The translations under genes and the position numbers were made by a program. The notes under the pieces are model-generated. The model was not told the DNA's origin, made no database searches, and saw only the letters and a list, made by a program, of their open reading frames with translations. This document shows, piece by piece, positions 1 through 64,000 of a stretch of 64,000 nucleotides of DNA. The DNA comes from Bacteroidota bacterium. GTDB lineage: Bacteria; Bacteroidota; Bacteroidia; AKYH767-A; OLB10. Numbering within the stretch: position 1 is the first letter of the stretch; each line of letters begins with the position of its first letter. The stretch spans positions 7,148 to 71,147 of the forward strand of contig JANNXV010000011.1 in the NCBI GenBank assembly GCA_031409815.1, in the 5' to 3' direction.

Positions 1-1795
1 TTGTAATGTGTATCAAGCCATCATCAGTACCCACTACTAAATTGTTTTCATCAAAATAACTTTCGGCTATGGTAACCAACTGGCCATAAAAATCTGTTGA
101 TTGATTTTTTGCAATTCCATCCACACTCCAAACTTTTCCCATCAAGGGCAATTTATTGCGATCTATTTGACGCGACATATCGCCACTAATTACTGTCCAT
201 GAATTACCACGGTCGTCACTGCGAAAAAGTTTATTGGCACCATAATACAATCGAGTGTGTTTGTGTGTAGAAACAATTAATGGCGAATCCCAGTTCCATC
301 TATAGGCCGAATCATTTTCTCCCTCAATAGGTTTAATGTCCACCACTTCGCCACTTTTTCTATCATAACGTCCAAGACCTCCATATTGCGATTGAGCATA
401 TACAATATTGGGATCGTCAGGATCAATCTGTGATTCGAAACCATCTCCTTCCTGTGTAACAAACCAATCGGCATTGGTAATGCCATTTCCGCTGATGGTT
501 CTTGATGGTCCACCTAGTGATTGATTATCCTGTGTTCCGCCATATACATAGTAAAATGGTTTGCTGTTATCCACTTCCACTTTATAAAATTGTGTGATCG
601 GAAGATTGGCTTTGAATTGCCAATTAAGTCCGAAGTCATACGTTTCATAAACACCACCATCGCAACCAACAATGAGATGCTGTGTATCATCAGTATCGAT
701 CCACAGCGCATGGTTATCTACATGCTTATATTTTTCTCCAATCTTTTTAAATGTTTTTCCTCCGTCAGTTGAAACCATCACCCAGAAATCCATATAAAAA
801 ACTTTGTTCACGTCTTTCGGATCACAAAATATTTCCTGATAATAGTTTCCTGCGGTTGAATTATCACTCATTTTTTCCCACGTTGCACCACGGTTTATGG
901 AACGATAAACACCACTCTTTTTCGTTCCGGCTTCAATAATTGCATATACATAATCAGGATTGACAGGCGAAATAGCTAAACCAATTCTTCCTTTATCGCC
1001 TTCGGGTAAACCGGTTTTTAAGGTATCCCATGTAGTGCCACCATCAGTACTTTTATAAATATTGGATTCGGGTCCTCCACTAATATAAGCATATACTTGT
1101 CGCCTGCGTTGATGAGCACAGGCATATAATACATTGCTGTTGCGCGGATCCATATGTATTTCGTTGAAGCCGGTGTTTTCACTTACAAACAAAATTTTAT
1201 TCCAGGTTTTGCCACCATCGGTAGTTTTATAAATACCTCTATCGCCACCTTCTTTCCATAGCGGTCCATAAGCAGCTACATAAACGATATCAGAATTTTT
1301 TGGATCTATAACAATCATACCGGTGTGCTCTGAGTTTTTCAGCCCCATGTTTTTCCACGACTTGCCGCCATCTACTGATTTATAAACACCGTCTCCGTAT
1401 GACACACTACGTTGATTGTTGTTTTCACCTGATCCTACCCAAATCACATTGGTATTATTGGGGTCTATTCTTACACAGCCAATAGAATAGGACCTTTCGT
1501 TTTCAAATATTGGATCATAGGTAATTCCAGCATTGGTTGTTTTCCAAATTCCACCACCTGCTGCAGCTACATAATATTCTTTATGATTGTTTGGATTCAC
1601 AGCAAAATCAACCACGCGGCCCGAGGTAACTGCAGGCCCGATACTACGAAAACTGAGCCCTTTAAAGGTGGCGGCATTTAATGAATCTGTTTTTTCTTTT
1701 TCGGTACCTTTCTTTTTTTGGCTATAGCCAGATGTGTGTATTAACACTACGTTTAAAACAATAAGCAAGAGCAATAATGCCTTTTTAATTTTCAT
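1..1795 (-). CDS. BNR/Asp-box repeat (sortilin/VPS10-like) secreted glycosidase-like protein; 5' partial in window (C-terminus lies before position 1)
   Basis: A stop-free minus-strand frame runs from the ATG at 1795 (revcomp of cat 1793-1795) to position 1. The N-terminus carries a signal peptide, MKIKKALLLLLIVLNVVLIHTSGYSQ. Asp-box motifs S-x-D-x-G-x-T-W recur (KSVDGGKSW, TTDGGKTW, STDGGTTW, SINRGATW, STDGGKTF). The gene is missing from the supplied ORF track, apparently because it runs off the window edge. Confidence 0.8.
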   Translation of the reverse strand, partial: MKIKKALLLLLIVLNVVLIHTSGYSQKKKGTEKEKTDSLNAATFKGLSFRSIGPAVTSGRVVDFAVNPNNHKEYYVAAAGGGIWKTTNAGITYDPIFENERSYSIGCVRIDPNNTNVIWVGSGENNNQRSVSYGDGVYKSVDGGKSWKNMGLKNSEHTGMIVIDPKNSDIVYVAAYGPLWKEGGDRGIYKTTDGGKTWNKILFVSENTGFNEIHMDPRNSNVLYACAHQRRRQVYAYISGGPESNIYKSTDGGTTWDTLKTGLPEGDKGRIGLAISPVNPDYVYAIIEAGTKKSGVYRSINRGATWEKMSDNSTAGNYYQEIFCDPKDVNKVFYMDFWVMVSTDGGKTFKKIGEKYKHVDNHALWIDTDDTQHLIVGCDGGVYETYDFGLNWQFKANLPITQFYKVEVDNSKPFYYVYGGTQDNQSLGGPSRTISGNGITNADWFVTQEGDGFESQIDPDDPNIVYAQSQYGGLGRYDRKSGEVVDIKPIEGENDSAYRWNWDSPLIVSTHKHTRLYYGANKLFRSDDRGNSWTVISGDMSRQIDRNKLPLMGKVWSVDGIAKNQSTDFYGQLVTIAESYFDENNLVVGTDDGLIHIT

Positions 1796-2017
1796 AGAAT
1801 AAAGTATTTAATTTGATATGGAATGAATATGATTGAGTAAGAAATAAAATCAGCAAATTCATTTTGCTGTGGTCAACAAATCTAATTAATTCACTGAATT
1901 GTGGAATTGTTTTCGACAAGGCCACTATGTCGTTAGATAAGTCAGGGTCAAATCTCGACAAGGTTTCTCATCATTTTAAAGCCTTTATAGCATCAGCTAT
2001 TTCGTTTTCTTTGCAGG

Positions 2018-2578
2018 ATGAAATATTGGTTCGTCCTGATTCTGTTTCTTATTATTTCGTGCGATGAAAATCCTACACCTAAACCTTATGGTTATTTCCG
2101 AATCAGTTTTCCTGCACATACCTACAAATTGTTTGAACCAACAGAGTGCCCTTTTAAATTTGAAATTCCCGGCTTAGCACAACCACTTCATGATACCAAT
2201 GATGTGAGCGAACCGTGTTGGTGGTATATTGCGCTTCCACAATTTAATGCAAATGTTTATTTAACGTATAAAAAAATGCAAGGTGATTTAACTGCATACA
2301 CCGAGGACTCGCGCACACTGGTTTATAAACACACTCAAAAAGCCAATGGAATTAATGAGCAATTGATTCAAAATAATTTTGGGGCAAGTGGTATGCTGTA
2401 TGAAATTGGTGGAGAGGCCGCCTCTAATATTCAGTTTTTTATGACAGACAGTACGCAACATTTTTTAAGAGGTGCTTTGTATTTTAATGTGGTGCCCAAT
2501 AGCGATTCACTGGCACCGGTGGTGAACTATATCAAAAAAGATATAGAACACTTGTTGGGAACCTTGCAATGGAAATAA
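2018..2578 (+). CDS. small lipoprotein, GldD-like (gliding motility lipoprotein family)
   Basis: 186 aa. The N-terminus has a signal peptide plus lipobox (LILFLIISCDEN) followed by TPKPYGYFRISFPAHTY. From memory this resembles the conserved GldD N-terminal block. Not verified by search. Confidence 0.4.
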   Translation: MKYWFVLILFLIISCDENPTPKPYGYFRISFPAHTYKLFEPTECPFKFEIPGLAQPLHDTNDVSEPCWWYIALPQFNANVYLTYKKMQGDLTAYTEDSRTLVYKHTQKANGINEQLIQNNFGASGMLYEIGGEAASNIQFFMTDSTQHFLRGALYFNVVPNSDSLAPVVNYIKKDIEHLLGTLQWK

Positions 2579-2584
2579 AATTTT

Positions 2585-2687
2585 TAACCGCAGAGAACGC
2601 AAAAGTTTTCGCTGAGAATCGCCAAGAAAAAACACTGCGTTCTCTGCGCATTCGCAAGATTTCAATCTGCGTTCTTTGCGGTTAAGT
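2585..2687. repeat. three copies of an 15-18 bp inverted-repeat unit (TTAACCGCAGAGAACGCA / TGCGTTCTCTGCGCA / TGCGTTCTTTGCGGTTAA) between convergent genes; probable bidirectional terminator with alternative pairings
   Basis: The left arm at 2585-2602 is complementary to 2636-2650 and also to 2668-2685. The element sits in the 104-bp gap between the 3' ends of the convergent genes at 2018..2578(+) and 2682..3455(-). Confidence 0.5.
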
Positions 2688-3455
2688 CTTTGGAGAAACA
2701 AATTCCAAAACTGCCTTCAACAATTCATTTGGATTATCGGCATGTACCCAATGCCCTGCATTTTTAATTACAACTAATTCGGCTCTTGGAAAAGTTTTTT
2801 TAATAGATTCAAATTTTGTTTCATCAATATAATCGGACTGCTCTCCTTTAACAAACATTGTTGCTACCTCAATAGGTGTTTCGCTTTCAGTAGCGGCTCC
2901 GACTTCAGCGATATCTTTTTCAATCACCGATAAATTAAATCGCCATGCCAATTGATTATCTGCTTTCCAGAATAAATTTTTTAACAAAAATTGTCGCGTT
3001 CCGTTATCGGCTATTTGCTCCCCCAGTTTTTTTTCTGCTTCTCCTCGAGTGGGTATCAATTGCACATCAACAGCATTTAATGCATCAATAATTTTTTGAT
3101 GATGCAGAGGATAGGCATATGGAGCAATATCAACCACAATTATTTTTGATAGTAAATCGGGATGATCGATGGCTAATTGCATGGCCACTTTACCACCCAT
3201 GCTATGCCCCAAAATAATGGGTTGTTCGAGATGTTGCTGTTCAATCAAGGCCACCACATCTTCACTCATTGTTATATAATTATGTGCATCAGCGTGAGGA
3301 GAATGACCATGATTACGCAAATCAACAAGGTAAACGGAAAAATTATTTGCGGATAGATTTCGTGCAAATGATTGCCAGTTATCGCCAGAGCCGAATAATC
3401 CATGTAAAATGATAAATGGAGCGCCCTCGCCAATTTTTTTATAATGTAGTTGCAT
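2682..3455 (-). CDS. alpha/beta-fold hydrolase (esterase YbfF-like)
   Basis: 257 aa with an HGLFGSGDNW oxyanion-hole region, a GHSMGG nucleophile elbow, and a C-terminal His (GHWVHAD). Confidence 0.8.
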   Translation of the reverse strand: MQLHYKKIGEGAPFIILHGLFGSGDNWQSFARNLSANNFSVYLVDLRNHGHSPHADAHNYITMSEDVVALIEQQHLEQPIILGHSMGGKVAMQLAIDHPDLLSKIIVVDIAPYAYPLHHQKIIDALNAVDVQLIPTRGEAEKKLGEQIADNGTRQFLLKNLFWKADNQLAWRFNLSVIEKDIAEVGAATESETPIEVATMFVKGEQSDYIDETKFESIKKTFPRAELVVIKNAGHWVHADNPNELLKAVLEFVSPKT

Positions 3456-3462
3456 AATTTGT

Positions 3463-3600
3463 AGGGAGTTAGGGGTGGGGAGTAGGGTTTGTTACGATTG
3501 GCTTTGAGACCCAATATTGAGCATGGAGTGATACTAAGAAGAAGTTTAGGATTTGAGATAGTCCAAATATATCCTGTCTATCCCTACTCCTAACTCCCTA
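3463..3600. repeat. short inverted-repeat (MITE-like) element in divergent promoter region
   Basis: GTAGGGAGTTAGGGGTGGGGAGTAGGG at 3463-3489 faces CCCTACTCCTAACTCCCTAC at 3579-3598, with an imperfect ~20-bp inverted pair spaced ~90 bp apart. A related AGTAGGAAGTAGGG motif occurs at 29538-29556. Confidence 0.3.
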
Positions 3601-3619
3601 CTTACTAAATAAATTATTT

Positions 3620-4099
3620 TTGTTGCCAATGAAAATTAATATTCGCAAAAGTAGGAAAGAAGATATGCCGCAGGTGTTAGAATTAATCCGCGAGCTGGCA
3701 TTGTTTGAAAAAGCACCCCATGAAGTAACCAATACGGTGGAGGATATGATTGCAGACGGATTTGGTGCGCAACCGGTTTTTAAATGCTTAGTAGCAGAAA
3801 CAGAAAATAAACTTGTGGGCATAGCAATCTATTATACAAAGTATTCAACTTGGAAGGGGAAAGGCACCTATCTCGATGACATTATTGTTACACAGTCGAT
3901 GCGCAGCAAAGGAATAGGAAGATTATTGTTTGACGAAGTGCTAAAAGAAAGCCGTGAAGCGGGAATGAATCAGTTGCACTGGCAAGTGTTGGACTGGAAT
4001 GAACCGGCAATTAACTTTTACAAAAAACACAATCCGAGTTTTGATGATGAATGGATTAATTGTAAGCTTACAAAAGAACAGTTGAATGAAAGTATTTAA
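3620..4099 (+). CDS. GNAT family N-acetyltransferase
   Basis: 159 aa with an acetyl-CoA-binding motif (GKGIGRLLFDEVLKESREAG) and a C-terminal NFYKK. It overlaps the downstream aspartokinase by 14 nt, which suggests an operon. Confidence 0.8.
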   Translation: MLPMKINIRKSRKEDMPQVLELIRELALFEKAPHEVTNTVEDMIADGFGAQPVFKCLVAETENKLVGIAIYYTKYSTWKGKGTYLDDIIVTQSMRSKGIGRLLFDEVLKESREAGMNQLHWQVLDWNEPAINFYKKHNPSFDDEWINCKLTKEQLNESI

Positions 4100-5360
4100 G
4101 TTTGGTGGAGCATCGGTGAAAGATGCAGCGGGAGTAAAAAATGTTGCAACTGTTTTGCAATTGTTTCCTAACCAGGATTTAGTGGTGGTGATTTCTGCGA
4201 TGGGAAAAACAACCAACGCCTTGGAAAAAGTGGTGCATGCATATTTTCACGAGAAAGAAATGGCGCATCTGATGTTGGAAGAAGTAAGAAGCTATCATCG
4301 CAGCATTATGGACGATTTATTTGCTGATTCAACACACCCGATATTTGAAAAAGTAAATAATTTTTTGGTGGAGATTGACTGGGTGCTGGAAGAAGAACCA
4401 CGCAGCTATGGATTTGTATATGATCAGATTGTTTCCATCGGAGAATTGATTTCAACAACTATTGTAAGTGCGTACTTAAATTCAGTTGCCATAAAAAATG
4501 CCTGGCAGGATGTACGTGATGTTTTGCAAACCGACAATACGTATCGCGAAGCAAAAGTGAATTGGGAAATGAGCGGTGATTTAATCGGAAAAATAATTCC
4601 TCCGTTATTCAATAAAGAAAATCACATTGTTATCACTCAAGGTTTCATCGGCAGCACTTCTGAAAACTATACTTCTACCTTAGGAAGAGAAGGTTCGGAT
4701 TATACAGCATCCATATTTGCCTACCTTTTAAATGCAGAATCGGTAAGCATCTGGAAAGATGTGCCGGGTGTATTGAATGCTGATCCGAAATTTTTTAAGG
4801 ACGCACAAAAATTAGAACAGATTAGTTATCTCGATGCAATTGAGCTGGCATATTATGGTGCATCGGTCATTCATCCGAAAACAATTAAGCCGTTAGAAAA
4901 TAAAAATATTCCGTTGCATGTAAAATCATTTGTTAACCCATCTTCAAAAGGAACTTTGATTGCACGCGACCTTGAAACAAAACCTTTGGTGCCTTCTTTT
5001 ATTTTTAAAACAAACCAGGTGCTGATCAGTATCTCAGCAAAAGATTTTTCATTTATTGCAGAAGAAAACCTGAGTACTATTTTTTCCTGCTTTGCGGAGT
5101 GTGGTGTAAAGTTAAACCTGATGCAAAATTCTGCTATCAGCTTTTCTGTTTGTGTGGATGATGACGAAGAAAAATTACCCAAGCTTATCGAGTTATTAAA
5201 GAAAGACTACAAAGTGCTTTACAACAAAAATTTACAGTTATACACCATACGTCATTATTTTCCTTCAACAGTAGAAACACTTACTCACAACCGCGAAATA
5301 CTTTTGGAACAACGCAGCAGAAACACTGCGCAAATTGTGATGAAGGAAGAAGAGAAATAA
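4086..5360 (+). CDS. lysC: monofunctional aspartate kinase
   Basis: 424 aa. The N-terminus has the amino-acid kinase signature MKVFKFGGASV. The GSDYTA and DVPGVLNADP motifs are present, and the C-terminus has ACT-like regulatory domains. Confidence 0.85.
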   Translation: MKVFKFGGASVKDAAGVKNVATVLQLFPNQDLVVVISAMGKTTNALEKVVHAYFHEKEMAHLMLEEVRSYHRSIMDDLFADSTHPIFEKVNNFLVEIDWVLEEEPRSYGFVYDQIVSIGELISTTIVSAYLNSVAIKNAWQDVRDVLQTDNTYREAKVNWEMSGDLIGKIIPPLFNKENHIVITQGFIGSTSENYTSTLGREGSDYTASIFAYLLNAESVSIWKDVPGVLNADPKFFKDAQKLEQISYLDAIELAYYGASVIHPKTIKPLENKNIPLHVKSFVNPSSKGTLIARDLETKPLVPSFIFKTNQVLISISAKDFSFIAEENLSTIFSCFAECGVKLNLMQNSAISFSVCVDDDEEKLPKLIELLKKDYKVLYNKNLQLYTIRHYFPSTVETLTHNREILLEQRSRNTAQIVMKEEEK

Positions 5361-5366
5361 ATACTG

Positions 5367-7058
5367 TTATTCAGATTCTGATTTTGACCGCGGCTTACGT
5401 TTCGGTTTGTCAGATTCGGATTTAGGACTTTTACTCTTCCCTGATCCTGTCATCACTTTTAGCATATTAATTTCATCTTCTGATAAAAATCTCCATCTGC
5501 CGCGAGCTAAATCTTTTTTGGTGAGTCCTGCAAAAATCACACGGTCTAATTTTTTCACTTCGTAATCAAAGTGTTCAAATATTCTTCGAACAATGCGGTT
5601 TTTTCCGCTGTGTATTTCCACACCCACCATTGTTTTGTCGCCAGCACCTTCATCATCGTAAGCAATCTCATCCACTTTAATAAAACCATCTTCCAGTTCC
5701 ACACCTTCTGCAATAGCATTCATGTGTTCCTTTTTTAATGGCTTGTCTAATTCAACATGATACACTTTAAAAATATTGGAACTCGGATGCGTGAGTTTTT
5801 TGGTCATCTCACCATCGTTAGTAAGCATTAGCAAACCGGTAGTGTTTCTATCTAATCGACCTACCGGATAGAAGCGTTCTTTTCCGGCACTTTTTACCAA
5901 CTCCATCACAGTTTTCCTTTCCTGCGGATCATCGGTTGTTGTGATGTAATCTTTCGGCTTGTTCAAAATCAGGTAAACAAGCTTCTCGCTTTTCATACGC
6001 TCTCCGTTGTAGCGGATATCGTCATCAGCATATACTCTTGTTCCAAGCTCAATCACTGTTTCTCCATTCACACTAATCACTCCTGCTTCAATTAATTCAT
6101 CCGCTTCTCTTCGCGAACAAATGCCGGAGTTGGCAATAAAACGATTTAACCGAATGCCTTCTGTTTGTGTGGTGGTTGATTCAGTAGTCTTGCTTCTTTC
6201 GTTTTTACCGGGACGTTTAAATTCTTTCTTTTCATACGAACGGCTTTCTGTAGAACCAAAACGGGATGGTTTCCGGTCAGAAAATTTATTGTCTGTAAAA
6301 CGGGAACTACCTTCTGCTCGGCCACTTTTATTTTTTGAAAAACTCTTTTCCTCTTTATAAAACTTTCCGAAAGGCTTGCCCTCATTATTTTTTTTCTCTG
6401 CACGATAATTTCGCTCACCAGATTTTTTGCGGTCTTCTTTATTACTTCCTCTTCTGTCTTCACTAAAATTTCGGTCTCTGGGTGTTCTGCGTTCGTCACT
6501 ACTTCGCTCATTTCTGTCGCCACCAAAACTATTTTCTCTTGCCGGTCTGCGATCATCATTGCTGCGTTCACTTCGTTCTCCACCAAAACTTTTATCTCTA
6601 AATGGCTTACGTTCTCCTCCTTCTCTTTTATCCCCAAAACTTTTTTCTCTGAAAGGTTTGCGATCGCCACTTTCTCTTTTGTCGCCATAACTTATTTCTC
6701 TAACCGGCTTGCGATCATCGTTACGGCCTTCTCTTCTGTCGCTATCAAATTTTTTTTCTCTGAAAGGTTTGCGATCATCACCGGCTCTTCTGTTCTCCGT
6801 GTATCCGCCTTCGCGTCTGGGTGGTTTAGCATTTGAAAAACTTTTCCCATCTTTTTTATCTACACGCTTACGCATTGGCTTGCCATCCGATTTAGTCCAG
6901 CCCGCTTCCGATTTATCTGCATCGCGATATTTTTTAAACCCAGTGGCCGGTTTAACTTCTCTACTGCTATTAGGTCTCTTTTTATCGCGGCCCGAATCTT
7001 CGCGACCACCGCTGCGACCTTCTGAATTAGTTCTTCTCATTTGTTGTAAGTATTTCAA
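5367..7058 (-). CDS. rluB: RluB-type 23S rRNA pseudouridine synthase with long N-terminal Arg/Asp/Glu/Lys-rich tandem-repeat extension
   Basis: The C-terminal half carries an S4 domain (IRLNRFIANSGICSRREADELI) and the RsuA/RluB catalytic core (FYPVGRLDRNTTGLLMLTNDG). The N-terminal ~320 aa are low-complexity (RKPFREKSFGDKREGGE-like repeats), encoded by ~54-nt tandem repeats at ~6430-6800. Confidence 0.85.
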   Translation of the reverse strand: MKYLQQMRRTNSEGRSGGREDSGRDKKRPNSSREVKPATGFKKYRDADKSEAGWTKSDGKPMRKRVDKKDGKSFSNAKPPRREGGYTENRRAGDDRKPFREKKFDSDRREGRNDDRKPVREISYGDKRESGDRKPFREKSFGDKREGGERKPFRDKSFGGERSERSNDDRRPARENSFGGDRNERSSDERRTPRDRNFSEDRRGSNKEDRKKSGERNYRAEKKNNEGKPFGKFYKEEKSFSKNKSGRAEGSSRFTDNKFSDRKPSRFGSTESRSYEKKEFKRPGKNERSKTTESTTTQTEGIRLNRFIANSGICSRREADELIEAGVISVNGETVIELGTRVYADDDIRYNGERMKSEKLVYLILNKPKDYITTTDDPQERKTVMELVKSAGKERFYPVGRLDRNTTGLLMLTNDGEMTKKLTHPSSNIFKVYHVELDKPLKKEHMNAIAEGVELEDGFIKVDEIAYDDEGAGDKTMVGVEIHSGKNRIVRRIFEHFDYEVKKLDRVIFAGLTKKDLARGRWRFLSEDEINMLKVMTGSGKSKSPKSESDKPKRKPRSKSESE

Positions 7059-7432
7059 TCATCCAACTCACTGGAGTATGGATAAAAAGCATCTTTAATA
7101 TGATTTATCCTTGGATGATTTTGCACAAAGGTAATAGAGATGATGTCAAAGCGTACTTCACAGTGGAGGTTTTCTTGCTGAATGTAGGCATCGGCAGCAT
7201 TACTCAGCATCTTTTGCTTGTGTTTACCTACCGATTCTTCTGGCGTACCAAAGAAATCGCTGCTTCGTGTTTTTACCTCCACAATTACTAATTGATTGGA
7301 ATGCATGGCGATAAAATCAACTTCCGCTTTTAAGTTGCGCCAGTTTTGATGTAAAATAGCATAACCAGCCTCTTCCAAAAATATTCTGGCTATTGCTTCG
7401 CCTTGTTTGCCAAGTTCGTTGTGTTTTGCCAT
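7055..7432 (-). CDS. yraN: YraN family (UPF0102) endonuclease-like protein
   Basis: 125 aa with GEAIARIFLEEAGYAIL...VDFIA...LVIVEVKTR, a PD-(D/E)xK-like UPF0102 signature. Its 5' end overlaps the rluB start by 4 nt. Confidence 0.8.
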   Translation of the reverse strand: MAKHNELGKQGEAIARIFLEEAGYAILHQNWRNLKAEVDFIAMHSNQLVIVEVKTRSSDFFGTPEESVGKHKQKMLSNAADAYIQQENLHCEVRFDIISITFVQNHPRINHIKDAFYPYSSELDD

Positions 7433-7440
7433 TCTTGTGT

Positions 7441-7521
7441 GTGTCGTTGACTAAGTTAATTTGGTTGATTAAGTTAACTGAGTCAACCAAATTAACTGAG
7501 TCAACCAATCAACTTAATTAA
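7441..7521. repeat. array of the 17-mer TTAACTGAGTCAACCAA (two exact direct copies plus two to three degenerate inverted copies)
   Basis: Exact copies lie at 7474-7490 and 7492-7508. Inverted degenerate copies are GTTGACTAAGTTAA at 7445-7458 and TTGGTTGATTAAGTTAA at 7461-7477. The array sits between the ldcA stop and the yraN start, both on the minus strand. Confidence 0.6.
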
Positions 7522-8454
7522 CTATTTAAGAAATTTTAAGTCAACTGTTTCACTAACACTTAACTCAACATTTGCTCCCATTATCAACGCTAAATTTCTT
7601 TTCACATGTCCTGCCGGAAAATCAAAGCAAACAGGATAATTGTATTCATCCACATGCTCCCTGATTATTTCTTCTGCTGTTTTTCCAAAAGGAATGGTGT
7701 TGTCGCGCATATCACTCATTCCTCCAACAATCAGTCCGGCTAAATTTTGCAGTTTGCCACTTCGTTTCAGTTGCATCATCATGCGGTCAATATGATAAAG
7801 ATATTCATCTAAATCTTCGATGAAAAGAACTTTTCCTTTGGTGTCGATATCTGAAACACTTCCACTCAATGCATAGAGCAACGAAAGATTTCCTCCGCAT
7901 AAAATTCCTTTAGCATTTCCATTCTTGTTTAATGATTGATTATTTGAAGCAGAAAATTTGTAATGCAACGTCACTCCTGTAAAAGCTTTGCCAAGTGATT
8001 CAACAGCATCTTTATCAAACTTTTCATGTTGCATATTAAAAAGCATACAACCGTGAATACTTTGTGTTTGAAAATGGTTTTGCAGATGGTTATGAATCAC
8101 TGTCATATCACTATATCCAACCAACCATTTGGGATATTGTTTGAATTTTGAAAAATCAAGTTTGTCAATAATGCGCACTGTTCCATATCCACCACGCGCG
8201 CTGATGATTGCTTTTACACTTTTATCATCCAACATTGTTTGCAAATCTTTTGCCCGTTCTGCATCCGTACCTGAATATTGATTTTGTTCTTTAAAAATAT
8301 TTTCACCTAACCTCACATTGAAACCCCAGCCTTCTAAAATTTTTATTCCATCGGCTAATTCTTTAGCAGCAACTTTTCGTGCTGGTGCAACAATACCGAT
8401 GGTATCTCCTGGTTTTAGAAATTGGGGTTGTGTCACTTTGTATCTTTGATGCAA
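7522..8454 (-). CDS. ldcA: LD-carboxypeptidase (peptidase S66, muramoyltetrapeptide carboxypeptidase)
   Basis: 310 aa with GDTIGIVAPA, RGGYGTVRI and GYSDMTVIH, which are S66 Ser/His/Glu triad regions. Confidence 0.8.
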   Translation of the reverse strand: MHQRYKVTQPQFLKPGDTIGIVAPARKVAAKELADGIKILEGWGFNVRLGENIFKEQNQYSGTDAERAKDLQTMLDDKSVKAIISARGGYGTVRIIDKLDFSKFKQYPKWLVGYSDMTVIHNHLQNHFQTQSIHGCMLFNMQHEKFDKDAVESLGKAFTGVTLHYKFSASNNQSLNKNGNAKGILCGGNLSLLYALSGSVSDIDTKGKVLFIEDLDEYLYHIDRMMMQLKRSGKLQNLAGLIVGGMSDMRDNTIPFGKTAEEIIREHVDEYNYPVCFDFPAGHVKRNLALIMGANVELSVSETVDLKFLK

Positions 8455-8597
8455 AGAAAAAGGTTTATACTTTACAGTTGGAAGGCTCGATTCACAAGAG
8501 AGACTTTTGTTTGATATTTTTGCCTTCTCATTTCAAAGTTTAATTTGCGGATGTAAAATCAACTTTAAACTTTGAACCTTAAACTTTAAACGTATTT

Positions 8598-10706
8598 ATG
8601 TCCCGTTATCTCGTTACAGCTGCACTTCCCTATGCAAATGGCCCTGTTCACATTGGTCATATTGCAGGATGTTATTTGCCCGCTGATATTTATGTGCGAT
8701 ACCTTCGTCTGATTAATGAAGACGTGAAATTTATTTGTGGTTCAGATGAGCATGGTGTTCCCATTACCATAAAAGCTCGTAACGAAGGGGTAACTCCTCA
8801 GCAAATAGTTGATAAGTATCATAGTATGATGAAGAACTCTTTCGCTGAGTTTGGAATCTCGTTTGATATTTATTCGCGCACAACTAATAAAGTACATCAT
8901 GAAACGGCACAGACATTTTTTAAAAAGCTGTATGATGACAACGTTTTTACTGAAGAAGTTACTGAGCAATATTATGATGAGGAAGTAAAACAATTTTTAG
9001 CCGACCGTTATATTGAGGGCACTTGTCCGCGGTGTGGTTTTGCGCGTGCTTATGGTGATCAGTGCGAGAATTGCGGATCATCATTAAACCCGACTGATTT
9101 GATAAATCCTGTTTCAAAGCTTAGTGGAAAGGCTCCGGTATTGCGTAACACGAAAAATTGGTTTCTGCCATTAAACAAATTTGAAGCGGATTTAAAAAAA
9201 TGGATTGGCTCCCACCAGGAAGACTGGAAAGTAAATGTGTATGGTCAGTGCATGAGTTGGCTGAACACAGGTTTGCAACCACGTGCAATGACGCGTGACC
9301 TGGATTGGGGGGTGAAAGTTCCGTTGCCTGATACGGAAGGAAAAGTTTTGTATGTGTGGTTTGATGCACCGATTGGTTACATCTCTGCAACGAAAGAGCT
9401 GCTACCAAACGACTGGGAAAAATATTGGAAGGATAAAGATTCAAAACTCATTCATTTTATCGGCAAGGACAATATTGTTTTTCATTGTTTGATATTTCCC
9501 GCCATGTTGAAAGCGCATGGCGATTATTTGTTGCCGACCAATGTTCCTGCCAATGAGTTCTTAAATTTAGAAGGAGATAAAATTTCTACTTCGCGCAACT
9601 GGGCGGTGTGGTTGCATGAGTACCTGATTGATTTTAAAGACAAGCAGGATGTGTTGCGATATGTATTATGTGCAACTGCTCCCGAAACAAAAGACAATGA
9701 TTTTACCTGGAAAGATTTTCAGGCGCGAAACAATAATGAGTTGGTTGCAGTGTTCGGAAATTTTGTGAATCGAACATTGGTGCTTACTCAAAAATATTTT
9801 GAAGGAAAAATTCCTCCACATCACAAGCTGATTGATGCTGACCAGGATTGTATCTCTGCAATACAAGCAGCAAAAAGAAACATTAGCGACAGCATTGAAA
9901 AATTCCGTTTCCGTGAAGCGTTGAATGAACTGATGACGTTAGCGCGTGTCGGAAATAAATATTTAGCCGACACCGAACCATGGAAAGTCTATAAAACAGA
10001 TCCTCAACGTGTAGAAACTATTTTATACATCGCATTAGAAATTACCGCTGCACTTGCTGCATTGTGTGAGCCATTTCTTCCTCATACATCAGCAAGCTTG
10101 TATGCCATGCTCAATCTTGAAAAAGTAGATTGGGTAAAAGATTTGACCGGACAAATAATAAAACCCGGACATGCTTTAGGTGAAGTAAAATTATTATTTG
10201 AAAAAATTGAAGACGAAATGATGGACAAGCAAGTGGAGAAGCTACATGCTTCGAAAGCAGTGAATGCACAGCAGTCGGCAGTTGTCAGTGAAAAGGGGAC
10301 AATTGAAAAAAATGCTTCGACTGTGCTCAGCATGACCCAAGAGCCACAGGTCACACTGAGCGAAGTCGAAGTGTTGAAACCCGAAACTTCCTTCGATGAT
10401 TTCAGCAAAATGGATTTGCGTGTGGCAACTATTATCGCTGCTGAAAAAGTGGAGAAAGCTGATAAATTATTAAAGCTTACGCTTGATACCGGCATTGACC
10501 AGCGCACTGTTGTGAGTGGAATTGCATTGAACTACAAACCCGAAGAAATAATAGGACAACGCGTAACACTACTTGCAAATCTTGCTCCACGAAAAATCCG
10601 TGGTATCGAATCGAAGGGAATGATTTTGATGGCGGAGAATGAAAAAGGGGAATTGTGTTTTATTGCTCCGACTAAGGAGTTTGGGAATGGGAGTGGGATA
10701 AGCTAA
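8598..10706 (+). CDS. metG: methionyl-tRNA synthetase with C-terminal EMAP/tRNA-binding domain
   Basis: 702 aa with HIGH ([11 protein letters not shown]), a zinc knuckle (CPRCGF...CENCG) and KMSKS-like motifs. A C-terminal tRNA-binding domain follows ([22 protein letters not shown]). Confidence 0.95.
10334..10371 (+). repeat. remnant of the GTCATGCTGAGCGAAGTCGAAGC hairpin family embedded in-frame in metG linker
   Basis: GCTCAGCATGACCC at 10325-10338 and CTGAGCGAAGTCGAAG at 10356-10371 match the left and right arms of the 14193-14250 hairpin. Together they are translated as [17 protein letters not shown]. Confidence 0.55.
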
Positions 10707-10779
10707 TTAGTTTTTTGTTTGAGATGAACTTTATTAGGTATTTTTCGTAAGAAAACGTGTTCAAAAATTTACCCATATA

Positions 10780-13236
10780 ATGATTGTATTAAAATTCGGT
10801 GGCACTTCTGTTTTGGATGCGGACAGAATTAAACATGTTGCCACTATACTTAAATCGTATCACGCCAAAAAAATAAAAATTGCTGCGGTGTTTTCTGCTT
10901 TTGGCGGAGTCACCGACCAGTTGATTGAAGCCAGCCGCATGGCAGCCGCGAACGACCAACATGCGTTTATCACATTGAAAGAAATTGAGAAGCGCCATAT
11001 TGATGCAGTTAAGAAACTGCTTAATAAAAATTTGTTGGATAAAACGCTGGCTCATGTAAATCTTTCGCTGAAAGAACTCACGGATATGATTCACGGTGTG
11101 TTCTTAGTGCGTGAGTTGTCCGACAGAAGTCTGGATTTTATTGCAAGTTTCGGTGAGCGGCTTTCGGCATATATCATTAGCCAGTATTTAAAAGAGCAAC
11201 GTATAAATGTTGATTTCACGGATACACGCGACTTGATAAAAACGGATAAACATTTTGGTTCAGCGCATGTTGATTTTACCAAAACTAATGTGAATCTTAA
11301 AAAATATTTTCGCGATTTAAAATCAACAGCCATCGTTACGGGTTTCATCGGTTCATCAAAAGAGGGTGAAACGACTACACTTGGCCGTGGTGGTTCTGAT
11401 TACACAGCCGCCATTATTGGTGCTGCGCTGGATGCAAAAGAAATTCATATCTGGACAGATGTGGATGGTGTACTCACAGCAGATCCTCGCAAAGTGAAAA
11501 AAGCATTTCCGTTGTTGCATCTTACTTACGAGGAAGCAATGGAGATGTCACATTTCGGTGCGAAGGTGATTCATCCGCCAACGATACAACCTGCGCTTGC
11601 AAAAGGAATTCCGTTACGAATTAAAAACACTTTCAATCCTGATTATGACGGAACGCTGATCACACAAAAAAGCAAGGGACAGGAATTTATGATTAAAGGA
11701 ATTTCGTCTATTGATAAAATTTCGTTGCTCACGATGATGGGTAGCGGCATGATTGGTGTTGCAGGAATTTCTGCGCGTTTGTTCGGTGCGCTTGCAAAAA
11801 ATAAAATCAGTGCGATATTGATTACGCAAGGCTCATCCGAACATTCTATTTCGTTTGCCGTTGTGCCTGCTGATGCTGAACATGCACAACACGCCATCCG
11901 CGAAGAATTCTCGTTAGAGATGAAAGCGAAATTGATTAACGAAATCAAAGTGGAGAAAAATCTTTCCATTATTGCCATTATCGGTGAAAACATGAAACAC
12001 GTTCCCGGAATTTCAGGACGTTTGTTTGGTGCGTTGGGTAAGAATGGAATCAACGTTGTGGCTACTGCACAAGGTTCGTCAGAGTTAAATATTTCAGTTG
12101 TTATCAACGATCAGAATCTTTCCAAAGCATTAAACGCCATTCACGAATCTTTCTTTTTATCAGGAACAAAAACGCTCAACATTTTTATGGTGGGAGTTGG
12201 TTTGATTGGAAAAACATTGATTGAGCAAATAAACAAACAAGCCGCCTATCTTAAACAAAATAAAGCGCTCGAATTAAATTTTATTGGTGTTGCCAACAGT
12301 AAAAAAATGTTTTTTAATGAGAATGGTATTGCAAGAAAAAATATTTCGCAACAATTAGAATACGCAAAACAAACGATGAGCATGAAATCGTTTGTGAAAG
12401 AAATGTGCGCATTGAATTTACCCAACAGTGTTTTTGTTGACAATACTGCGAATGCTGATGTCGCTTCTTTTTACAATGAGATTTTAGAATCGAGCATCTC
12501 TGTTGTTACCCCAAACAAAGTTGCTAACTCAGGAACGTATGCTCAATATCTGAAACTAAAAAACAGTGCAGCAAAAAGAAACGTTAAGTTTTTGTATGAA
12601 ACAAATGTGGGCGCAGGTTTGCCGGTGATAACTACGCTGAACGATTTAATGACGAGTGGTGATAAAATTTTAAAGATTGAAGCCGTGTTGTCAGGAACGC
12701 TTTCTTTTATTTTTAATAATTACAAGCATCCGAAAAAATTCAGCGACATTGTAAAAGAAGCACAGGAAAAAGGATACACCGAACCCGACCCTCGCACTGA
12801 TTTAAGCGGGTTGGATGTAATGCGCAAACTCTTAATCCTCGCCCGCGAATGTGGAATTGGTTTGGAATCCAATGATATTACGATACAAAAACTGTTGCCA
12901 CCGGAATGCATGAAGCCAAAAACAATTCCTGATTTTTATATTGCGTTGCAAAAAGCAGATACACATTTTGAAAAGATGCGTGATGCAGCAGAGCAAAAGG
13001 GAAATATGTTACGCTTCATCGCAAGCTTAGATGGAACAAAAGCAAGTATCAGTTTGCAGGAAGTAAATCAATCGCATCCGTTTTATAATCTTTCAGGAAG
13101 TGATAACATTATTTCCTTCACCACAGAACGTTACAAAGAACGTCCGTTGGTTATCAAAGGTCCCGGTGCGGGTGCGGAGGTAACTGCTGCAGGTGTGTTT
13201 GCTGAGATTATTGGGATTAGTAACTATCTTTCCTAG
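10780..13236 (+). CDS. thrA: bifunctional aspartokinase / homoserine dehydrogenase
   Basis: 818 aa. The N-terminal aspartokinase has MIVLKFGGTSV and GGSDYTA. Two ACT domains follow. The C-terminal homoserine dehydrogenase has an NAD-binding motif (IFMVGVGLIGKTL). Confidence 0.9.
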   Translation: MIVLKFGGTSVLDADRIKHVATILKSYHAKKIKIAAVFSAFGGVTDQLIEASRMAAANDQHAFITLKEIEKRHIDAVKKLLNKNLLDKTLAHVNLSLKELTDMIHGVFLVRELSDRSLDFIASFGERLSAYIISQYLKEQRINVDFTDTRDLIKTDKHFGSAHVDFTKTNVNLKKYFRDLKSTAIVTGFIGSSKEGETTTLGRGGSDYTAAIIGAALDAKEIHIWTDVDGVLTADPRKVKKAFPLLHLTYEEAMEMSHFGAKVIHPPTIQPALAKGIPLRIKNTFNPDYDGTLITQKSKGQEFMIKGISSIDKISLLTMMGSGMIGVAGISARLFGALAKNKISAILITQGSSEHSISFAVVPADAEHAQHAIREEFSLEMKAKLINEIKVEKNLSIIAIIGENMKHVPGISGRLFGALGKNGINVVATAQGSSELNISVVINDQNLSKALNAIHESFFLSGTKTLNIFMVGVGLIGKTLIEQINKQAAYLKQNKALELNFIGVANSKKMFFNENGIARKNISQQLEYAKQTMSMKSFVKEMCALNLPNSVFVDNTANADVASFYNEILESSISVVTPNKVANSGTYAQYLKLKNSAAKRNVKFLYETNVGAGLPVITTLNDLMTSGDKILKIEAVLSGTLSFIFNNYKHPKKFSDIVKEAQEKGYTEPDPRTDLSGLDVMRKLLILARECGIGLESNDITIQKLLPPECMKPKTIPDFYIALQKADTHFEKMRDAAEQKGNMLRFIASLDGTKASISLQEVNQSHPFYNLSGSDNIISFTTERYKERPLVIKGPGAGAEVTAAGVFAEIIGISNYLS

Positions 13237-14169
13237 ATGAATCAATCCATAAAAGTTTTCGCCCCGGCAACGGTAGCCAACGTAGGTTGCGGTTTTGATG
13301 TATTGGGTTTTGCAATACACGGACCCGGTGATAAAATCATCATGCGATTGAATGAAACAAAAAAAGTTTCTGTTGAATCAATCACAGGTGATAATGGTTC
13401 GCTTTCAAAAAACGCACATGAAAATACTGCAAGTGTAGCAGTGCTTGCAATGCTTAAAAAATTAAAATCAAAACAAGGATTGAGTATTGAGTTGCACAAG
13501 CAAATGCCGTTGAAAAGCGGTTTAGGTTCGAGTGCGGCAAGTGCAGTTGCAGGGGTATTTGCATTGAATGAATTATTAAACCGCCCGTTTTCAAAAGAAG
13601 AATTAATTCCGTTTGCAATGGAAGGTGAGCGTGTTGCATGCGGCACTGCTCATGCAGATAATGTGGCTCCATCCATGTTAGGCGGTTTAGTTTTGGTGCA
13701 TAGTTTAAATCCTTTGCAAGTAGTAAAGATTAATTCACCTTCAAAATTATTTTGTTGTGTGGTGCATCCACATTTAGAATTAGCTACAAAAAAATCAAGA
13801 GCTGCATTACCTAAACAAATCCCCTTACAAACAGCAGTAAAGCAATGGGCAAATGTTGGAGGATTGGTTGCAGGTTTTATGAAAAAAGATTTTGCTTTGA
13901 TCGGTTCTTCTATCGAAGATTTTGTTGCTGAACCCAATCGTTCAAAACTGATTAAAGGATTTGATGAAGTAAAGAAAGCTGCTATGAAATCAGGAGCATT
14001 AGGTTGCAGCATCTCAGGTTCGGGACCGACAGTATTTGCTTTGAGTGATAATAAAGAGAAATGCAAGTCAATTGCAAAAGCGATGCAAAATGCTTTTGCA
14101 AAATTTAATGTTGGGAGTGAACATTATGTTTCTACTATTAATAATAATGGAGTAAAAATTATTTCCTGA
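13237..14169 (+). CDS. thrB: homoserine kinase
   Basis: 310 aa with a GHMP kinase motif (PLKSGLGSSAASAVA). The gene starts immediately after the thrA stop. Confidence 0.9.
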   Translation: MNQSIKVFAPATVANVGCGFDVLGFAIHGPGDKIIMRLNETKKVSVESITGDNGSLSKNAHENTASVAVLAMLKKLKSKQGLSIELHKQMPLKSGLGSSAASAVAGVFALNELLNRPFSKEELIPFAMEGERVACGTAHADNVAPSMLGGLVLVHSLNPLQVVKINSPSKLFCCVVHPHLELATKKSRAALPKQIPLQTAVKQWANVGGLVAGFMKKDFALIGSSIEDFVAEPNRSKLIKGFDEVKKAAMKSGALGCSISGSGPTVFALSDNKEKCKSIAKAMQNAFAKFNVGSEHYVSTINNNGVKIIS

Positions 14170-14192
14170 GATGAATAATGCCTCAACACAAT

Positions 14193-14250
14193 GCTTCGAC
14201 TTCGCTCAGCATGACCCACACGTACGGGTCATGCTGAGCGAAGTCGAAGC
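14193..14250. repeat. perfect 25-bp-stem hairpin (GCTTCGACTTCGCTCAGCATGACCC / GGGTCATGCTGAGCGAAGTCGAAGC, loop ACACGTAC); member of a dispersed hairpin family; likely terminator between thrB and thrC
   Basis: The arms at 14193-14217 and 14226-14250 are exact reverse complements. Confidence 0.8.
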
Positions 14251-14262
14251 ACTATCAATTAA

Positions 14263-15567
14263 ATGCTAATGCAATTATATTCCACAAAAAATAAATCAAA
14301 ATTATTTACGCTTGAAGAAGCTGTTGTAAAAGGTTTGCCCGATGACAACGGCTTGTTCATGCCTGTTGAAATTCCTTTGTTGCCAAAATCATTTTTTCGG
14401 GAGATGCAACAAATGTCGTTTCAAGATATTGCTTACACGGTTGCTCAAACTTTAGTTGGTGATAGTGTTCCTGTTAATGAATTAAAAAAGATTGTTCATC
14501 ATGCTGTAAACTTTGCAGCGCCTATTATTGAGATAGAAAAAAATATTTATGTTTTAGAATTATTTCACGGACCCACACTTGCATTTAAAGATTTTGGTGC
14601 TAGGTTTATGTCTGGTTTGCTGCAATACTTTGTTGGCAGACAGGGAAAGAAATTAACCATCCTTGTTGCTACTTCAGGTGATACAGGTGGAGCGGTAGCT
14701 TCCGGTTTTTATGACGTGGAGGGAATTGAAGTAATCATTCTTTATCCTTCAAAAAAAGTAAGTGGTTTGCAGGAAAAACAACTTACAACGCTAGGGAAAA
14801 ATATTACAGCATTAGAAGTTGACGGAACATTTGATGATTGCCAGCATTTAGTGAAGCAAGCGTTTCTTGATGCTGAAATCAATCAGCATCTGCGTTTAAC
14901 TTCTGCCAACTCTATCAATATTGCGCGATTGATTCCTCAGACATTTTATTATTTCAATGCAATTGCACAATTAAAAACTACGGCTAGGGAAATTGTTTTT
15001 TCTGTTCCCAGCGGAAATTTTGGAAACCTCACAGCAGGATTAATTGCAAAGCGAATGGGATTACCTATTCATAAATTTATAGCAGCAACGAATGCAAATG
15101 ATATTGTACCCAACTATTTATTGAAAGGAATTTTTTCTCCAAAAGCAAGTGTGGCAACTATCAGCAATGCAATGGATGTGGGTAACCCAAGTAATTTTTA
15201 CCGCATGATGGATTTGTATGACAACGACCTGAGCAAAATTTCAAAAGACATTGCTGGCATCAGCATCACCGATGAAGAAACTAAACAAACCATCCAGTCA
15301 GTTTTTCAAAATCTTCATTACACACTCGACCCTCATGGAGCAGTTGGATATCTTGCTTTAAAGAAATATGTAGCAGCAAATTCTTTTGACAAAGCGATAT
15401 TTTTAGAAACTGCGCATCCTGCCAAATTTCCTGAAGTGGTGGAAGAGGTGACCAATGAAAAAATTGTTCTGCCAAAGCAATTGTCAGCTTTGATTTCTAA
15501 AACGAAAAGTTCTGTTTTAATGGGCAAAGAGTTTGAGAGTTTTAAGGAGTTTCTTCTAAAGAAATAA
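14263..15567 (+). CDS. thrC: threonine synthase
   Basis: 434 aa. A PLP-lysine region (PTLAFKDFG) is present, and the overall layout matches long-form ThrC. Confidence 0.9.
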   Translation: MLMQLYSTKNKSKLFTLEEAVVKGLPDDNGLFMPVEIPLLPKSFFREMQQMSFQDIAYTVAQTLVGDSVPVNELKKIVHHAVNFAAPIIEIEKNIYVLELFHGPTLAFKDFGARFMSGLLQYFVGRQGKKLTILVATSGDTGGAVASGFYDVEGIEVIILYPSKKVSGLQEKQLTTLGKNITALEVDGTFDDCQHLVKQAFLDAEINQHLRLTSANSINIARLIPQTFYYFNAIAQLKTTAREIVFSVPSGNFGNLTAGLIAKRMGLPIHKFIAATNANDIVPNYLLKGIFSPKASVATISNAMDVGNPSNFYRMMDLYDNDLSKISKDIAGISITDEETKQTIQSVFQNLHYTLDPHGAVGYLALKKYVAANSFDKAIFLETAHPAKFPEVVEEVTNEKIVLPKQLSALISKTKSSVLMGKEFESFKEFLLKK

Positions 15568-15590
15568 TAGTAAGGTTTGTAAATTCCATT

Positions 15591-15655
15591 TTGTCATGCT
15601 GACGAAGGAAGCATCTCTCTGGTGCCGCGAGATGCTTCCTTCGTCAGCATGACAA
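15591..15655. repeat. perfect 27-bp-stem hairpin (TTGTCATGCTGACGAAGGAAGCATCTC ... GAGATGCTTCCTTCGTCAGCATGACAA); same family as 14193-14250; terminator after thrC
   Basis: The arms at 15591-15617 and 15629-15655 are exact reverse complements. The 11-nt loop is TCTGGTGCCGC. Confidence 0.8.
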
Positions 15656-15731
15656 ACAATAGTGAGCATGATAGAAAATCGCAATAATGACCACTCTGTT
15701 TTCGTAGCTTTGCCGCTGATTAATACCTCAC

Positions 15732-17390
15732 ATGACAAAACAATTACTTTACACATTAATACTTGGTTTTTCTTTTTATTACTCTCAATCACAAACTTTA
15801 ACGGTTAGCACTTCACAATTAAATTTTGGAATTACTTATGAAAACGCACCGGATAGTTTACAACTCACCATTACTAATAATCTTGGAAAAACAGTTAACG
15901 TAACCGGATTTCGTTTTTATACTATTTATGGTCAGCCTGCCTTCTCTTGTTCCAATTCAAATTTTAGTATCGCAGATGGAAGTTCTCAAACTGTCTGGAT
16001 AAAATTTGCTCCAAAGCATAATATTTATCATAATTCAGAATTAGTAATTGAGAATGATGCGCAGCGAGGATATGTAAGCGTAGATTTGTTAGGGCAAGGG
16101 AGATATTCAAAAGCATATTATGCAGCAAGTGAAAATTTGGAAGAGGAATCGTTAAAAACAAATTTGCATAATACAACCGGAGTTGGATACACTATTCTTT
16201 TTTATAATCCTGCGCGCGACACCATGTTTATGTGGCTCGACAATCAAAAAGTAAATGGACAAGGTGCTTCACAAAACACACTTGAATGTGTTTACACGGG
16301 TCGTCAGGCAATCGGATATTTAAATCGCTCCGATTGCCAAACCAACGATATGTTTAATACTGAACACACTTTTCCTCAGGGATTATTCAGTAGCCTTGAA
16401 CCGATGAAAAGTGATTTGCACCATCTATTTCCTACGGATGATGTTGCCAATAATACAAGAGCCAGTTATCCTTTTGGAGTTGTAACAAATGCAACCTGGA
16501 GTGTAGGTGGTTCCAAGTTCGATAATAACACAAATATTTTTGAACCGCGCGATCAACATAAAGGTGCAACAGCAAGAGCGATGTTATACTTTGTAATGCG
16601 TTATCAGAACTACAATAATTTTTTAAATTCACAGGAAAGTATTTTGAAAACATGGAATCATAATTTTCTTCCCTCAACAGTTGAACTCAATCGCAATGAT
16701 GGTATTTATGCTGTTCAAGGAAACCGTAATCCTTTTGTTGATTATCCTCAGTTTGCTGATCGTATCACCTCTTTTTCCTCCACTTCAGTTGCTCCCACCA
16801 CATTTTCGATGGACGAAACTCAGAACGAAATCAATTACGGTTTTGTATTAAGCAGCACAAATACAGTTTATCATTATGTAATTGTGAACAATGGAAATCA
16901 AAATATTCAGTTCAGTAATTTTAGTTTAAGCAATGCTGCGATTTTAAGTTTTAACGGGGGTAGTGGAACTAACGCTTCACTTAATCCCGGAGAAGCATTA
17001 GGTGTGGATATTGATTTGCATCCTTCTTCTTTTGGGATGATAAATGAGACATTAAATTTTCAAACCAATGTACCGGGATCTGCTACTGTGCAGGTTCCAA
17101 TTCTGGCACAGTCAACTGCTGTGGGCGTGGCAGAAATTAATTCGTCATCAACCATAAATATTTATCCTAACCCGGTTGTTGATGAATTGGAAGTTACCGG
17201 TTTCAACTTTAATGTTGGCGATGAGATAAAAATGGTAAACGCACTAGGAAAGGAAACAAAGTCGGAAAGTGTAAATACTAAAATTTCAAATCTGAGGCTT
17301 CGAACTACAGACCTGGCACAGGGAGTTTATTTTTTAATGACCTATCGCAACAATCAGTTAATTGCAAAGGCTCCATTTGTTAAATACTAA
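15732..17390 (+). CDS. secreted endonuclease I family nuclease with T9SS C-terminal sorting domain
   Basis: 552 aa with a signal peptide. FNTEHTFPQ...DLHHLFPTDDVANNTRASYPFG resembles the Endonuclease I (EndA/NucM) active-site blocks. The last ~80 aa (IYPNPVVDELEV...GVYFLMTYRNNQLIAKAPFVKY) match the Por/T9SS CTD pattern. Confidence 0.6.
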   Translation: MTKQLLYTLILGFSFYYSQSQTLTVSTSQLNFGITYENAPDSLQLTITNNLGKTVNVTGFRFYTIYGQPAFSCSNSNFSIADGSSQTVWIKFAPKHNIYHNSELVIENDAQRGYVSVDLLGQGRYSKAYYAASENLEEESLKTNLHNTTGVGYTILFYNPARDTMFMWLDNQKVNGQGASQNTLECVYTGRQAIGYLNRSDCQTNDMFNTEHTFPQGLFSSLEPMKSDLHHLFPTDDVANNTRASYPFGVVTNATWSVGGSKFDNNTNIFEPRDQHKGATARAMLYFVMRYQNYNNFLNSQESILKTWNHNFLPSTVELNRNDGIYAVQGNRNPFVDYPQFADRITSFSSTSVAPTTFSMDETQNEINYGFVLSSTNTVYHYVIVNNGNQNIQFSNFSLSNAAILSFNGGSGTNASLNPGEALGVDIDLHPSSFGMINETLNFQTNVPGSATVQVPILAQSTAVGVAEINSSSTINIYPNPVVDELEVTGFNFNVGDEIKMVNALGKETKSESVNTKISNLRLRTTDLAQGVYFLMTYRNNQLIAKAPFVKY

Positions 17391-17426
17391 GTCACTCAAT
17401 TAAATTATTTTTGCCGCCAATATCCT

Positions 17427-17498
17427 GGTCTCGTAGTTCAATGGATAGAATAGAAGTTTCCTAAACTTTTGATGCAGGTTCGATTCCTGTCGAGACTA
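17427..17498 (+). tRNA. tRNA-Arg (anticodon CCT)
   Basis: Manual cloverleaf fold. The acceptor stem is GGTCTCG/CGAGACT with a G1-U72 wobble. The D-arm is GTTC...GAAT. The anticodon stem is GAAGT/ACTTT with loop TTCCTAA. The T-arm is GCAGG-TTCGATT-CCTGT, and the discriminator is A. Confidence 0.8.
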
Positions 17499-17512
17499 CA
17501 AAAAATGGGAGT

Positions 17513-17755
17513 ATGTATTATGCATACGTTTTGAAAAGTAAAAATCATGACTATTATTACAAAGGTCATTGTCATGATTTGCAAAAACGACTAACCCAAC
17601 ATAATTCCGGGATGACTGCATCCATACGACCTTATATCCCGTTTGAAATAGTTTATACTGAAAGTTTTGAATCGGAAGCAGATGCAATTCAAAGAGAAAA
17701 ATATTTTAAGTCTGCTGCCGGAAGAAGATATTTAAAAAGGAAAATTGTTCCGTAG
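17513..17755 (+). CDS. small GIY-YIG nuclease family protein (UPF0213/YhbQ-like)
   Basis: 80 aa. YYAYVLKS and YYYKGHCHDLQKRLTQHNSG are the GIY and YIG motifs. A conserved Glu lies in the FEIVYTESFES...REKYFK block. The gene sits between a tRNA-Arg and its degenerate duplicate. Confidence 0.85.
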   Translation: MYYAYVLKSKNHDYYYKGHCHDLQKRLTQHNSGMTASIRPYIPFEIVYTESFESEADAIQREKYFKSAAGRRYLKRKIVP

Positions 17756-17873
17756 CTCAATTCTCGTTCGAACGAACTATTCGGTACAGACGGGGAATAG
17801 AAGTTTCCTAAACTTTTGATGCAGGTTCCCTGCCCGAATGAATTCGTTCAGGCGGGGATTCCTGTCGGGACTA
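17747..17873 (+). other. degenerate duplicate of tRNA-Arg(CCT) interrupted by two mutually complementary insertions (tRNA-like remnant / att-like repeat)
   Basis: 17796-17828 is identical to tRNA positions 23-55. 17858-17873 (ATTCCTGTCGGGACTA) matches the tRNA 3' end with one change. The 5' GTTCCGTAGCTCAAT resembles the tRNA 5' end. The insertions at 17762-17795 and 17829-17857 are roughly reverse-complementary (GAACGAA..ATTCGG..CAG versus CTG..CCGAAT..TTCGTTC). Confidence 0.6.
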
Positions 17874-17880
17874 CAAAAAA

Positions 17881-17909
17881 GGGCTGACAAAAATTTTGTT
17901 GGCCCTTTT
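17881..17909 (+). terminator. rho-independent terminator
   Basis: GGGCTGACAAAA-ATTTTGTTGGCCC forms a hairpin followed by TTTTC. Confidence 0.7.
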
Positions 17910-17996
17910 CGCGTTTGATGCAATTGGAAATCTAAATTCAAACGTTCTTACTGCTGTTAAAACTCTTATATTTGATAAATGAAAACCATTTAAACC

Positions 17997-19223
17997 ATGA
18001 AAACCAATCTCACAATCTTAATTATACTATTTGCTTTTATTCAATTTGCAAAAGCACAAAATACGTGGGTGCAGAAGGCAAATTTTGGAGGAATCGGTAG
18101 ACAAGGTGCTGTTGGTTTTAGTATTGGTAACAAAGGATATGTTGGAATTGGATTTGATTACTCTGTTACATTGCATTATCATAAAGATTTTTGGGAATAT
18201 GATTTGTCAAGCAATGCTTGGACTCAAAAGGCTGATTTTGGAGGTACTGCACGTTCAGGTGCGGTGGGATTCTGCATTGGTCCAAAAGGATATTTAGGAA
18301 CAGGAAGTGATTCAAGCTTTTTTTATTATAACGATTTTTGGGAATATGATCCTATTGTAAATACCTGGACACAGAAGGCCGATTTTGGTGGTACTCCTCG
18401 TGTTAATGCAGTGTGCTTCAGTATCGGCACTAAGGGATACATAGGCACCGGGAACGGCTTAAATTTTACTAGTTATAATGATTTATGGGAATATGATCCT
18501 GCTCAGAATATATGGATTCAAAAAACCAGTTTGGGGGGAACCACTAGAAGTAGTGCAGTGGGTTTTAGCATAAATACTAAGGGATATATTTGTAGCGGTG
18601 CAAATTTTGGTTTTGGTGTTTTATTAACCGATTTATGGGAGTTTGATCCATCAGTAAATTCCTGGACACAGAAAGCGAATATGATATTTTCAGGAAGATA
18701 CGGTGCCACAGGATTTAGTATAGGAAATAAAGGATATATCGGCACGGGTAATTATGGAGGGAGTGTTAGAAATGATTTTTGGGAATATAATGTATTGGTT
18801 AACAATTGGACGCACAAAGCAGATTTCGGTGGTGTTGCTCGAGAAGGAGCAATAGGCTTTAGCATCGGGAGTAGAGGATATATCGGTACCGGACAAGACA
18901 TAAACAACAACAATGCAATTGATTTCTGGGAATACATTCCCGACACCACCACATCCACTAATGAACTAACTCCTTCAAGCAATACTTCCATTTACCCCAA
19001 CCCATGCCATGGCAGTTTTACTTTCTCTTATCATAACATAACACCACCATCCATATTAAAAATAATGGATGGAGCAGGTAAAATTGTTTACACACAAAAT
19101 TTATCTGCAATGGAAGGCACACAAAAAATAAATGCAACCGCTTTGCGCGATGGTATTTATTATTATGAGGTGTTGAGTGATAATAATGTGATGGGTGTGG
19201 GGAAGGTGGTAATAGTAAGGTGA
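17997..19223 (+). CDS. secreted seven-repeat beta-propeller (Kelch-like) protein with T9SS C-terminal sorting domain
   Basis: 408 aa with a signal peptide. Seven ~48-aa repeats follow the pattern W.QKADFGG..R.GAVGFSIG.KGY.GTG...DFWEYDP. The C-terminal ~80 aa are of Por-secretion CTD type (IYPNPCHGSFTFSY...GIYYYEV). Confidence 0.55.
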   Translation: MKTNLTILIILFAFIQFAKAQNTWVQKANFGGIGRQGAVGFSIGNKGYVGIGFDYSVTLHYHKDFWEYDLSSNAWTQKADFGGTARSGAVGFCIGPKGYLGTGSDSSFFYYNDFWEYDPIVNTWTQKADFGGTPRVNAVCFSIGTKGYIGTGNGLNFTSYNDLWEYDPAQNIWIQKTSLGGTTRSSAVGFSINTKGYICSGANFGFGVLLTDLWEFDPSVNSWTQKANMIFSGRYGATGFSIGNKGYIGTGNYGGSVRNDFWEYNVLVNNWTHKADFGGVAREGAIGFSIGSRGYIGTGQDINNNNAIDFWEYIPDTTTSTNELTPSSNTSIYPNPCHGSFTFSYHNITPPSILKIMDGAGKIVYTQNLSAMEGTQKINATALRDGIYYYEVLSDNNVMGVGKVVIVR

Positions 19224-19225
19224 GG

Positions 19226-19250
19226 AGGTTTGTGAACTAAACCTTTTTTA
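19226..19250 (+). terminator. rho-independent terminator
   Basis: AGGTTT-gtgaact-AAACCT is followed by TTTTTTACG. Confidence 0.7.
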
Positions 19251-19290
19251 CGATTTTTGTTAATCGAAATAAAGAGAATACGTAAGTTAC

Positions 19291-19539
19291 ATGCCTGAGA
19301 TAAGTCGCTTTTATGGTTTAATAATCTACATGTTTTTTAATGATCATGTTCCCCCTCATTTTAAAGTGAAATATGCGGAGTATGAAGCCAATGTTTTAAT
19401 TGAGAACGGCAATGTGCTGAATGGAGATTTACCTACAGGTAAATTAAAACTTGTTCAAGCCTGGGCAGAAATACATAAAACAGAATTAATGGAAATGTGG
19501 AATACAAAAGATTTTCATAAAATAAATCCTCTTCAATAA
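19291..19539 (+). CDS. DUF4160 family small protein
   Basis: 82 aa. MPEISRFYGLIIYMFFNDHVPPHFKV matches the DUF4160 N-terminal block as remembered (MP.IS.FYGI.I.MY..DH.PPHFH). Not verified by search. Confidence 0.6.
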   Translation: MPEISRFYGLIIYMFFNDHVPPHFKVKYAEYEANVLIENGNVLNGDLPTGKLKLVQAWAEIHKTELMEMWNTKDFHKINPLQ

Positions 19540-19820
19540 TGGAACGGGTAGTTGAAATAACTGAGATTGGTAAATATTACTGTGTATGCAGGTTTAATAA
19601 CGGCACCATTAAAAAAATAAATATTGAACCATTAATTAAATCTCACGCTAACAAATTAACCCGCAACCTTTTTGACTTCTCCATTTTCAGTGAAGTTAAA
19701 ATTGGAGATGTTGGACAATTGTATTGGGCTAATACTTCAACTATGAAAGATGAAAAAGGAAATATTATTCCTTGTGAATATGATATATCTCCTGAATTTA
19801 TTTTCAATAACGCTGTTTAG
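19539..19820 (+). CDS. DUF2442 family small protein
   Basis: 93 aa. Its start overlaps the stop of the upstream gene by 1 nt (TAATG). The size and the YWANTS...PEFIF block are consistent with DUF2442, the usual partner of DUF4160. Confidence 0.5.
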   Translation: MERVVEITEIGKYYCVCRFNNGTIKKINIEPLIKSHANKLTRNLFDFSIFSEVKIGDVGQLYWANTSTMKDEKGNIIPCEYDISPEFIFNNAV

Positions 19821-19860
19821 ATTTTCAGTTTACATTTTGTTTTTTATCACAAATAAAAAA

Positions 19861-19886
19861 GGGCTGATGATATTTTCATCAGCCCT
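19861..19886. terminator. bidirectional rho-independent terminator
   Basis: GGGCTGATGA-tatttt-TCATCAGCCC is a perfect hairpin flanked by an A-tract upstream and a T-rich stretch downstream. It lies between the convergent DUF2442 gene and metK. Confidence 0.8.
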
Positions 19887-19908
19887 CTCATTTTATATTA
19901 ATGACCTA

Positions 19909-21225
19909 TTAAGCCATCACCAAACTTGATTGTTTTACTTTGTTGGCAACCATCTTAGTTACATTTTTATTTAACCCGAATGCTGATTTTATTTTCTCAA
20001 CATAATCCAGTTTCTCCCAAGTAAACAGTTCCACTTTCTTAACAATTTTTTTGCCATTCACCGTAAAGGTTTTGGTTACTTCTTTTGGCTCACGACCCAA
20101 ATGTCCGTAAGCAGCTGTTTCAGAATAAATAGGGTTCTTTAATTTCAAGCGGTCGATAATAGCTGCCGGACGCATATCAAAAATGGCTGCTGCTTTTAAT
20201 GCAATTTCTCCATCCGTCATTTTTACTTTAGCAGTGCCATAAGTGTTTACAAACAAACCCACCGGTTTTGCAACACCAATTGCATAAGCTACCTGCACCA
20301 ATATTTCGTCAGCAATGCCGGCTTTCACTAAATTCTTAGCCATGTGACGTGCAGCATAAGCAGCAGAACGGTCAACCTTCGAAGGGTCTTTACCTGAAAA
20401 AGCACCACCACCATGTGCGCCTTTTCCGCCATAAGTATCCACAATAATTTTGCGGCCTGTTAAACCGGTATCTCCATGCGGACCACCAATCACAAACTTT
20501 CCGGTTGGGTTAATATGGTAAGTAATTTTATTATCAAACAAAGCCTGAACACGCTTTGGTAATTGTTTCTTTACTCTTGGTATAAGAATGTTGATCATAT
20601 CATCCTTAATCTTCTTCAACATCACTGGCTCTTTTGCAAAATCATCGTGCTGAGTACTTACAACGATGGTATCAATACGCACCGGTTTGTTATTATCATC
20701 ATATTCAATAGTCACCTGGCTTTTTGCATCGGGGCGCAAATATTTCATTTGCTTTCCTTCTCTGCGAATTTTGCTTAGTTCGCGTAAAAGGTGATGAGCA
20801 AGTTCTAATGCTAATGGCATCATATTATCCGTTTCGCTGGTAGCATAGCCAAACATCATTCCCTGGTCACCAGCACCTTGTTCTTTGTGCAAGCCTTCAC
20901 CCGAATTAACTCCCTGGGCAATATCAGGCGACTGTTGATGCAAAGCGGTAAGAATTCCGCACGAGTTGGCTTCAAACATGTATTCAGCCTTGTTGTAGCC
21001 GATCTTTTGAATGGTTTCGCGCACCACTTCGTGAATATCAACATACGCTTTGGTGGTTATCTCACCGGCAACCACCACTTGTCCTGTGGTAACTAAAGTC
21101 TCACAAGCCACACGTGAGTGAGGGTCTTGAGCAAGCATATTGTCAAGGATAGCATCCGATATCTGGTCGGCAACTTTGTCTGGGTGTCCTTCTGATACGG
21201 ACTCTGATGTGAATAAATAAGGCAT
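19909..21225 (-). CDS. metK: S-adenosylmethionine synthetase
   Basis: 438 aa with [28 protein letters not shown] and the [23 protein letters not shown]-loop. A ~50-aa C-terminal extension is present. Confidence 0.95.
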
Positions 21226-21367
21226 TTTTAAATTTTAATTTAAAGGATTATTGTTTTTATGATTTACGCTATTTAACGATGACAGAAAGCTAAAAGTCCA
21301 ATTTTTTAAATCATTCTGTTAAAGGGTGGCCAAAGATAGAAAAACCCAATAGAATAACATGAAAAAT

Positions 21368-22303
21368 TTATTTCACTGGTTGGGTAAGCTCATGGAAAAT
21401 ATGCTCCAGGCTGCGTTCCTCTTTTTGCAGGGTAATAACTGTTAGCTGCTGTTCCACCGCAAAATTGAATAATTGTGGACGAATGTCATTTTCAGACTTA
21501 AAACGGAATCGGCTAGCGTCTAATTTGTCGACAGACGACACGCCAGCGATTTTTTTCAGCAATTGAAGGTCAACGGGCTTATCAAATTCAATGATCACAC
21601 TATTGCTGTTTGCCGATTGCTGTTGCAGGATTTTGGTGTTGTCGTCAGCCACAATTTTGCCTTTGTTGATGATGATAACACGGTCGCAAATAGCTTCCAC
21701 TTCCTGCATGATGTGGGTGGAAAGAATCACCGTTTTTTCTTTGCCAATATTTTTAATCAGTGTTCTTATTTCGCTCAATTGATTCGGGTCAAGGCCCGAA
21801 GTGGGCTCATCCATCACCAATACTTTGGGTTGATGAATGAGGGCCTGCGCTATGCCGACTCTTTGGCGAAAACCTTTACTCAAAGCACCAATTTTTTTAC
21901 TCTGTTCAATACCTAAACCAGTAAGGTCGATCATTTCTTTAACCCGGTTATCCAAATTCTTAATTTGATACACACCACCAACAAAATGTAAATACTCTTT
22001 TACATACATATCTAAATAAAGTGGATTGTGCTCGGGTAAATAACCAACCTGCCTACGCACTTCTACCGAATTTTCATTTACATCATAACCCACCACTTCA
22101 GCCGAGCCCGATGTTTGTGGAAGAAAGCAGGTAATAATTTTCATCATGGTGGATTTGCCTGCTCCATTAGGGCCTAAAAATCCCACCACAGTGCCCGATG
22201 AAACTTCAAAACTTACATTATCCAGTGCTTTTTGTTTTCCATACAGCTTGGTGATGTTTTTTACTTTAACCGACATGGCACAAAAATAATCTTTGTCAGC
22301 CAC
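21368..22303 (-). CDS. gldA: ABC transporter ATP-binding protein, GldA-like (gliding motility ABC ATPase family)
   Basis: 311 aa with Walker A (GPNGAGKST), the signature LSKGFRQRV and Walker B (VLVMDEP). The blocks GYLPEHNPLYLDMYVKEYL and LSTHIMQEVEAICDRVIIINKG match GldA as remembered. The GldA assignment is not verified. Confidence 0.55.
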   Translation of the reverse strand: MADKDYFCAMSVKVKNITKLYGKQKALDNVSFEVSSGTVVGFLGPNGAGKSTMMKIITCFLPQTSGSAEVVGYDVNENSVEVRRQVGYLPEHNPLYLDMYVKEYLHFVGGVYQIKNLDNRVKEMIDLTGLGIEQSKKIGALSKGFRQRVGIAQALIHQPKVLVMDEPTSGLDPNQLSEIRTLIKNIGKEKTVILSTHIMQEVEAICDRVIIINKGKIVADDNTKILQQQSANSNSVIIEFDKPVDLQLLKKIAGVSSVDKLDASRFRFKSENDIRPQLFNFAVEQQLTVITLQKEERSLEHIFHELTQPVK

Positions 22304-22347
22304 AAGTGTTGCAATGGTTTACTTTTTCTGAATAGTTTAGCGCTGCA

Positions 22348-23304
22348 ATGGCCACTCATAAAGTTCTACTAGTTGATACTATCCATCCTGTTTTTAATCA
22401 CCTGATCAATCAGGCAGGAATTCAATGTGATGACGGAACACATTTATCGAAAGAAGAAATCATCGAAAGAATAAATGAATATGACGGTATAGAAATACGC
22501 AGCAGGTTTAAAATTGATAAGGCTTTTCTGGATCAATGCAATCGTCTAAAATTTATTGCACGAGCCGGTGCCGGAATGGAGAACATTGATGTAAAACTTG
22601 CTTATGAAAAAGGAATTGTATGTATCAATGCTCCTGAAGGCAATCGCGATGCAGTGGGTGAGCACGCCATCGGAATGTTGTTGATGTTTTTCAATCATTT
22701 AAAACGAGCGGATGCAGAAGTGCGCCAGGGAATTTGGAAACGCGAAGAAAACCGCGGAACAGAATTGCAGGGAAAAACAGTGGGAATCATCGGTTTTGGA
22801 AATATGGGTTCCGCTTTCGCGGAAAAACTGAAAGGCTTTGGAGTAAGAATTTTGGCATATGATAAATACATTACCATTGATCAAACTAATTTTCCATATG
22901 TAACACAAACCACTTTAGAAACAGTATTTGAACAAACAGATATTCTCAGCCTGCATATTCCGCTAACTGCCGAAACAAATTATTTAGTTAATGATTCCTT
23001 TTTTCAACAGTTTAAAAAACCAATTTACGTTATCAATACAGCAAGAGGCAAAGTGGTGGACACAAATGCATTGATGAATCAATTAAAAGCTGGAAGTGTA
23101 ATTGGTGCTTGCTTGGATGTGTTAGAATACGAAAGCATTTCGTTTGAACAATTGGCGCATGCCAACATGCCCGAAGCATTTCAATATTTAGTACAATCAG
23201 AAAAAGTAATTCTAAGCCCTCACATTGGTGGATGGACGCACGAATCGAATGAAAAGATTGTACGCGTTCTGGCAGAAAAAATAATTCAGTTATTAAAAAA
23301 ATAA
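22348..23304 (+). CDS. D-isomer-specific 2-hydroxyacid dehydrogenase (D-3-phosphoglycerate dehydrogenase-like)
   Basis: 318 aa. An NAD-binding motif (GKTVGIIGFGNMGSAFA) and a catalytic His region (LSPHIGG) are present. Confidence 0.8.
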   Translation: MATHKVLLVDTIHPVFNHLINQAGIQCDDGTHLSKEEIIERINEYDGIEIRSRFKIDKAFLDQCNRLKFIARAGAGMENIDVKLAYEKGIVCINAPEGNRDAVGEHAIGMLLMFFNHLKRADAEVRQGIWKREENRGTELQGKTVGIIGFGNMGSAFAEKLKGFGVRILAYDKYITIDQTNFPYVTQTTLETVFEQTDILSLHIPLTAETNYLVNDSFFQQFKKPIYVINTARGKVVDTNALMNQLKAGSVIGACLDVLEYESISFEQLAHANMPEAFQYLVQSEKVILSPHIGGWTHESNEKIVRVLAEKIIQLLKK

Positions 23305-23306
23305 AC

Positions 23307-23693
23307 ATGAGTGAACGACAAAATATTTCATCCAATTCACCGTGGGAGGACGTAGTTGGTTATTCGCGTGCGGTTCGTGTTGGCAATTTGATAGAAGTAT
23401 CGGGCACCACTTCCGTTGATGGAGATCAGATTATTGGAAAAGGAAATGTTTACGAGCAAACTAAATTTATTTTTCAGAAAATAGAAAAGGCATTACAACA
23501 AGCAGGATCAGGATTGCAGGATGTGGTGCGAACACGCATGTATGTAACCGATATTTCGAAATGGGAAGAAATTGGAAAAGCACACGCAGAATTTTTTAGC
23601 ACCATTAAACCTGCCGCAACAATGGTAGAAGTAAACGCTTTAATTAACCCGGAGTTGTTGATTGAAATTGAAGTGACAGCTTATCTTAAGTAA
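23307..23693 (+). CDS. ridA: RidA/YjgF family protein
   Basis: 128 aa with a YjgF-like fold signature (RVGNLIEVSGTT...RTRMYVTDI...MVEVNALI). Confidence 0.75.
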   Translation: MSERQNISSNSPWEDVVGYSRAVRVGNLIEVSGTTSVDGDQIIGKGNVYEQTKFIFQKIEKALQQAGSGLQDVVRTRMYVTDISKWEEIGKAHAEFFSTIKPAATMVEVNALINPELLIEIEVTAYLK

Positions 23694-23742
23694 GTTTGTA
23701 AAAGAAGAAATGAGATGGTGGGTAATAATGCGCGTTTATTTT

Positions 23743-23768
23743 TTGCAGGTCAGAAGGAAGACCTGCAA
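23743..23768. repeat. hairpin TTGCAGGTC-agaaggaa-GACCTGCAA at 3' end of T9SS-cargo gene; mirror partner at 25386-25412
   Basis: Perfect 9-bp stem. The loop is the reverse complement of the loop of the 25386-25412 hairpin. Confidence 0.6.
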
Positions 23769-23784
23769 AGGCGAAATTGTTTAC

Positions 23785-25293
23785 TTATTCTTTAATGACT
23801 TTCACACTTGCAACTTTTTCACCCCATTGCATCTTACAAAAATAAATTCCCGGAGCATGTTTAGTAATATCCACCTGTTTATACTGACTCCACTGTGCCA
23901 CTTCATCTTTAAAAATTAAATTACCGTTAACATCATACACCTGCAACAAACCTTGTTTGTCATGCACATTAAACCACAATGTAAAATGACCATCATTGGG
24001 GTTTGATAAAACTTTAATGCTTTCTTTATTTGGTGGATGCTCCGCAATACCAACATGAATACTATCACAAATACTTGCGCTATCTGCACCCAAAAAATAA
24101 TTTGGATGGTTTGGTAAAGTGTTGAAATAGTAAGCCGGAAGTTGAATAGCATGTTGAACTAAACCACAAGCTAAACCTAAACTATCTGGATTATTTATAA
24201 CATGGATATGAAATGTGCCATTGCCTGTGGTGATATAAATTTTCCCATTTGAAGCTAATTCAGCATTATCGAAGACTGTAGCAAATGGCGGTTGAGGAGA
24301 ATAAAAGCCATCCCACGCTGCGACAACTATTTTGGTGCTTGCTAAATTTGGATTAGTTATATCGTATTGGTAAACAGAATCTATATTGCAAACGTAAAGA
24401 AGGTTTGAATTAGACGAAAATTCCACTCCCCCTCCATAGCCATTACTTTGAGGTATGATAAGATGAATAGGATTGGTAAATTGCCCTGTACACCTGTCAA
24501 AATCAAAAACCTCTAAATTTCCTGTAGTAGTGTAATTTGCGAATAAATAAGCAAACTTTTTTCCGTCAGGAGAGAATTTTACCTGTCCAAATCCATTTAT
24601 TCTGTTTATTCCAATATTTTGAGTATAGGGACCATTAATACCGTTTGGTGTTACTAAAAACTTATATATCAAATCTGTATTCGTCTGCATACACACAATC
24701 CACCAATCTCTACCATTACCGTGCTTGCAAGCTGTTATCTTTCCCATATTGATTGTATCGGATATTAATACAACATTTTTATTTGAAGTAACAGCTCCTT
24801 TGCCATTATTCAAACTCATATCAATTTCACTGTAGTACAAATGCAGTGTTCTACTATAGAAAGGTGCGTAATCAGGAACAGAATGAAATAAATAAAATAA
24901 ATGATTACTGTTTGGTTCAGGGATTATAAGACAAGCCTGTGGAACTGGCAGACCATTGGGTTCATTAATTCTAATTCCGCTTGGGCTTATATTATCTCCA
25001 TTTAACATAATTGTATCGGTCGCATCAGCAATGTCATAACCATTGGTATAAAATAACATATTTCCTGATGAATCAGAAATATTTGCATGAGCACGGCTAA
25101 GGTCTAATGGACGGTAACCAATATAGTTTATAACAGGACTACTACTAATAAAATCAATGTTAAATCCACCCCAAGGTAGTCCTGCGGAATTATCATAGCC
25201 CATGTACCATAAATTATCAATGCCTTGATTTTGTGCAAACATTTTGATGAAACAGCATAAAAATATCAGCAGCAGAAATAAACTCTTTTTCAT
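23785..25293 (-). CDS. secreted protein with T9SS C-terminal sorting domain (paralog of 48085..49458)
   Basis: 502 aa. A signal peptide is followed by QNQGIDNLWYMGY. The C-terminal ~80 aa are Por CTD-like (KVLSNPNDGHFTLWF...GIYFCKMQWGEKVASVKVIKE). It shares an N-terminal QNQ.NNWYFGY.AG.NF block and overall layout with the 48085 gene. Confidence 0.6.
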   Translation of the reverse strand: MKKSLFLLLIFLCCFIKMFAQNQGIDNLWYMGYDNSAGLPWGGFNIDFISSSPVINYIGYRPLDLSRAHANISDSSGNMLFYTNGYDIADATDTIMLNGDNISPSGIRINEPNGLPVPQACLIIPEPNSNHLFYLFHSVPDYAPFYSRTLHLYYSEIDMSLNNGKGAVTSNKNVVLISDTINMGKITACKHGNGRDWWIVCMQTNTDLIYKFLVTPNGINGPYTQNIGINRINGFGQVKFSPDGKKFAYLFANYTTTGNLEVFDFDRCTGQFTNPIHLIIPQSNGYGGGVEFSSNSNLLYVCNIDSVYQYDITNPNLASTKIVVAAWDGFYSPQPPFATVFDNAELASNGKIYITTGNGTFHIHVINNPDSLGLACGLVQHAIQLPAYYFNTLPNHPNYFLGADSASICDSIHVGIAEHPPNKESIKVLSNPNDGHFTLWFNVHDKQGLLQVYDVNGNLIFKDEVAQWSQYKQVDITKHAPGIYFCKMQWGEKVASVKVIKE

Positions 25294-25385
25294 GTTATGT
25301 AGTCTTTGACTTAGTGGATGACTGCTAATTTTCCTTTATCAATTACAGTACCATTGCATAAAACCGAATAGTGAAATATTCAGCC

Positions 25386-25412
25386 GATGCAGGTGTTCCT
25401 TCCACCTGCATC
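25386..25412. repeat. hairpin GATGCAGGTG-ttccttc-CACCTGCATC upstream of T9SS-cargo gene; mirror partner of 23743-23768
   Basis: Perfect 10-bp stem. The stem core GCAGGT and the loop are the reverse complement of the 23743 hairpin. Confidence 0.6.
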
Positions 25413-25461
25413 AAACAATGAATGCTGTTGGTGGACGGAACAACAACAGCGAAAAAAAAAT

Positions 25462-25517
25462 CTTTAATTAACCCTGACTTGCTAATTGAAATTGAAGTGA
25501 CTGCTTATGTAAAGTAG
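25462..25517 (+). pseudogene. orphan 3'-terminal fragment of a ridA paralog (encodes ...ALINPDLLIEIEVTAYVK*)
   Basis: About 85% identical to the ridA 3' end at 23638-23693, in frame and ending in a stop. Upstream homology is absent: it is preceded by CGAAAAAAAAAT rather than ridA sequence. Confidence 0.7.
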
Positions 25518-25567
25518 CATCCATTTGATTTTATAACTAACTGCTACAAAATAAAGCTGTTTTTCCT

Positions 25568-27979
25568 TCACTTCATCGGTTGCAAAATCAATGTACCGGT
25601 TTTATTACTTAAAATTTCTTTCTTGTTCATTTTTTGTTTGCGCAGCTTACCGGTGTTATACATAACAGCCTGGTCGTTGTAATAATGGCTCATCACATTG
25701 CCCGACTGACCGGTAGGCAAAACACTTTTTGAATTTTCTACATCTGCAAAATCCAGCACTATGCGCATGGCTGGTCCAAAAGTGGATTTGTAAATTCCTT
25801 TTTCGTTTAAATCAAATCCGATATTATTAATTACTTCGTTGCCACCCGGCACAGCATTGGGGCCTACGTTAAACATCAGGTTAAACGGTTTTTTCATTCC
25901 AATGGGATGTGTTTCTTCTAAAAAGTGAACGCTTCCCCATTCCCAATTATTTACATCAGTACCCAGTTGTGCCACCAGGTCGTTAATGGTTTTGTCAAAT
26001 GCTTCGTTAAAAATTAAGCTTCGCGATTCCTTAAATTTTTTGGTGCGTATATTATCCCACCAAAGTGAGTTGCCATCATTAATCAATTTTGGCAAAGTGT
26101 TTTTCATCACATGCGTTTTTAAAAATGCATTGAAATCGGTTTCGCCCAATTCGTCTTTCATGGAGTAAGCAAGCACCCAATAAATCAACTTATAATAAAT
26201 GGTAGGTGCAATATCCAATAACTGATGATCGCCATTCCAGGCAAGCAACGCTTTGTATGCATTGTAATGTGTTTGCGTTTTGTTGGCTAAAGATTTGTTA
26301 ACCTGTTCAAGAATAATTTTAACATTTGAAGTAGCAGATAAAGACACCGCATCAATATTTATGCGTTGCATATCTTCAATTGAATAAATGGATTTATCAC
26401 TCAGCAATTGTATAATGCGGTTAGCACGATCGTCAGGTACATAATAGCCGGGATATAATTTTCCCTGCACACTATCCGGTTGCCCATTGGCACTGTACAC
26501 AAAACCGGAAGGTGGATTTTCCGATTGTGGATTGTCTTTAAAATCATAAAAGCCTTTTACTTCTTCTTTACCCGAAATGCCGTCCAACAACAACACCGGA
26601 TTTACTTTATCAGCGCGTTTCATCAATCGTGCAGCAGCATACCATGCAATATTTCCTGTCGAATCGCCATACATGATATTGAGTCCTGGCGAAGTAATTT
26701 CTGAAGCCACCGTTCTCACTTCATCCATACTTTGTGCATGATTTAACCGATACGTACTTTGCACCAAATTGCTTGGGAATTTCAAATACGTCCAGTAAAC
26801 AGAAACAGCATCTTTGGTGATGTGTTTCCACTCAGGCATTACGCCTTGAACCAATGGACCATGTTGGCTTATTCGTACAAATAATTTATGATCAGGTTCG
26901 TTTTTAACCTTCACTATTTTTTCTATCACCTTTAAAGGAACCCACTGTTTGTTTTCCAAAACTTTAAACTTGTCATCTTTTTTAATTCGTTCAGTATAAA
27001 AATCTACATCATCGTTTTCGAACATGGTGAGGCCAACACTGCAAAAATGATTATGACCAATGGGTGCAAACGGAAATCCTGCCAAATGATTACCATAAAA
27101 ACTGTAGCCCGGATATTCAATATGTGCTTCGTACCAAACAGATGGCTGAGCATAACCGATATGTGTATCGTTAGCAAAAAGCACTTTGCCTGAGCTTGAA
27201 AGCTTTGGACTAAGCACCCAGCCATTGCTTCCAACAAAGGGAGGCACCGGCAATTTGTCGAGCATTGCACTTACGGTGTTTTGCATGGGAGCAGAAGTAG
27301 CATTGGTGTCGGGATGGTAATTTAAATTTAACAAGGTGCCGGGCACATAAGCTGTTGCCAGGTCATTTAAATAGCTATTTCCAAGTTTAGCCTGAATGGC
27401 GCTCATTAAAGGATCGGTGCGAAAACCCATTGCAAAATTAAAGGCCATGTATCCGGTGGCTAGATAAATATCACGAGGGATAAACTTTTGTTTTGGTATG
27501 CCAAGCATGGTAAACTCTACCGGTGTTCTGCCTTTTTCAATAAAACTATTGATACCATTCAAATAAGAAAATGCAGCGCGCTGATAAGGCTGCGAAATAC
27601 CTGAGAGATACATTTTGGTTGAAGAGTCGGCTTGTTCTTCTAAACAAAGCGTCTTAAAAAAATGATCAATGCTGATAAAATCTTTCCCAAAAACTTCACT
27701 GAGTCTTCCGGTGGCAACTCTTCTAATCATTTCCATCTGAAACAAACGATCCTGAGCATGCACATATCCTAAAGCAAAATAAGCATCCTCTTCGTTATTT
27801 GCATAAATATGAGGCACACCATAAAAATCGAATGTTATCGAAACTTTTTCGTTTATTCCTTTCAGTTGAACCGATCCTGCATATTGGGGTTTTTGAGAAG
27901 TGAGGTAAATAAGAATTGTTATTGCAGCTACAATAAGCAGTATAAAAAGTATAGCAAATGTTTTACGAATGATATGCAT
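25568..27979 (-). CDS. penicillin acylase family protein (peptidase S45; possible acyl-homoserine-lactone acylase)
   Basis: 803 aa. An N-terminal membrane anchor is present. FDFYGVPHIYANNEEDAYFALGYVHAQDRLFQMEM is a characteristic S45 N-terminal block. The putative Ntn nucleophile is GSNGWVLSP. Confidence 0.8.
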   Translation of the reverse strand: MHIIRKTFAILFILLIVAAITILIYLTSQKPQYAGSVQLKGINEKVSITFDFYGVPHIYANNEEDAYFALGYVHAQDRLFQMEMIRRVATGRLSEVFGKDFISIDHFFKTLCLEEQADSSTKMYLSGISQPYQRAAFSYLNGINSFIEKGRTPVEFTMLGIPKQKFIPRDIYLATGYMAFNFAMGFRTDPLMSAIQAKLGNSYLNDLATAYVPGTLLNLNYHPDTNATSAPMQNTVSAMLDKLPVPPFVGSNGWVLSPKLSSSGKVLFANDTHIGYAQPSVWYEAHIEYPGYSFYGNHLAGFPFAPIGHNHFCSVGLTMFENDDVDFYTERIKKDDKFKVLENKQWVPLKVIEKIVKVKNEPDHKLFVRISQHGPLVQGVMPEWKHITKDAVSVYWTYLKFPSNLVQSTYRLNHAQSMDEVRTVASEITSPGLNIMYGDSTGNIAWYAAARLMKRADKVNPVLLLDGISGKEEVKGFYDFKDNPQSENPPSGFVYSANGQPDSVQGKLYPGYYVPDDRANRIIQLLSDKSIYSIEDMQRINIDAVSLSATSNVKIILEQVNKSLANKTQTHYNAYKALLAWNGDHQLLDIAPTIYYKLIYWVLAYSMKDELGETDFNAFLKTHVMKNTLPKLINDGNSLWWDNIRTKKFKESRSLIFNEAFDKTINDLVAQLGTDVNNWEWGSVHFLEETHPIGMKKPFNLMFNVGPNAVPGGNEVINNIGFDLNEKGIYKSTFGPAMRIVLDFADVENSKSVLPTGQSGNVMSHYYNDQAVMYNTGKLRKQKMNKKEILSNKTGTLILQPMK

Positions 27980-28014
27980 AGTTGAAAATGGTGTTCAAAC
28001 CTACACAAAAAAAA

Positions 28015-29529
28015 TTAGTTTGTTTTTAAATCACTCGAGTTGTTTGCAGCAAAACCTTTTAATTTTTCTTTCTTATATACCCATCCGGTATAGATAAAAA
28101 TTAATAAGGTATTAATTAGTAATCGAGTCATTTTATGCAACTCCATGAAGTGGTCGATGGTTTCGCTCAAAAAATAAATGGCCAATGCAACGCCAAAATA
28201 AAGCAATAGTTTTTTCCATTGATAAGGTATTGGATAAATCCGTTGGCCGGTAAAGTAGGAAATCAGCATCATACTTGCATAACAAATAAGTGTAGCATAA
28301 GCTGCACCCAGGTAGCCAAGTAGGGGTATGAGCAGAAATAGAAATACAATGGTAATGATGGCTCCAATAACAGAGAAGAAAGCACCGTAACGCGTTTGGC
28401 CGGTGAGTTTATACCACATACTAAGATTCAGGTATACACCTAAACACATGTTGGCAACCAATAGCACCGGCACCACTTTTAATCCGGCATGATACTGAGG
28501 TCCGATAAAATATTTTATACCATCCAGATAAAGCATCACTACCAAAAAAATAACACAACAGCATATCACAAAATAATTCATCACACGTGCATACAATTCT
28601 TTACTGTTTTCTTTATGCTGTTGCGAAAAGAAAAAGGGTTCAGCCGCATATCGAAATGTTTGAACAAACAATGTCATAAGAATAGAAAGTTTGTAGCAGG
28701 CACTGTAAATACCTAGCTGTTGCAGTGCAGATGTTTTGTCAACCACCAGATATTTTAGAACTGCACGATCAAACGTTTCGTTAATCATGCCTGCAAAACC
28801 GGCAATAAGTAAAGGAAACGAGTACACTAACATTTGCTTCAATAATTCGCTGTTGAATTTTAACCGGAGGTGTTGCATTTCAGGCAATAGCAAGAGCATG
28901 GTTACAAAACTTGAAATCAAATTGCTGATAAACACATAGCCTACTCCATACTCTGGTTTATAAAAATTAAAAATGCTGTTAGTGTGATTCAAATAATTGT
29001 CGCGGCAAACGACAAGAAAAAATATATTCAAGCCAATGTTGAGTAGGATATTAATTATTTTAATGGTTGCAAAACGTTTTGCTTTTCCCTCTCTTCTTAA
29101 TCGTGCAAAGGGTAAAGAAGTAACGGCATCTAATGCAAGTATCCAGGCAAACCATTGTATATAGTTGGCATGATTTGAATACCCCAACTTGGTAGCTATG
29201 CTTTGCGAAAACAAAATCAATACTCCCGAAAATAATATCGAGCTGCTAACCAATGAAAACAATCCATTACTATATACTTCTTCCGAACTCCATTGACTGG
29301 TTCCCTTTTTATGTTTTTCGCTAAAATGAAAATAAGCTGTCTCCATTCCATAGGTATAAAGCACCATTAGAAATGTTACATAAGCATACATCTCTGACAC
29401 CACGCCATATTCTGCAGGTACAAAAATGCGGGTGTAAATCGGCACCAATAAATAATTAAGAAAGCGACCTACTATGCTGCTTAAACCATAAATGGCAGTT
29501 TGCCCGGCAAGTTTTTTTATGGTAGCCAA
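28015..29529 (-). CDS. MOP-superfamily polysaccharide/oligosaccharide flippase (Wzx/MurJ-like)
   Basis: 504 aa with about 14 predicted TM helices. The N-terminus is MATIKKLAGQTAIYGLSSIVGRFLNYLLVPIYTRIF. Confidence 0.6.
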   Translation of the reverse strand: MATIKKLAGQTAIYGLSSIVGRFLNYLLVPIYTRIFVPAEYGVVSEMYAYVTFLMVLYTYGMETAYFHFSEKHKKGTSQWSSEEVYSNGLFSLVSSSILFSGVLILFSQSIATKLGYSNHANYIQWFAWILALDAVTSLPFARLRREGKAKRFATIKIINILLNIGLNIFFLVVCRDNYLNHTNSIFNFYKPEYGVGYVFISNLISSFVTMLLLLPEMQHLRLKFNSELLKQMLVYSFPLLIAGFAGMINETFDRAVLKYLVVDKTSALQQLGIYSACYKLSILMTLFVQTFRYAAEPFFFSQQHKENSKELYARVMNYFVICCCVIFLVVMLYLDGIKYFIGPQYHAGLKVVPVLLVANMCLGVYLNLSMWYKLTGQTRYGAFFSVIGAIITIVFLFLLIPLLGYLGAAYATLICYASMMLISYFTGQRIYPIPYQWKKLLLYFGVALAIYFLSETIDHFMELHKMTRLLINTLLIFIYTGWVYKKEKLKGFAANNSSDLKTN

Positions 29530-29604
29530 ATAAGTAGAGATTGGAAAGTAGGAAGTAGGGATTTGAAATTCATGTTTTGTATTTCGGGTTTTGTTTTTAT
29601 CCTT

Positions 29605-29883
29605 TTAATCTCCATGCCGAATGATAAATTGCTTAAAGCCTATAAATGTTATTTCGTTCACGGTTATTTTTTCAACTGTTGACGATGGAGAACCTTGTTT
29701 GCAACAGTTAATAAATTGTTCCAATATTTCTTCGTTTGCTTCTGCTTCAATATAAACAGTGTCGCCATGCATATTTTGTACAAATCCTTTAACGCCCAAC
29801 TTGTCCGCTTGGTTCTTAGTAAATTTTCTGAAAAAGACCCCTTGCACTTTTCCACTTACAACAATGCGAACTGCTTTCATCAC
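29605..29883 (-). CDS. acyP: acylphosphatase
   Basis: 92 aa with the acylphosphatase signatures VSGKVQGVFFRKFT and GFVQNMHGDTVYIEAEA. Confidence 0.85.
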   Translation of the reverse strand: MMKAVRIVVSGKVQGVFFRKFTKNQADKLGVKGFVQNMHGDTVYIEAEANEEILEQFINCCKQGSPSSTVEKITVNEITFIGFKQFIIRHGD

Positions 29884-29950
29884 AACGCATATTTTATTTG
29901 CGATGAGGTTGTGTTACTAAATTTTATCTTTCTACTTACTGCCACTTTTT

Positions 29951-30727
29951 TTAATTTCCTTTAAACACCGGTTTGCGCTTGTCTAAAAATGCCTGTGCGC
30001 CTTCTTTAAAATCAGCTGTTGCAAAGCACTCACCAAAACTTTTAATTTCTTCACTGTAACCGTTTTTATTTTTATCATAATGAGCATTTACACAATGAAT
30101 GGTTTTAGCAATAGCGATAGGTGCCTGTTGTTTGATCTTGTTTAAAATTTCAAAACATTTATCCATTAAGGTTTCGGGAGTAGTAACATAATTTACCATC
30201 CCAAGTTGTAAAGCTTCATCAGCATTTATCATATCAGCAGTCATCAATAACTCCATTGCTTTTCCTTTACCAATCAATTGAGGCAGCCGCTGTGTTCCGG
30301 CATAACCGGGTATTAATCCAAGTTTAACTTCAGGCTGACCAAACTTTGCGTTGTTACTTGCTACACGAAAGTGACAAGACATGGCCACCTCACATCCACC
30401 ACCTAAAGCAAATCCGTTTACGGCAGCAATAACAGGCTTTGAGCAATTTTCAATGCTGTTAAAAACATCGTGTCCATGCGAAGAAAGTTGTTGTGCTTCT
30501 TCTAAAGTATAGTCGGCAAATTCAGAAATGTCGGCACCAGCCACAAAGGCTTTGCTTCCACTTCCCGTTAAAATAATGCCTTTAATAGCAGTATCCGCTT
30601 CTGCTGCTTTAACTGCTTTGCCAATTTCTGCAATGGTGTTTTTATTGAGGGCATTTAATTTATCAGGACGATTGATAGTGATGATGCATATTTCATCTTT
30701 TATTTTTGTTAGTATGTTTTCGTACAT
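29951..30727 (-). CDS. enoyl-CoA hydratase/isomerase (crotonase family)
   Basis: 258 aa with ILTGSGSKAFVAGADISEF and a conserved Glu region. Confidence 0.85.
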   Translation of the reverse strand: MYENILTKIKDEICIITINRPDKLNALNKNTIAEIGKAVKAAEADTAIKGIILTGSGSKAFVAGADISEFADYTLEEAQQLSSHGHDVFNSIENCSKPVIAAVNGFALGGGCEVAMSCHFRVASNNAKFGQPEVKLGLIPGYAGTQRLPQLIGKGKAMELLMTADMINADEALQLGMVNYVTTPETLMDKCFEILNKIKQQAPIAIAKTIHCVNAHYDKNKNGYSEEIKSFGECFATADFKEGAQAFLDKRKPVFKGN

Positions 30728-30800
30728 TTTAGTTTATGGTTTTCAGTTTACGGTTTTATACTTCGACCTTCATTATTCAAAATTCATCTTTTAGTATTTC

Positions 30801-31208
30801 TCAAAACTTTCTGTTTGCTTTTACAAATTCAGTGATGTAAGCAACAATATTTTTTGTTTCGGTACCCGGAGGAAAAAGTGTTCCACAGCCCATCGCCTGC
30901 AATTTTTTCATGTCAGCATCCGGAATTATTCCTCCTCCCGTAAGCAATACATCGGTTAACTCTTTTTCTTTCATCAAAGAAAGTATGCGCGGAAAAACGG
31001 TCATATGTGCACCTGATAAAATACTTACGCCAATCACATCCACATCTTCCTGCAAGGCAGCATTCACTACCATTTCGGGTGTTTGGCGTAAGCCAGTATA
31101 GATAACCTCCATGCCTGCATCGCGAAGAAAAGAGGCAATCACTTTTGCGCCACGGTCGTGACCATCTAAACCAACTTTTGCAATTAATACTCTAATGGGA
31201 CGCTGCAT
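30801..31208 (-). CDS. cobalamin (B12)-binding domain protein, methylmalonyl-CoA mutase C-terminal-domain-like
   Basis: 135 aa. A DxHxxG B12-binding motif (DGHDRGAKV) and a Rossmann-like [11 protein letters not shown] block are present. Confidence 0.85.
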
Positions 31209-31260
31209 AGAATTTTAGGGAATGTGAGCAAAAATAATTCAATTATTCGGTACTCATTAA

Positions 31261-34200
31261 TTAGGATTCAAGAGTCTCCTTATAACGAAGCAACTTTACG
31301 AAAAAGGTAGTGCCGTTTCCTTCATTCGTATCAAACCAAACGGAACCATCCATGCTTTCTACCATGTTTTTAACCAAGGCGAGACCAAGACCTGTTCCAC
31401 CAGTTTTGGTAGTAAAATTGGGTACAAAAATTTTATCTGTCTGATCAGAGGAAATCCCCGTTCCATTATCTTTAATGGAGACTATGAAATGAGCTCTTTC
31501 GGTCACTACTTTTATTTCGATGATCCCTTTTTTATTCAGGGGTATTGACTGAATAGCATTCTTAATAAGGTTAGCAAATATTCGTAGCAAATGATCTTTA
31601 TCTGCAAGCACAATCCAATGGTTTTCTTCAGAACCGTTATAGACTATTTGATGGTTTTCAGCATCGTTGTATAAATTAATAGTGGTTTGAAGTATGTGTT
31701 CAAGATTGAGTTTAACTGTTTCAACTTTAGGCATTTTTGCAAAATCAGAAAACGCGTTTGCAATAGAGGAAAGCGATTCTATTTGATCGATTAGTGTTTG
31801 CGAAATGCGTTCAAACATTTGATCAAGATTAGGATGTTTGTCAACCCAGGCGCGCTGTAAATGTTGCACATTTAGTTTCATTGGTGTCAATGGATTTTTT
31901 ATTTCATGCGCTACCTGTTTGGCCATTTCTCTCCATGCACTTTCGCGTTCGGTTTTTGCAATCTTCTCGGCACTCACCTGAAGTTCTTCTACCATTCGGT
32001 TATATTGATTTACCAGCGAGCCAATTTCATCCTTACGTTTCCAAATTAGGGGCTCATTGCTTTTGCTAAGAGTAGTGCGCTTTAAACCAAGCTGAATAAT
32101 TTTTAAAGGCCGAGTTATTCTGTTGGAGATAAAAAATGTGGCTATTATAGCAAAGGAAAAAAGTAACACATAAATATTTATTAGCGCTACAAGAAACGAA
32201 CTGATCTCCTTTTTTAGATCTGACTCACGGGCAAAATAGGGGAAATTCAAATAGCCAATGGACTGGTTATTGCTATTTCGCAAAGGTTCATACGCTGCAA
32301 TATAACTAAGCGACCCAATTTTTTCATCCTGTGTATAAATGGCCTTTTGATTGCTCATTAGTTGAGTTAAGGCGTTGCGATTCATTAAAGGTGCAAGAAT
32401 ATCTTGTTCATAAATGGTGGGTTGCGAAGTAAACAGAAGATAGCCTGATGGACTGTAAATATTAAAATCCAAACCAAGTGTGTGAGCTAGTTGATTAAAT
32501 GAAAAGGCAAGGTCGTCAGTAATTTCTGCACCAAAGTTTTTTCGTTCTCCTATTTCATTTTCAAGGAGTACAATTAATGAATTTAGTTTTTCTTTAATGC
32601 GTTCGTTTTGTGCGTTTGTATAGTTGCGAATAATGTAAGCAATGGTTGTACTTCCAACAAGTATCAATGAGGCAACTACAATTGAAACAATAGTGATTTG
32701 AATTCTGCCTTTAAAATTCTGAAACATTTTAAATCCAAAATTGCTGCCTCGTATTAATAAGTAGATTATTAAAAATAATAAACTAAAGAAGGTAAATACA
32801 TATGAAAACAATGTTATGTATACCAACGCCCCCAGATTATAAATGCTTAAAATTATTAATCCGCCATTGCTTGATTTATAAAACAAATGAGAATAACGGT
32901 TAAATGTTTCAAAGTGAAACGGCTGATTTCCTTCTATGTATTTAGCATAGGAAGAAGCAGTGAGCGCATAATTATATGCTCCTGCCTGGCTGACTAAGGT
33001 TCCATAATTATATCGGGCGTATGAATAGTTGGTAATATCCGTTTGCCGGTTTAGTACATCACTAATCAGCAGTTCTGGCATGCCGCTCTCACCCTGTTTG
33101 AATCGGGCATTTAGTTCGGCTGACAAATATCCACCTTCACCTTCATCGTTAAATAAAGGGAGTAGTGATAAATAACGAATTCTACCATACTGATTCTCTA
33201 AAAGAAATAGCTTACTGCTGTTTGTTGAAATTCCATTACCGTTAATTTTCTGCTTAAGCAAATCAATGTTCCAACCCGGATCGCCAATATTGTTGATGGG
33301 TATATCGTCAGTATTAAAATATTTAAGTTGAACATCATATTTACCCAGATAGCCGCTAAAGTATAGTCGCAAAAGTCTACTGTTTGTTTCTTCTTCTAAA
33401 CCTGGATTGTGTTGTAATTCCTGCAATCCATTTGTTAGAAAACGGATTAGGAACGTGTCTTGCTCCATTCTTTTTGCTGCATTGTCAAATAAATATTCAG
33501 CTACAAGATCTTGTTCGTTTTCAAGCTTTGATGCTAGCAATAATCGCTTATCTCGCTCGCGTGTTTGGTTAAAAGCATAAATTATTTGTGCTGCATACAA
33601 CGAAAATCCAAACACCACTAATAGTGATCGGGTGAAGGAAAAAAGTCTTCGCGATGTGCTGCGCACATAGTGGATAAATAGCATGAGGAAGTTGGCAAGC
33701 AAAAAGGAACTTACTCCATAATTAATAAAGAAATCGGTGTCGCGTAAAAAAATAAGTAGAATGAGAAATATTCCCTGAGAAATCAAGAACAGTATAAAAA
33801 CAAAGCCTGTGCTGATATGTGTTTTTTGAATAAAGAGTACACAGCCATCGCAAATCAGGTAAAATGAAAATAGCAGTATGGCTATAATTATAATTCCAAT
33901 AATACTAAATGTTGACAGTTCAAATACGTTGTTAATGTTGAATGATATTTGAGAATTGATAATTAATCCACTAAGTATATAATTGATAAGTACCGAAAAA
34001 AGAAAAGTGAGTGTCAAAAGAAAAAGGATAATAACTGACCATCTCTTTTTAGGTAATTTTTCTATTCGAAATAATACCATACCTGAACAATAGAGGTAGG
34101 CATATATTACAATGAGTGATAATAGTAGGCTTCCTGTAAGCAAGTCGCCAATTGAATTTAAGAGGTATGAGCTTGCATAATAATTGGGGCTGAAAAGAGG

Positions 34201-35004
34201 TGTTTCATAGAGTGCGCTAGGAAAGTGAGAAGCACCCATCCAAAGACGTAATAAAACAATTACAAAAATTAATAGGCCCCATCCACTGCGAATGCGACCC
34301 ATCAAAACAACGAAATCTAACAGCAAAATAAAAAGACATAACATGCCCAACCCAAAGGCAATTGCAGCAAATGGGAAAGCTTGATTTTCACCTGCCTTAT
34401 TGTCAAAACGGATGGAGAAAATATACTGTTCTGCAGAATTGTTTATTGAATAGGTTTTTTCCTTGCTATTCACAATAATCTCAGCATTATCCGGAAGCTT
34501 TAGCGTGGGATTAAATCTGTTAATGATATATTTGTTTTGATAAGCGTATTGATTTTTTACCAGGTAAAGGCCAACTAGTGTGGTAGTTCCTGTTGCTCTT
34601 TTAAATACCTGATACCAACCATTTTTGAAGTATACTAGTTGATGATTTTGCCAATTACCAACATCAGAAATGGAAAGTAGTATATGATTGTCGGACCAAA
34701 AAAACAGCTGGCTGCCTTCAAATACAAAATAGCTTAACCCTGATGGTTGACGAGTTTTATTGTCTAAAAACCACTTGTTGTTTAAGTGACTCCTGTTATA
34801 GGAAGCCAAAACGGAATCAAATAGCAATTCAACTTCGACTTCATTTCGTATAAATAGCTTTTGAGTTTTTTCAGTTTGTTTTTTAAAATTAAGCTGATTC
34901 TCTTTCTGTTTGATGTTGATTATAACTCCAATCGCAAATAAAAGTATCATGCAAATAAGCGAAACAGAAATTCTTTTTGGGAAACGAATTTTTCTTTGCA
35001 TCAC
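31261..35004 (-). CDS. large multi-pass membrane sensor histidine kinase (no receiver domain)
   Basis: 1247 aa. An N-terminal periplasmic region is followed by ~7 TM helices, a second extracytoplasmic region, 2 TM helices plus a HAMP-like segment, a HisKA H-box (AHEIKNPLTPM) and an HATPase_c domain (N, G1 DNGTGI, G2 GGTGLGL). Confidence 0.8.
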   Translation of the reverse strand: MMQRKIRFPKRISVSLICMILLFAIGVIINIKQKENQLNFKKQTEKTQKLFIRNEVEVELLFDSVLASYNRSHLNNKWFLDNKTRQPSGLSYFVFEGSQLFFWSDNHILLSISDVGNWQNHQLVYFKNGWYQVFKRATGTTTLVGLYLVKNQYAYQNKYIINRFNPTLKLPDNAEIIVNSKEKTYSINNSAEQYIFSIRFDNKAGENQAFPFAAIAFGLGMLCLFILLLDFVVLMGRIRSGWGLLIFVIVLLRLWMGASHFPSALYETPLFSPNYYASSYLLNSIGDLLTGSLLLSLIVIYAYLYCSGMVLFRIEKLPKKRWSVIILFLLTLTFLFSVLINYILSGLIINSQISFNINNVFELSTFSIIGIIIIAILLFSFYLICDGCVLFIQKTHISTGFVFILFLISQGIFLILLIFLRDTDFFINYGVSSFLLANFLMLFIHYVRSTSRRLFSFTRSLLVVFGFSLYAAQIIYAFNQTRERDKRLLLASKLENEQDLVAEYLFDNAAKRMEQDTFLIRFLTNGLQELQHNPGLEEETNSRLLRLYFSGYLGKYDVQLKYFNTDDIPINNIGDPGWNIDLLKQKINGNGISTNSSKLFLLENQYGRIRYLSLLPLFNDEGEGGYLSAELNARFKQGESGMPELLISDVLNRQTDITNYSYARYNYGTLVSQAGAYNYALTASSYAKYIEGNQPFHFETFNRYSHLFYKSSNGGLIILSIYNLGALVYITLFSYVFTFFSLLFLIIYLLIRGSNFGFKMFQNFKGRIQITIVSIVVASLILVGSTTIAYIIRNYTNAQNERIKEKLNSLIVLLENEIGERKNFGAEITDDLAFSFNQLAHTLGLDFNIYSPSGYLLFTSQPTIYEQDILAPLMNRNALTQLMSNQKAIYTQDEKIGSLSYIAAYEPLRNSNNQSIGYLNFPYFARESDLKKEISSFLVALINIYVLLFSFAIIATFFISNRITRPLKIIQLGLKRTTLSKSNEPLIWKRKDEIGSLVNQYNRMVEELQVSAEKIAKTERESAWREMAKQVAHEIKNPLTPMKLNVQHLQRAWVDKHPNLDQMFERISQTLIDQIESLSSIANAFSDFAKMPKVETVKLNLEHILQTTINLYNDAENHQIVYNGSEENHWIVLADKDHLLRIFANLIKNAIQSIPLNKKGIIEIKVVTERAHFIVSIKDNGTGISSDQTDKIFVPNFTTKTGGTGLGLALVKNMVESMDGSVWFDTNEGNGTTFFVKLLRYKETLES

Positions 35005-35114
35005 AGAAACAAATGTAGTTAGCCTATAGCTGGGTTTGGCTAGTAATGGCGAGATTTATTAACGAGCCATTGTTTTTATACTTTTGTTAGCTATTTAAAA
35101 CCTCAATTTTTAGT

Positions 35115-35612
35115 ATGAAAGCCCAAGTTAATAGCCGTCATGATTTTGTTATCGAAAGAAAGTTAGAAAGTATTTTATTAAATGATAAAGAACAGGATAT
35201 TGACTTAAAGGAGATTCGCCCAGGCACTTTTCATCTTATCATTAATAATAAATCAATTAATGTAGAGGTGATGGAAGTGGATAGTAAAAACAAAACCTAT
35301 AAGTTTTTAGTTAACCAAAAAATTTGCACTGTTTCTTTAAAAGATAAGTTAGATGATTTATTGCATGAACTGGGAATGGATGAGCTCACTACTTTAAAAG
35401 TAAATGATCTTAAAGCTCCAATGCCCGGATTGGTTTTAGATATTTTGGTAAAAGAAGGAGATAAGATTAATAAGGGAGATACACTTATTGTTTTGGAGGC
35501 CATGAAAATGGAAAACGCATTAAAGGCAGTAGCTGACGCAACGGTTAAAAAAATATCAATTAAAAAAGGAACCACTGTAGATAAAAATCAGGTGTTAGTT
35601 CAACTCGAATAA
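35115..35612 (+). CDS. biotin carboxyl carrier / biotin-requiring enzyme subunit
   Basis: 165 aa. The C-terminal biotinyl domain carries an EAMKM biotinylation motif. Confidence 0.8.
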   Translation: MKAQVNSRHDFVIERKLESILLNDKEQDIDLKEIRPGTFHLIINNKSINVEVMEVDSKNKTYKFLVNQKICTVSLKDKLDDLLHELGMDELTTLKVNDLKAPMPGLVLDILVKEGDKINKGDTLIVLEAMKMENALKAVADATVKKISIKKGTTVDKNQVLVQLE

Positions 35613-35633
35613 TTACAACTAAATAAAAAGTTT

Positions 35634-36353
35634 ATGGACACACCACAAAACAGAAGAACGTTTATTCGCAAGAGTGGGTTAATTGCAATCGGAACATTAG
35701 CCGCCTCTCAATTGAGCGCCAATGATTTTGGATTACTAAATGTTGATGCTGCTATTTTTACATTGCCACCTTTGCCATACGATTATAATGCTTTGGAGCC
35801 GTATATTGATACGCTCACCATGCAGATACATCACGACAAACATCACAAAGTGTATGTAGATAAATTGAATGAAGCAATTGCTGCTAGTAAAATAACCGAA
35901 ACCTCTTTAGAAAAAATGTTTCAGAAAATCAACAGCTATCCTGTCGCTATTCGAAATCATGGTGGAGGACATTATAACCATTCGATGTTCTGGCAAATAA
36001 TGACACCCGGTGGAGGAAATGCAAGTGGTGTTATTAACGAAGCAATCATTGCAACATTTGGTTCAATGGACGAATTCAAGAAAAAATTTAATGACGCAGC
36101 CAAATCGCGTTTTGGTTCGGGATGGGCTTGGTTAATTAAAAACAATAGTGGTAAGTTGGAAATTTGTTCAACAGCAAATCAAGATAATCCGTTGATGGAA
36201 GTTGCGGAAATTAAAGGAACTCCTTTGTTAGGATTAGATGTTTGGGAACATGCTTATTATTTAAAATATCAGAATTTACGTGCAGATTATATTGCTGCTT
36301 TTTGGAATGTGGTGAACTGGAATGAAGTGAATAAACGTTTTGCTGGCAAGTGA
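35634..36353 (+). CDS. sodA: Fe/Mn superoxide dismutase with Tat signal peptide
   Basis: 239 aa. The N-terminus has a twin-arginine motif (NRRTFIRK). The metal ligands HHDKHH and the DVWEHAYY block are present. Confidence 0.9.
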
Positions 36354-36390
36354 AATATTTATCATTAATTAGAAGAATTTTTCTTGCCTG

Positions 36391-37299
36391 ATGGAAAAAC
36401 GCGAATTGAGCGAACAATTACAACTGGGTAATCGCAAGGCTTTAGCACGATGCATTTCGTTGGTCGAAAATGAAGCGGAAGGTTATCATGATTTGCTTTC
36501 ATCACTTAATATCAATCGATCTATTCCATTAATTGGAGTTACCGGACCTCCCGGAGCCGGCAAAAGCACATTGCTGAATGCTGTCATCAAAACATTGTTG
36601 AATCAAAATGCAATACTGCAAATTGCAGTACTTGCGGTTGACCCCACATCGCCATTTACAAAAGGTTCGTTGCTTGGTGATAGGTTACGCATGTCGGAAC
36701 ATTTTAATGATGAGCGGGTTTATATACGATCGCTTGCCACACGCGGTGCTTTAGGCGGACTGGCAGCAAAAACAGTTGAGATAACCGATGTGCTGCGTGC
36801 CGCAAAATTCGATTACATTTTTGTGGAGACTGTGGGTGTTGGGCAATCAGAAGTGGAGATTGCCTCTTTGGCTGATACAACAATGGTGATTTTGGTTCCC
36901 GAAGCAGGTGATGATATACAGGCACTTAAATCAGGCATTATGGAAATTGCCGACATTTTTGTGATCAATAAATCGGACCGTGAAGGTGCAAACCACATGA
37001 TGAAAAACATAACAGCTGCCTTGCACGAAAAACCTGTAAGCAATTGGCAGGTGCCTGTTTTAAAAACAGTAGCCAATAGAGGAGAAGGCATGGCTGAGCT
37101 GATTGATAAAATAATTTCGCATCAAAAAAACAGGCAACCCGAAACCCTTATTGCAATGATGGCAGAACATGCTTATCGCATCATTCAAAATCAGCGAATG
37201 CAAAACATCAGTATTAAAAAATTGGGCGCAGAGTTAAATATTGAAATAGAAAAGAAAAATTTTAATATTTATCATTTCACAAAAAAATATTATCAATAG
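36391..37299 (+). CDS. meaB: methylmalonyl-CoA mutase-associated GTPase MeaB (ArgK)
   Basis: 302 aa with a P-loop (GVTGPPGAGKST) and G-protein motifs (ETVGVGQSE, NKSD). Confidence 0.85.
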   Translation: MEKRELSEQLQLGNRKALARCISLVENEAEGYHDLLSSLNINRSIPLIGVTGPPGAGKSTLLNAVIKTLLNQNAILQIAVLAVDPTSPFTKGSLLGDRLRMSEHFNDERVYIRSLATRGALGGLAAKTVEITDVLRAAKFDYIFVETVGVGQSEVEIASLADTTMVILVPEAGDDIQALKSGIMEIADIFVINKSDREGANHMMKNITAALHEKPVSNWQVPVLKTVANRGEGMAELIDKIISHQKNRQPETLIAMMAEHAYRIIQNQRMQNISIKKLGAELNIEIEKKNFNIYHFTKKYYQ

Positions 37300-37307
37300 T
37301 AATGGCT

Positions 37308-37334
37308 GTCATGCTGAGACAAGTTCAGTATGAC
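37308..37334. repeat. hairpin GTCATGCTGA-gacaagt-TCAGTATGAC (same GTCATGCTGA family) between convergent meaB and TPR gene
   Basis: 10-bp stem with one G-U pair. It shares the GTCATGCTGAG core with the hairpins at 14193 and 15591. Confidence 0.55.
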
Positions 37335-37350
37335 GCAAAGTAACCTTTGT

Positions 37351-37836
37351 CTACATTCTTTTTTTCATCAAGCATCTTTCAGTTGCTTTTTGATATTTCA
37401 AAATATCATCATCGTCTAAAGAATGCATAATGGCTTTTTGAAAATTTTCCAATGCATCATCAAATTGTTGCTGGCGTTCGTGCATCAATCCAAAAAGATG
37501 GTAGGCTTTGTCTTTATCAATACCGGATGTTTCCAAACCTTTATTGAGCACTGCCACTTGTTCTGCATACCTTTCCTGCGAAAGCAACAATTCTGCATAA
37601 TTTAAATAAGTAGCGCTGTAGGCCGGAGTCAATGTCATTGCCTGTTTAAAATAGGTTTCAGCTATTGCATGATCTTCGAACGAAATAAGGTAAATAATGC
37701 CGAGCAATGAATGCGCTTTACCGAAATCGGGATAGCGCGCAATGAGATCGTAGAGCAAGCTGGCAGCAATACCTGCTTGCCCACCATCCGCTTTTGTACG
37801 GGCTTCAAAAAAAAGTTTTTCGGCTTCTATACTCAT
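37351..37836 (-). CDS. TPR repeat protein
   Basis: 161 aa. Multiple 34-aa TPR-like A/Y-rich helices are present. Confidence 0.6.
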   Translation of the reverse strand: MSIEAEKLFFEARTKADGGQAGIAASLLYDLIARYPDFGKAHSLLGIIYLISFEDHAIAETYFKQAMTLTPAYSATYLNYAELLLSQERYAEQVAVLNKGLETSGIDKDKAYHLFGLMHERQQQFDDALENFQKAIMHSLDDDDILKYQKATERCLMKKRM

Positions 37837-37935
37837 TTAAATCAATGAACCACACTTCAGTAACGGTGCAATATACAGTTTGAGCAATTTAATAATTATA
37901 AATAAGGGCGAAAGGTCAAAATTTTTAAGCGAAAA

Positions 37936-39510
37936 TCAATTCTTCATTTCAGGGTATTTGCTGTTTTGTGTGAAAAAAAACACGTTAAGAAAAGCAAAGA
38001 AGGTAACTCCAGCCTGTGTTTCAAGCGTATCTTCCGTTAACATGGAGAGCAATGCAATGAGTAAAAACGAGCTGTAGAGGAAGCTAGGTTTTTTAAGCGA
38101 AAGGATTGGAAAAAAAAGGCTAAAAATAAAATAAATGCCCCCGCAAATACCAAAAGTAACAGCCAAACTTAAATATTGATTGTGAGATTTGAATCGGTTT
38201 CCTTTATCCAACTTTGAATCGGTTTCATCATAAGCAACATCAAATGCCTTTTGCACATCGCCCGTTCCAACGCCAATCAATGGATGTTTGGAGATAATAT
38301 AGACTGCAGTTTTCCAAAACTCAAATCGCTGTACTACCGAGTGTCCGGATGGATTTCCATTGTAATAATACTGGCGATATTCCCAGGCTAGCTGATGCAT
38401 TCTTGAACCCACATCACTCAAGTTTTGATCCTTAGCATTGGCAATTCCTGTTTCAATGGCACGAACTTCGGTATTGCTTAATTGATTAACTCCGGCTGCA
38501 TCGCGTGTAAGATTTTTAGACGCCAGAAAACGAATCAACGTATGATTAATATACTGACCCATTTCATCTTTACCAGAGTATAAAAACCGGCTGCGCTTAT
38601 TCCAGGCGCTGTCTAATTCTTTTTCACACACATAAACCCAAACCAAATTACCGTTTTCGATATCATGCTTACTCGCATCGTGAACATAAGTATTTCCTAA
38701 TGCCGTTTTTTGTGGTAGCTGTTGGTAGTTGATAGTTACTTGTTTGATGGAGTCAACAAAAACGAATTGATAAAATTTAGTGGCACCAATAAATAACATT
38801 GCTGTAATCACTACAAAACCAATAACGCCAATCAATCTCGATTGTTTAAACAGATAATGGTACAGCATAAGTGTAGCCAAACACATTAATACCGAAAGGC
38901 CGGTGAGTGATTCCAACAAAATAAGAAAGCTGATTAAATAGATAATGATTAGTATTAAGAGGATTCTGATTTTAGCTGAAGTATATATCCTGAAAAAATA
39001 AATGCAACACGTAACAGCCACACAAACCAATAAAGCAAGCCTGATGTGAGAAATAAAAATGGAGATGTCGCGAATATCATGCAGTTCTTTGTGAATCAAT
39101 CCTGCATAGACAGCAATGCTGATGATTGAAGAGGTGATTACAGCTGCAATAAATATTTTGAGTACCCAATCAAAATATTTTTTTTCTAATGGATCGGACG
39201 AAATAAATAGCAGGGGCAGCAGCAGGAGTGGTAATTTGATTCTCAAATCACGAAAAGCATAATCGTAATCAGTAGTATAAATTAATCCCAACAGGTGCAT
39301 TAAATAAACACCGGCAAGCACCCAAAAAACAGGGCTGCGAAAAACAGGTTTTAATTTAACAACAATATTTCCGTCTAAAAGCCATGCGCCTAACAAAACA
39401 AATTGCGCGATGCTCATTAAAAACATGGAAAGCGGAAGCCCGATGACCAATAAAAAAATTCCCGACAAATAGATCTGCCGGGAATATTTATTGGTTGAGA
39501 ATAAATTCAT
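37936..39510 (-). CDS. O-antigen ligase/polymerase family membrane protein (Wzy_C-like)
   Basis: 524 aa with ~10 TM helices. The C-terminal block GHSVVQRFEFWKTA...IGVGTGD...HNQYL is typical of the O-antigen ligase domain. Confidence 0.6.
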   Translation of the reverse strand: MNLFSTNKYSRQIYLSGIFLLVIGLPLSMFLMSIAQFVLLGAWLLDGNIVVKLKPVFRSPVFWVLAGVYLMHLLGLIYTTDYDYAFRDLRIKLPLLLLPLLFISSDPLEKKYFDWVLKIFIAAVITSSIISIAVYAGLIHKELHDIRDISIFISHIRLALLVCVAVTCCIYFFRIYTSAKIRILLILIIIYLISFLILLESLTGLSVLMCLATLMLYHYLFKQSRLIGVIGFVVITAMLFIGATKFYQFVFVDSIKQVTINYQQLPQKTALGNTYVHDASKHDIENGNLVWVYVCEKELDSAWNKRSRFLYSGKDEMGQYINHTLIRFLASKNLTRDAAGVNQLSNTEVRAIETGIANAKDQNLSDVGSRMHQLAWEYRQYYYNGNPSGHSVVQRFEFWKTAVYIISKHPLIGVGTGDVQKAFDVAYDETDSKLDKGNRFKSHNQYLSLAVTFGICGGIYFIFSLFFPILSLKKPSFLYSSFLLIALLSMLTEDTLETQAGVTFFAFLNVFFFTQNSKYPEMKN

Positions 39511-39544
39511 TATTTAATTAAATAATTCAATACGATATAGCGTA

Positions 39545-41212
39545 TCAGTTTTTATAAGTCCGATTCTTAATGGCCGAAAAAACAGCAGGATCCTTTAGCG
39601 CTTTTAAGCCCAACAAAATATCCGGATCATAATCAAAACCATTTTCTATGCGGCCATTCTGATAATAATAACGGCTCACAATTTCGTTTTCTAACAGTTC
39701 TTTGATTTCTTTTTTGTGCGTTTTTAAATCAGCTGTTTTATCATGCAACAGTTTTTTGTGCAGGTCATCGTAATCTGCTTTAATAGCGTCAAAATATTTT
39801 TCCTTCTCGGCATCTTCTTTGAGTTCAATTAATTTTTTCTCGCTTTCGGTTATGTAGTCATAATCTTTGTTGCTCAAAAAACTTACAAAATCTTCGTAGC
39901 CAGCATCGTCCAATCTAAAAGATTTTGCGGGTGCAATGGTCGGATGCTTTTGACGATAAATGGTGGCATAATCAAAAATCAAATATTTACCCACCAGACT
40001 TTGTGAAACACTGCTGAAGCTCAGTTGTTCAGTTGCAATATCAGGTGTAATGCCTCCACCATCAAATACTTTTCGGCCGCCCTTGGTTTTAAATTCATTG
40101 ATTAATGAATCAGGTACTTTGCCTACACTGCCATCTGCATTACGATGTGTGTAATCCAATGCTTGTATGCAACGTCCGCTTGGGATATAATATTTAGCAG
40201 TGGTTACTTTTAGTTGCGTGTTGTAAGAAAGCGGGCGTGTGGTTTGCACCAATCCTTTTCCAAAAGTGCGTTGACCAATAACAATTCCCCGATCTAAATC
40301 CTGTAAACTACCCGAAACAATTTCGGAAGCAGAGGCAGAACCGCTGTTTACCAAAATCGCTAATGGAACTTGTGTGTCCACTGAATTGTTTAACGCTTTA
40401 TAAACTTTATCCCACTCCTTTACTTTACCTCGTGTACTCACCACTTCCTGTCCACGGTCAATAAAAACGTTTACAATATTTACTGCTTCGTTCAATAGTC
40501 CTCCCGGATTGCCACGCAAATCCAGTATGACACCTTCCAGTTTATTTTTTGTTTTTAAAGCAGTCAATGCTTCTTTTACTTCCGCACCTGCATCATCCGT
40601 AAAGCTGCTCAACCGAATGTAACCGGTATGCTCGTCCAACATTCCGTAAAAAGGAACATTTTTGATTTGAATCTCTTCACGCATAATGGTTTTAGTAATC
40701 GGGTTGGCTTCACCCGGACGTTGTATAACAACCGTGAGAGAAGTATTTGGTTGCCCTTTCAACATCTTGCTCACTTCGTCCGATCGTTTTCCAATCGCTT
40801 TCTGTCCGTTTATTTCTTTAATAATATCACCGGCCATTATGCCTGCCTTCTGTGCAGGAAATCCTTCATAAGGATCGGTAATAATTACGCTATCGCCACG
40901 CTGACCAATCAAAGCACCCACACCTCCATACTGACCGGTGGTCATAAAACGATAATCGTCAATTTCTGACTCAGGGATAAACTGTGTGTAGGGATCCAGA
41001 TTTTCGAGCATAGAATCAATTCCTTTGCGCACCAAATCTTCGGGGTCGGTTTTATCTACATAATAAATATTTAATTCGCGAAACAGCGTAGTAAATATGT
41101 CGATGTTGCGCGATATTTCAAAGTACTCATCACTTGCGGTGAAAGACCATATTCCAATGGAAGCCACCAATGTGACAACCAACAATTTAATTTTTATTGA
41201 AATTTTTTTCAT
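39545..41212 (-). CDS. ctpA: carboxy-terminal processing protease (peptidase S41)
   Basis: 555 aa with a signal peptide, a PDZ domain, and S41 catalytic blocks (LDLRGNPGGLL; Ser/Lys dyad region). Confidence 0.85.
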   Translation of the reverse strand: MKKISIKIKLLVVTLVASIGIWSFTASDEYFEISRNIDIFTTLFRELNIYYVDKTDPEDLVRKGIDSMLENLDPYTQFIPESEIDDYRFMTTGQYGGVGALIGQRGDSVIITDPYEGFPAQKAGIMAGDIIKEINGQKAIGKRSDEVSKMLKGQPNTSLTVVIQRPGEANPITKTIMREEIQIKNVPFYGMLDEHTGYIRLSSFTDDAGAEVKEALTALKTKNKLEGVILDLRGNPGGLLNEAVNIVNVFIDRGQEVVSTRGKVKEWDKVYKALNNSVDTQVPLAILVNSGSASASEIVSGSLQDLDRGIVIGQRTFGKGLVQTTRPLSYNTQLKVTTAKYYIPSGRCIQALDYTHRNADGSVGKVPDSLINEFKTKGGRKVFDGGGITPDIATEQLSFSSVSQSLVGKYLIFDYATIYRQKHPTIAPAKSFRLDDAGYEDFVSFLSNKDYDYITESEKKLIELKEDAEKEKYFDAIKADYDDLHKKLLHDKTADLKTHKKEIKELLENEIVSRYYYQNGRIENGFDYDPDILLGLKALKDPAVFSAIKNRTYKN

Positions 41213-41220
41213 TTTTTTGA

Positions 41221-41257
41221 ATTCGTAATATTCGTAACTGATTCGTTAATTCGTAAC
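41221..41257. promoter_or_regulatory. four roughly helically phased copies of ATTCGTAA immediately upstream of ctpA
   Basis: The sequence is aATTCGTAAtATTCGTAActgATTCGTtAATTCGTAAcc. Copies start at 41222, 41231, 41242 and 41250. They lie between the yidD stop and the ctpA start on the minus strand. Confidence 0.35.
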
Positions 41258-41262
41258 CGAAA

Positions 41263-41484
41263 CTATGGAACAGGATCATAACCATGTCCACCCCAGGGGT
41301 TGCACGACAAGAAACGTTTTAAGGTGAGCCACAAACCCTTTGCCGGGCCATGCTTGCGCAATGCTTCCATGCCATATTCTGCACAAGTAGGAGTGTATCG
41401 GCAGGCATTAGGCAGATAAGGCGATATGGCGTATTTGTAAAACCGTACCAATGCAATTAATAAATTATTCAGTAGCCTGCTCAT
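41263..41484 (-). CDS. yidD: membrane protein insertion efficiency factor YidD
   Basis: 73 aa. [22 protein letters not shown] is the canonical YidD motif. Confidence 0.9.
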
Positions 41485-41911
41485 GGAAGTTAATTAAACG
41501 TTGTAAAAGTAAAATTATTTTCTCTTGTGTTTCTGAGTAAGAGATGAGGTCGTTTCCATTGTACATAAACATCATTGCCAAACCAATTTGCTTTTTATTG
41601 CAGCACTCTAACAAAGTATTTTTATTTAATCGATAACTCTCGCGCATCAACCTTTTTATTCGGTTGCGTTTTACGGCAGATTTAATTCTGCGGCTCGAAA
41701 CGGCAAAAGACACTTTAACCGGAAAGTTATTTTCAGGCAGTATTTTAATCCACAAAAGTTTAAAGGGAAATTTGTTGAGACTATTACTATCAGCAAAAAG
41801 CTGTTCAATCAGCTTAAGGCTTTTTAGCTTTTCAGATTTTGGGAATGAAAAGGAGCGTTCCAATGCATGTAAATTAAAATTATTTACTATTCTTTTTGAG
41901 ATAATTCTCAA
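41465..41911 (-). CDS. rnpA: ribonuclease P protein component
   Basis: The RnpA signature FPKSEKLKS...LIEQLF and the basic RNR motif ([20 protein letters not shown]) are present. The annotated ORF start overlaps hemD by 32 nt, so the true start may lie downstream. Confidence 0.75.
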
Positions 41912-42623
41912 TGGACATGGTCATTGATGGAGCTTCAGGTACCGGAGCCTGAATATCCAAACGCAGTCCGGCTTCAAGCACTGCTTGTGAAGTGGTTTGT
42001 CCAAAAGCAGCAATCAAAGTAGTGTTCTGTTTAAAGTCAGGAAAATTTTTGAAAAGAGAAGTGATGCCCGCAGGGCTGAAGAAAACCAGCATATCGTATT
42101 TCACATCAGCCAAGTCGCTTAAATCGCTGGCTACTGTTTTATAGATGGTTGCTTTTGTAAAATTAAAATTGTTTGCAGTAAGCGCATCAGCAATTTCTTG
42201 TTTAGCAATATCAGAACAAGGAAGCAAAAACTTTTCCTTTTTATGCTTCTTCATCACATCCATCAAATCTTTGATGTTTTGCTTGCCATAAAATATTTTA
42301 CGCTTACGATAGGTAATGTACTTCTGTAAATAAAATGCGGTAGACTCAGATATACAGAAATATTTTATTTCCTCAATATTGGTTATGCGCATCTCTGTAC
42401 ACATTCTAAAAAAGTGATCAGCAGCATGTCGGCTAGTAAGAATTACGGCATTGTGTTCAGCCATATTCACCCTTTCTTTTCTAAAAACTCCGGCCGGAAT
42501 TCCTTCAATATGTATAAAAGCCCTGAAATCAATTTTCAGGTTATACTTCTTTGAAAGGTCGGTGTAAGGAGATTTTTCGGACTCAGGTTTTGCCTGAGTA
42601 ATGAGTATCGTTTTTACTTTCAA
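41880..42623 (-). CDS. hemD: uroporphyrinogen-III synthase
   Basis: 247 aa. The HemD fold is indicated by a conserved TS..A block (VILTSRHAADHF) and two half-domains. Confidence 0.65.
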   Translation of the reverse strand: MKVKTILITQAKPESEKSPYTDLSKKYNLKIDFRAFIHIEGIPAGVFRKERVNMAEHNAVILTSRHAADHFFRMCTEMRITNIEEIKYFCISESTAFYLQKYITYRKRKIFYGKQNIKDLMDVMKKHKKEKFLLPCSDIAKQEIADALTANNFNFTKATIYKTVASDLSDLADVKYDMLVFFSPAGITSLFKNFPDFKQNTTLIAAFGQTTSQAVLEAGLRLDIQAPVPEAPSMTMSIENYLKKNSK

Positions 42624-42665
42624 AGGGCTGCTGTGTTTAAAATGGTAATCTTCAAAACACCCCTT

Positions 42666-43511
42666 TTACAATGTCACCAGTTTGTAAATGATTAACAGAG
42701 GGGCTATTTCGAAGCTGCAAATGTATAAAAACAAATAAAAGAGTGAGAAACGCTGAATGGTTAACCCAATGCCAACTGCCCGTATGAGACGATAAACAAG
42801 CAAAGCGGCTAAAACCAAAACAGTGGTAATTACTATTCCATACCGAAATTCGGCCGGCAGATAAGCAATAAGTATAATGGCCGGAAAGAGTAATAGACCA
42901 ATTACCATGTTGACCAGAAACACATTGAAAATATAAGTGGCTGCAGGTTTTTCAACTTTAAAAACTACGCTGAGAAAGCGAAGAAAAATCATTTTAATGG
43001 AATAAGCTAATGCAATAAGGAGTGCAAACAAAATAAAACGGTTAAACCCTCCTGGCAATAGCGGATGGTTCCAGTTCATTACCATGCTTACCTGATAAAC
43101 AAATAATCCCGAAACAAAATAAGCAATAATTGAGAGTATCAATGAAGCGCGTTGCAACAAAACGCTTTCATCTCTCACTATTTGATTGGTGGTGGTAAGG
43201 CTAAAAAAAGCATTCCACAATTGGGAAAAAATGCGAATAAAAAACACTTTAAACCAAGTGAGTAGCACAATCAACCCTAGCAGTACGATGGTAAACCAGT
43301 CTAATGTAAAAACATTGAAAGGCTCTGCCCTTCCGGAATGAGGCTTGAGTAAATGTTCGGTAAATAATTCGATACGTTGAGGAGCAATCACCACTTCTTC
43401 GGTGGTATCCTGGCTTTCCACATCATTAAACCGAAATGGTTTTGAGGAAGTATGAACAACACTATCAGATATAATGTTTTGTGTTTGCTGAGCTGCTGCA
43501 CTTTGTAACAT
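42666..43511 (-). CDS. multi-pass membrane protein (DUF4271-like, commonly downstream of hemD in Bacteroidetes)
   Basis: 281 aa with ~6 TM helices. The position after hemD matches the usual DUF4271 context as remembered. Not verified. Confidence 0.4.
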   Translation of the reverse strand: MLQSAAAQQTQNIISDSVVHTSSKPFRFNDVESQDTTEEVVIAPQRIELFTEHLLKPHSGRAEPFNVFTLDWFTIVLLGLIVLLTWFKVFFIRIFSQLWNAFFSLTTTNQIVRDESVLLQRASLILSIIAYFVSGLFVYQVSMVMNWNHPLLPGGFNRFILFALLIALAYSIKMIFLRFLSVVFKVEKPAATYIFNVFLVNMVIGLLLFPAIILIAYLPAEFRYGIVITTVLVLAALLVYRLIRAVGIGLTIQRFSLFYLFLYICSFEIAPLLIIYKLVTL

Positions 43512-43550
43512 TCGTATTGCTTTTTAAAAATTGCTTATCAAAAATGGAAG

Positions 43551-44468
43551 TTAAAGTGAGAAGTTTCTGGAAATGTTAAAGCTAAATCGAAAGCCACCTT
43601 TTGACCAGGTTTCGGTGGTGAACGGAATAAATTCGCTTTCGATAATACCGGCAGAATTAGTGAACATAATGCTGAATACATGGCCACCAGTTTCGATTTC
43701 GATGCCAGCTCCCAGCGGATTGTAATAGCCAAAATCATTGTCTGGTTTTCTTAATGCTGAAAAATTATAAACATAATCGGCAATAAAAGCCAATCCACGG
43801 GTAATCTTAACTCTACCTGCAGCACCCAGTGCAAAAATGCCGTTGTCATCTTCCGGATTTAAAACAAAATTGCGATGAATATAAGTAGGCACTAATTCAA
43901 ATGAAAATGCGGATGAAAATTTTCTGGCAAGTATAATTTGTGAAACATAAGATATACGCCTGATCTGCTCCCTGGCTTTTGCATTTTCTTCGCCATCTAC
44001 CGAATAAATACCATTTGGATCTGATTTGGGAGTGTAAATCATACTACCAAAAAGCGTAATTGATAAAGGGATTTTATTGTCGGTAGTTTGTTGAATCAAA
44101 CGGTATTTCAACAAACCTTCCAGGTTTTCTTCGCGCTTCGATCGTGAAAACCCTACAGTTAAATCATCAGTAATCCCGTATTCGAATGCAATTCTAATAT
44201 CAGACGAAACATCAAAGCCATACAAGTTATGAGAGTTGCCTCCACTGTTTTTACCCATTGATCCAAACCGATGTCCTATTCTCACATCAAGTGTTCGTTT
44301 ATGAACCGTTTCGTTGCTTTGTAAATTAATGATGCGTGTTGTTTTAAAGGTGGCTTCTACTTTTTGTTTGGGTGGAGGAGCCTCATTTAATAGTTTGCTG
44401 ATATCGTCTTGTGCGAAAGCATTACTACCGATGAGTATGGATAATACGAGCGTAAAAGTTTTCTTCAT
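43551..44468 (-). CDS. hypothetical secreted/outer-membrane protein
   Basis: 305 aa with a signal peptide. Alternating hydrophobic patterning suggests a beta-barrel. No recognisable catalytic motif. Confidence 0.35.
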   Translation of the reverse strand: MKKTFTLVLSILIGSNAFAQDDISKLLNEAPPPKQKVEATFKTTRIINLQSNETVHKRTLDVRIGHRFGSMGKNSGGNSHNLYGFDVSSDIRIAFEYGITDDLTVGFSRSKREENLEGLLKYRLIQQTTDNKIPLSITLFGSMIYTPKSDPNGIYSVDGEENAKAREQIRRISYVSQIILARKFSSAFSFELVPTYIHRNFVLNPEDDNGIFALGAAGRVKITRGLAFIADYVYNFSALRKPDNDFGYYNPLGAGIEIETGGHVFSIMFTNSAGIIESEFIPFTTETWSKGGFRFSFNISRNFSL

Positions 44469-44474
44469 AAAATA

Positions 44475-45032
44475 TTATTTTTCTTTTTTATAAGGGCTGT
44501 AATCAGCATTGACTTTAACTTCAATTACTTCAGCTATATTGGTATTAACAATTTTTGGAATAGTTATTTTATGATCTTTCACACTTACTTTAAATTCAGA
44601 AATGATATTAATTTTTCCCTCTTTAATAGTTGCCTTTCCTTTTTCGGTGTGTTCCTTGTCAACTCCATGTATCGAAAAAATTCCGATGGCGGTAATATCA
44701 TAGCTGCCATCTTTGGTCCAATCGATGGTTTCGTTCACTTTACCTTTAAAGGTTGCATTAGGATATTTATCACTCTCAATATATTTTTCGTTGAAGTGTT
44801 CTCTCATCAGCGCTTTTTTAAATTGAAATGTGGTGATGGGAACATTAAATGCAATTTCATTAGTAGTAATGTTTAATACCGATGTCATACTTTGCGAGTT
44901 AGCAATAATATCTTCGATGGGTGTGTAAGAATAAAAAGATGCTTTAGCTCCCTGCGCAAGAAAAATAGGTTGACTTAAAACTTGATTACTGTTGCAAATA
45001 ATCAAAATAAAGAAAAGTAATGATGATTTCAT
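44475..45032 (-). CDS. YceI-like periplasmic polyisoprenoid-binding protein
   Basis: 185 aa with a signal peptide. It has the YceI-type beta-barrel signature IHGVDKEHTEKGKATI. Confidence 0.7.
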   Translation of the reverse strand: MKSSLLFFILIICNSNQVLSQPIFLAQGAKASFYSYTPIEDIIANSQSMTSVLNITTNEIAFNVPITTFQFKKALMREHFNEKYIESDKYPNATFKGKVNETIDWTKDGSYDITAIGIFSIHGVDKEHTEKGKATIKEGKINIISEFKVSVKDHKITIPKIVNTNIAEVIEVKVNADYSPYKKEK

Positions 45033-45236
45033 ATAATTTGTTTTTTATTGCTTCAACAAAAGTATCACATCTAATGTAACCGATGAGCGCAGGTAGTTTA
45101 TTTGTTAAAGCAAATAACTAATCAAAATTTTATTTTTAAAAAGATGAATAGAGTTATTTTTTTGCAAAACAAATTTTATTGCTAACTGAAAGCAGTAACT
45201 AAAAATTTCACAGTAGATTCGCTGACTCTCTTACTT

Positions 45237-47102
45237 ATGAAAAAATATTTAGCACTCTTGCTTGTGATGGTTGTTGGTTGCAACCAATCTGCAAAAAAAA
45301 ATTCTGAAAACACAGAAAACATAACCGTTAATGATGAGCACTCGTTTGCGAAACCGAATGAGGCTGTTGTCAAACATCTTGATCTCAATTTAAAAGTTGA
45401 TTTTGAAAAAAAGCAGCTCGCAGGTAAAGCCACACTCACTATTGAAAATATTGCAAAAGGAAACAACTTACATCTGGATACACGTGACCTGAATATTATT
45501 GCGATCACTTTGGATGAGAATAGTATTACCACCTTTGAGATGAAACCTGCTGTTGCTATTCTTGGTCAGGAATTAATTGTGGCCATTAAACCGGAAACCC
45601 AAAAAGTAAATATTGAATACACTACATCTGCCGAAGGTGGTGCAGTGCAGTGGTTGAGTCCTGCACAAACTGCCGGAGGCAAGCAACCTTTTTTATTTAC
45701 ACATAGCGAAGCCATACTGGCACGTACTTGGATTCCTTTACAGGACAGTCCGGGAATAAGATTTACCTACGATGCAACCATCCAATGCCCACCCAATTTA
45801 ATGGCAGTGATGAGCGCTGAAAACGATACGCTACTGCATTCAGATGGTGTCTATCATTTTCATATGCCACAGCCTATCCCATCTTACCTGATGGCATTGG
45901 CAGTAGGCGATTTAAAATTTCACTCGTATGATAATCGCAGTGGTGTTTTTGCCGAACCGGTAACATTGCCAAAAGCTGCCAACGAATTAGTTGATATACC
46001 GCGCATGATTGCAGCAGCCGAAGAATTGTATGGCCCTTATGCCTGGGGCCGTTATGATGTGTTGATATTGCCTCCAAGTTTTCCTTTTGGGGGAATGGAA
46101 AACCCACGGCTCACTTTTGCAACTCCTACTATTCTGGCTGGCGATCGTTCATTAGTTGCATTGATAGCGCATGAATTAGCACATAGCTGGAGCGGCAACT
46201 TAGTTACCAATGCAACCTGGAACGATTTCTGGCTCAATGAAGGCTTTACCGTGTATTTTGAAACACGCATTATGGAAAAATTATTTGGTAAAGACTATGC
46301 AGATATGTTAACCGTTCTGGGGAAAGGCGATCTTGATGGTACCATCGCGGATTTAGGAGATAAAAATCCTGACACACATCTTTATCTCAACCTTAAAGGA
46401 CGTGATCCGGATGAGGGCGTGAGTGATATTGCGTATGAGAAAGGAAGATTCTTTCTAACCAGTATAGAACAAACGGTGGGTCGTGATAAATGGGATTTGT
46501 TCTTAAAAAAATATTTTACCGAAAATGCTTTTCACAGCATGACCACTGAAATGTTTCTGGCATATCTTGATAAAGAACTTATCAAAAGTGACACCGCACT
46601 CAAAAACAATTTGCACATACAAGAATGGGTGTATAGTCCTGGATTGCCTGCTAATTTTCCAATTGTAACTTCTGCTGAATTAGATAAGGCAAAAGCAGCT
46701 GCTAATGATTTTATGAAAGGAACATCGCCAGCAAAAATCAATACTCAAGGTTGGACCACACACCACTGGTTGCAGTTTTTACGTGCCATGCCCAACGAAC
46801 TTACAACTGAGCAAATGAAATCTTTGGATGCACAATTTCAATTTACCGAAAGTGGTAATTCAGAAATTCTTTGCGACTGGTTGCGGCATTGTATCAGCAG
46901 CAATTATTCAGCAGCGGATTTAACCCTCGATCAATTTTTGATGAATGTAGGAAGACGCAAATTTTTACGACCGCTCTATGGCGATCTAATAAAAACTCCA
47001 TCTGGCAAAGAAAAGGCAAAAGCAATTTATGCCAGGGCAAGGCCGGGCTATCATTCAATTGCTACCACAACTTTGGATGAGATGCTGGGGGTGCCACAGT
47101 AA
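45237..47102 (+). CDS. M1 family zinc aminopeptidase (LTA4 hydrolase-like) lipoprotein
   Basis: 621 aa with a lipoprotein signal (LLVMVVGCNQS), GGMEN, HELAHSWSGN (HExxH) and a downstream WLNEGFTVY Glu ligand. Confidence 0.85.
   Translation: MKKYLALLLVMVVGCNQSAKKNSENTENITVNDEHSFAKPNEAVVKHLDLNLKVDFEKKQLAGKATLTIENIAKGNNLHLDTRDLNIIAITLDENSITTFEMKPAVAILGQELIVAIKPETQKVNIEYTTSAEGGAVQWLSPAQTAGGKQPFLFTHSEAILARTWIPLQDSPGIRFTYDATIQCPPNLMAVMSAENDTLLHSDGVYHFHMPQPIPSYLMALAVGDLKFHSYDNRSGVFAEPVTLPKAANELVDIPRMIAAAEELYGPYAWGRYDVLILPPSFPFGGMENPRLTFATPTILAGDRSLVALIAHELAHSWSGNLVTNATWNDFWLNEGFTVYFETRIMEKLFGKDYADMLTVLGKGDLDGTIADLGDKNPDTHLYLNLKGRDPDEGVSDIAYEKGRFFLTSIEQTVGRDKWDLFLKKYFTENAFHSMTTEMFLAYLDKELIKSDTALKNNLHIQEWVYSPGLPANFPIVTSAELDKAKAAANDFMKGTSPAKINTQGWTTHHWLQFLRAMPNELTTEQMKSLDAQFQFTESGNSEILCDWLRHCISSNYSAADLTLDQFLMNVGRRKFLRPLYGDLIKTPSGKEKAKAIYARARPGYHSIATTTLDEMLGVPQ
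47076..47102 (+). repeat. left copy of 27-bp direct repeat GATGAGATGCTGGGGGTGCCACAGTAA (3' end of aminopeptidase gene)
   Basis: Identical to 47863-47889. Together the two copies flank the REP-RAYT insertion. Confidence 0.9.
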
Positions 47103-47862
47103 GTTAATCACACAAACCTCCGAGGTTTAATTAGCGAATTAACAAGTGAAAAATAAAACAAACTTCAACCAATGTCTCAGGCATTACCTCCTTTAGAACC
47201 CGATTGTTATTATCACATTTATAATCATGCAAACGGCAGCGATGCATTGTTTAGAAGCGATGAAAATTATTATTACTTCCTTGAGAAATATATTCAGCAT
47301 ATTGATCCTTTTGTAAACACTTTTGCTTATTGCATGATGCCAAATCATTTTCATTTCTTTATTCAGGTTAAGGAAGATCAGTCGCAGCAAACCTCCGAGG
47401 TTTCTAAAAACCTCGGAGGTTTAAACAATGAAGAAGCATCCAAAGAAATAGATTTATCGAAACGTTTATCAAATTTATTTAATGCTTATACAAAGGCATA
47501 AAACAAAAAATTTGATCGAAGGGGAAGTTTATTTAATCATCGTTTCAAAAGAAAAAGAGTTGAAACAAACGACTACTTCATTCAACTTATTAAGTACATT
47601 CATTTAAACCCAGTGCATCATGGTTTTGTAAAACATCCAGCGGATTGGAAATTCTCTTCCTATCATTCGTTTTTAGACAAGAGAAAAACAAAGATTAATC
47701 GAAGTGAGGTTTTAATGTGGTTTGATGGAGCAGACAATTTCAGGTATGCGCATCAGTTACCTCTGAGTGATAAGTTTATTTTAGAGATGGATATTTAACC
47801 GAAAATAAACCTCCTAGGTTTTTAAAACCTAGGAGGTTTATACTGTAGCAACAGAAACGTTT
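47103..47862 (+). mobile_element. REP-RAYT (IS200-like, REP-associated tyrosine transposase) insertion flanked by 27-bp direct duplication; transposase inactivated
   Basis: REP-like palindromes AAACCTCCGAGGTTT lie at 47114-47128, 47390-47404 and 47406-47421. Variants AAACCTCCTAGGTTT / AAACCTAGGAGGTTT lie at 47808-47822 and 47825-47839. The element contains the interrupted HuH transposase ORF and is bounded by perfect 27-bp direct repeats. Confidence 0.75.
47172..47798 (+). pseudogene. IS200/IS605-like Y1 (RAYT) transposase interrupted by in-frame TAA at 47499-47501
   Basis: The HuH motif is PNHFHFF. After a single in-frame TAA the same frame continues NKKFDRRGSLFNHRFKRKRVE...YIHLNPVHHGFV...WKFSSYHSF, which includes the catalytic Tyr. 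The ORF track splits this into 47172..47501 and 47613..47798, both in frame 0. Two REP palindromes lie inside the ORF at 47390-47421. Confidence 0.75.
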
Positions 47863-47889
47863 GATGAGATGCTGGGGGTGCCACAGTAA
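47863..47889 (+). repeat. right copy of 27-bp direct repeat GATGAGATGCTGGGGGTGCCACAGTAA
   Basis: A perfect copy of 47076-47102, including the TAA stop of the aminopeptidase gene. Confidence 0.9.
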
Positions 47890-48084
47890 TTTTACTAAAG
47901 AAAAAAGTTTTTGGAAGAGGCGAGTGTGTAGGTGAGTTTTGTTGTGGATTTGGTGGAGGGTTAGCGAAGTGCTTCTAAAAAGGAGAAACTGCGAATACTG
48001 AAATAACAAACAATGCTTTCTTTAGAGTGGTTGTTGCACAATCCCGTACATTCGTACAATATCTTATCTGATCCCAACAACAAT

Positions 48085-49458
48085 ATGAAAAGAGTTTATA
48101 TCACTTTAATCTCAATACTTTTTATAAATACAATGCGGGCGCAAAACCAGGCCAACAACTGGTATTTTGGATATAATGCAGGCATAAACTTTAGCGCCAA
48201 CCCACCTATGGCCATAAACGGTGGAATGCTTACTACTGGCGAAGGATGCACCACCATGAGCGATGCCAGCGGCAACCTGTTGTTTTATTCTGATGGCGTA
48301 AATGTATGGGATCGCACGCATTCTATAATGCCAAACGGAACGGGTTTGTTTGGCCATGGATCATCAACACAATCGGCCTTAGCGGTACCTATGCCGGGCA
48401 GCACCACACTTTATTATCTTTTTACTGTACCTGCATTGCAAGACACTAACCCAATGGCTTATTCTATTGTGGATATGGCACTGCACAGTGGTTTTGGCGA
48501 TATCACCCTTAAGAACAACACACTGCTCAACAGCTCAACCGAAAAACTAACAGCTGTGTACCACAGTAATGGAACAGATATTTGGATTATAGTGCATGGT
48601 TACCCGAACAATTATTTTTATGCTTACCTGCTCACCGCATCTGGCTTAAACATCACACCTGTTGCATCCTTAGTAGGCAGCGGAATACTTTCTAGCAATA
48701 GTAAAGCTGGATATTTAAAAGCATCTTCATGCGGCAACAAGCTGGCTATGGCCAACGTTGGGTCGTTTACTGGGTCAACCTTTGAGCTGTTCGATTTCGA
48801 CAATACCGCTGGCACCGTTTCCAACGCGATAATTCTGGGTACATGGATAGGTCCCAAGGCTTATGGATGCGAGTTTTCACCCGATAATACAAAACTGTAT
48901 GCTTCATTTTGGGCTCCAGTCTGTGTAGTACAATTCGATTTAATGGCGGGTTCAACAGCAGCCATCGCTGCATCCATGGACACAGCTGGTATTCCGTCTG
49001 CTGTTCAAATCGGAGCCCTGCAAACCGGCCCTGACGGAAGAATTTATATTGCGAAAAAAGGCGATACGCATCTCGCTGCAATTATGAACCCCAACCAGCC
49101 AGCAGCATCCTGTGGATTCATAGATAATTATTTGACGCTAAGCGCCACTTGCTATTGGGGGCTACCCAATTTCATTTCTTCTTATTTCTGCAATATACGT
49201 TCGAGCGTTAACGAGGCACAGCAGCACGAGGCCGTTACCCTCTCTCCCAATCCCACCACTTCCTCCTGCACCATCACGTCATCATCTTTCACTAACTCTA
49301 CCCTCACTCTTTACGATATAACTGGCAGAACATTATTGCAACAACCTTTCAATTCTACAGCAGAATTAAATTTAAGTGCGTTCACACCAAGCATTTATAT
49401 TATCGAACTAAAAGATAAACAAGGGCACAGCGCAAAAGCAAAAGTGGTGAATGAATAA
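48085..49458 (+). CDS. secreted protein with T9SS C-terminal sorting domain (paralog of 23785..25293)
   Basis: The ORF opens at 48013, but the Met at 48085 begins a signal peptide (MKRVYITLISILFINTMRAQNQANNWYFGYNAGINF). The C-terminus is Por CTD-like (VTLSPNPTTSSCTI...IYIIELKDKQGHSAKAKVV). Confidence 0.6.
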   Translation: MKRVYITLISILFINTMRAQNQANNWYFGYNAGINFSANPPMAINGGMLTTGEGCTTMSDASGNLLFYSDGVNVWDRTHSIMPNGTGLFGHGSSTQSALAVPMPGSTTLYYLFTVPALQDTNPMAYSIVDMALHSGFGDITLKNNTLLNSSTEKLTAVYHSNGTDIWIIVHGYPNNYFYAYLLTASGLNITPVASLVGSGILSSNSKAGYLKASSCGNKLAMANVGSFTGSTFELFDFDNTAGTVSNAIILGTWIGPKAYGCEFSPDNTKLYASFWAPVCVVQFDLMAGSTAAIAASMDTAGIPSAVQIGALQTGPDGRIYIAKKGDTHLAAIMNPNQPAASCGFIDNYLTLSATCYWGLPNFISSYFCNIRSSVNEAQQHEAVTLSPNPTTSSCTITSSSFTNSTLTLYDITGRTLLQQPFNSTAELNLSAFTPSIYIIELKDKQGHSAKAKVVNE

Positions 49459-49459
49459 T

Positions 49460-49523
49460 CGTCATTGCGAGGAACGAAGCAATATTTCCATAGCAAGAGA
49501 TTGCTTCGTTCCTCGCAATGACG
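49460..49523. repeat. perfect 24-bp-stem hairpin CGTCATTGCGAGGAACGAAGCAAT...ATTGCTTCGTTCCTCGCAATGACG (bidirectional terminator between convergent genes)
   Basis: The arms at 49460-49483 and 49500-49523 are exact reverse complements, with a 16-nt loop. It begins with the GTCAT core shared with the other long hairpins. Confidence 0.8.
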
Positions 49524-49524
49524 T

Positions 49525-50433
49525 TCAAATAGTTTGTTTAGCAGCAACAACCGAATCGCGCTTTAACTTCCGCTCTTCAATTACCTGAAGAAATGGCGCC
49601 AGCTCTTTATTCAACTCTTCCACGGAGTGATGAGTGGCTGTATTATTTTCAGGCAACTGCAACCACGGCTTTCGTTTGCCATACGGATAGGCTCCAAAAA
49701 TAATTACAGGAGTTCCGTAAGCAGCAATGTTATGGTCGTCAATTAAAATCCATTGATCAGCCCAGTCATAAAACCAATGCGCATCCTCATCATACAAACG
49801 CATGCATGCATGCGATGCCGGAAAACCCGGCAAGTCGTATTGATGCAGCGAAACACCACGTGCATTATCCAGATTAAAATACCAACTCAATTTCCAGTCA
49901 GGATTATCGGTGCTTACCGTTTTTTTTGCTTTCCAATTGGTAAAATATAAACCGGTTGGAGTAGGCGTTGCTCGTTTGCCCATACTGGTGGGTCCCCAAC
50001 GAACAAGGTTTCCATTTTGATAAGCCGCAAACATTTGTGAGTAGTAAGAAAATAAAATCAGTTTAGGAATATCGGCAATTACCGGAAGGCTTAAAGGATA
50101 TGGAGCATAACGAGTAGTGTCAATCAAAAAAGTATCAGGTACAACCAATGTGTCGGCCTTCCATACGTGTTCAAAATCAATTCGGTTTAATGCCAGAATT
50201 AAATGTAGTTTTTTATCAGTAAACAGCGTATGAAGTTGAGTAATCAGCAGGCTGTCGAGGGGTAAATAATGATAAGTGAGGGGTAGCACTTCGACTGGTT
50301 TAGTGATTGGTTTTTCCAATACTACTTTCACTGCCGGACTATTTTTTTTCTCTTTTGGTTTCGTTTGATTGCAGGAAATTTGAACCCCGATAAAAACCAA
50401 AAAAATAAAATGGAAAAATTTGTTGGTGAACAT
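49525..50433 (-). CDS. L,D-transpeptidase family lipoprotein (YkuD domain)
   Basis: 302 aa with a lipoprotein signal (VFIGVQISCNQ). The C-terminal catalytic motif is HQYD...PASHACMRL (His...Cys of YkuD). Confidence 0.55.
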   Translation of the reverse strand: MFTNKFFHFIFLVFIGVQISCNQTKPKEKKNSPAVKVVLEKPITKPVEVLPLTYHYLPLDSLLITQLHTLFTDKKLHLILALNRIDFEHVWKADTLVVPDTFLIDTTRYAPYPLSLPVIADIPKLILFSYYSQMFAAYQNGNLVRWGPTSMGKRATPTPTGLYFTNWKAKKTVSTDNPDWKLSWYFNLDNARGVSLHQYDLPGFPASHACMRLYDEDAHWFYDWADQWILIDDHNIAAYGTPVIIFGAYPYGKRKPWLQLPENNTATHHSVEELNKELAPFLQVIEERKLKRDSVVAAKQTI

Positions 50434-50503
50434 TAAAAATTTAACACCACAAACCTAACTAAAACAATAAAGCCGCGTTTCAATCGTATCTTTACTTTAT
50501 CAA

Positions 50504-51094
50504 ATGATTAAACAATTTTTAATCTTCTTATTGGTTTGCTCAAGTGGTGTGAAGGCGCAAACAAATATTGTGGGTTCTTTTAAAGGAAATCAGCTCGATC
50601 AAACGGTCTATTTAGCGTTCACCATTATTGCCGGACAAACCTGTAGTGGTATCAATATCGAACGAAGTACCGACTCATTAAATTTCTTTACGATAGGAGA
50701 TATTGCTGGAGTCTGCGGAAGCATTTCATCACCTGTTGATTATAATTATACCGACTCGTTTCCAATTAATAATGCCAATAATTATTACCGGTTAGCTCCA
50801 GGAAATTCAGATTGGTCGGAGGTTATTAAAGTATTTTTTAAGGCCAAAAGCAAAAGCGCATTTGTGGTAAGCCCTAATCCTTTTCTAAGCACAGCGAGTA
50901 TAAATTTTCAAAACCCTGGCCGGAAAACTGTGCAATGGGTGTTGTATGATATTAATGGAAAGCACACAGCCGCTGGAGTAGTTAAAGATGATTCATTTAT
51001 TTTGTCGCGCAACAACCTGTATTCAGGAATGTATTTTTTACATCTCACCATCGACAATCAGGATTTTCAAAAAGTAAAACTGATTATTGAATAA
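50504..51094 (+). CDS. small secreted protein with T9SS C-terminal sorting domain
   Basis: 196 aa with a signal peptide. The C-terminus VVSPNPFLSTASINF...GMYFLHLTIDNQDFQKVKLIIE matches the CTD pattern. Confidence 0.45.
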   Translation: MIKQFLIFLLVCSSGVKAQTNIVGSFKGNQLDQTVYLAFTIIAGQTCSGINIERSTDSLNFFTIGDIAGVCGSISSPVDYNYTDSFPINNANNYYRLAPGNSDWSEVIKVFFKAKSKSAFVVSPNPFLSTASINFQNPGRKTVQWVLYDINGKHTAAGVVKDDSFILSRNNLYSGMYFLHLTIDNQDFQKVKLIIE

Positions 51095-51181
51095 GCCATT
51101 TTGCTTTGCCGCTTAATTACCTCATTACTTAATCACTTATTTTTGCCCTCCTTAAAATAAAGCATTCTTAAATTATAAACA

Positions 51182-52360
51182 ATGGCACAAGACCGTTTTC
51201 AGGCACCCGATTATTACCAAATTGACGATTTACTTACCGAAGAACACAAACTCATTCGCAATTCAGTGCGTGAGTGGGTAAAAAAGGAAGTGTCGCCTAT
51301 TATCGAAGATTATGCACAACGTGCAGAGTTTCCTAAACATTTGATAAAGGGATTAGCAGAGATTGGAGCTTTCGGACCTTACATTCCGGTTGAATATGGT
51401 GGTGGAGGATTGGATCAGATCAGTTATGGTTTGATCATGCAGGAAATTGAACGTGGCGATTCCGGAATTCGTTCTACGGCTTCGGTGCAAAGTTCATTGG
51501 TTATGTATCCTATCTACACTTATGGCAGCGAAGCACAACGTAAAAAATATTTACCCAAACTTGCCACTGGAGAATATCTTGGTTGCTTTGGTTTAACAGA
51601 ACCTGATGCCGGAAGCAATCCAAGTGGAATGCTTACCAATTTTAAAGATGCCGGAGATCATGTTATCCTGAACGGAAGCAAGATGTGGATTAGTAATGCC
51701 CCATTTGCACAAATTGCAGTGGTTTGGGCTAAGGATGAGGCTGGTGATATAAGAGGTTTGGTTGTTGAACGTGGAATGGAAGGTTTTTCTACCCCTGAAA
51801 CGCATGGTAAATGGAGTTTACGTGCAAGTGCAACAGGCGAGTTGGTTTTTGATAATGTTAAAGTACCCAAAGAAAATATTTTCCCAAATGTGAAAGGATT
51901 AAAAGGCCCGCTAGGTTGTTTGAATTCAGCTCGCTTTGGTATTGCTTGGGGCGCAATTGGAGCAGCAATGGATTGTTACGATTCTGCTTTAAGATATTCT
52001 AAGGAACGCAAACAATTCGGCAGACCTATTGGAGGATTTCAGTTGCAACAAAAGAAATTAGCGGAGATGATTACAGAAATCACCAAAGCACAATTGCTGG
52101 CTTGGAGATTGGGTGTTTTGAAGAATGAGAACCGTGCGACACCGGCACAAATCTCTATGGCTAAACGCAACAATGTTAACATGGCTTTACAAATTACCCA
52201 TGCAGCACGTCAAATACATGGAGGTATGGGCATCACAGGCGAGTATCCAATTATGCGCCACATGATGAATTTAGAAAGTGTTATAACTTATGAGGGAACC
52301 CATGATATTCATTTATTGATAACGGGAATGGATATTACAGGAGAGAACGCGTTTACATAA
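51182..52360 (+). CDS. acyl-CoA dehydrogenase (glutaryl-CoA dehydrogenase-like)
   Basis: 392 aa with ACAD N, middle and C domains. The signature blocks are YGCFGLTEPDAGSNP and GGMGITGEYPIMRHMMNLESVITYEGT. Confidence 0.85.
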   Translation: MAQDRFQAPDYYQIDDLLTEEHKLIRNSVREWVKKEVSPIIEDYAQRAEFPKHLIKGLAEIGAFGPYIPVEYGGGGLDQISYGLIMQEIERGDSGIRSTASVQSSLVMYPIYTYGSEAQRKKYLPKLATGEYLGCFGLTEPDAGSNPSGMLTNFKDAGDHVILNGSKMWISNAPFAQIAVVWAKDEAGDIRGLVVERGMEGFSTPETHGKWSLRASATGELVFDNVKVPKENIFPNVKGLKGPLGCLNSARFGIAWGAIGAAMDCYDSALRYSKERKQFGRPIGGFQLQQKKLAEMITEITKAQLLAWRLGVLKNENRATPAQISMAKRNNVNMALQITHAARQIHGGMGITGEYPIMRHMMNLESVITYEGTHDIHLLITGMDITGENAFT

Positions 52361-52468
52361 ATATTTTATAAGAACTGAAACTTTACACTCATATAGAAAG
52401 TACAACACAACAAATGCAAACGAAGTTCATTCTTTAACAGGAATTATTTATGTTTGCAGTAAAATAAT

Positions 52469-52539
52469 GGTCGTGTGGCCGAGCGGTTAGGCAGAGGTCT
52501 GCAAAACCTCCTACAGCGGTTCAAATCCGCTCGCGACCT
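52469..52539 (+). tRNA. tRNA-Cys (anticodon GCA)
   Basis: Manual fold. The acceptor is GGTCGTG/CGCGACC. The 3-bp D-stem is GCC/GGC. The anticodon stem is GAGGT/ACCTC with loop CTGCAAA. The T-arm is AGCGG-TTCAAAT-CCGCT, and the discriminator is T. Confidence 0.75.
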
Positions 52540-52541
52540 CA

Positions 52542-52575
52542 AAGAGTGCTTCAGCAATGGAGCACTCTTTTTATT
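52542..52575. terminator. rho-independent terminator (after tRNA-Cys; also at 3' end of recJ)
   Basis: AAGAGTGCT-tcagcaatgg-AGCACTCTT is followed by TTTATTTT. Confidence 0.75.
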
Positions 52576-54322
52576 TTGATGCTACTTGCGATTTTTCATG
52601 AGCCTCAACAGGTTGTTCAGCAAATTTCAGGTCTTTGATGTTGAGTTGTAAAGTGGTGCGACCATTATAAGTATTTTCTTCAATATGATAAACAACATCG
52701 AAGCACTCTTTTTGCTCTATTTGAGGGTGATGATGCCCTAGTTGAAATGCGATACCATCGTATGATTCGCGGGTAAATTCTTCTTGTGTAATAGTTAGTT
52801 TGAGGTGATTATTTCCAACCACACGGCCTTTTCCATTATCACGTACACAATCGCTTCTGAAAATGGGGGCCATATTTTGAGGACCAAAAGGAGCAAATTG
52901 TTTAAGAATTCGGAAAAATCGGGGAGTAATATCCTTTAATTGTAAAACTGCATCAACTTCTATTTCGCGTGTAAGCATTCTTTCTTCAATTGTTGAAGCT
53001 ACCACTTGCTCAAATCGTTCGCGAAAGGCTTCCACATTTTCTTCTTTCATGGTTAAGCCTGCTGCATACATATGCCCTCCAAACTGCTCCAGCAAATCGC
53101 TACAACTTTCTATTGCATTATAGATGTCAAAATCTTTAACTGAACGTCCGGAGCCAGAAACAATATCGTTGCTTTTGGTAAGTACGATGGTTGGCCGATA
53201 GTATTTCTCAGTTAATCGCGAAGCCACAATTCCTATTACACCTTTATGCCACGAAGAGTGATAAACAACAGTTGATTTTTTGGTTGCCGAAAGTGGATCG
53301 TCTTCTACTTGTTGCAATGCTTGATCAGTAATTATCTGATCCAGATTTTTACGTGTAGTATTCGAATCATCAATTCCATCGCCTAACAAAGTGGCAACAT
53401 CTGCATTTTTTGAAACCAATAATTCTACTGCTTTGTTGCCATGTTCAATCCTTCCGGCTGCATTAATGCGAGGCGCAATTGTAAAAACGATATCGCTAAT
53501 TGTTAATTCCTTTTTATAAGCACTTAAATCTAAAATTGCTTTTATTCCGGGGCGTGGTTCGCGGTTTAATATTTGCAATCCGAAATAAGCAAGTATTCTG
53601 TTTTCGCCATTAATGGGTACAATGTCAGCAGCAGTGCTTACAGCAACTAAATCAAGATATTGCTCGAGCTGATTAAACGGAATATTGTTTTTTTGTGCTA
53701 TTGCCTGCACTAATTTAAAGCCAATTCCACATCCGCTTAACTCTTTAAAAGGATAAGGACAATCAGTGCGTTTAGGGTCAAGCACTGCAACAGCTTTTGG
53801 AATTTCAGCATCGGGCCGGTGATGATCGCAAATAATAAAATCAATAGCTAACTCATTTGCATAATCAATTTTATCGATCGATTTAATACCGCAATCAAGT
53901 GCAATTATTAAAGTGTAATTATTTTCTTTCGCCCAGTCGATTCCGATTTTAGAAATGCCATATCCTTCGCGATAACGGTCAGGGATATAATAAGTCACAT
54001 TGCCATGTAATGTTTTTAGAAAGGTATATACCAACGAAACCGCTGTTGTTCCATCAACATCATAATCACCATAAACTAAAATATTTTCTTTTTCACGAAT
54101 AGCTTCTTCAATTCTTTCTACCGCCTTGTCCATGTCTTTCATAATAAAAGGATCGTGCAGATGGTCGAGCGATGGTCGAAAGAAATTTCGCGCATCTTCA
54201 AAAGTATTGATACCACGCTGAACTAAAAGGTTAGCTAAAATGGCATTGATCTTTAGTTCTGATGATAAAGCAGCAACAAAATTAGGATCACCGGGTGTTT
54301 TTAATACCCACTTTTTTTGCAT
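52571..54322 (-). CDS. recJ: single-stranded-DNA-specific exonuclease RecJ
   Basis: 583 aa. DHH motifs (YGDYDVDGTTA, DHHRPD-like ICDHHRPD) and a DHHA1 domain (GGHMYAAG) are present. Confidence 0.9.
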   Translation of the reverse strand: MQKKWVLKTPGDPNFVAALSSELKINAILANLLVQRGINTFEDARNFFRPSLDHLHDPFIMKDMDKAVERIEEAIREKENILVYGDYDVDGTTAVSLVYTFLKTLHGNVTYYIPDRYREGYGISKIGIDWAKENNYTLIIALDCGIKSIDKIDYANELAIDFIICDHHRPDAEIPKAVAVLDPKRTDCPYPFKELSGCGIGFKLVQAIAQKNNIPFNQLEQYLDLVAVSTAADIVPINGENRILAYFGLQILNREPRPGIKAILDLSAYKKELTISDIVFTIAPRINAAGRIEHGNKAVELLVSKNADVATLLGDGIDDSNTTRKNLDQIITDQALQQVEDDPLSATKKSTVVYHSSWHKGVIGIVASRLTEKYYRPTIVLTKSNDIVSGSGRSVKDFDIYNAIESCSDLLEQFGGHMYAAGLTMKEENVEAFRERFEQVVASTIEERMLTREIEVDAVLQLKDITPRFFRILKQFAPFGPQNMAPIFRSDCVRDNGKGRVVGNNHLKLTITQEEFTRESYDGIAFQLGHHHPQIEQKECFDVVYHIEENTYNGRTTLQLNIKDLKFAEQPVEAHEKSQVASK

Positions 54323-54563
54323 GGATGAATGAGCTTTTTGAAGTAAACAAATATAGGATGAATGCCCAGTTTACTAATGAAGCAAATTAAAAGTTATTGA
54401 CATGCAACCCTTTTAATAAATGTAACGTCAGCAAGTAATTTCTTCCAGATAATTGAAGTATTCAAAATGAAAATTTACTAACCAATTTATTGAAGTGGAT
54501 AAGCTTGAAACTTAACACGCTGTAGTTTGTTTATTTTTAACCACATCTTAATAAAATCAGTAT

Positions 54564-55556
54564 ATGAAAAGGAATTTTTTGTTAGTGTTATTATGTCTGA
54601 TGTTTGTTGGATGTAACAATAAGAAAACGAATTCGGAAATTCCGGTTATTGGCTTTCTTGATTTTATTGAAGATGCCACTGTTGCCTTAGCTAAGAAGGG
54701 GTTTTTGGATGCACTTGCATATGCAGGATATTCAGAAAAGGATTCAACAATTGAAATGATCTATGCCAATGCTCAGGGCGACATTCCAACGCTTGGCCAG
54801 GCCTGCGATTTAATTTTATCCAAACAGCCAATGTTGGTTGCTACCAACATTACGCTATCAACTATTACTGCCGTGCAACGAACAAAAACAATTCCCGTTT
54901 TTATGATGGTATCACCACGACCTGATTTGGCAAAGCTTACCGATGAGAAAGGAAATGCTCCTGCTAATCTTTTTGGCGTGTATGAAACGTTGGATTATTT
55001 AGACACTGCCATTACATTGATTAAACAACTAAAGCCCGAGGCAAAAGTGGTGGGCACTATTTTTAATCAAGCAGAACCACAATCAGTAGCAGCTTTCGAA
55101 AAATTAAAAACTGGCTGTGATAAATTGGGAATGGAATTAAAATACCTGCCAGTTAACAATTCAGCAGAAACTCAGTTGGTAACACAGGCACTGTTGAACA
55201 AAGGAATTGATGTGTTTTTTGCATTACCCGACAATGTAATTTTTGCTTCATTCGAAACGATTGCAAAAAGTTGTAACGATAAAAATATTCCAATATTTAC
55301 CAGTGAAGCAGGCTTGGTTAGTCGCGGTGCAGTAGCAAGTTTTGGTGCCGATTTTTATCAGTGGGGCTATCAATCAGGCAAACAGGCAGCTGTTTATCTC
55401 CAATCACTAAAAGCCAAAAAAAATGCTGAAGGTAAAGTGGAACTTCCAAAAAATTTGCATCCCGAAATAGTAAAAATCAGAACGCGTGTTTACAATCCGG
55501 ATGCCGCTGCAAGATTTAATATCGTTCCCGGAAGTGATTTTGTTTCTTACAAATAA
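54564..55556 (+). CDS. ABC transporter substrate-binding lipoprotein (ABC_sub_bind/BMP-like family)
   Basis: 330 aa with a lipoprotein signal (LMFVGCNNK) and a periplasmic-binding fold. It is the first gene of a three-gene ABC operon. Confidence 0.6.
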   Translation: MKRNFLLVLLCLMFVGCNNKKTNSEIPVIGFLDFIEDATVALAKKGFLDALAYAGYSEKDSTIEMIYANAQGDIPTLGQACDLILSKQPMLVATNITLSTITAVQRTKTIPVFMMVSPRPDLAKLTDEKGNAPANLFGVYETLDYLDTAITLIKQLKPEAKVVGTIFNQAEPQSVAAFEKLKTGCDKLGMELKYLPVNNSAETQLVTQALLNKGIDVFFALPDNVIFASFETIAKSCNDKNIPIFTSEAGLVSRGAVASFGADFYQWGYQSGKQAAVYLQSLKAKKNAEGKVELPKNLHPEIVKIRTRVYNPDAAARFNIVPGSDFVSYK

Positions 55557-55565
55557 ACCAATCAG

Positions 55566-56432
55566 ATGGATTTTTTGGTAACTGCTCTTTTACAAGGATT
55601 AGGTTTCGCCTCACTTGGATTGGGTATCTATATTTCATTACGCATTTTCAATATTCCGGATATCACAACAGATGGATCTTACACTTTAGGCGGAATAATT
55701 ACCGCCACACTTTTAGTTGCAGGTGTTAATCCGTTATTAACTCTAGTTGCAGCCATTGGTGGAGGAATGATTGCTGGTGCTTTAACAGGAATTATTCATA
55801 CACGATTAAAGATTAATCCATTGCTTGCAGGTATTTTAGTGATGACAGGTTTATACTCAGTGAATCTTTTTATCATGGGCCGTTCTAATCTTCCATTAAT
55901 TAACAGCAAAAACATTTTTAATATGTTACCCAACCTAAACTCAACGCTAAGTTTATGGTTAGTGATGCTTCTGTTTGCTATTGTTTTGTTGATGAATATT
56001 GTATGGCTGCTTAAAACCGATTTTGGAATTGCCATGCGGGCTACAGGCAACAGTGAAGCAATGGTGCGTTCGATGGGAGTAAACACCAACCGAATGAAAA
56101 TTATTGGACTTGCATTGGCAAATGGTTTGACTTCCATTAGCGGATACCTGATTACGCAATACCAAGGTTTTGCTGATATCAACATGGGTATTGGAATTGT
56201 TATTTCAGGTTTAGGGTCAGTTATGATTGGAGAAGCGTTACTAAAACCATTGATTAATCGTGGCATCATTTACCACATCGTGGCAGTAATCATTGGAAGC
56301 GTTCTTTTTCGATTGATATTAGCACTTGCACTAGCTTTTGGATTAAATCCTAATTTTTTAAAGCTAGTTACTGCACTCATTGTTTTAATTATTGTTGGAA
56401 TCAGTAACACACGCAAAACAGCTGCACAATGA
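55566..56432 (+). CDS. ABC transporter permease
   Basis: 288 aa with ~8 TM helices. Its 3' end overlaps the ATPase gene by 4 nt. Confidence 0.65.
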   Translation: MDFLVTALLQGLGFASLGLGIYISLRIFNIPDITTDGSYTLGGIITATLLVAGVNPLLTLVAAIGGGMIAGALTGIIHTRLKINPLLAGILVMTGLYSVNLFIMGRSNLPLINSKNIFNMLPNLNSTLSLWLVMLLFAIVLLMNIVWLLKTDFGIAMRATGNSEAMVRSMGVNTNRMKIIGLALANGLTSISGYLITQYQGFADINMGIGIVISGLGSVMIGEALLKPLINRGIIYHIVAVIIGSVLFRLILALALAFGLNPNFLKLVTALIVLIIVGISNTRKTAAQ

Positions 56433-57178
56433 TTAAACTTGAACAGTTAAGTAAAACGTTTCATCAAGGATTTTCAAACGAAAATGTGGCAGTTAATAAT
56501 GTGTCATTACAAATCAGAGAGGGAGATTTTGTAATTATTATTGGTGCGAATGGAAGTGGTAAATCCACGTTACTAAATTTGATTGCCGGAAATAGTTTGC
56601 CTGATAGCGGAACCATTTATATCAACAGCACCAATGTAACTGAATGGAAAGATTTTGAACGTAGCAAGTTCATCAGCCGTGTTTTTCAAAATCCTTTACA
56701 GGGAACTGCACCTGATTTGAGTGTGTTGGATAATTTTCGATTAGCCTCATTACGAACACAACCCAAAAAATTAGTTTCAGGAATCGATACTCAGTTTGAG
56801 TCGCGGGTGAAAGAATCTATCAGTATGTTGAAACTCGGATTAGAAAATAAAATTCACCAATCAATGGGAACCTTATCCGGTGGACAGCGTCAGGCTTTAA
56901 CTTTAGTGATGGGAACCATGGACGATTGCAAATTAATGTTGCTGGATGAGCCAACGGCTGCTTTAGATCCACGAAGCGCAACTTTGATTATGGAAAAGGC
57001 AAAGGATATAATTTCCATAAAAAAACTGACGGCCATCCTAATTACACATCAACTGAAAGACGTTCTGAAATATGGGAATCGATTAATTCAAATGAGTGAA
57101 GGAAAAATTATGCGCGACTTTAATAATGCCGACAAGGCTGTAATTACTCTTGATGAATTATACGGTTGGTTTGGGTAG
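56429..57178 (+). CDS. ABC transporter ATP-binding protein
   Basis: 249 aa with Walker A (GANGSGKST), the signature LSGGQRQAL and Walker B (LMLLDEP). Confidence 0.85.
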   Translation: MIKLEQLSKTFHQGFSNENVAVNNVSLQIREGDFVIIIGANGSGKSTLLNLIAGNSLPDSGTIYINSTNVTEWKDFERSKFISRVFQNPLQGTAPDLSVLDNFRLASLRTQPKKLVSGIDTQFESRVKESISMLKLGLENKIHQSMGTLSGGQRQALTLVMGTMDDCKLMLLDEPTAALDPRSATLIMEKAKDIISIKKLTAILITHQLKDVLKYGNRLIQMSEGKIMRDFNNADKAVITLDELYGWFG

Positions 57179-57404
57179 TGATTAAATGAGTTACTATCCC
57201 TTTTAAAGCCTTAAATTTAACTCATGAGCAATGATTTAATTGTATCATAAGAATTTATTAACCATAACAGCCGAATTTCGCCTAAATTCAATTATTTATC
57301 CAGAAATATTATGTAATTTGCTGCCTTATTAAGGCTACCTCAAATTGCCATTTATTCTGAGCCAAATTATTACAACATGAATCACACTGTTACTAAATCC
57401 GAAA

Positions 57405-60400
57405 ATGATGAATAACAAAAAAGTTAAGCAAACGATAATTATCGTTTGCTTTTTGACTGCCTTAATTATCATTAGCTCCACCAAAAGTTGGGGCCAACTG
57501 CTTGTGCAAGATTTTAATTTTACTGGTACACTCACCGCTAACAGTTGGGTTGCACATAGTGGATCGGGTACCAACCCGATTTCTACCACTACGGGTTTAA
57601 CGTATGCTGGCCATCAAGGCAGTGGAGTGGGTAATGCAGCACTGCTTGGAAATGCCGGAGGCGAGGATGACAATATAACTTTTGCAAATCAAAATGCTCC
57701 GGATCAGTCGGTGTATTTTTCTTGTCTGGTGAGAATTACTGATGCCGCTGCAACAAAAACCGGAGACTATTTTATGCATTTAGGCACACCTGGCGGTTCT
57801 ACCTTTACTTTATTTGCTGCACGAGTATTTGCCAAAATAACCAGTAGCAATGTCAACTTTGGTATTAGCAATACATCAACTGCAACTTACGGTACAACAA
57901 ATTTTGCTAAGAACACCACTTATTTATTGGTGGTAAAATATGTTATAACTGTGGGAGGCAACGATCCTGTTTCACTTTGGGTTATTCCAACCGGCATACC
58001 AGCAACTGAAGTACTTGCCGGCACACCTGAAATTAGCAGTACAACCACAGCAGGCCAAGATGCAATTAACACTATTGCTCTTCGACAAGGTTCAAATACC
58101 ACTTCACCACAAACCGTAGTTGATGCAATCAGGGTCGGGTTAACATGGGAATCAGTAACTCCTTTGGCTGTCCCTAATTTATCAATTTCAGGTGTACAAA
58201 ATCATGGTACATTATGTCAAGGAAATGCAGGTTCAAGTATTCAATACACAATTAACAATTCAGGTGCTACGGCTGCAGGTATTGCTATCGCATCAAGTGA
58301 TGGACAGTTTGCAGTAAGTAATATTCCCGCAACAGTACCTGCTGGTGGGACAGCAAATTTCAATGTGATTTTTACTCCTTTGGCAGGAGGGGCTCAATCT
58401 TCGACAATTACTGTTACCAGTACTACATCCGGTAGTAATTCACCAACTATTAATTTAATTGGTATCGGACAAGCACCAGTAAGCCCGGTTGTATCGTCAT
58501 TGTCGGCCACAGCAATACTAACCAGTTCAGCGGTAATAAATGGAGATTTACTAACACTGGGGGTGTGTCCATCGACCACCCAAAAGGGTTTTGTTTATTC
58601 ACTTACCACAGCCAACAGCGATCCATTTGTTGATAGCGCAGGTGTTACTAAATCAGTGGTTGCCGGAGTTACTACCGGAAGCTTCTTTTTGCAATTATTA
58701 TCTCTGCCGCCCAACACTTCTTATTCTTATAAAGCATATGTTTATGATGGATCAACTTATACTTATGGAGCTGTAACCACATTTACAACTGATCCTCCTC
58801 CTTCGGCTGTAGTTTCTGTCACAGGAAGTTTGTCATCAGTTAACACTACCTATGGCACTGCATCAAATCCGGTTACCAGTTTTGGCGTTTCAGGTACCAA
58901 TTTAACAGCAGATATTTTAATAGTAGCACCATATGGGTTTGAAATGTCATCTGGTGGGTCGTATAATGATTCACTCTTATTGACCCAAACAATGGGAAGC
59001 GTTGGCAATACAACTATTGATGTTAGGCTATCAGATACAACAGATGTTGGAACCTATTCAGGTAATATTACCCTTACAAGTGCAGGCTCCAACAATCCAT
59101 TGCTCCCAACTGTTGCGAGTGTAGTTTCTCCTAAACCGTTATCCGTTTCTGGAGCGGTTGCACAAAATAAAGTGTACGATGGAAACACTTCAGCATTAAT
59201 TGATGTTAGCAACGCAACTCTTGCAGTTTTAGTAAATAATGATGTGGTAACAGTAAGCGGTGGAGGAAATTTTAATGACTCTAATGCAGGCGTAGGTAAG
59301 TCTGTTACAACTAATTTACTATTAGGAGGGGCTGATGCTGGTAACTATACGTTGAATCAACCGTCAGGATTAACAGCTAATATTCTACAGGCCGGACAGA
59401 CAATTACATTTGGAGTTTTACCAGTAAAAACATTTGGTAATGCTCCATTTAAATTATTGGCAACAGCAAGTTCGGGCCTTGTGGTTTCGTATCAAAGTTC
59501 GAATCCTTTAGTGGCTACTATATCCAATGATACTGTTTTTATTGTTGGTACAGGTACATCTACAATAACTTCCTTACAGTCGGGAAATATCAATTACAAT
59601 GCAGCTATTAATGTTCCTCAAACACTTACTGTTAATCAAGCCAACCAAACTATCACATTTAGTACGCTTCCAAATAAAACAATTGCAGATGTGCCATTTA
59701 GCCTAACGGCAACTGCCAGCTCTAATTTAACGGTTTCATATATGAGTTCTAATACTTCTGTTGCAACAGTAGTTGGAAATATTGTAACAATACAAGGAGT
59801 TGGAACTACTACTATTACGGCTTCACAATCGGGTAACGCTAATTTTTTAGCGGCTACTGATGTTGCCAGAACACTTACCGTAACTTATACCGTTATCGCT
59901 GCGTGGCAATTCGGGACACCTCAAGCTGTTGGTGACGAGGTGACTTATAATGCAACAACCAATCACACAAATATTAATTCCGTAACGCTATCAAGAGGCA
60001 GTGGAATATTGCCCACTTCTTTAAGTCGTGGATTTTCATCCAATAATTTTTCTGCATCACCAAATACTAAAGCAAATGCTATTGCAACAAACCAATTCTA
60101 TCAATTCACCATTAATCCAAAAAATAATTATATCACTTCTTTAAATACTTTATATGCAAGGCTTAGAAGAACGAGTGCCGGAGCCAATGCTTATATCTGG
60201 AGATACAGTACCGATGGAACAAACTTTTTTGATATTGGAACTGATGTAAATTATACCAGCACAGCAGATGGTGTTGATCAGGCGCAAATAAACTTAGCAG
60301 CCGTTCAGGCATTGCAACGAATAGAGAACATTACTTCAGTCACATTTCGTTTGTATGCTTGGGGTGCTACTTCTTTATCAGGAACATTTGCAGTTGGCCG

Positions 60401-63400
60401 ATATGGTTCAGGAATTACAACTAATAGTTTAGCTGTTGACGGAACGGTTGATTCGATAATGGCTCCTGTTATCAATAGTGTACTAACTGCAGCTGGTACT
60501 ACTGGCGTACCTTTTAATTACACTATTACTGCAACCAATATTCCAACCAGTTTTAGTTCTACCGTATTGCCTCCGGGTCTTGTATTAAACACCTACTCGG
60601 GAGCAATAACCGGCAATCCAACTACTGTTGGGCCGGGAACTTATAATGTTGATATTACGGTAAATAATTCAGCTGGTACTGATACAAAAACATTAGTAAT
60701 AACAATTGCAAAGGGAAATCAGACTATAAGTTTTGCTGCATTAACACCTAAAACATATGGTAATGCGCCATTCAATCTAACAGCTACTGCCAGTTCCGGA
60801 TTAGCAATTACTTATGTTAGTTCAGATACTACTGTAGCAAAAGTTACTGGCAATACCGTGACAATAATAGGTGGCGGAAACACCAATATTACAGCCTCTC
60901 AAACCGGGAATGCTGATTTCAATGCAGCTGCTGATGTAACTCAAAATTTAGTGGTAAACAAAGCAAATCAAACCATCGCATTTGGTCCATTGGCAAATAA
61001 ATTAACTACCGACCCTGCTTCTGTTCTTGGTGCAACTGCCAGTTCAGGACTAATAATTTCATATCAAAGTTCGAACCCATTAGTTGCTGTTGTTTCTAAC
61101 GACACTTTATACATTACTGGCCCGGGGACTACTACAATTACGGCATCGCAGCCTGGAAATAATAATTTTAATGCTGCCGCTAATGTGTCACAAAGCTTAT
61201 TGGTGACTGATCCTTTTGCTCCGGTTTTATCTGCAACTACACTCACAGATTTTGGTGAGGTTTGTTTAGATACCACTGCTGGACCAAACACTTTTACAAT
61301 AGCCGGATTGAATTTAAGCACTGATAGCATTGTTGTGGGACCATTGTCAGGTTTTAGTTTTTCCCTTAATGACACTACCTATTCCGACTCGTTAGTAATC
61401 ACACAATCTGGTGGCAGTTTTTCTCAATTAGTTTATGTAAAGTTTAGGCCAGTAGCAGTTCAATCATATAATGGAAATATTTTAATTAAAGGTGGCAGTG
61501 CTCCACAAATAAATGTATTTGCATATGGTATAGGTATTAATACACCTGCTTCTGTTATTACTGAAAGTGCAATTAGTGTAACACAATTATCTGCAACACT
61601 TCCTGCTACAGTTGCATCTATTGGATGTACTCCTATTTCCACTTATGGATTTGAATATAGTTTGACCAATGGATTTATTAACGGATCAGGTACTCAAGTG
61701 GCTAGTAATAATTTATCTGGAAGCGCATTCTCGGTTACATTAGGGGCTTTAATTCCTAATACTCCATATTACTATAAGGCATATGTAATAAATGCAGGAG
61801 GCACATCTTACGGAACACAGCAAAGTTTTACCACCTTAACTGTGGGAGCACCTGTTGCATTAACAGCAACAAATATTGATTCAACTAGTTTTCGAGCCTA
61901 TTGGAATGTTGTTGGTGGAGCCACTAGTTATAAGTTAGATGTTAGTACTAGTAATACATTTTTCGAGCCGGTTAACCCTATTCTTGCTGGTTGGAGTTTT
62001 CCTGTGAACGGAACAAACGTTACAGCAGATAATGCCAATACTAATAACACTGCAAAAACATTAACTACCAATGGCGGATCAATTGCTGATGCAACGGGTG
62101 CTTCAACAAGAGCTCCTTCTACAAGTTCATGGCAAAGTGGATCTGGATCTAAAAACTGGCAAATTGAAATCAACACAACCGGATTCTTTAACCTTAAATT
62201 GTCGTCTGCTCAAAGGTCTTCAGGCACTGGGCCACGCAATTTTAAAGTACAATATAAAATAGGCTCAGGACCATTTGCAGATGTGCTAGGGGGGGCAGTT
62301 TTAGTTGCAAACGATTTTACATCTGGTGTGTTAACCAACCTTTCTTTGCCTGCTGCTTGTGATAACCAAACTTCAGTAACTATACGATGGATTATGACAA
62401 GTAATACAAATGTTAATGGCGATGTAAATGGAGTTGCAAGTGGAGGTACCAGCAGAATCGATAATATTTTGGTTAGTAGTGCTATCCCATCATTTGTTGG
62501 TATTTATAATGATTTAACAGTTAATGATACTTCTTTATCAGTAGTTGGGTTATCCCCAAATACGGTATATTACTATAGAGTTCGTGCAGTAAGTATTGCA
62601 GGAACTACCGGTAATTCAAATACAATTTCAGCTCGTACATGTACCAACGCTATATTAAGCAAAAGCTATATTGAACCTTCGTGTAATGGTAACGGTAATG
62701 ATGCCTCGGCAACGGTAAATGCCACAAGTGGTACTTTACCTTATGGATATTTATGGAGCAACGGACAAACAACAGCAACTGCAACTGGTCTTAGTGGTGG
62801 AAAATATTTTATTACAGTAACTTCAAATACCGGATGTCCAGTCAAAGATTCAGTAGTGGTTGTTGCTCCCGCTCCGGCATCTCCCAAAATTATTCCTGGT
62901 AATATGTTATTGTGTTCAGGTCAAAACATTTATTTACATGTTATTGATACTGGAGCTTATTCAGGAGGTTATCCATTAGGAACAACAGTCGATTGGGTAA
63001 ATATTGTTCAAGGGTTATCGCCAAACGATAGTGTTAATTCGTCAGGCATCGCTGATTTTACAGCGGTAGTGCATATTCCATCACAAAACAATTGCACCTA
63101 TACTTCACCCACTGTAAATATTGGTACTCATCAACTTAATGTATTGCCGGTAATATCAAGCTCAACTTGTGGCATTAGTAATGGAAAAATTCTGGTAAAT
63201 GTTATCGGAACTCCACCCTTTCGTTATGAATGGTCGGATGGTACGAATCTTATTCGCGACTTAACCACTCCTAATACATCAGATTCGATAACCGGACTCT
63301 TAGGTGGATTTTATAAACTCACAGTAACAGACAATTATGGTAACTTAAATCCTGGGTTATCCTGTAGCACCGGGCAGCTAACTTATTTTGTGCCTTCAAA

Positions 63401-64000
63401 TGGTGGCCCCGTTGCTACTATTTCCGCACATAGTGATGTGCGCTGCAAGGACGAAACAAATGGTTCAGCAACAGTTATTCAGACCGGAGGAATTGGTACC
63501 ATAACATACGAATGGTTCCCTTACGGAGGCACTGCGTATTATACGGAAGTTTTAGGAGCAGGTGATTTTTATGTACTAGTTACAGATGCTAACGGATGTG
63601 CAGACACAGCACAAGTAACTATAAATGAACCTGATTCATTACTAACTACTATTTCTTCAGTAATGGCTAGTTGTGGCAATTCTGATGGAACAGCCATTGC
63701 CACTGTAACAGGAGGCAGAATGCCTTATTTATATGTTTGGTACGATGCCGCATTTGAAACTGTCGGTACAGATAACGACACCGTTACAGGGCTGATGGCA
63801 GGCACCTATTATTCGGTGGTAAGCGACTTAGGAGGTCAATGCCAATCTGTAGCAGTTTTTAATATAACGGAAATTTGTGATGCAGTTTTGGATTTAACTG
63901 TTTACATAGAAGGTTATGATATAGGGCTTGGAATGCAGCCTGTACTTTTTAATAGTGCTCAAGCATTGGGTAACACTTATCCAAATACAACCGACTGTGA
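57405..64000 (+). CDS. giant cell-surface adhesin (MBG-like, putative-Ig, FN3-like and SprB-type repeats); 3' partial, continues beyond window
   Basis: A stop-free frame runs from ATGATG at 57405 to the window end (more than 2198 aa). It is not in the ORF track, being edge-truncated. The N-terminus is a signal peptide, MMNNKKVKQTIIIVCFLTALIIISSTKSWG. YDGNTSALIDVSNATLAV...GNYTLNQP resembles an MBG domain. Repeated ~95-aa modules follow the pattern NQTITF..LP.KT.G..PF.L.ATASSGL..SY.SSN..VAT. One module matches the putative Ig domain (NIPTSFSSTVLPPGLVLNTYSGAITGNPTTVGPGTYNVDITVNNSAGTD). The terminal ~450 aa are Cys-containing SprB-type repeats (C.GN.DG.A...TGG..PY.Y.W). Confidence 0.8.
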   Translation, partial: MMNNKKVKQTIIIVCFLTALIIISSTKSWGQLLVQDFNFTGTLTANSWVAHSGSGTNPISTTTGLTYAGHQGSGVGNAALLGNAGGEDDNITFANQNAPDQSVYFSCLVRITDAAATKTGDYFMHLGTPGGSTFTLFAARVFAKITSSNVNFGISNTSTATYGTTNFAKNTTYLLVVKYVITVGGNDPVSLWVIPTGIPATEVLAGTPEISSTTTAGQDAINTIALRQGSNTTSPQTVVDAIRVGLTWESVTPLAVPNLSISGVQNHGTLCQGNAGSSIQYTINNSGATAAGIAIASSDGQFAVSNIPATVPAGGTANFNVIFTPLAGGAQSSTITVTSTTSGSNSPTINLIGIGQAPVSPVVSSLSATAILTSSAVINGDLLTLGVCPSTTQKGFVYSLTTANSDPFVDSAGVTKSVVAGVTTGSFFLQLLSLPPNTSYSYKAYVYDGSTYTYGAVTTFTTDPPPSAVVSVTGSLSSVNTTYGTASNPVTSFGVSGTNLTADILIVAPYGFEMSSGGSYNDSLLLTQTMGSVGNTTIDVRLSDTTDVGTYSGNITLTSAGSNNPLLPTVASVVSPKPLSVSGAVAQNKVYDGNTSALIDVSNATLAVLVNNDVVTVSGGGNFNDSNAGVGKSVTTNLLLGGADAGNYTLNQPSGLTANILQAGQTITFGVLPVKTFGNAPFKLLATASSGLVVSYQSSNPLVATISNDTVFIVGTGTSTITSLQSGNINYNAAINVPQTLTVNQANQTITFSTLPNKTIADVPFSLTATASSNLTVSYMSSNTSVATVVGNIVTIQGVGTTTITASQSGNANFLAATDVARTLTVTYTVIAAWQFGTPQAVGDEVTYNATTNHTNINSVTLSRGSGILPTSLSRGFSSNNFSASPNTKANAIATNQFYQFTINPKNNYITSLNTLYARLRRTSAGANAYIWRYSTDGTNFFDIGTDVNYTSTADGVDQAQINLAAVQALQRIENITSVTFRLYAWGATSLSGTFAVGRYGSGITTNSLAVDGTVDSIMAPVINSVLTAAGTTGVPFNYTITATNIPTSFSSTVLPPGLVLNTYSGAITGNPTTVGPGTYNVDITVNNSAGTDTKTLVITIAKGNQTISFAALTPKTYGNAPFNLTATASSGLAITYVSSDTTVAKVTGNTVTIIGGGNTNITASQTGNADFNAAADVTQNLVVNKANQTIAFGPLANKLTTDPASVLGATASSGLIISYQSSNPLVAVVSNDTLYITGPGTTTITASQPGNNNFNAAANVSQSLLVTDPFAPVLSATTLTDFGEVCLDTTAGPNTFTIAGLNLSTDSIVVGPLSGFSFSLNDTTYSDSLVITQSGGSFSQLVYVKFRPVAVQSYNGNILIKGGSAPQINVFAYGIGINTPASVITESAISVTQLSATLPATVASIGCTPISTYGFEYSLTNGFINGSGTQVASNNLSGSAFSVTLGALIPNTPYYYKAYVINAGGTSYGTQQSFTTLTVGAPVALTATNIDSTSFRAYWNVVGGATSYKLDVSTSNTFFEPVNPILAGWSFPVNGTNVTADNANTNNTAKTLTTNGGSIADATGASTRAPSTSSWQSGSGSKNWQIEINTTGFFNLKLSSAQRSSGTGPRNFKVQYKIGSGPFADVLGGAVLVANDFTSGVLTNLSLPAACDNQTSVTIRWIMTSNTNVNGDVNGVASGGTSRIDNILVSSAIPSFVGIYNDLTVNDTSLSVVGLSPNTVYYYRVRAVSIAGTTGNSNTISARTCTNAILSKSYIEPSCNGNGNDASATVNATSGTLPYGYLWSNGQTTATATGLSGGKYFITVTSNTGCPVKDSVVVVAPAPASPKIIPGNMLLCSGQNIYLHVIDTGAYSGGYPLGTTVDWVNIVQGLSPNDSVNSSGIADFTAVVHIPSQNNCTYTSPTVNIGTHQLNVLPVISSSTCGISNGKILVNVIGTPPFRYEWSDGTNLIRDLTTPNTSDSITGLLGGFYKLTVTDNYGNLNPGLSCSTGQLTYFVPSNGGPVATISAHSDVRCKDETNGSATVIQTGGIGTITYEWFPYGGTAYYTEVLGAGDFYVLVTDANGCADTAQVTINEPDSLLTTISSVMASCGNSDGTAIATVTGGRMPYLYVWYDAAFETVGTDNDTVTGLMAGTYYSVVSDLGGQCQSVAVFNITEICDAVLDLTVYIEGYDIGLGMQPVLFNSAQALGNTYPNTTDC

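Follow-up and report, generated by a model that had tools for sequence, protein, structure and literature searches.

RESULTS

Organization of the tRNA-Arg locus

The 64,000-nt stretch of Bacteroidota DNA analysed here as a whole (the window) carries on its forward strand an intact tRNA-Arg gene, followed by a small nuclease ORF and by a second, interrupted copy of the tRNA gene that is referred to as tRNA*. The features of this region are as follows.

17406..17426, + strand: leader, including a -7 promoter box of the Bacteroidota type, TATTTTTG (17406-17413), read from the sequence
17427..17499, + strand: intact tRNA-Arg, anticodon CCT, functional copy (ARAGORN; Rfam RF00005, 65.6 bits)
17513..17755, + strand: single-domain GIY-YIG nuclease ORF, 80 aa (ORF list; Pfam PF01541, 3e-13)
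17746..17873, + strand: tRNA*, second tRNA-Arg(CCT) copy, split in the D-loop and T-loop (alignment, spliced alignment)
17762..17789, + strand: D-loop insertion, part 1, a decayed type-2 hairpin in (-) orientation (comparison with the T-loop insertion)
17790..17795, + strand: D-loop insertion, part 2, an ACGGGG stub (aligned to the double D-loop insert of locus L008)
17829..17856, + strand: T-loop insertion (ins2), an intact 28-nt type-2 hairpin, CCTGCCCGAATGAATTCGTTCAGGCGGG, in (+) orientation between C56 (17828) and G57 (17857) (palindrome, 84%)
17877..17909, + strand: terminator-like hairpin, AAAAGGGCTGACAAAA / TTTTGTTGGCCCTTTT, at the end of the unit (inverted repeat, 88%)

The acceptor stem of the intact tRNA-Arg is fully paired (GGTCTCG/CGAGACT, 7/7 pairs), and 13 nt separate its end from the start of the nuclease ORF. 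The leader sequence, ttaaattatttttgccgccaatatcct, is also found 5' of the single tRNA-Arg in two relatives that lack the nuclease (L202 and L204, see below), and its box TATTTTTG is one that we take to be a match to the Bacteroidetes promoter box TAnnTTTG. A promoter scan gave no sigma-70 promoter between the intact tRNA and the ORF, and the leader is presumed to drive the whole tRNA-ORF-tRNA* unit. At the other end of the unit, a strict terminator scan made no call at 17877-17909 because merely 4 T follow the stem; a similar hairpin lies 3' of tRNA* in the related locus L201.

The Pfam GIY-YIG domain spans residues 1-71 of the 80-aa protein, which is a catalytic domain alone and, unlike proteins of the I-TevI/Seg type, has no DNA-binding domain. 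Its AlphaFold model consists of one compact GIY-YIG domain (pLDDT 94.5), and the catalytic-motif columns are invariant in an alignment of homologues, of which there are more than 1000 with identities of up to 81%. Cultured strains with a homologue include Algoriphagus locisalis DSM 23445, Cecembia lonarensis LW9, Indibacter alkaliphilus LW1 and Agriterribacter humi YJ03. Foldseek searches against the PDB, in which no Ssn structure was present, gave the UPF0213 protein BH0048 (1.2e-4) and the Slx1 nuclease domain (TM ~0.70), and the best sequence matches in a PDB profile search were likewise UPF0213 proteins (EF2693, 4e-7; BH0048, 6e-5); B. subtilis yazA is 35% identical to the window nuclease. 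An NCBIfam search with the nuclease gave no match, and an exact-sequence look-up of the 80-aa protein returned no record. A phage or plasmid origin was rejected, as tblastn returned no phage copy of the nuclease and only B. subtilis yazA among plasmids. The ORF list and Pfam contain no transposase gene among the ORFs that adjoin tRNA* and its nuclease in the window. The 5' acceptor strand of tRNA* encodes the last codons of the nuclease, and the TAG stop (17753-17755) is at the same time U8-A9-G10 of the tRNA. An initial annotation, made from the sequence of this region, had missed this context of a GIY-YIG nuclease ORF ending inside the tRNA copy.

Two inverted copies of one palindrome interrupt tRNA*

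Alignment of the intact tRNA-Arg (17420-17510) to 17740-17885 bears out the duplicate tRNA-Arg with insertions in the D-loop and T-loop that the initial annotation had described at 17747-17873; its end stands, whereas tRNA* begins with position 1 at T17746. Outside the two insertions tRNA* matches the intact copy. Its defects are a T1.T72 mismatch, the mutation of G18 to T (17762), the deletion of G19-A21 and the splitting of the T-loop at C56^G57. In the C5-G68 pair and in the sequence CGGGACT of the 3' acceptor strand, tRNA* agrees with the resident tRNA of relatives with an empty site. Neither ARAGORN nor Rfam, even at E up to 10, called tRNA*, only 17427-17499 being recognized, and judged by its sequence tRNA* is not a working tRNA. 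The D-loop insertion (ins1, 17762-17795, ~34 nt) lies exactly where it had been placed, and the T-loop insertion had been put at the correct site but is exactly 28 nt long (17829-17856) rather than 29 (17829-17857).

The palindrome arms of ins2 (17827-17845 versus 17840-17858) match at 84%, and the element on its own folds at -16.3 kcal/mol. The same 28-mer occurs, base-identical, in the T-loops of L172, L186 and L201, and the elements of L008, L039 and L064 are equal to it except in the loop. The first 28 nt of ins1 (17762-17789) match the reverse complement of ins2 at ~19/28 positions, whereas the (+) orientation fits much worse; a type-2 element occupies the same D-loop site in the same orientation in L008, and the D-loop of L201 holds an undecayed, nested type-2 copy, CCCGCCTGAACGAATTCATTCGGGCAGG. 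From a type-1 consensus drawn from related loci we infer that the remaining ACGGGG (17790-17795) is probably the remnant 3' end of a type-1 hairpin (...TCGGACGGG), the rest of which was deleted along with G19-A21.

The two insertions had been reported to be approximately reverse complementary, and this complementarity is real but imperfect (~72-75%), with arms at 17759-17776 and 17843-17860 matching at 72% in a repeat search and an RNA duplex energy of -27.6 kcal/mol for ins1:ins2. It arises because both insertions copy one palindromic element. Folding of the 127-nt region, which had been proposed as a check, gave -50 kcal/mol (z = -4.3), and none of 200 shuffles folded as well. The suggested ~17-bp helix around the anticodon arm is thermodynamically possible, but ins1 and ins2 are best read not as a purpose-built helix, the long helix being a by-product of inverted copies of a palindrome. 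The two short palindromes noted at the insertion centres are both present, GTTCGAAC at 17766-17773 and GAATTC at 17840-17845; the latter is the loop of ins2 and is kept in the identical copies of L172, L186 and L201, and the former seems to have arisen incidentally as the arm CCTGAACG decayed from GC to AT. Rfam searches of the window region (gathering score and E up to 10) and of 18 related loci (gathering score) matched tRNAs only, and a known RNA family was rejected on this basis.

A minimal GIY-YIG gene between two tRNA-Arg copies recurs in Bacteroidota

The tRNA* of the window belongs to a widespread Bacteroidota cassette, apparently not described before, in which a minimal GIY-YIG gene lies between two tRNA-Arg copies. 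An incomplete literature search found no description of such a tRNA-linked nuclease/hairpin arrangement, the only relevant paper being that on the Ssn nucleases discussed below. The layout recurs in ~70 of 80 homologous loci (designated by L numbers) from Chitinophagales, Cytophagales and Sphingobacteriales. ARAGORN places a tRNA-Arg 5' of the ORF in 69/80 loci, in all cases with a CCT or CCG anticodon and mostly ending 9-21 nt before the start codon. Of 71 ORFs of intact length, 55 have the D-arm motif TNCAAYG immediately after the stop codon, and 59 end in TAG. All seven acceptor pairs are present in 47/49 upstream tRNAs versus 13/46 tRNA* copies, most of which are mismatched at positions 1-3 of the stem. 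The part of tRNA* that lies 3' of the hairpin retains at least 96% identity to the functional tRNA, and in L010, L052, L075 and L080 the copy is otherwise identical to it. The number of hairpins in tRNA* ranges from 0 to 4 or more, their type, orientation and site also vary, and the anticodon arm is wholly deleted in L003, L023 and L028; in L047 both flanking tRNA copies contain hairpins. The intact upstream tRNAs are hairpin-free, with unchanged D-loop and T-loop, despite keeping the preferred target sequence, so that purifying selection has to be invoked.

A second architecture is seen in L073, L024, L088, L136 and L138, where the order is tRNA 1-18, hairpin, tRNA 19-32, ORF and intact tRNA, as would be expected of the product of a hairpin-plus-ORF unit inserting at G18^G19. 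Truncated units have hairpins upstream of the ORF as well, and tandem arrays of cassettes occur. At one orthologous locus, marked by thrC, endonuclease I, the same leader and tRNA-Arg-CCT, the cassette is present in the window and in L201; in L202 and L204 the upstream genes and leader are the same and the site is empty, with one tRNA and neither nuclease nor hairpins. Downstream synteny is lost in these two relatives, which hides the right boundary of the mobile unit. The nearest GIY-YIG relative resides at a gene of the other anticodon type in 14/66 cases, and nuclease identity within an anticodon type (70.1%) is about the same as between types (68.8%).

A hairpin family with a dispersed member and preferred sites

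The tRNA-Arg copies of ~75 related loci contain hairpins of one family, to which ins1 and ins2 also belong, GC-rich imperfect palindromes of 27-32 nt that occur in tandem, nested and in both orientations. Among 55 well-aligned tRNA* copies, an insert is found in the D-loop (G18^G19) in 49, in the T-loop (C56^G57) in 15-17, at the variable-loop/T-stem junction in 6 and at position 38/39 in 5, and insert lengths are multiples of ~28 nt. Comparison of filled with empty tRNA sites shows a gain of exactly 27-32 nt and no duplication of target bases. Each hairpin is a single end-to-end palindrome, and a MITE in the strict sense, with terminal inverted repeats plus a target-site duplication, was rejected. 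The initial annotation had offered three readings, a MITE-like palindrome that had captured a tRNA fragment, a tRNA-derived SINE-like structure and a structured RNA. The first was correct in essence as to a mobile palindrome, but the direction of capture is reversed: no tRNA fragment was captured, and instead two copies of the element went separately into two loops of a duplicate tRNA gene that was complete. Most related loci have a D-loop hairpin alone, or combinations that are unable to pair mutually, and the D(-)/T(+) pair of the type-2 element is found only in the window, in its close relative L201 and in L008.

In the window, ins2 is the sole match to the family motif in 64 kb, and the search for further copies of either insert that had been recommended found none there (15-mer, 3 mismatches; family regex). 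Copies do exist in many genomes. In the 80 loci, 124/136 family-motif matches lie within ~500 nt of the ORF, and those farther away are only at second cassettes. A hairpin is present within ~300 nt downstream of the ORF in most of these loci and also upstream in ~30, the window having hairpins downstream only. The type-1 28-mer CCCGCCCGGCTGACGCCAGTCGGACGGG is present as at least 132 exact copies in at least 120 metagenome contigs. Among the matches listed, 55 are in tRNA-Arg D-loops, 49 of these with a GIY-YIG ORF in the locus, and 77 are at non-tRNA sites, where 76 have no GIY-YIG ORF in the locus (median ~3.8 kb) and 49 distinct contexts have full 40-nt flanks. In these 49 contexts, again among the matches listed, a clear flank preference is observed (-1 G 40/49, +1 G 35/49, +3 T 39/49); dispersed type-1 copies are flanked by TCAWG^GNT, and the D-loop (ATG^GAT) and T-loop (TTC^GAT) sites have the ^GAT of this preference in common. 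Stop-free frames of at least 100 codons enclose 19/59 non-tRNA hairpin sites.

The median pairwise identity of D-loop hairpins is 93%, and that of the adjacent ORFs 68% overall and 49% at third codon positions. Hairpin conservation is at the sequence level: across 34 distinct variants the G9.T20 wobble never changes and the C5.A24 mismatch hardly ever, and covariation in the type-1 hairpin is not significant (0.151 versus 0.135 for shuffled alignments, reached by 43/500 shuffles). A conserved RNA helix in the type-1 hairpin was rejected on the latter result.

DISCUSSION

Relation to known nuclease and repeat systems

Of the systems known, that of the Ssn ssDNA nucleases, GIY-YIG proteins encoded beside hairpin repeats, comes closest. 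Ssn proteins have a single domain, and their genes are flanked by hairpin repeats of ~30 nt (NTS/SRM) that the protein binds and next to which it cleaves ssDNA (Chenal et al. 2025, Nat Commun; PMC11893778). The authors themselves bring up an origin of the IS-like or REP/RAYT-like kind, and their paper mentions neither tRNA nor Bacteroidota (PMC11893778). The two systems have in common a minimal GIY-YIG protein of ~80-95 aa without a DNA-binding domain and a gene flanked by 20-50-nt semi-palindromic hairpin repeats, sometimes on both sides, the repeat being imperfect and oriented. Ssn repeats are also dispersed elsewhere in genomes, to which the type-1 28-mer at non-tRNA sites of metagenome contigs may correspond. 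The cassette nuclease is likened to Ssn by its size, fold and hairpin flanks, and ssDNA cleavage by it is putative. The two systems differ in that the hairpins of the cassette are embedded in the loops of a duplicated tRNA-Arg gene, that the ORF runs into the tRNA copy with U8-A9-G10 as its stop codon, and that an upstream tRNA gene is presumed to drive the whole unit. The repeat sequence also differs: neither the 64-kb window nor the 238 kb of the 80 loci contains a match to the published SRM consensus HGTCWYN(0-2)YYVSBRHN(0-5)WNVSBRGN(0-2)RNCYNB, and as a positive control the regex found the Neisseria NTS. Ssn proteins fall in the clade CDD cd10448 (GIY-YIG_unchar_3); the nearest solved relatives of the cassette nuclease are UPF0213 and Slx1. 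By sequence and fold, UPF0213/YhbQ/YazA proteins and the Slx1 nuclease domain are its nearest relatives; Slx1 acts on dsDNA junctions as a structure-specific nuclease and depends on its partner Slx4, and we know of no hairpin-repeat or tRNA association for any of these proteins.

REP/BIME elements with RAYT, and IS200/IS605, resemble the hairpins in being very short extragenic palindromes that spread in genomes in tandem or nested arrays, in inserting beside a short motif without target duplication, and in having a single-copy enzyme gene between its own hairpins, with a presumed ssDNA hairpin chemistry. With 27-32 nt the cassette hairpins are shorter, however, the enzyme associated with them is a GIY-YIG nuclease instead of an HUH/Y1 transposase, and they mainly target one particular position of a tRNA gene. 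Free-standing GIY-YIG homing endonucleases (T4 Seg, e.g. SegB in the T4 tRNA gene cluster; I-TevI) share the catalytic fold, presence/absence polymorphism at a conserved gene and mosaic tRNA copies as from recombinational copying, but the cassette nuclease lacks their DNA-binding domain and the cassette is chromosomal and bacterial, with no phage or plasmid copies found by tblastn. With respect to homing-type self-immunity, an intact tRNA-Arg stands beside the ORF in 69/80 loci; as the occupied allele keeps an intact target tRNA, the cassette, unlike homing endonucleases, does not destroy its own target site.

A proposed tRNA-Arg-specific mobile cassette and its alternatives

We consider it probable, with some reserve, that this region of the window forms the 3' part of a selfish cassette specific for tRNA-Arg genes and that the inserts are inverted copies of a mobile hairpin that travels with the nuclease. 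The first steps of the model that we propose are borne out by the loci compared. Among relatives, one and the same chromosomal tRNA-Arg gene has the cassette or lacks it, and the cassette has switched between CCT and CCG genes. One tRNA copy remains intact under selection and the other is redundant, its 5' acceptor strand now serving as the C-terminal codons and stop of the ORF. Hairpins build up in the redundant copy at G18^G19, C56^G57, the variable-loop/T-stem junction and 38/39, and also insert into one another, with no duplication of the target. By analogy with Ssn, the 80-aa protein may recognize hairpins extruded in ssDNA and nick nearby, and repair or copying might spread both solo hairpins (non-autonomous) and the hairpin-plus-ORF unit (autonomous) into the same G18^G19 target. 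The ORF would be driven by the tRNA promoter, and tRNA homology could provide the arms for recombinational copying. Judging from the decay of its D-loop element toward the AT-rich host composition and the deletion of most of one hairpin, the window cassette is old. Counted against the model are the loss of downstream synteny in the empty-site relatives, the absence of Ssn-motif matches, the 76/77 listed non-tRNA hairpins without a GIY-YIG ORF, the hairpin-free state of intact upstream tRNAs that keep the preferred target, and the non-significant hairpin covariation.

The association between nuclease and hairpin rests on genome context, and the link could be indirect. The hairpins might be an independent repeat that is moved by an unlinked enzyme, e.g. 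an HUH/RAYT-like transposase, and that prefers TCAWG^GNT, which the tRNA-Arg D-loop (TCAATG^GAT) happens to fit; the nuclease would be an unrelated free-standing homing-type endonuclease, and hairpins would survive only in redundant tRNA-Arg copies, which exist only where the GIY-YIG cassette duplicated the gene. The 77 of 132 exact hairpins (among the matches listed) that lie outside tRNA genes, nearly all without the nuclease, together with the clear flank preference that the D-loop satisfies, the hairpin-free intact tRNA copies and the unmatched Ssn repeat motif, agree with such an arrangement. A hairpin nevertheless lies within ~300 nt in almost every cassette, truncated units have hairpins on the upstream side of the ORF too, the hairpin-plus-ORF unit of the second architecture has a hairpin at one end, no transposase gene adjoins the window cassette, and minimal GIY-YIG proteins are, on the Ssn precedent, typically paired with flanking hairpins; an indirect link is unlikely in our estimation. 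More doubtful still is a cassette that acts as an addiction-type selfish element, bringing an intact tRNA-Arg together with a hairpin-directed ssDNA nuclease, with hairpins that disable the resident tRNA-Arg at the elbow nucleotides G18^G19 and C56^G57. These sites are adjacent in the folded tRNA, which suggests a cloverleaf-folded single-stranded tRNA gene as the recognized target; with the resident gene disabled, the cell would depend on the cassette tRNA that is co-transcribed with the nuclease, so that the element could not be lost, and solo hairpins would be non-autonomous derivatives.

Alternatively, tRNA* and its hairpins could constitute a functional structured RNA that acts as a tRNA-like 3' module on the nuclease mRNA, at the level of its processing, stability or translation, or on the nuclease itself as a guide or inhibitor, with the D-loop/T-loop helix as part of the fold. 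Such a role would accord with the strong folding of the 127-nt RNA relative to shuffles, the position of the inserts in or beside cloverleaf loops and the near-identity to functional tRNA 3' of the hairpin, and with the stop codon inside the structure RNase P cleavage would be expected to give a stop-less mRNA. The structure is not conserved, however, given the variation in hairpin number, type, orientation and site, the missing anticodon arms in three loci and the degraded acceptor stem in most tRNA* copies; covariation and Rfam gave no support, the same hairpin is found at dozens of unrelated sites, and the identity over positions 18-73 of tRNA* may be explained by gene conversion over 55 nt of homology that is stopped by hairpin heterology. 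We regard a structured RNA as distinctly improbable, and a working tRNA, in which the hairpins are intervening sequences that are excised or tolerated, comparable to those of rRNA or to the non-canonical introns of archaeal tRNAs, as very improbable indeed. The latter could draw on the many tRNA* copies that are otherwise identical to functional tRNA, on the naturally length-variable part of the D-loop in which the D-loop site lies and on L047 with its two hairpin-containing copies. Yet only 13/46 copies have seven acceptor pairs, positions 1-3 being mismatched in most, the window copy has lost G19-A21, and an intact copy is almost always retained alongside. The inserts moreover split the G18/G19 and C56/G57 elbow contacts, which are needed for tRNA folding, and to our knowledge no bacterial enzyme excises and re-joins such hairpins, which we also count against this reading. 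Scarcely any weight attaches to the null of the initial annotation, a duplicated tRNA that decayed at random, its two unrelated insertions being complementary by chance. The degenerate ins1 and the lack of a further insert copy in the 64-kb window would fit it, but unrelated contigs have elements in the same place of the tRNA that equal ins2 base for base, the architecture is the same in ~70/80 loci from three orders, and such repeated occurrence of identical elements in identical places already refutes it. The initial annotation had taken a lack of copies elsewhere in the genome as a sign of such decay, an argument that falls away because insert copies exist in many genomes.

Should the favoured link between nuclease and hairpin be true, the cassette would represent a second branch, distinct in sequence, of the recently discovered pairing of minimal GIY-YIG nucleases with hairpin repeats, and one with a clear genetic read-out: a tRNA-Arg D-loop/T-loop target, empty and filled sites, and autonomous and solo forms. 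The mobility of a 28-nt hairpin, the site specificity of an 80-aa protein and the recognition of folded single-stranded tRNA genes as structures would then be testable, and new hairpin/nuclease pairs are candidate site-specific ssDNA-cutting tools. For annotation, hundreds of Bacteroidota genomes have hairpin-interrupted tRNA-Arg copies that are missed by tRNA finders, and the ORFs that adjoin such copies have their stop codon inside the tRNA.

Fungal mitochondrial genomes, which are AT-rich, contain mobile GC-rich palindromic clusters of ~30-50 nt, which invade structured genes as well as one another. Although these belong to another domain of life and have neither a defined enzyme partner nor tRNA-position specificity, they resemble the hairpins of the cassette in being strongly GC-rich, self-nesting palindromes in an AT-rich genome.

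Organisation of the locus

The window contains an aged representative of a widespread cassette, in which a tRNA-Arg gene, a minimal GIY-YIG nuclease ORF and a second, interrupted tRNA-Arg copy (tRNA*) are combined with short hairpin elements, and the descriptive claims on this cassette are secure. The features are:

17427-17499, intact tRNA-Arg(CCT), the single one found by both ARAGORN and Rfam
17513-17755, GIY-YIG nuclease ORF of 80 codons, a single domain (Pfam 3e-13), starting 13 bases past the intact tRNA-Arg
17746-17873, tRNA*, a second tRNA-Arg(CCT) copy that matches the first on alignment outside two insertions
17762-17795, D-loop insertion of tRNA*, from alignment to the intact copy
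17829-17856, T-loop insertion of tRNA*, exactly between C56 and G57
17877-17909, terminator-like hairpin 3′ of tRNA*, from an inverted-repeat search; no call by a strict terminator scan

The final ORF codons and the TAG stop (17753-17755) fall within tRNA*, where they double as its 5′ acceptor strand and U8-A9-G10. By fold, the solved structures closest to the AlphaFold model of the nuclease (pLDDT 94.5) are BH0048, a UPF0213 protein, and the nuclease domain of Slx1; by sequence, the top PDB matches are two UPF0213 proteins, EF2693 and again BH0048. At 19291-19820, a DUF4160 ORF (Pfam 1e-21) and, after it, an overlapping 93-aa ORF without a Pfam match look like a small gene pair of toxin-antitoxin type.

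Hairpin elements in the downstream tRNA copy

More than 1000 nuclease homologues, nearly all of 80 aa, reach identities of up to 81%, and we compared 80 genomic loci from Chitinophagales, Cytophagales (Algoriphagus, Cecembia, Indibacter) and Sphingobacteriales. ARAGORN places a tRNA-Arg (CCT or CCG) upstream of the ORF in 69 of the 80, mostly with 9–21 nt between its end and the ORF, and the stop codon (TAG in 59 of 71 intact-length ORFs) passes directly into a tRNA D-arm in 55 of these 71. The downstream tRNA copy is broken up by 27–32-nt GC-rich imperfect palindromes, with three recurrent types (type 1, CCCGCCCGGCTGACGCCAGTCGGACGGG; type 2, CCTGCCCGAATGAnTCGTTCAGGCGGG; type 3, CCCGCCCGTACCGAACGGTACGTTCGGGCGGG). 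In 55 good tRNA* copies compared by spliced alignment, inserts measure multiples of ~28 nt and are located in the D-loop at AATG^GATAG (49/55; ^, insertion point), in the T-loop at GGTTC^GATTCC (15–17/55), at the variable-loop/T-stem junction (6/55), at position 38/39 (5/55) and, in a few copies, at other sites. Occupied tRNA sites exceed unoccupied ones by precisely the inserted element, and their comparison reveals no target duplication. Elements in related loci also form tandem arrays and nest in one another, and deletions between D-loop and T-loop copies occur.

All seven acceptor pairs are present in 47/49 upstream tRNAs versus 13/46 tRNA* copies, and tRNA* is probably not a working tRNA. 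Mismatch between the two copies is 19–31% at tRNA positions 1–7, 3.9% at 8–16, at most 3.5% at 17–73 and 0.7% in the 3′ acceptor strand, the boundary being the hairpin site; gene conversion across the 55-nt 3′ homology, stopped by the hairpin, would explain this pattern, and the 3′ part of tRNA* may be under functional constraint.

Three tandem 79-nt units, each a 19-nt leader, tRNA 1–17, a type-1 hairpin and tRNA 18–31, lie directly 5′ of the intact tRNA at the homologous locus L064 (1160-1410), with longer units of this kind at L072, L075 and L080; such units may be scars of recurrent breaks and their repair at the hairpin. In Algoriphagus aquimarinus ACAM 450 (L047:1170-2000), D-loop hairpins are present in the tRNA-Arg copies on either side of the nuclease ORF and the 3.2-kb locus has no intact tRNA-Arg, so that either a further copy lies elsewhere in the genome or the tRNA is dispensable.

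Nature of the two insertions in the window

The initial annotation described a tRNA-like duplicate with two mutually complementary insertions, which stands with small coordinate corrections: tRNA* starts at 17746 rather than 17747, and the T-loop insert ends at 17856 rather than 17857. Pairing between arms 17759-17776 and 17843-17860 is 72%, the RNA duplex energy between the insertions is −27.6 kcal/mol, and the region folds (127 nt) at −50 kcal/mol with z = −4.3. The T-loop insert is itself a palindrome (84%) that folds alone at −16.3 kcal/mol, and the D-loop insert aligns with its reverse complement at ~19/28 positions, the same orientation being far worse; both are thus one palindromic element in opposite orientations. 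A MITE-like palindrome had been suggested, and this reading is partly right. The T-loop insert belongs to type 2 and is intact, with an identical 28-mer in the T-loops of three other loci (L172, L186, L201). By sequence the D-loop copy is decayed, its terminal ACGGGG resembles a 3′ remnant of another hairpin kind, and tRNA* lacks D-loop bases G19-A21. A (−) D-loop copy paired with a (+) T-loop copy also occurs at L008. Most loci are without this pairing, and the long helix is therefore not conserved. A helix-forming structured RNA, as had been proposed, is unlikely. An Rfam search found no family for the tRNA*-hairpin structure.

Hairpin spread and conservation

In the 80 loci, 124/136 motif matches lie within ~500 nt of the ORF, and the sole match in the 64-kb window is 17829-17856. 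A metagenome scan gave at least 132 copies of the exact type-1 28-mer. Among those listed, at least 55 are in tRNA-Arg D-loops, at least 49 of these with a GIY-YIG ORF in the locus; at least 26 ORFs end just 5′ of the listed D-loop hairpins and at least 17 start just 3′. At least 77 listed copies are off tRNA, and the 49 distinct contexts with full 40-nt flanks prefer TCAWG^GNT (−1 G, 40/49; +1 G, 35/49; +3 T, 39/49), the ^GAT part being common to the D-loop (ATG^GAT) and T-loop (TTC^GAT) sites. D-loop hairpins have a median identity of 93% between loci, and neighbouring ORFs are 68% identical overall (49% at third codon positions). Across 34 type-1 variants (alignment A3) covariation is not significant, the G9.T20 wobble never varies and the C5.A24 mismatch hardly does. 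This pattern fits a repeat that is recognised by its sequence and actively copied, rather than a conserved RNA helix, and the constancy of the imperfections suggests that they are recognition features lending the element direction.

Exact type-1 hairpins also lie within short tandem heptamer arrays (CACAAAG, GGTGAAT, GTTTTGA) at six metagenome loci (L103, L105, L139, L158, L178, L195), the arrays being either favoured targets or produced on insertion. A 28-nt insertion is expected to shift the reading frame, yet 19 of 59 distinct non-tRNA sites in L081-L200 fall inside stop-free frames of at least 100 codons, which may be spurious or may be genes interrupted by hairpins.

Evidence for cassette mobility and a possible mechanism

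The upstream neighbour encodes an endonuclease-I type IX secretion substrate, and its orthologues were used to reach the same chromosomal locus in relatives. At L201, where this neighbour is 93% identical, the cassette is present, along with an extra upstream unit made up of tRNA 1–17, a type-1 hairpin into which an undecayed type-2 element is nested, and tRNA 18–30. L202 and L204 (neighbour 77% identical) have the leader seen in the window and one intact tRNA-Arg(CCT), with neither nuclease nor hairpins at the locus. The acceptor stem of this resident tRNA is GGTCCCG/CGGGACT; its C5-G68 pair is borne in the window by tRNA*, and the intact upstream copy has T5-A68, indicating that the tRNA copies are mosaic, as would be expected for recombinational copying of the cassette with tRNA sequence as homology arms. 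The closest relative of the nuclease is at the other anticodon type in 14/66 cases, and identity within types (70.1%) about equals that between them (68.8%). A second architecture (tRNA 1–18, hairpin, tRNA 19–32, ORF, intact tRNA; L073, L024, L088, L136, L138) would be the expected product of a hairpin-plus-ORF unit inserting at G18^G19. Anticodon switching, this architecture and tandem cassettes together support mobility.

The sole close precedent found is the Ssn family of single-domain GIY-YIG proteins (~94 aa), which bind semi-palindromic repeats of ~30 nt on the flanks of their own genes and cleave ssDNA alongside, and whose authors remarked on an IS-like or REP/RAYT-like architecture (PMC11893778). 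The likeness lies in features recognised in silico (minimal nuclease, flanking hairpins and, across metagenome contigs, dispersed copies); in contrast, the published Ssn repeat pattern has 0 matches in the window and in 238 kb of related loci, and the Ssn paper mentions neither tRNA nor Bacteroidota (PMC11893778). A literature search beyond that paper found nothing on a tRNA-linked GIY-YIG/hairpin arrangement, and the phage and plasmid collections searched contained no cassette copies. We consider it somewhat probable that the hairpins are targets of the nuclease and that spread would proceed via cleavage of ssDNA and recombinational copying. In the main rival explanation, the hairpins are moved by another enzyme and merely persist in the redundant tRNA copy made by the cassette.

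At seven loci (L004, L008, L009, L012, L054, L055, L067) a second GIY-YIG ORF begins a few bases 3′ of tRNA*, so that cassettes form tandem arrays (tRNA-ORF-tRNA*-ORF-tRNA*), with several paralogues in some genomes. In two Algoriphagus MAGs (L014, L020) the upstream and downstream tRNA-Arg(CCT) are two clearly distinct sequences in reversed order (A-ORF-B* versus B-ORF-A*), and tRNA modules have thus been shuffled around the ORF. In the empty-site relative L202, a distinct island (4757-7647) that carries a tyrosine integrase and an HTH_17 gene starts directly 3′ of the same tRNA-Arg(CCT), so that at least two unrelated kinds of mobile element use this gene as a landing site.

Follow-up and report, generated by a model that had tools for sequence, protein, structure and literature searches.

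A T9SS-cargo gene between putative REP elements and a doubled ridA 3' end in an uncultured Bacteroidota bacterium

An insert of about 1.8 kb lies within the last 19 codons of ridA in one species-level lineage, an uncultured Bacteroidota bacterium. It spans positions 23638-25461 of the window, i.e., the whole stretch of 64,000 nucleotides that was analysed. The ridA gene stays intact because the inserted DNA opens with a ridA 3' end of its own. A second, orphan ridA end lies at the far side, 50 nt from the acylase stop codon, the position where relatives keep their ridA end. Between the two ends, a pair of inverted hairpins that appear to be REP elements encloses a single T9SS-cargo gene. The favoured proposal, for which the case seems to us evenly balanced, is a recent insertion of congeneric DNA into the ridA tail by one homologous and one illegitimate junction, followed by exchange of the cargo within the REP-bounded slot.

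Anatomy of the insert

The features of the locus are as follows (window positions, strand, description).

23307..23693, + strand: ridA (RidA/YjgF family), intact, 128 aa; Pfam PF01042, E = 2.6e-30
23638..23693, + strand: 3' end that ridA currently uses (...NALINPELLIEIEVTAYLK*, stop TAA), repeat copy 1
23694..23742, no strand: spacer of 49 nt from the ridA stop to the first REP; missing in empty-site relatives
23733..23778, + strand: putative REP copy h1, with T-rich 5' flank, hairpin TTGCAGGTC-AGAAGGAA-GACCTGCAA (23743-23768) and 3' tail AGGCGAAATT ending at 23778
23779..25378, no strand: variable cargo segment, 1600 nt; an unrelated 1291-nt segment in the sister genome L085
23785..25293, - strand: T9SS-cargo gene, 502 aa; Por_Secre_tail CTD, Pfam PF18962, E = 8.9e-9, residues 431-500
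25379..25421, - strand: putative REP copy h2, inverted relative to h1, with hairpin GATGCAGGTG-TTCCTTC-CACCTGCATC (25386-25412) and T-rich 5' flank on the - strand
25413..25461, no strand: spacer of 49 nt from h2 to the orphan, with a separate hairpin, GCTGTTG-N13-CAACAGC (25423-25449), and, at the junction, an A9 run
25462..25517, + strand: orphan ridA 3' end (KSLINPDLLIEIEVTAYVK*, stop TAG), repeat copy 2
25568..27979, - strand: penicillin-amidase family (acylase) gene, the right neighbour; Pfam PF01804, E = 1e-185; convergent with ridA in all relatives

The T9SS-cargo gene is the only family-matched ORF inside the insert, and its stop codon is 6 nt from the left edge of the variable segment. 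Its product combines a signal-peptide-like N-terminus (MKKSLFLLLIFLCCFIKMFAQ...) with a C-terminal sorting domain, as T9SS cargo proteins do, and this CTD alone matches Pfam or PDB. The protein family is very large (2984 homologs at E < 1e-10). Its nearest non-self members, 55-61% identical (best 61%), are found in other contexts, where they adjoin giant T9SS proteins and where neither ridA nor a GCAGGT REP is present. No identical protein is on record for the 23785..25293 ORF, so no recently moved copy of the cargo was found. The window also holds T9SS/gliding genes (GldD). A distinct composition of the cargo was considered and rejected, as its GC content of 0.34-0.36 resembles that of its neighbours. 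Terminal inverted repeats within the cargo were likewise set aside; the window, but not L085, shows a weak 8/11 match, which is taken as chance.

The spacing around the cargo is symmetric (stop-49 nt-h1 ... h2-49 nt-orphan) and looks att-like. BLAST matches to the left spacer (23694..23742) were obtained only in L081, L085, and L086, and to the right spacer (25413..25461) only in L085.

The doubled gene end and the empty-site relatives

The earlier note on this DNA had reported that the ridA 3' end recurs at 25462-25517, in frame and with a stop codon, and this was borne out. The two copies (23638-23693 and 25462-25517) are 1824 nt apart, match at 48 of 56 nt, and are both in frame and closed by a stop (TAA and TAG, respectively). 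A degenerate pattern fitting both finds exactly 2 sites in 64 kb, where shuffles expect 0.00. The statement that the orphan has no ridA homology upstream needs correction, as weak similarity persists for about 20 nt further, and the repeat then measures 76 nt at 79%. The copies share no exact match longer than 17 nt, and a 13-nt identity block, CTTTAATTAACCC, stands at the left edge of both and looks att-like. Homologs of the window ridA are named enamine deaminase RidA by JGI. Among database ridA proteins, the C-terminus of the window ridA is confined to this lineage (P0121, P0122), and the peptide encoded by the orphan is the C-terminus of the ridA homologs P0124 and P0133.

The differences between the ends are structured by codon. 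The full end and the orphan differ at 9 of 57 nt, three at first, none at second, and six at third codon positions. Compared with the functional ridA of the closest relative, L087, the orphan has 6 differences in 57 nt, all of them synonymous third-position changes, with no indels (P about 0.001 without codon structure). The full end has 9 differences in 57 from the same gene, distributed over codon positions as three, none, and six. Over the whole ridA gene, the window and L087 are 85% identical (nt). By this measure and by the codon pattern, the copies are about as distant as two species, and neither bears signs of neutral decay. The suggestion that the orphan once belonged to a functional ridA is thus upheld. 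To judge from their sequences, the two ends derive from two functional alleles that differ as orthologs do, and are not the product of a target-site duplication.

The earlier note had also offered a "duplication of its target" as an origin, and an in-situ target-site or local tandem duplication at insertion, with later divergence of the unused copy, would indeed place direct repeats on both sides of the insert. This origin is disfavoured and seems very improbable. The divergence between the copies (9/57) is on a par with that from the ridA of another species (6-9/57), no difference falls at a second codon position, and the orphan lacks indels and differs from a working ridA only synonymously. 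Repeats of the transposon type are short and initially identical; the present repeat is 56 nt long and 84-86% identical, with codon-structured differences. Moreover, the window and L085 share an identical orphan although they differ at other places, so the insertion must be recent relative to the 14-16% divergence of the copies.

We also considered which end is resident. The orphan was first read as the native end, as it fits the consensus of the relatives, but this was withdrawn as proof since both copies lie within normal interspecies divergence. The full end (9/57) and the orphan (6/57) are both compatible with the whole-gene divergence of 15% from L087, and neither is provably resident. 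Identity comparisons did not place the left junction of the insert, and the protein collection contains no empty conspecific allele.

The earlier note proposed a synteny comparison for its idea of a cassette inserted between ridA and the acylase gene, and the outcome supports that idea. In six relatives (L001, L002, L087, L088, L089, and L090), ridA is directly convergent on the acylase gene. The distance from ridA to the acylase stop is 17-175 nt, with no T9SS gene and no GCAGGT hairpin between. In L087, the site is empty, and identity to the window is 85% (nt) for ridA and 91% (aa) for the acylase. The gene order HAdh>ridA> <acylase is taken to be the ancestral one. The locus is read as an insertion and not as a paralog scar because these six relatives have ridA directly convergent on the acylase gene. 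The other origin suggested earlier, the "scar of a ridA duplication", in which two full ridA paralogs once surrounded the cargo gene and one was mostly deleted, fits an orphan that is in frame and was clearly once coding. It is nonetheless scarcely credible, as no relative has two ridA genes here; a single ridA abuts the acylase gene in all six, and in the more distant relatives L003-L005 there is none at the acylase site. An ancestral T9SS gene at the site was considered as well. L003 and L004 carry a family member between acylase and HAdh, 36-38% identical, with no ridA and no gene-end repeat, and their sister L005 lacks it; this was judged an independent event.

Since the genome was assembled from the metagenome of a strain-rich sample, a chimeric join of two strains, with a false duplication as its result, could be imagined. 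The probability of such an artefact seems almost negligible. Two independent MAG assemblies, which differ in their cargo, both contain the full structure and with it the right junction. The left junction of each haplotype was assembled again from a separate read set (L081 and L086, two Logan assemblies of separate runs). The longest exact match of 17 nt is also too short to mislead an assembler working at k = 141.

Putative REP elements and a proposed exchange of the cargo

The mirror-image hairpins described in the earlier note do bracket the T9SS gene at the positions given, and their loops are reverse complements of each other; their extent was amended to an inverted repeat of about 40 nt (hairpin plus flanks), which exceeds the stem-loop. 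The palindromes GCAGGTC-AGAAGGAA-GACCTGC (23745-23766) and GCAGGTG-TTCCTTC-CACCTGC (25389-25409) are the sole GCAGGT..ACCTGC palindromes in the 64-kb window (0.00 expected), which thus holds only 2 copies of the REP. Their folding energy is about -11 kcal/mol (z = -3.8 to -5), and they have stems of 9-10 bp and loops of 7-8 nt. The 3' tail of each copy (for h2, TTCAGCC, or GGCTGAA when read on the - strand) is directed into the slot, giving a tail-to-tail pair.

Both hairpins are classed as REP elements because an identical 23-nt core, that of h2, occurs in the REPs on both sides of RAYT-like genes in metagenome contigs (L093, L098, L100). The core TGCAGGTGGAAGGAACACCTGCA with the tail A[AT][GC]GG..GAAA was found in 9 copies on 5 short JGI contigs from two samples. 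The RAYT-like gene of L093, L098, and L100 encodes HUH (PNHFHLIW) and Y (YLHHNP) motifs and matches NCBIfam NF047646 (REP-associated tyrosine transposase) at E = 1.2e-15, with a score of 57.6 bits, short of the curated cut-off of 80. A PDB phmmer search with the L100 RAYT gave no match, and the RAYT-like genes adjoining GCAGGT REPs in metagenome contigs all have an in-frame stop or a frameshift. In L104, a REPIN-like doublet of the same family lies 150 nt upstream of another T9SS-CTD gene. No RAYT cognate to the GCAGGT REP was seen in the 64-kb window. Its only RAYT-like gene (47172-47798), which matches Pfam PF01797 weakly and was settled as to family by NCBIfam, is flanked by a different REP, AAACCTCCGAGGTTT. 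A guide tetranucleotide (GT[AG]G or CGTC) was looked for in the 5' flanks; these are T-rich (tttttt, ttgat, or gctt) and contain no GTAG or CGTC. Bacteroidetes class 2.6 REPs likewise lack a guide tetranucleotide (PMC6006769). Three pattern scans of a viral collection for the REP and the scaffold gave no match.

From these comparisons, h1 and h2 appear to belong to a RAYT-associated REP family and not to be terminators. It is quite improbable that they are plain terminators or operator palindromes, with only incidental REP similarity and with a cargo difference due to ordinary allelic replacement by homologous recombination. The hairpins are located at gene ends, recombination tracts are plentiful around the locus, and the window has many other intergenic palindromes, all of which would suit that explanation. 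However, the terminator scan calls neither hairpin, a T-tract follows neither of them on either strand (a T-run precedes h1), and Rfam has no match at E <= 1 on 23200-25700. Their core and tail are the same as in copies flanking RAYT-like genes in unrelated samples. The hairpins are also missing from all empty-site relatives, and none occurs in 1.5 Mb of related loci outside the ridA-acylase locus. The earlier note had named ordinary terminators at many unrelated gene ends as a result that would count against its reading, and these data speak the other way.

At 97-100% identity, the conspecific genome L085 shares with the window the ridA end, both spacers, h1, h2, and the orphan; its right flank is 97.7% identical to that of the window across 8.6 kb. 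In contrast, its slot contains an unrelated 319-aa T9SS gene on the + strand, versus the 502-aa gene on the - strand of the window. The two cargo segments share no similarity, which rules out that one is an inversion of the other. The last shared base is 23778 and the first shared again is 25379. Each breakpoint is on the cargo side of its hairpin, about 10-12 nt away, where the conserved REP tail ends. Judged by the borders in these two haplotypes, the two REPs seem to bound a slot for one accessory gene. Tracts of 8-15% divergence between the window and L085 (22307-23223, 23450-23606, and 25592-26785) stand out from a background about 99% identical, and recombination with diverged DNA is frequent at the ridA locus.

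An enzymatic exchange of cassettes may be considered for the swap of cargos. A RAYT would nick each strand just past the REP tail, and the intervening DNA would be replaced, in either orientation, by another REP-bounded gene, so that the REP pair would serve as a T9SS-cargo docking site. The breakpoints at the conserved tail end on both sides and in both haplotypes are consistent with it, as are the opposite orientations of the two cargos, the cargo-adjacent flanks that are 97-99% identical against a difference of 8-15% in the genes beyond, and the L104 members of the REP family, which adjoin another T9SS gene. The cuts made by Y1 enzymes fall at a fixed distance from hairpins (PMC6006769). 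We consider this exchange unlikely, however. It is drawn from two haplotypes only, the loops vary in length (7, 8, and 9 nt), none of the RAYTs seen with the GCAGGT REP family is intact, and REPtrons and REPs are not known as cargo movers (PMC6006769). The conserved flanks can be explained otherwise: those next to the insert would be unchanged because imports from empty-site relatives could not cross the non-homologous insert.

Origin of the insert and comparison with known systems

The congeneric import favoured here would start from donor DNA with a REP-flanked accessory gene just downstream of an intact ridA. One junction would be homologous, within or upstream of ridA, and the other illegitimate, 56 nt before the resident stop (homology-facilitated illegitimate recombination). 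The gene end would thereby be doubled, as two different alleles. Later, haplotypes would have swapped cargos, with the conserved scaffold serving for homologous recombination or with the REP tails being cut and joined. The REPs probably give the slot its fixed borders and act as recombination or cleavage hot spots rather than terminators. No such donor arrangement (ridA with the NALINPELL end, spacer, and h1, and no orphan) was encountered.

The layout of an insert with a stranded 3' end occurs twice more in the window. A comparison of the cargo protein with a T9SS paralog in the window had been suggested earlier; the two are 28% identical, and the region adjoining the paralog (47.1-47.9 kb) repeats the layout, at an aminopeptidase gene that holds the RAYT insert. 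The other case is a tRNA-Arg gene with a GIY-YIG insert. Two or three independent events in 64 kb thus all end within the last 50-56 nt of their target. This shared end-point, beyond what random illegitimate junctions would lead one to expect, hints at a directed mechanism.

These cases bear on the main rival explanation, a small integrative, cis-mobilisable module. A circle consisting of cargo, h2, spacer, a mimic of the ridA end, spacer, and h1 would have been put site-specifically into the ridA 3' end by a recombinase encoded elsewhere. The gene would gain a new end and the old one would be stranded, in the manner of e14 and phage 21, whose integration at icd leaves icdC. We regard such a module as possible but doubtful. 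The layout matches e14/icd/icdC and is repeated at the aminopeptidase and tRNA-Arg genes, and one scaffold holds different cargos. Each copy is wholly of one allele type, as expected if the crossover took place at the left edge with its 13 identical nt. The 49-nt spacers are symmetric, and the circularly permuted site has the polarity of a RAYT unit or REPIN. On the other hand, no integrase or recombinase was found in the insert, nor by Pfam in the ORFs covered by the scans (up to about 57 kb of the window), save the RAYT-like and GIY-YIG genes. A further scaffold copy was found neither at another site nor in another lineage, no excised or empty conspecific allele is on record, and the aminopeptidase repeat has no identity block at its left edge.

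REP elements and RAYT enzymes are widespread and are thought to move themselves only, and we know of no cellular role established for either. REP/RAYT systems are currently regarded as cargo-free and domesticated; docking slots, if real, would mean that such systems can also live by carrying cargo. Should REPs or RAYTs fix the slot borders, they would have a part in accessory-gene turnover, a concrete and testable role. T9SS-cargo genes are among the most variable genes of Bacteroidota. A wider generalization, which we hold to be improbable, is that, within this Bacteroidota group, tail-to-tail REP pairs are docking slots in which a RAYT-type single-strand nuclease swaps single accessory genes, and that a slot with a target-end mimic of about 50 nt is a minimal recombinase-less integrative module homing to the 3' ends of housekeeping genes. 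The locus also illustrates how an insertion into a housekeeping gene can be free of cost to the genome, as the incoming DNA supplies a spare gene end. Three cases with three different inserts in 64 kb suggest a common and little-noticed route of gene gain. For annotation, an orphan 3' end may serve as a mark of a recent insertion and of its direction. If ordinary recombination with related DNA holds, the locus would be a well-documented example with no new mechanism.

Homology-facilitated illegitimate recombination, reportedly described by de Vries and Wackernagel in 2002 during foreign DNA uptake, combines one homologous junction in a shared gene with one at a microhomology and imports non-homologous DNA from a related donor. 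It can account for two alleles of a gene end. In contrast to the present cases, it predicts scattered junctions, not three events within the last 50-56 nt, and to our knowledge, it has never been tied to REPs.

The pdif (XerC/D) modules of Acinetobacter plasmids and integron cassettes are single-gene modules with borders at short palindromic sites. As in pdif modules, the flanking sites of the ridA insert are inverted, and the same frame can hold different cargos. An Xer/dif site, however, has 28 bp with two 11-bp arms and a 6-bp centre, whereas the arms here are 7-10 bp and the centre is 7, 8, or 9 nt, varying among h1, h2, and the h1 of L085. Unlike in integron cassettes, there is no attC (R''-L''...L'-R', 57-141 nt) and no intI, and the palindromes are 26-27 nt long and inverted on both sides. 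Unlike both, the ridA insert is chromosomal and lies at the end of a housekeeping gene.

In e14, icd extends into the element, and a C-terminal pseudogene whose differences are mostly synonymous lies at the far end (PMC13626634). Like e14 and phage 21 at icd, the ridA insert occupies the 3' end of a protein-coding housekeeping gene and brings a substitute end that keeps the gene functional. Its direct repeats are likewise the 3' end of the target gene, with the displaced end orphaned at the far side. Nevertheless, e14, a 15-kb prophage, encodes an integrase and is excised upon SOS induction, whereas the ridA insert has 1.8 kb, one cargo gene, and no recombinase, and no excision has been observed for it.

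The Y1 enzymes of the IS200/IS605 type bind subterminal hairpins and cut a short fixed distance away (PMC6006769). The ridA insert resembles these elements in its subterminal hairpins of the kind used by a Y1 HUH enzyme, in the fixed short distance to the breakpoints, and in having no short target duplication. It differs in that IS hairpins have the same orientation on one strand and enclose tnpA, whereas h1 and h2 are inverted with no tnpA between them, and in the 56-nt gene-end repeat that flanks it.

The closest likeness in the hairpins themselves is to REP/REPIN-RAYT systems. REPs are known as preferred sites of insertion (PMC1525189). They are cut and rejoined by TnpA_REP, and RAYT subclasses particular to the Bacteroidetes go with atypical REPs in which GT[AG]G is missing (PMC6006769). 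Shared with these systems are short imperfect palindromes with a conserved tail, an intergenic location at gene ends, inverted copies around a RAYT-like gene (L093, L098, L100), and the REPIN-like doublet of L104. Known REPs and REPINs are gene-free, and REPtrons are not thought to move as units; here, in contrast, tail-to-tail REPs enclose a protein-coding cargo of 1.6 kb that differs between sister genomes.

Two ends of ridA

The locus was found to hold two gene ends of ridA with a single gene between them.

23307-23693, plus strand: ridA (Pfam PF01042), with the C-terminus ...NALINPELLIEIEVTAYLK before the stop
23785-25293, minus strand: T9SS-cargo gene, 502 aa (N-terminus like a signal peptide; Por_Secre_tail domain); sole gene between the ridA-end copies

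The final 56 nt of ridA are seen again at 25462-25517 (48/56 identical, in frame, stop-terminated). This second copy, located beside the acylase gene, is termed the orphan; across the 64 kb, a degenerate pattern spanning both copies matches only these two sites, against an expectation of none from shuffles. The description in the earlier note of a ridA repeat, a single minus-strand T9SS gene and opposed hairpins was borne out as stated.

Related loci were gathered by anchoring on the acylase gene, and four further contigs were obtained via ridA homologs. In the genome collection, the species closest to the window are L001 and L002 (about 80% aa). Both retain the entire neighbourhood, in the order ech-acyP-PSsyn-acylase> <ridA<HAdh ... 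ABC-metK, and their acylase-ridA interval is without genes. The same empty layout, with a stop-to-stop gap of 17-170 nt, is present in L087 and L088 (ridA 89% aa in both; L087 is the closest empty-site relative), L089 and L090. Hairpins of the type flanking the cargo gene are absent from all six loci. The synteny comparison put forward in the earlier note therefore finds ridA next to the acylase gene, and these relatives demonstrate an insertion into the ridA end. Since the site is empty in all six, an ancestor with two paralogs lacks support; a scar of ridA duplication, one of the origins proposed earlier, is hardly credible with nothing between the acylase gene and a single ridA. A more distant clade, with an acylase 57% identical, has a homolog of the cargo gene (36-38%) in the acylase-HAdh interval, and ridA is missing there. 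The homolog occurs in L003 (12802-14088) and in L004 (12473-13860), where it is split in two frames and is probably a pseudogene, and is lacking in their sister L005, so this intergenic site has gained or lost a member of the cargo family independently.

The ridA ends were compared over the last 19 codons.

Differences between ridA ends, split by codon position 1/2/3
Full end (in use) versus orphan: 9 differences in 57 nt; 3/0/6
Orphan versus functional ridA of L087: 6 differences in 57 nt; 0/0/6, all synonymous
Full end versus L087: 9 differences in 57 nt; 3/0/6

With a whole-gene identity of 85% between the ridA of the window and that of L087, these figures mean that the copies are diverged from each other as much as from the ridA of another species; they are two allelic gene ends. 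The orphan has neither indels nor changes at second codon positions, thus no mark of neutral decay, and it is the same in the window and in L085 (GCA_031361985.1), a conspecific sister genome which differs elsewhere. The earlier suggestion that it once belonged to a functional ridA agrees with its purely synonymous differences from L087. The lack of decay, the codon-structured differences and the identity in two genomes make in-situ duplication followed by drift very unlikely. Target-site duplication, also considered earlier, is scarcely tenable for copies which differ like interspecies alleles. Judging by the sequences, one of the two ends was acquired from a ridA that was functional though diverged. 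The orphan is favoured as the resident end, as its peptide KSLINPDLLIEIEVTAYVK is the C-terminus of the ridA homologs P0124 and P0133 and its position, 50 nt from the acylase stop, is where the ridA of relatives terminates, while the divergence figures fall short of proof. Among database ridA proteins, the NALINPELL end in use is restricted to the lineage of the window. The orphan also forms the last part of an ATG-initiated 31-codon ORF (MLLVDGTTTAKKKSLINPDLLIEIEVTAYVK and stop, 25422-25517), which is conserved in L085 and probably fortuitous.

Hairpins and alternative cargos

The cargo gene is bracketed by two inverted hairpins.

23743-23768: h1
25386-25412: h2

They are the sole GCAGGT..ACCTGC palindromes within the window (0.00 expected). 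The loops are reverse complements of each other, and their folding energies are well under those of shuffled controls. Together with a T-rich flank on its 5' side and a tail of about 10 nt on its 3' side, each hairpin makes up an inverted repeat of about 40 nt. Ordinary terminators, which the earlier note named as a refutation of its reading, could be dismissed: no T-tract follows h1 or h2 on either strand, the terminator scan made no call, and Rfam gave no match.

A metagenome scan with the hairpin pattern returned 14 contigs; the element is present in five of these, which stem from two JGI samples. The core is the same as in h2 (TGCAGGTGGAAGGAACACCTGCA), or h1-like in L091, and the tail AAGGGAGGAAA is of the same type as the window tails AAAGGCGAAAT and ATCGGCTGAAT. 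In the contigs L093, L098 and L100, two inverted copies enclose a gene that has an HUH motif (PNHFHLIW) and a tyrosine motif (YLHHNP). This gene matches the REP-associated tyrosine transposase (RAYT) family NCBIfam NF047646 with E = 1.2e-15, a score under the curated cut-off, and is broken by a stop or frameshift. In L104, a REPIN-like doublet of two copies lies 150 nt upstream of another T9SS-CTD gene. The tails point outward around the RAYT gene and in this doublet; in the window's pair, they point inward, at the cargo. The hairpins are palindromes of a family flanking RAYT genes, with two copies within the window and no GTAG tag. Bacteroidetes RAYT subclasses have atypical REPs without the GT[AG]G tag (PMC6006769). 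On this evidence, h1 and h2 are identified as REP elements of a RAYT-associated family. Beside the RAYT-like gene, the REP sits in a tandemly repeated 95-nt unit (L098 1064-1266, L100 765-977) made of a 45-nt conserved leader (GAT.CTGCAC..A.CAAA.TTAATTTTAATCT...), the hairpin and the tail; RAYT-proximal REPs are thus longer than the window copies.

L085 is 97.7% identical to the window at the nucleotide level over 8.6 kb rightward, and most proteins are 98-99% identical. The series from the ridA end through spacer, h1, h2 and spacer to the orphan is common to both genomes. The segment that L085 has between the hairpins is 1291 nt long, unrelated to that of the window, and bears a plus-strand Por_Secre_tail gene of 319 aa. 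The shared sequence ends at 23778 and resumes at 25379, 10 and 7 nt beyond the extended stems (12 and 10 nt beyond the core GCAGGT..ACCTGC stems), and both breakpoints coincide with the end of the conserved REP tail. Alternative cargos therefore occupy one slot with borders at the REP tails. The slot borders and the key inference are drawn from these two haplotypes. The left junction of either haplotype was confirmed in separate Logan assemblies (L081 and L086), and an assembly artefact is most improbable. In L082 (1640-1932), from the same sample, the cargo homolog of highest identity (61%) is followed on its 3' side by a hairpin GGTTGGTG-GGAAGGAAAAAA-CACCAACC, in whose loop the GGAAGGAA motif is found again. 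A palindrome CCGTTGGTG..CACCAACGG in this 3' flank recurs in the L085 cargo segment, in its non-coding tail (L085 3932-4215). Both observations point to further REP-like families associated with T9SS genes.

Similar layouts and palindromes in the window

Two other gene ends in the window are repeated in a similar manner.

45237-47102: M1 aminopeptidase gene, the last 50 nt of which recur at 47840-47889 as an orphan
47172-47798 (47172-47501 + 47613-47798): interrupted RAYT-like gene (NF047646, E = 7.9e-17), between the aminopeptidase-end copies
17427-17499: tRNA-Arg(CCT), then a GIY-YIG gene at 17513-17755 (80 aa; PF01541, E = 3e-13)

The RAYT-like gene is flanked by a different REP, AAACCTCCGAGGTTT, at 47114, 47807 and 47825, with a REPIN inside the gene (47389-47428), and the aminopeptidase orphan begins precisely at the right REPIN edge. 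The aminopeptidase-end copies have 8/21 differences in the first 21 nt (5/8 at third codon positions) and none in the last 27. At the aminopeptidase locus of L106, from the same MAG as L001, the RAYT gene is missing. A T9SS paralog (48013-49458) directly follows the orphan. The 3' part of the tRNA-Arg is copied at 17795-17880, where 34 identical nt precede a 28-nt GC-rich hairpin insertion in the T-arm region; this locus sits between the T9SS cargo genes 15732-17390 (endonuclease I) and 17997-19223 (Kelch). At ridA, aminopeptidase and tRNA-Arg, three inserts of three kinds have each left about 50 nt of a 3' end stranded, which suggests a shared route or a selective filter by which only gene-restoring insertions survive.

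REPIN-like elements are unusually abundant in the genome. Between thrB and thrC lies a palindromic element of 60 nt (GCTTCGACTTCGCTCAGCATGACC...GGTCATGCTGAGCGAAGTCGAAGC), an 84%-identical copy of which is found inside the metG frame (10311-10371 and 14192-14251). This copy is located between the anticodon-binding and tRNA-binding domains, where a palindrome appears to have been inserted in frame into an essential gene. Other long palindromes between genes, which belong to at least four unrelated families, are found at 7446-7505, 15590-15656, 49460-49523 and 57426-57451; palindrome CGTCATTGCGAGGAACGAAGCAAT, with perfect 24-nt stems, directly follows the T9SS paralog. Beyond 57178, no complete ORF of at least 120 aa is among the ORFs listed (57200-64000), and internal repeats at 59460-59622 and 61032-61194 are 69% identical, suggesting that a very large repetitive gene extends past the window end.

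Origin of the insert and known systems

The scaffold adjoining the cargo differs by just 1-3% between the window and L085. Directly outside it, three tracts are 8-15% diverged (HAdh 22307-23223, mid-ridA 23450-23606 and acylase 25592-26785), so recombination with diverged DNA would be frequent around the locus. The two genomes are otherwise about 99% identical, and HAdh is 86% identical at the protein level versus 98-99% for its neighbours. The tracts are explained either by a MAG of mixed strains or by mosaic recombination in which diverged relatives took part.

Import from a congeneric donor through one homologous and one illegitimate junction is, as a whole, an even call. The donor would have had an intact ridA followed by a REP-flanked accessory gene. 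Its DNA would have entered via a homologous junction in ridA, and the illegitimate junction would lie at an A-run, 56 nt ahead of the resident stop. Such a pair of junctions would yield exactly the observed structure, with no need for a dedicated enzyme. Subsequently, cargo may have been exchanged through the conserved scaffold or through the REPs themselves. A RAYT-driven cassette exchange, a reading drawn from the two haplotypes, is quite improbable. The main rival, possible if rather unlikely, is an integrative module like e14 at icd, mobilised in trans. It would fit the following: both ridA-end copies share a block of 13 identical nt at their left edge, the two spacers are symmetric at 49 nt each, the site when circularly permuted has the polarity of a RAYT unit, and the layout recurs in the window. 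However, a recombinase was absent from the insert and from the scanned window ORFs, and neither a second integration site nor an empty conspecific allele was found.

Integration of e14 at icd is the comparison system for gene-end replacement (PMC13626634). The gene end is replaced there as at ridA, but the e14 integrase has no counterpart in the ridA insert. The ridA insert is not an integron cassette, an Xer/dif module or an IS200/IS605 copy; for each of these, a defining feature was tested and is lacking. To our knowledge, a tail-to-tail REP pair with exchangeable protein-coding cargo has not been known so far. The ridA insert is real, well delimited and recurrent, and REPs are already recognised as insertion hot spots (PMC1525189).

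Follow-up and report, generated by a model that had tools for sequence, protein, structure and literature searches.

RAYTs, also designated TnpA_REP, are regarded as vertically inherited, domesticated transposases. The TnpA_REP subclass 2.4 (Quentin et al. 2018, BMC Genomics 19:475, PMC6006769), which is equivalent to RAYT group 4 (Bertels et al. 2017, GBE 9:2110), has as its hallmark in-frame REP copies inside the transposase gene. Its members are found at low copy number in Bacteroidetes and Cyanobacteria, and they combine a HuH-Y1 protein of ~200 aa carrying an NH[IFV]H motif with long REP palindromes flanking the gene and a REP that is read in frame as part of the variable linker separating the HuH motif from the Tyr motif. 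The locus analyzed here, located in a 64-kb window (the whole stretch of DNA under study), shares these features and appears to be a relic REP-RAYT cassette of the subclass 2.4/group 4 kind. Some differences were also apparent: the Tyr motif reads YIHLNP, as opposed to the YIxNNP listed for subclass 2.4 (L for N), the REPs take the form of near-perfect double palindromes of 33 nt in which no GT[AG]G foot is obvious, and the gene is in a pseudogene state, unlike the published description. The length of 208 codons fits the subclass mean of ~194 aa.

Two further systems invite comparison. The E. coli TnpA_REP gene (YafM, PDB 4ER8) is likewise flanked by inverted REPs, but it has no intragenic REP. 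Hundreds of REPs occur in E. coli, each an imperfect hairpin bearing a GTAG foot, whereas no REP was found outside the locus in the 64 kb. The IS200/IS605 elements (e.g. IS608) share with our locus the HuH-Y1 chemistry, hairpins near the ends and the expectation of no target duplication. However, the short TnpA (~130–150 aa), multiple identical copies and subterminal imperfect hairpins of these elements are absent here, where a longer RAYT-type protein of 208 codons is encoded once in the window and accompanied by long near-perfect double palindromes, and where the flanking repeat appears to be a mosaic gene end and not a transposition product. A cassette bracketed by a duplicated host gene end receives no mention in the TnpA_REP/RAYT literature that was searched by term. 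The locus is a known kind of element with what looks like a modestly interesting recombination scar (Table 1).

Table 1. Coordinates of the aminopeptidase gene, the RAYT cassette and the vestigial gene end within the window
Feature	Position	Strand	Evidence or property
M1-family (leukotriene-A4-hydrolase-like) aminopeptidase gene, intact, 621 aa	45237..47102	+	ORF list, Pfam, NCBIfam
Resident aminopeptidase gene end (end1), 50 nt, homologous to the vestige	47053..47102	+	
Single 15-nt REP palindrome, AAACCTCCGAGGTTT	47114..47128	.	weak hairpin, -3.8 kcal/mol
RAYT/TnpA_REP gene, subclass 2.4-like, 208 codons, pseudogene	47172..47798	+	translation, profiles, alignment
Intragenic REP doublet, in frame with the RAYT and separating its HuH and Tyr motifs	47389..47422	.	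-17.1 kcal/mol, z -8.6
Downstream REP doublet, hairpin with 18-bp stem, directly after the RAYT stop	47805..47841	.	-16.7 kcal/mol, z -8.1
Second, vestigial copy of the aminopeptidase 3' end (end2), non-coding, 50 nt, mosaic	47840..47889	+	three-way alignment

The host gene encodes an aminopeptidase with Pfam matches to Peptidase_M1, Leuk-A4-hydro_C and Peptidase_M1_N and an NCBIfam match to TIGR02411 (E 1e-149), and its protein ends in ...GYHSIATTTLDEMLGVPQ before the stop codon. In line with the initial annotation, which considered the insertion neutral for this protein, the ORF is intact and the REP-RAYT unit lies directly 3' of its stop codon. The GC content of the cassette is 0.33, as compared with 0.41 for the aminopeptidase gene.

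The same annotation placed an IS200-like HuH/Y1 transposase (RAYT) between the repeats, and the motifs, profiles and structural match bear this out. The HuH motif, MPNHFHFF, occupies residues 56–63, and its P57, N58, H59 and H61 are invariant in 17 aligned sequences. The catalytic Tyr motif is of the YIHLNP type and is accompanied by a conserved W; here, YIHLNPVHHGFVKHPADW aligns to YIYINPVKHGWVKQVSDW of E. coli TnpA_REP 4ER8, the sole PDB match (E 1.5e-5), which covers the catalytic Tyr region. Homologs of ~200 aa, named RayT by their sources, numbered 1579, and the Tyr motifs in the alignment follow the pattern YIH(L/F/N/S/A/Y)NP. Two family profiles scored just below their cut-offs, namely NCBIfam REP_Tyr_transpos (NF047646; E 8e-17, 61.4 bits against 80) and Pfam Y1_Tnp (22.1 bits against 23), plausibly because of the REP-encoded insert, although the E-values are still significant. 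The reading frame is interrupted by an in-frame TAA at 47499–47501 (codon 110), where all aligned homologs have Tyr, and the Tyr motif downstream of it falls outside any intact product. The gene is a pseudogene, inactivated by this premature TAA in place of an invariant Tyr codon, a state that the initial annotation had not noted.

Five 15-nt palindromes of the form AAACCTCC(G/T)AGGTTT were identified at the locus, in agreement with the number first reported; two of these are inside the ORF and two downstream, as had been stated, but only one and not two lies upstream. A palindrome search allowing 1 mismatch returned 12 strand-hits against 0.13 expected. The same search, which the initial annotation had suggested for the whole genome, found 0 copies outside the locus in the 64-kb window, a span that is small for judging REP dispersal given that group 4 flanking 16-mers average ~14 per replicon. 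Likewise, no REP copies were found elsewhere in the 7.5 kb of a related locus, L002. Palindrome pairs form hairpins of 33–37 nt with energies of -17 kcal/mol and z scores of about -8. In the intragenic doublet, palindromes at 47389–47403 and 47408–47422 build a 15-bp stem with a 4-nt loop and code for ...TSEVSKNLGGL..., while the downstream doublet consists of palindromes at 47807–47821 and 47825–47839, and its 3' foot (...GGAGGTTTAT followed by ACT...) adjoins the vestigial gene end. The single upstream palindrome is what is left of an upstream REP doublet that lost its other half, and a related locus (L001) has a full doublet at the matching place. The gene is therefore flanked by cognate inverted REPs, namely this half REP and the downstream doublet, a layout that is shared by L001, L002 and many metagenome loci. 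Homologous loci carry a locus-specific palindrome at the same linker position, which matches the flanking palindromes within each locus. The palindromes inside the ORF, striking at first sight, do not constitute a new feature, as they are already known from the literature on subclass 2.4 (PMC6006769).

In the window, the 27-mer GATGAGATGCTGGGGGTGCCACAGTAA is present at exactly two places, 47076–47102 and 47863–47889, and no shuffle yielded a match; the longest substring common to the two cassette flanks measures 27 nt, as compared with at most 10 under the null. The perfect direct repeat bracketing the REP-RAYT unit, on which the initial annotation was centered, is therefore real and non-random. 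Its first copy forms the final 27 nt of end1, i.e. the last 8 codons and the stop of the aminopeptidase gene. The duplication, however, extends upstream of the 27 nt, diverged but in register, as far as 47840, the foot of the downstream REP hairpin. Read in the aminopeptidase register, the resulting vestige gives (Y)TVATETFDEMLGVPQ and a stop, and its frame is closed upstream by a TAG at 47830–47832. In-register peptides, each followed by a stop, are YTVATETFDEMLGVPQ for the vestige, HSIATTTLDEMLGVPQ for the resident gene and HTVATATFDEMLGVTN for L001, and the vestige segment includes ...ACTGTAGCAACAGAAACGTTTGATGAG....

Three-way alignment of the vestige, end1 and the L001 allele revealed that the vestige is a mosaic. 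In its first part (47840–47862), 13/23 positions are identical to end1 (10/23 mismatches), as opposed to 19/23 identical to L001 (4/23 mismatches). The following 14 nt are the same in all three sequences, and the final 13 nt match the resident gene at 13/13 positions and L001 at 7/13, so that 47863–47889 is 27/27 identical to end1. All differences between end1 and the vestige (10/10) fall within the first 23 of the 50 nt (hypergeometric P ~1e-4, calculated from the alignment). Over these 23 nt, the vestige differs from L001 by 4 mismatches and end1 differs from L001 by 9, a comparison that is short and not significant by itself. The first 23 nt apparently derive from a diverged allele of the aminopeptidase, most like that of L001, and the mosaic as a whole points to homologous exchange between diverged alleles. 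Because the left 23 nt are diverged while the right 27 nt are identical, the boundary would have to be one of homologous exchange and not of a staggered cut. The copies made by a transposase should be identical at birth and decay evenly, and the observed confinement of the differences speaks against the clean insertion with a 27-bp target-site duplication that had been proposed; the 27-nt repeat appears instead to be the part of an in-register vestige that is identical to the resident gene. We agree with the initial annotation that a transposase-made duplication would be unexpected for this family, as none is known for elements of the IS200/IS605 type.

We next consider how such an arrangement could arise. 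Homology-facilitated illegitimate recombination during the uptake of foreign DNA and integrative islands that duplicate a gene 3' end are comparable cases. Our locus would share with them one homologous joint in a conserved gene and one non-homologous joint, with the host gene left complete beside a partial second copy, and it differs in having no integrase. The explanation we prefer, to which we assign a probability of about one half, is that recombination with DNA of a related genome either brought in the cassette or replaced it, leaving a scar at the gene end. The incoming DNA would have carried the cassette plus a piece of the neighboring gene. The first joint would be a homologous exchange in the conserved gene end, with a crossover or a tract of conversion lying in GATGAGATGCTGGG or adjacent to it, and the identity would extend to the stop codon, where homology ends. 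The second joint would be illegitimate or HuH-catalyzed and located at the foot of the REP hairpin; because this joint coincides with the hairpin foot, the RAYT itself may have had a hand in it. Survivors would be those outcomes that kept a complete aminopeptidase ORF, which would place the full end on the gene side and the leftover on the far side. Against this account, a simple one-step crossover between diverged alleles alone does not equalize the last 13, non-conserved nucleotides, whose identity would require heteroduplex correction, duplication of resident sequence between the joints, or later conversion.

The anatomy of the locus, its mosaic, family assignment and pseudogene state, and its synteny with L001 are direct observations. 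In L001, an aminopeptidase end, a REP doublet, a RAYT with 78% aa identity and a second REP doublet follow one another in the same gene order; as the two RAYTs are only 78% identical, the association of aminopeptidase and RAYT must be old or recurrent and does not reflect a recent hop. The 19 nt after the last doublet of L001 contain AACTAATTAAA, which corresponds to that locus's own gene end including the stop and is its best match in the contig (P ~0.001), although the match is short and AT-rich. A further case was found in L164, whose RAYT is 60% identical. Here, the first 10 codons of cas1, a gene downstream of the RAYT, recur as a vestigial copy on its upstream side (alignment score 33, against a null of 16.8 +/- 2.6), with 4/5 substitutions at third codon positions, a pattern that would also fit an old duplication whose copies later diverged. 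The vestiges at our locus and in L164 would then be sequence traces of cassettes that can reach a genome, or be swapped, along with adjoining host DNA through recombination as opposed to transposition. Such a scar is a useful detail for REPIN-RAYT research and leaves the picture of the family unchanged.

An empty site or close relative, which the initial annotation had suggested seeking among orthologous aminopeptidase 3' ends, was not present in the searched collections; for this reason, the order of events is not reconstructible from the data, and we infer it, together with the direction and number of the recombination events. The exact-protein look-up of the aminopeptidase returned no record, a protein search with its C-terminal 300 aa gave a best identity of 66%, and one with its last 63 aa gave two distant matches and no others. 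A contig scan with the aminopeptidase retrieved 80 orthologue loci, all with <=70% aa identity, which are too distant to serve as empty sites; no RAYT lay within 4 kb of any of them, and downstream synteny was not conserved. In the metagenome scan with the RAYT, relatives reached <=50% identity and were informative on the architecture of the family, not on the site.

Among the alternatives, the one that survives best, though we still consider it unlikely, is that the insertion itself made a gene-end duplication of ~50 nt that was later homogenized. The duplication could stem, for instance, from repair of widely staggered breaks or from replication restarting at the REP hairpin; thereafter, the distal copy would have decayed while the proximal copy evolved under selection, until the copies, 787 bp apart, recently underwent a short gene conversion or a template switch that restored the last 27 nt. 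The order of gene, cassette and leftover terminal segment, seen both here and in L164, fits this course of events, as does the fact that the vestige begins on its left where the REP hairpin has its foot. The tail of L001, seemingly a lineage-specific copy of its own stop region, would be expected under repeated homogenization, and the third-position bias in L164 if the functional copy drifts at synonymous sites. However, enzymes of the IS200/IS605 type and RAYTs are not known for sizeable target duplications (Nunvar 2010), and ~60 other RAYT loci are without such a duplication. Moreover, a neutral vestige as old as the split between the window and L001 should lie further from L001 than the resident end does, whereas it lies nearer over the 23 nt, and a conversion tract reaching the last base of homology is mechanistically awkward.

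Distinctly improbable, in our judgment, is a site-specific or homology-targeted mini integrative element, in which a 787-bp unit cycles between circle and chromosome with the gene end as an att-like core and the vestigial 23 nt as an element-borne arm, as in islands that enter gene 3' ends and supply a replacement end. Direct repeats that consist of the gene 3' end and terminate at the stop codon, and that could support excision, would suit such an element, as would an element-side arm resembling the allele of another host and the occupation of the same target gene in two lineages. Yet no tyrosine or serine recombinase is encoded in the 760-bp insert, whose sole gene is the RAYT pseudogene, and HuH-Y1 enzymes cut at hairpin feet and not at 27-nt cores. 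Other RAYT relatives are found at unrelated sites (cas9/cas1, dapA) without such repeats, and the identical, non-conserved last 13 nt are not predicted unless donor and recipient belonged to the same lineage. An assembly artefact, in which two strain variants were fused at a common k-mer during metagenome assembly, is highly improbable: the 27-nt perfect repeat is near usual k-mer sizes and the lineage is known only from metagenomic relatives, but the hairpin/vestige junction (47839–47842) has no overlap of k-mer length with the gene, so that a chimeric path would need real reads, L001, an assembly made independently, has its genes in the same order and a comparable tail, and the vestige, being different in sequence from the resident gene, has to be present in a real genome.

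A broader proposal, which we consider improbable, concerns the spread of such units. RAYT cassettes of this Bacteroidota clade might pass between related genomes with a short piece of a neighbor gene's terminus, integrate by homology there and regenerate the gene end each time; the other joint would form at the foot of the REP hairpin, and precise excision would be possible through the direct repeats. If true, a HuH element would here have a way of inserting that is targeted by homology and preserves the gene end. Vestigial copies of the cas1 5' end or cas9 3' end were not significant in L002 and L163. The question of whether other RAYT loci carry flanking duplications, also raised by the initial annotation, was addressed by comparing the flanks of ~60 of them through exact matching and Smith-Waterman alignment, the palindromes being masked in the latter; apart from the repeat in L125 described below, no non-REP sequence common to both flanks was found, and the matches were REP or BIME-like modules (e.g. 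L113, L118, L112), so that the duplication is not general to RAYT loci. L139 was considered as a gene split by a RAYT with a duplicated coding stretch and was rejected, the repeated piece being REP arms.

Other checks at the site detected no Rfam family, tRNA or sigma-70-type promoter, and the CRISPR repeats of L002 are unrelated to the REP. The REP doublet itself accounts for the sole terminator-like match at the site, which lies on the minus strand. As a separate observation, L125 carries a non-palindromic flanking repeat of ~60 nt.

The window contains the 27-nt sequence GATGAGATGCTGGGGGTGCCACAGTAA at exactly two places, 47076-47102 and 47863-47889; shuffles gave no match even with up to three mismatches. 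The first copy comprises the final eight codons and the stop of the aminopeptidase gene. The perfect 27-bp repeat reported in the initial annotation is real, yet its description was incomplete: the repeat is part of a 50-nt vestige of the gene end. When the second copy was aligned with the resident gene end and with that of L001 (a 917-bp metagenome contig and the only close relative), its homology was seen to begin at 47840, where the downstream hairpin has its 3′ foot, and to stay in register through 47889. The vestige reads (Y)TVATETFDEMLGVPQ*, the resident end HSIATTTLDEMLGVPQ* and L001 HTVATATFDEMLGVTN*; it is non-coding, since a TAG at 47830 closes the frame. Over its first 23 nt the vestige agrees with the resident end at 13 positions and with L001 at 19; the 14 nt that follow do not vary among the three sequences; over the final 13 nt, agreement with the resident end is complete (13/13), against 7/13 with L001. 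The 10 differences between the window copies thus all fall within the first 23 of the 50 positions (hypergeometric P about 1e-4), a pattern that, judging from the alignment, uniform duplication followed by decay cannot yield. Because the two parts of the vestige join in register, the boundary at 47862/47863 must, on the same alignment, represent homologous exchange (crossover or conversion) between diverged gene-end alleles and cannot be an illegitimate junction. The earlier reading of an unexpected target-site duplication gives way to that of a mosaic vestige of the host gene end.

Features of the window locus and sites of related RAYT genes
Feature	Position	Description
M1 / leukotriene-A4-hydrolase-type aminopeptidase	window 45237-47102	intact, 621 aa
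Single REP palindrome	window 47114	upstream of RAYT
RAYT reading frame	window 47172-47798	208 codons; HuH motif NHFH, tyrosine motif YIHLNP
REP doublet	window 47389-47422	inside RAYT ORF
REP doublet	window 47805-47841	directly after RAYT stop
RAYT homologue	L002:952-1557	between cas9 3′ end and cas1, type II CRISPR-Cas
RAYT homologue	L163:581-1210	between cas9 3′ end and cas1, type II CRISPR-Cas
RAYT homologue	L164:213-818	directly upstream of cas1
RAYT homologue	L165/L166	after dapA

The RAYT (TnpA_REP) frame lies between the two 27-mer copies. It matched NCBIfam REP_Tyr_transpos with E 8e-17 and 61 bits, below the curated 80, and Pfam Y1_Tnp with 22.1 bits (threshold 23); its only match among solved structures was E. 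coli TnpA_REP (4ER8, E 1.5e-5). Since an in-frame TAA (47499-47501) replaces a Tyr found at that site in every aligned homologue (AYTKA-Y-NKK), the gene is a pseudogene, unless the TAA is a sequencing error. Five copies of the 15-nt palindrome AAACCTCC(G/T)AGGTTT were identified, only one of them upstream of RAYT, where two had been annotated. The two doublets, each a pair of palindromes forming one hairpin, are predicted to pair over 15-18 bp (about -17 kcal/mol, z about -8). In the region upstream of RAYT (window 47102-47171, compared with L001:161-233), the window carries a half doublet where L001 has a full one, and this loss is a second sign of cassette decay besides the stop codon.

A homologue search returned 1579 proteins about 200 aa long; most are from Bacteroidota, and several carry the name RayT at source. 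In an alignment of homologues the HuH-Tyr linker is variable and resembles translated palindromes (TSEVLKTSEV, DLTGFENLSGL, NLQGFQNLGGL). Hairpin scans of L001, L002 and RAYT-matching metagenome loci revealed a palindrome of ~33 nt before, after and often within the RAYT gene, constant within a locus and varying between loci (e.g. L002, L083, L086, L090, L092, L101, L106 and L141). This is the pattern described for TnpA_REP subclass 2.4 (Quentin et al. 2018, PMC6006769), which is RAYT group 4 of Bertels et al. 2017; the window element is a decayed member of a published subclass, whose intragenic palindromes are already known. No further AAACCTCC(G/T)AGGTTT copy occurs elsewhere in the 64-kb window, which is uninformative given the low abundance of group 4 flanking 16-mers (about 14 per replicon). 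The 15-mer AAACCTCCGAGGTTT is the identical cognate REP in L001 (171-204, 866-898), L002 (840-872, 1178-1210) and the window (47114-47839), although these RAYTs come from different assemblies and share just 58-78% protein identity, an unusually strong REP conservation.

The L001 RAYT is 78% identical to that of the window, and the order is the same: aminopeptidase end, REP doublet, RAYT, REP doublet. The 19 nt remaining after its last doublet include AACTAATTAAA, L001's own gene end with its stop; the match is the best in the contig (P about 0.001) but, being short and AT-rich, is only suggestive. RAYTs of 58-60% identity occupy other sites (see table). L164 has, upstream of its RAYT, a partial cas1 copy covering the first ten codons (115-143 versus 875-904; score 33 versus a null of 16.8 +/- 2.6), with one frameshift, one Tyr-to-stop change and four other changes at third codon positions. 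The geometry is that of the window, with the cassette separating a complete gene from a remnant of that gene's terminal segment. This L164 vestige resembles the start of the L163 cas1 slightly more than that of the cas1 beside it.

We favour, with a probability of about 0.5, a recombination scar: the cassette would have come from a related genome, by acquisition or exchange, and brought part of the neighbouring gene with it. One joint would have formed by homologous exchange inside the conserved gene end and the other at the foot of the REP hairpin, and selection would have removed any product in which the aminopeptidase ORF was not complete. The cassette's slightly lower GC (0.33 versus 0.41) fits weakly, as does the sequence of the vestige, which is closer to L001 than that of the resident end. 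What this reading accounts for least well is that both copies share the last 13, non-conserved nt, an identity that would need heteroduplex correction, duplicated resident sequence between the joints or later conversion. A less probable course of events is a long duplication made by insertion, after which the copies diverged and a recent conversion spanned 27 nt. In some 60 other RAYT loci, comparison of the two flanks found nothing in common except REP modules, which means that the enzyme does not regularly leave a flanking gene-end repeat. That the unit is an att-like mini integrative element is improbable, as it has no integrase and its RAYT is dead. An assembly artefact is very improbable: the point where hairpin meets vestige shares no k-mer overlap with the gene, and independent support comes from L001. 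Apart from L001, no relative nearer than about 70% was found by exact-protein look-up, in 80 genome orthologue loci, by two further protein searches or in a metagenome scan, and in the closest aminopeptidase orthologues the protein ends …DEML(R/H)*, a terminator hairpin comes next and no RAYT lies nearby; with neither an empty site nor a closer relative, the order of events is only inferred. The locus is a modestly interesting trace of RAYT cassettes moving with flanking DNA, and present evidence does not indicate a new mechanism.

In L165 (2593-2628; L166:243-278), the final codons of dapA (DHDPS) overlap the upstream REP doublet, which provides the gene's TGA stop (2617-2619), so that a housekeeping protein has a REP-encoded C-terminus. 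L002 also carries cas2 and a CRISPR array (at least 33 repeats of 47 nt, about 3265-5750) whose repeats are unrelated to REP. In Pontibacter qinzhouensis (L038:5894-5965), a long hairpin 3′ of the aminopeptidase orthologue, with outer arms TTTAAACCTCC…GGAGGTTTAAA, shares its outer motif with the window REP; no RAYT lies within 4 kb, and the likeness may be coincidence. A tRNA-Cys gene 4.6 kb downstream (window 52469-52540) has no connection to the repeat or the cassette. On L125, a 1.1-kb contig, a non-palindromic direct repeat of ~60 nt (153-212 and 1017-1075, ~93% identical) lies on either side of a distant RAYT-like gene (32% identity).
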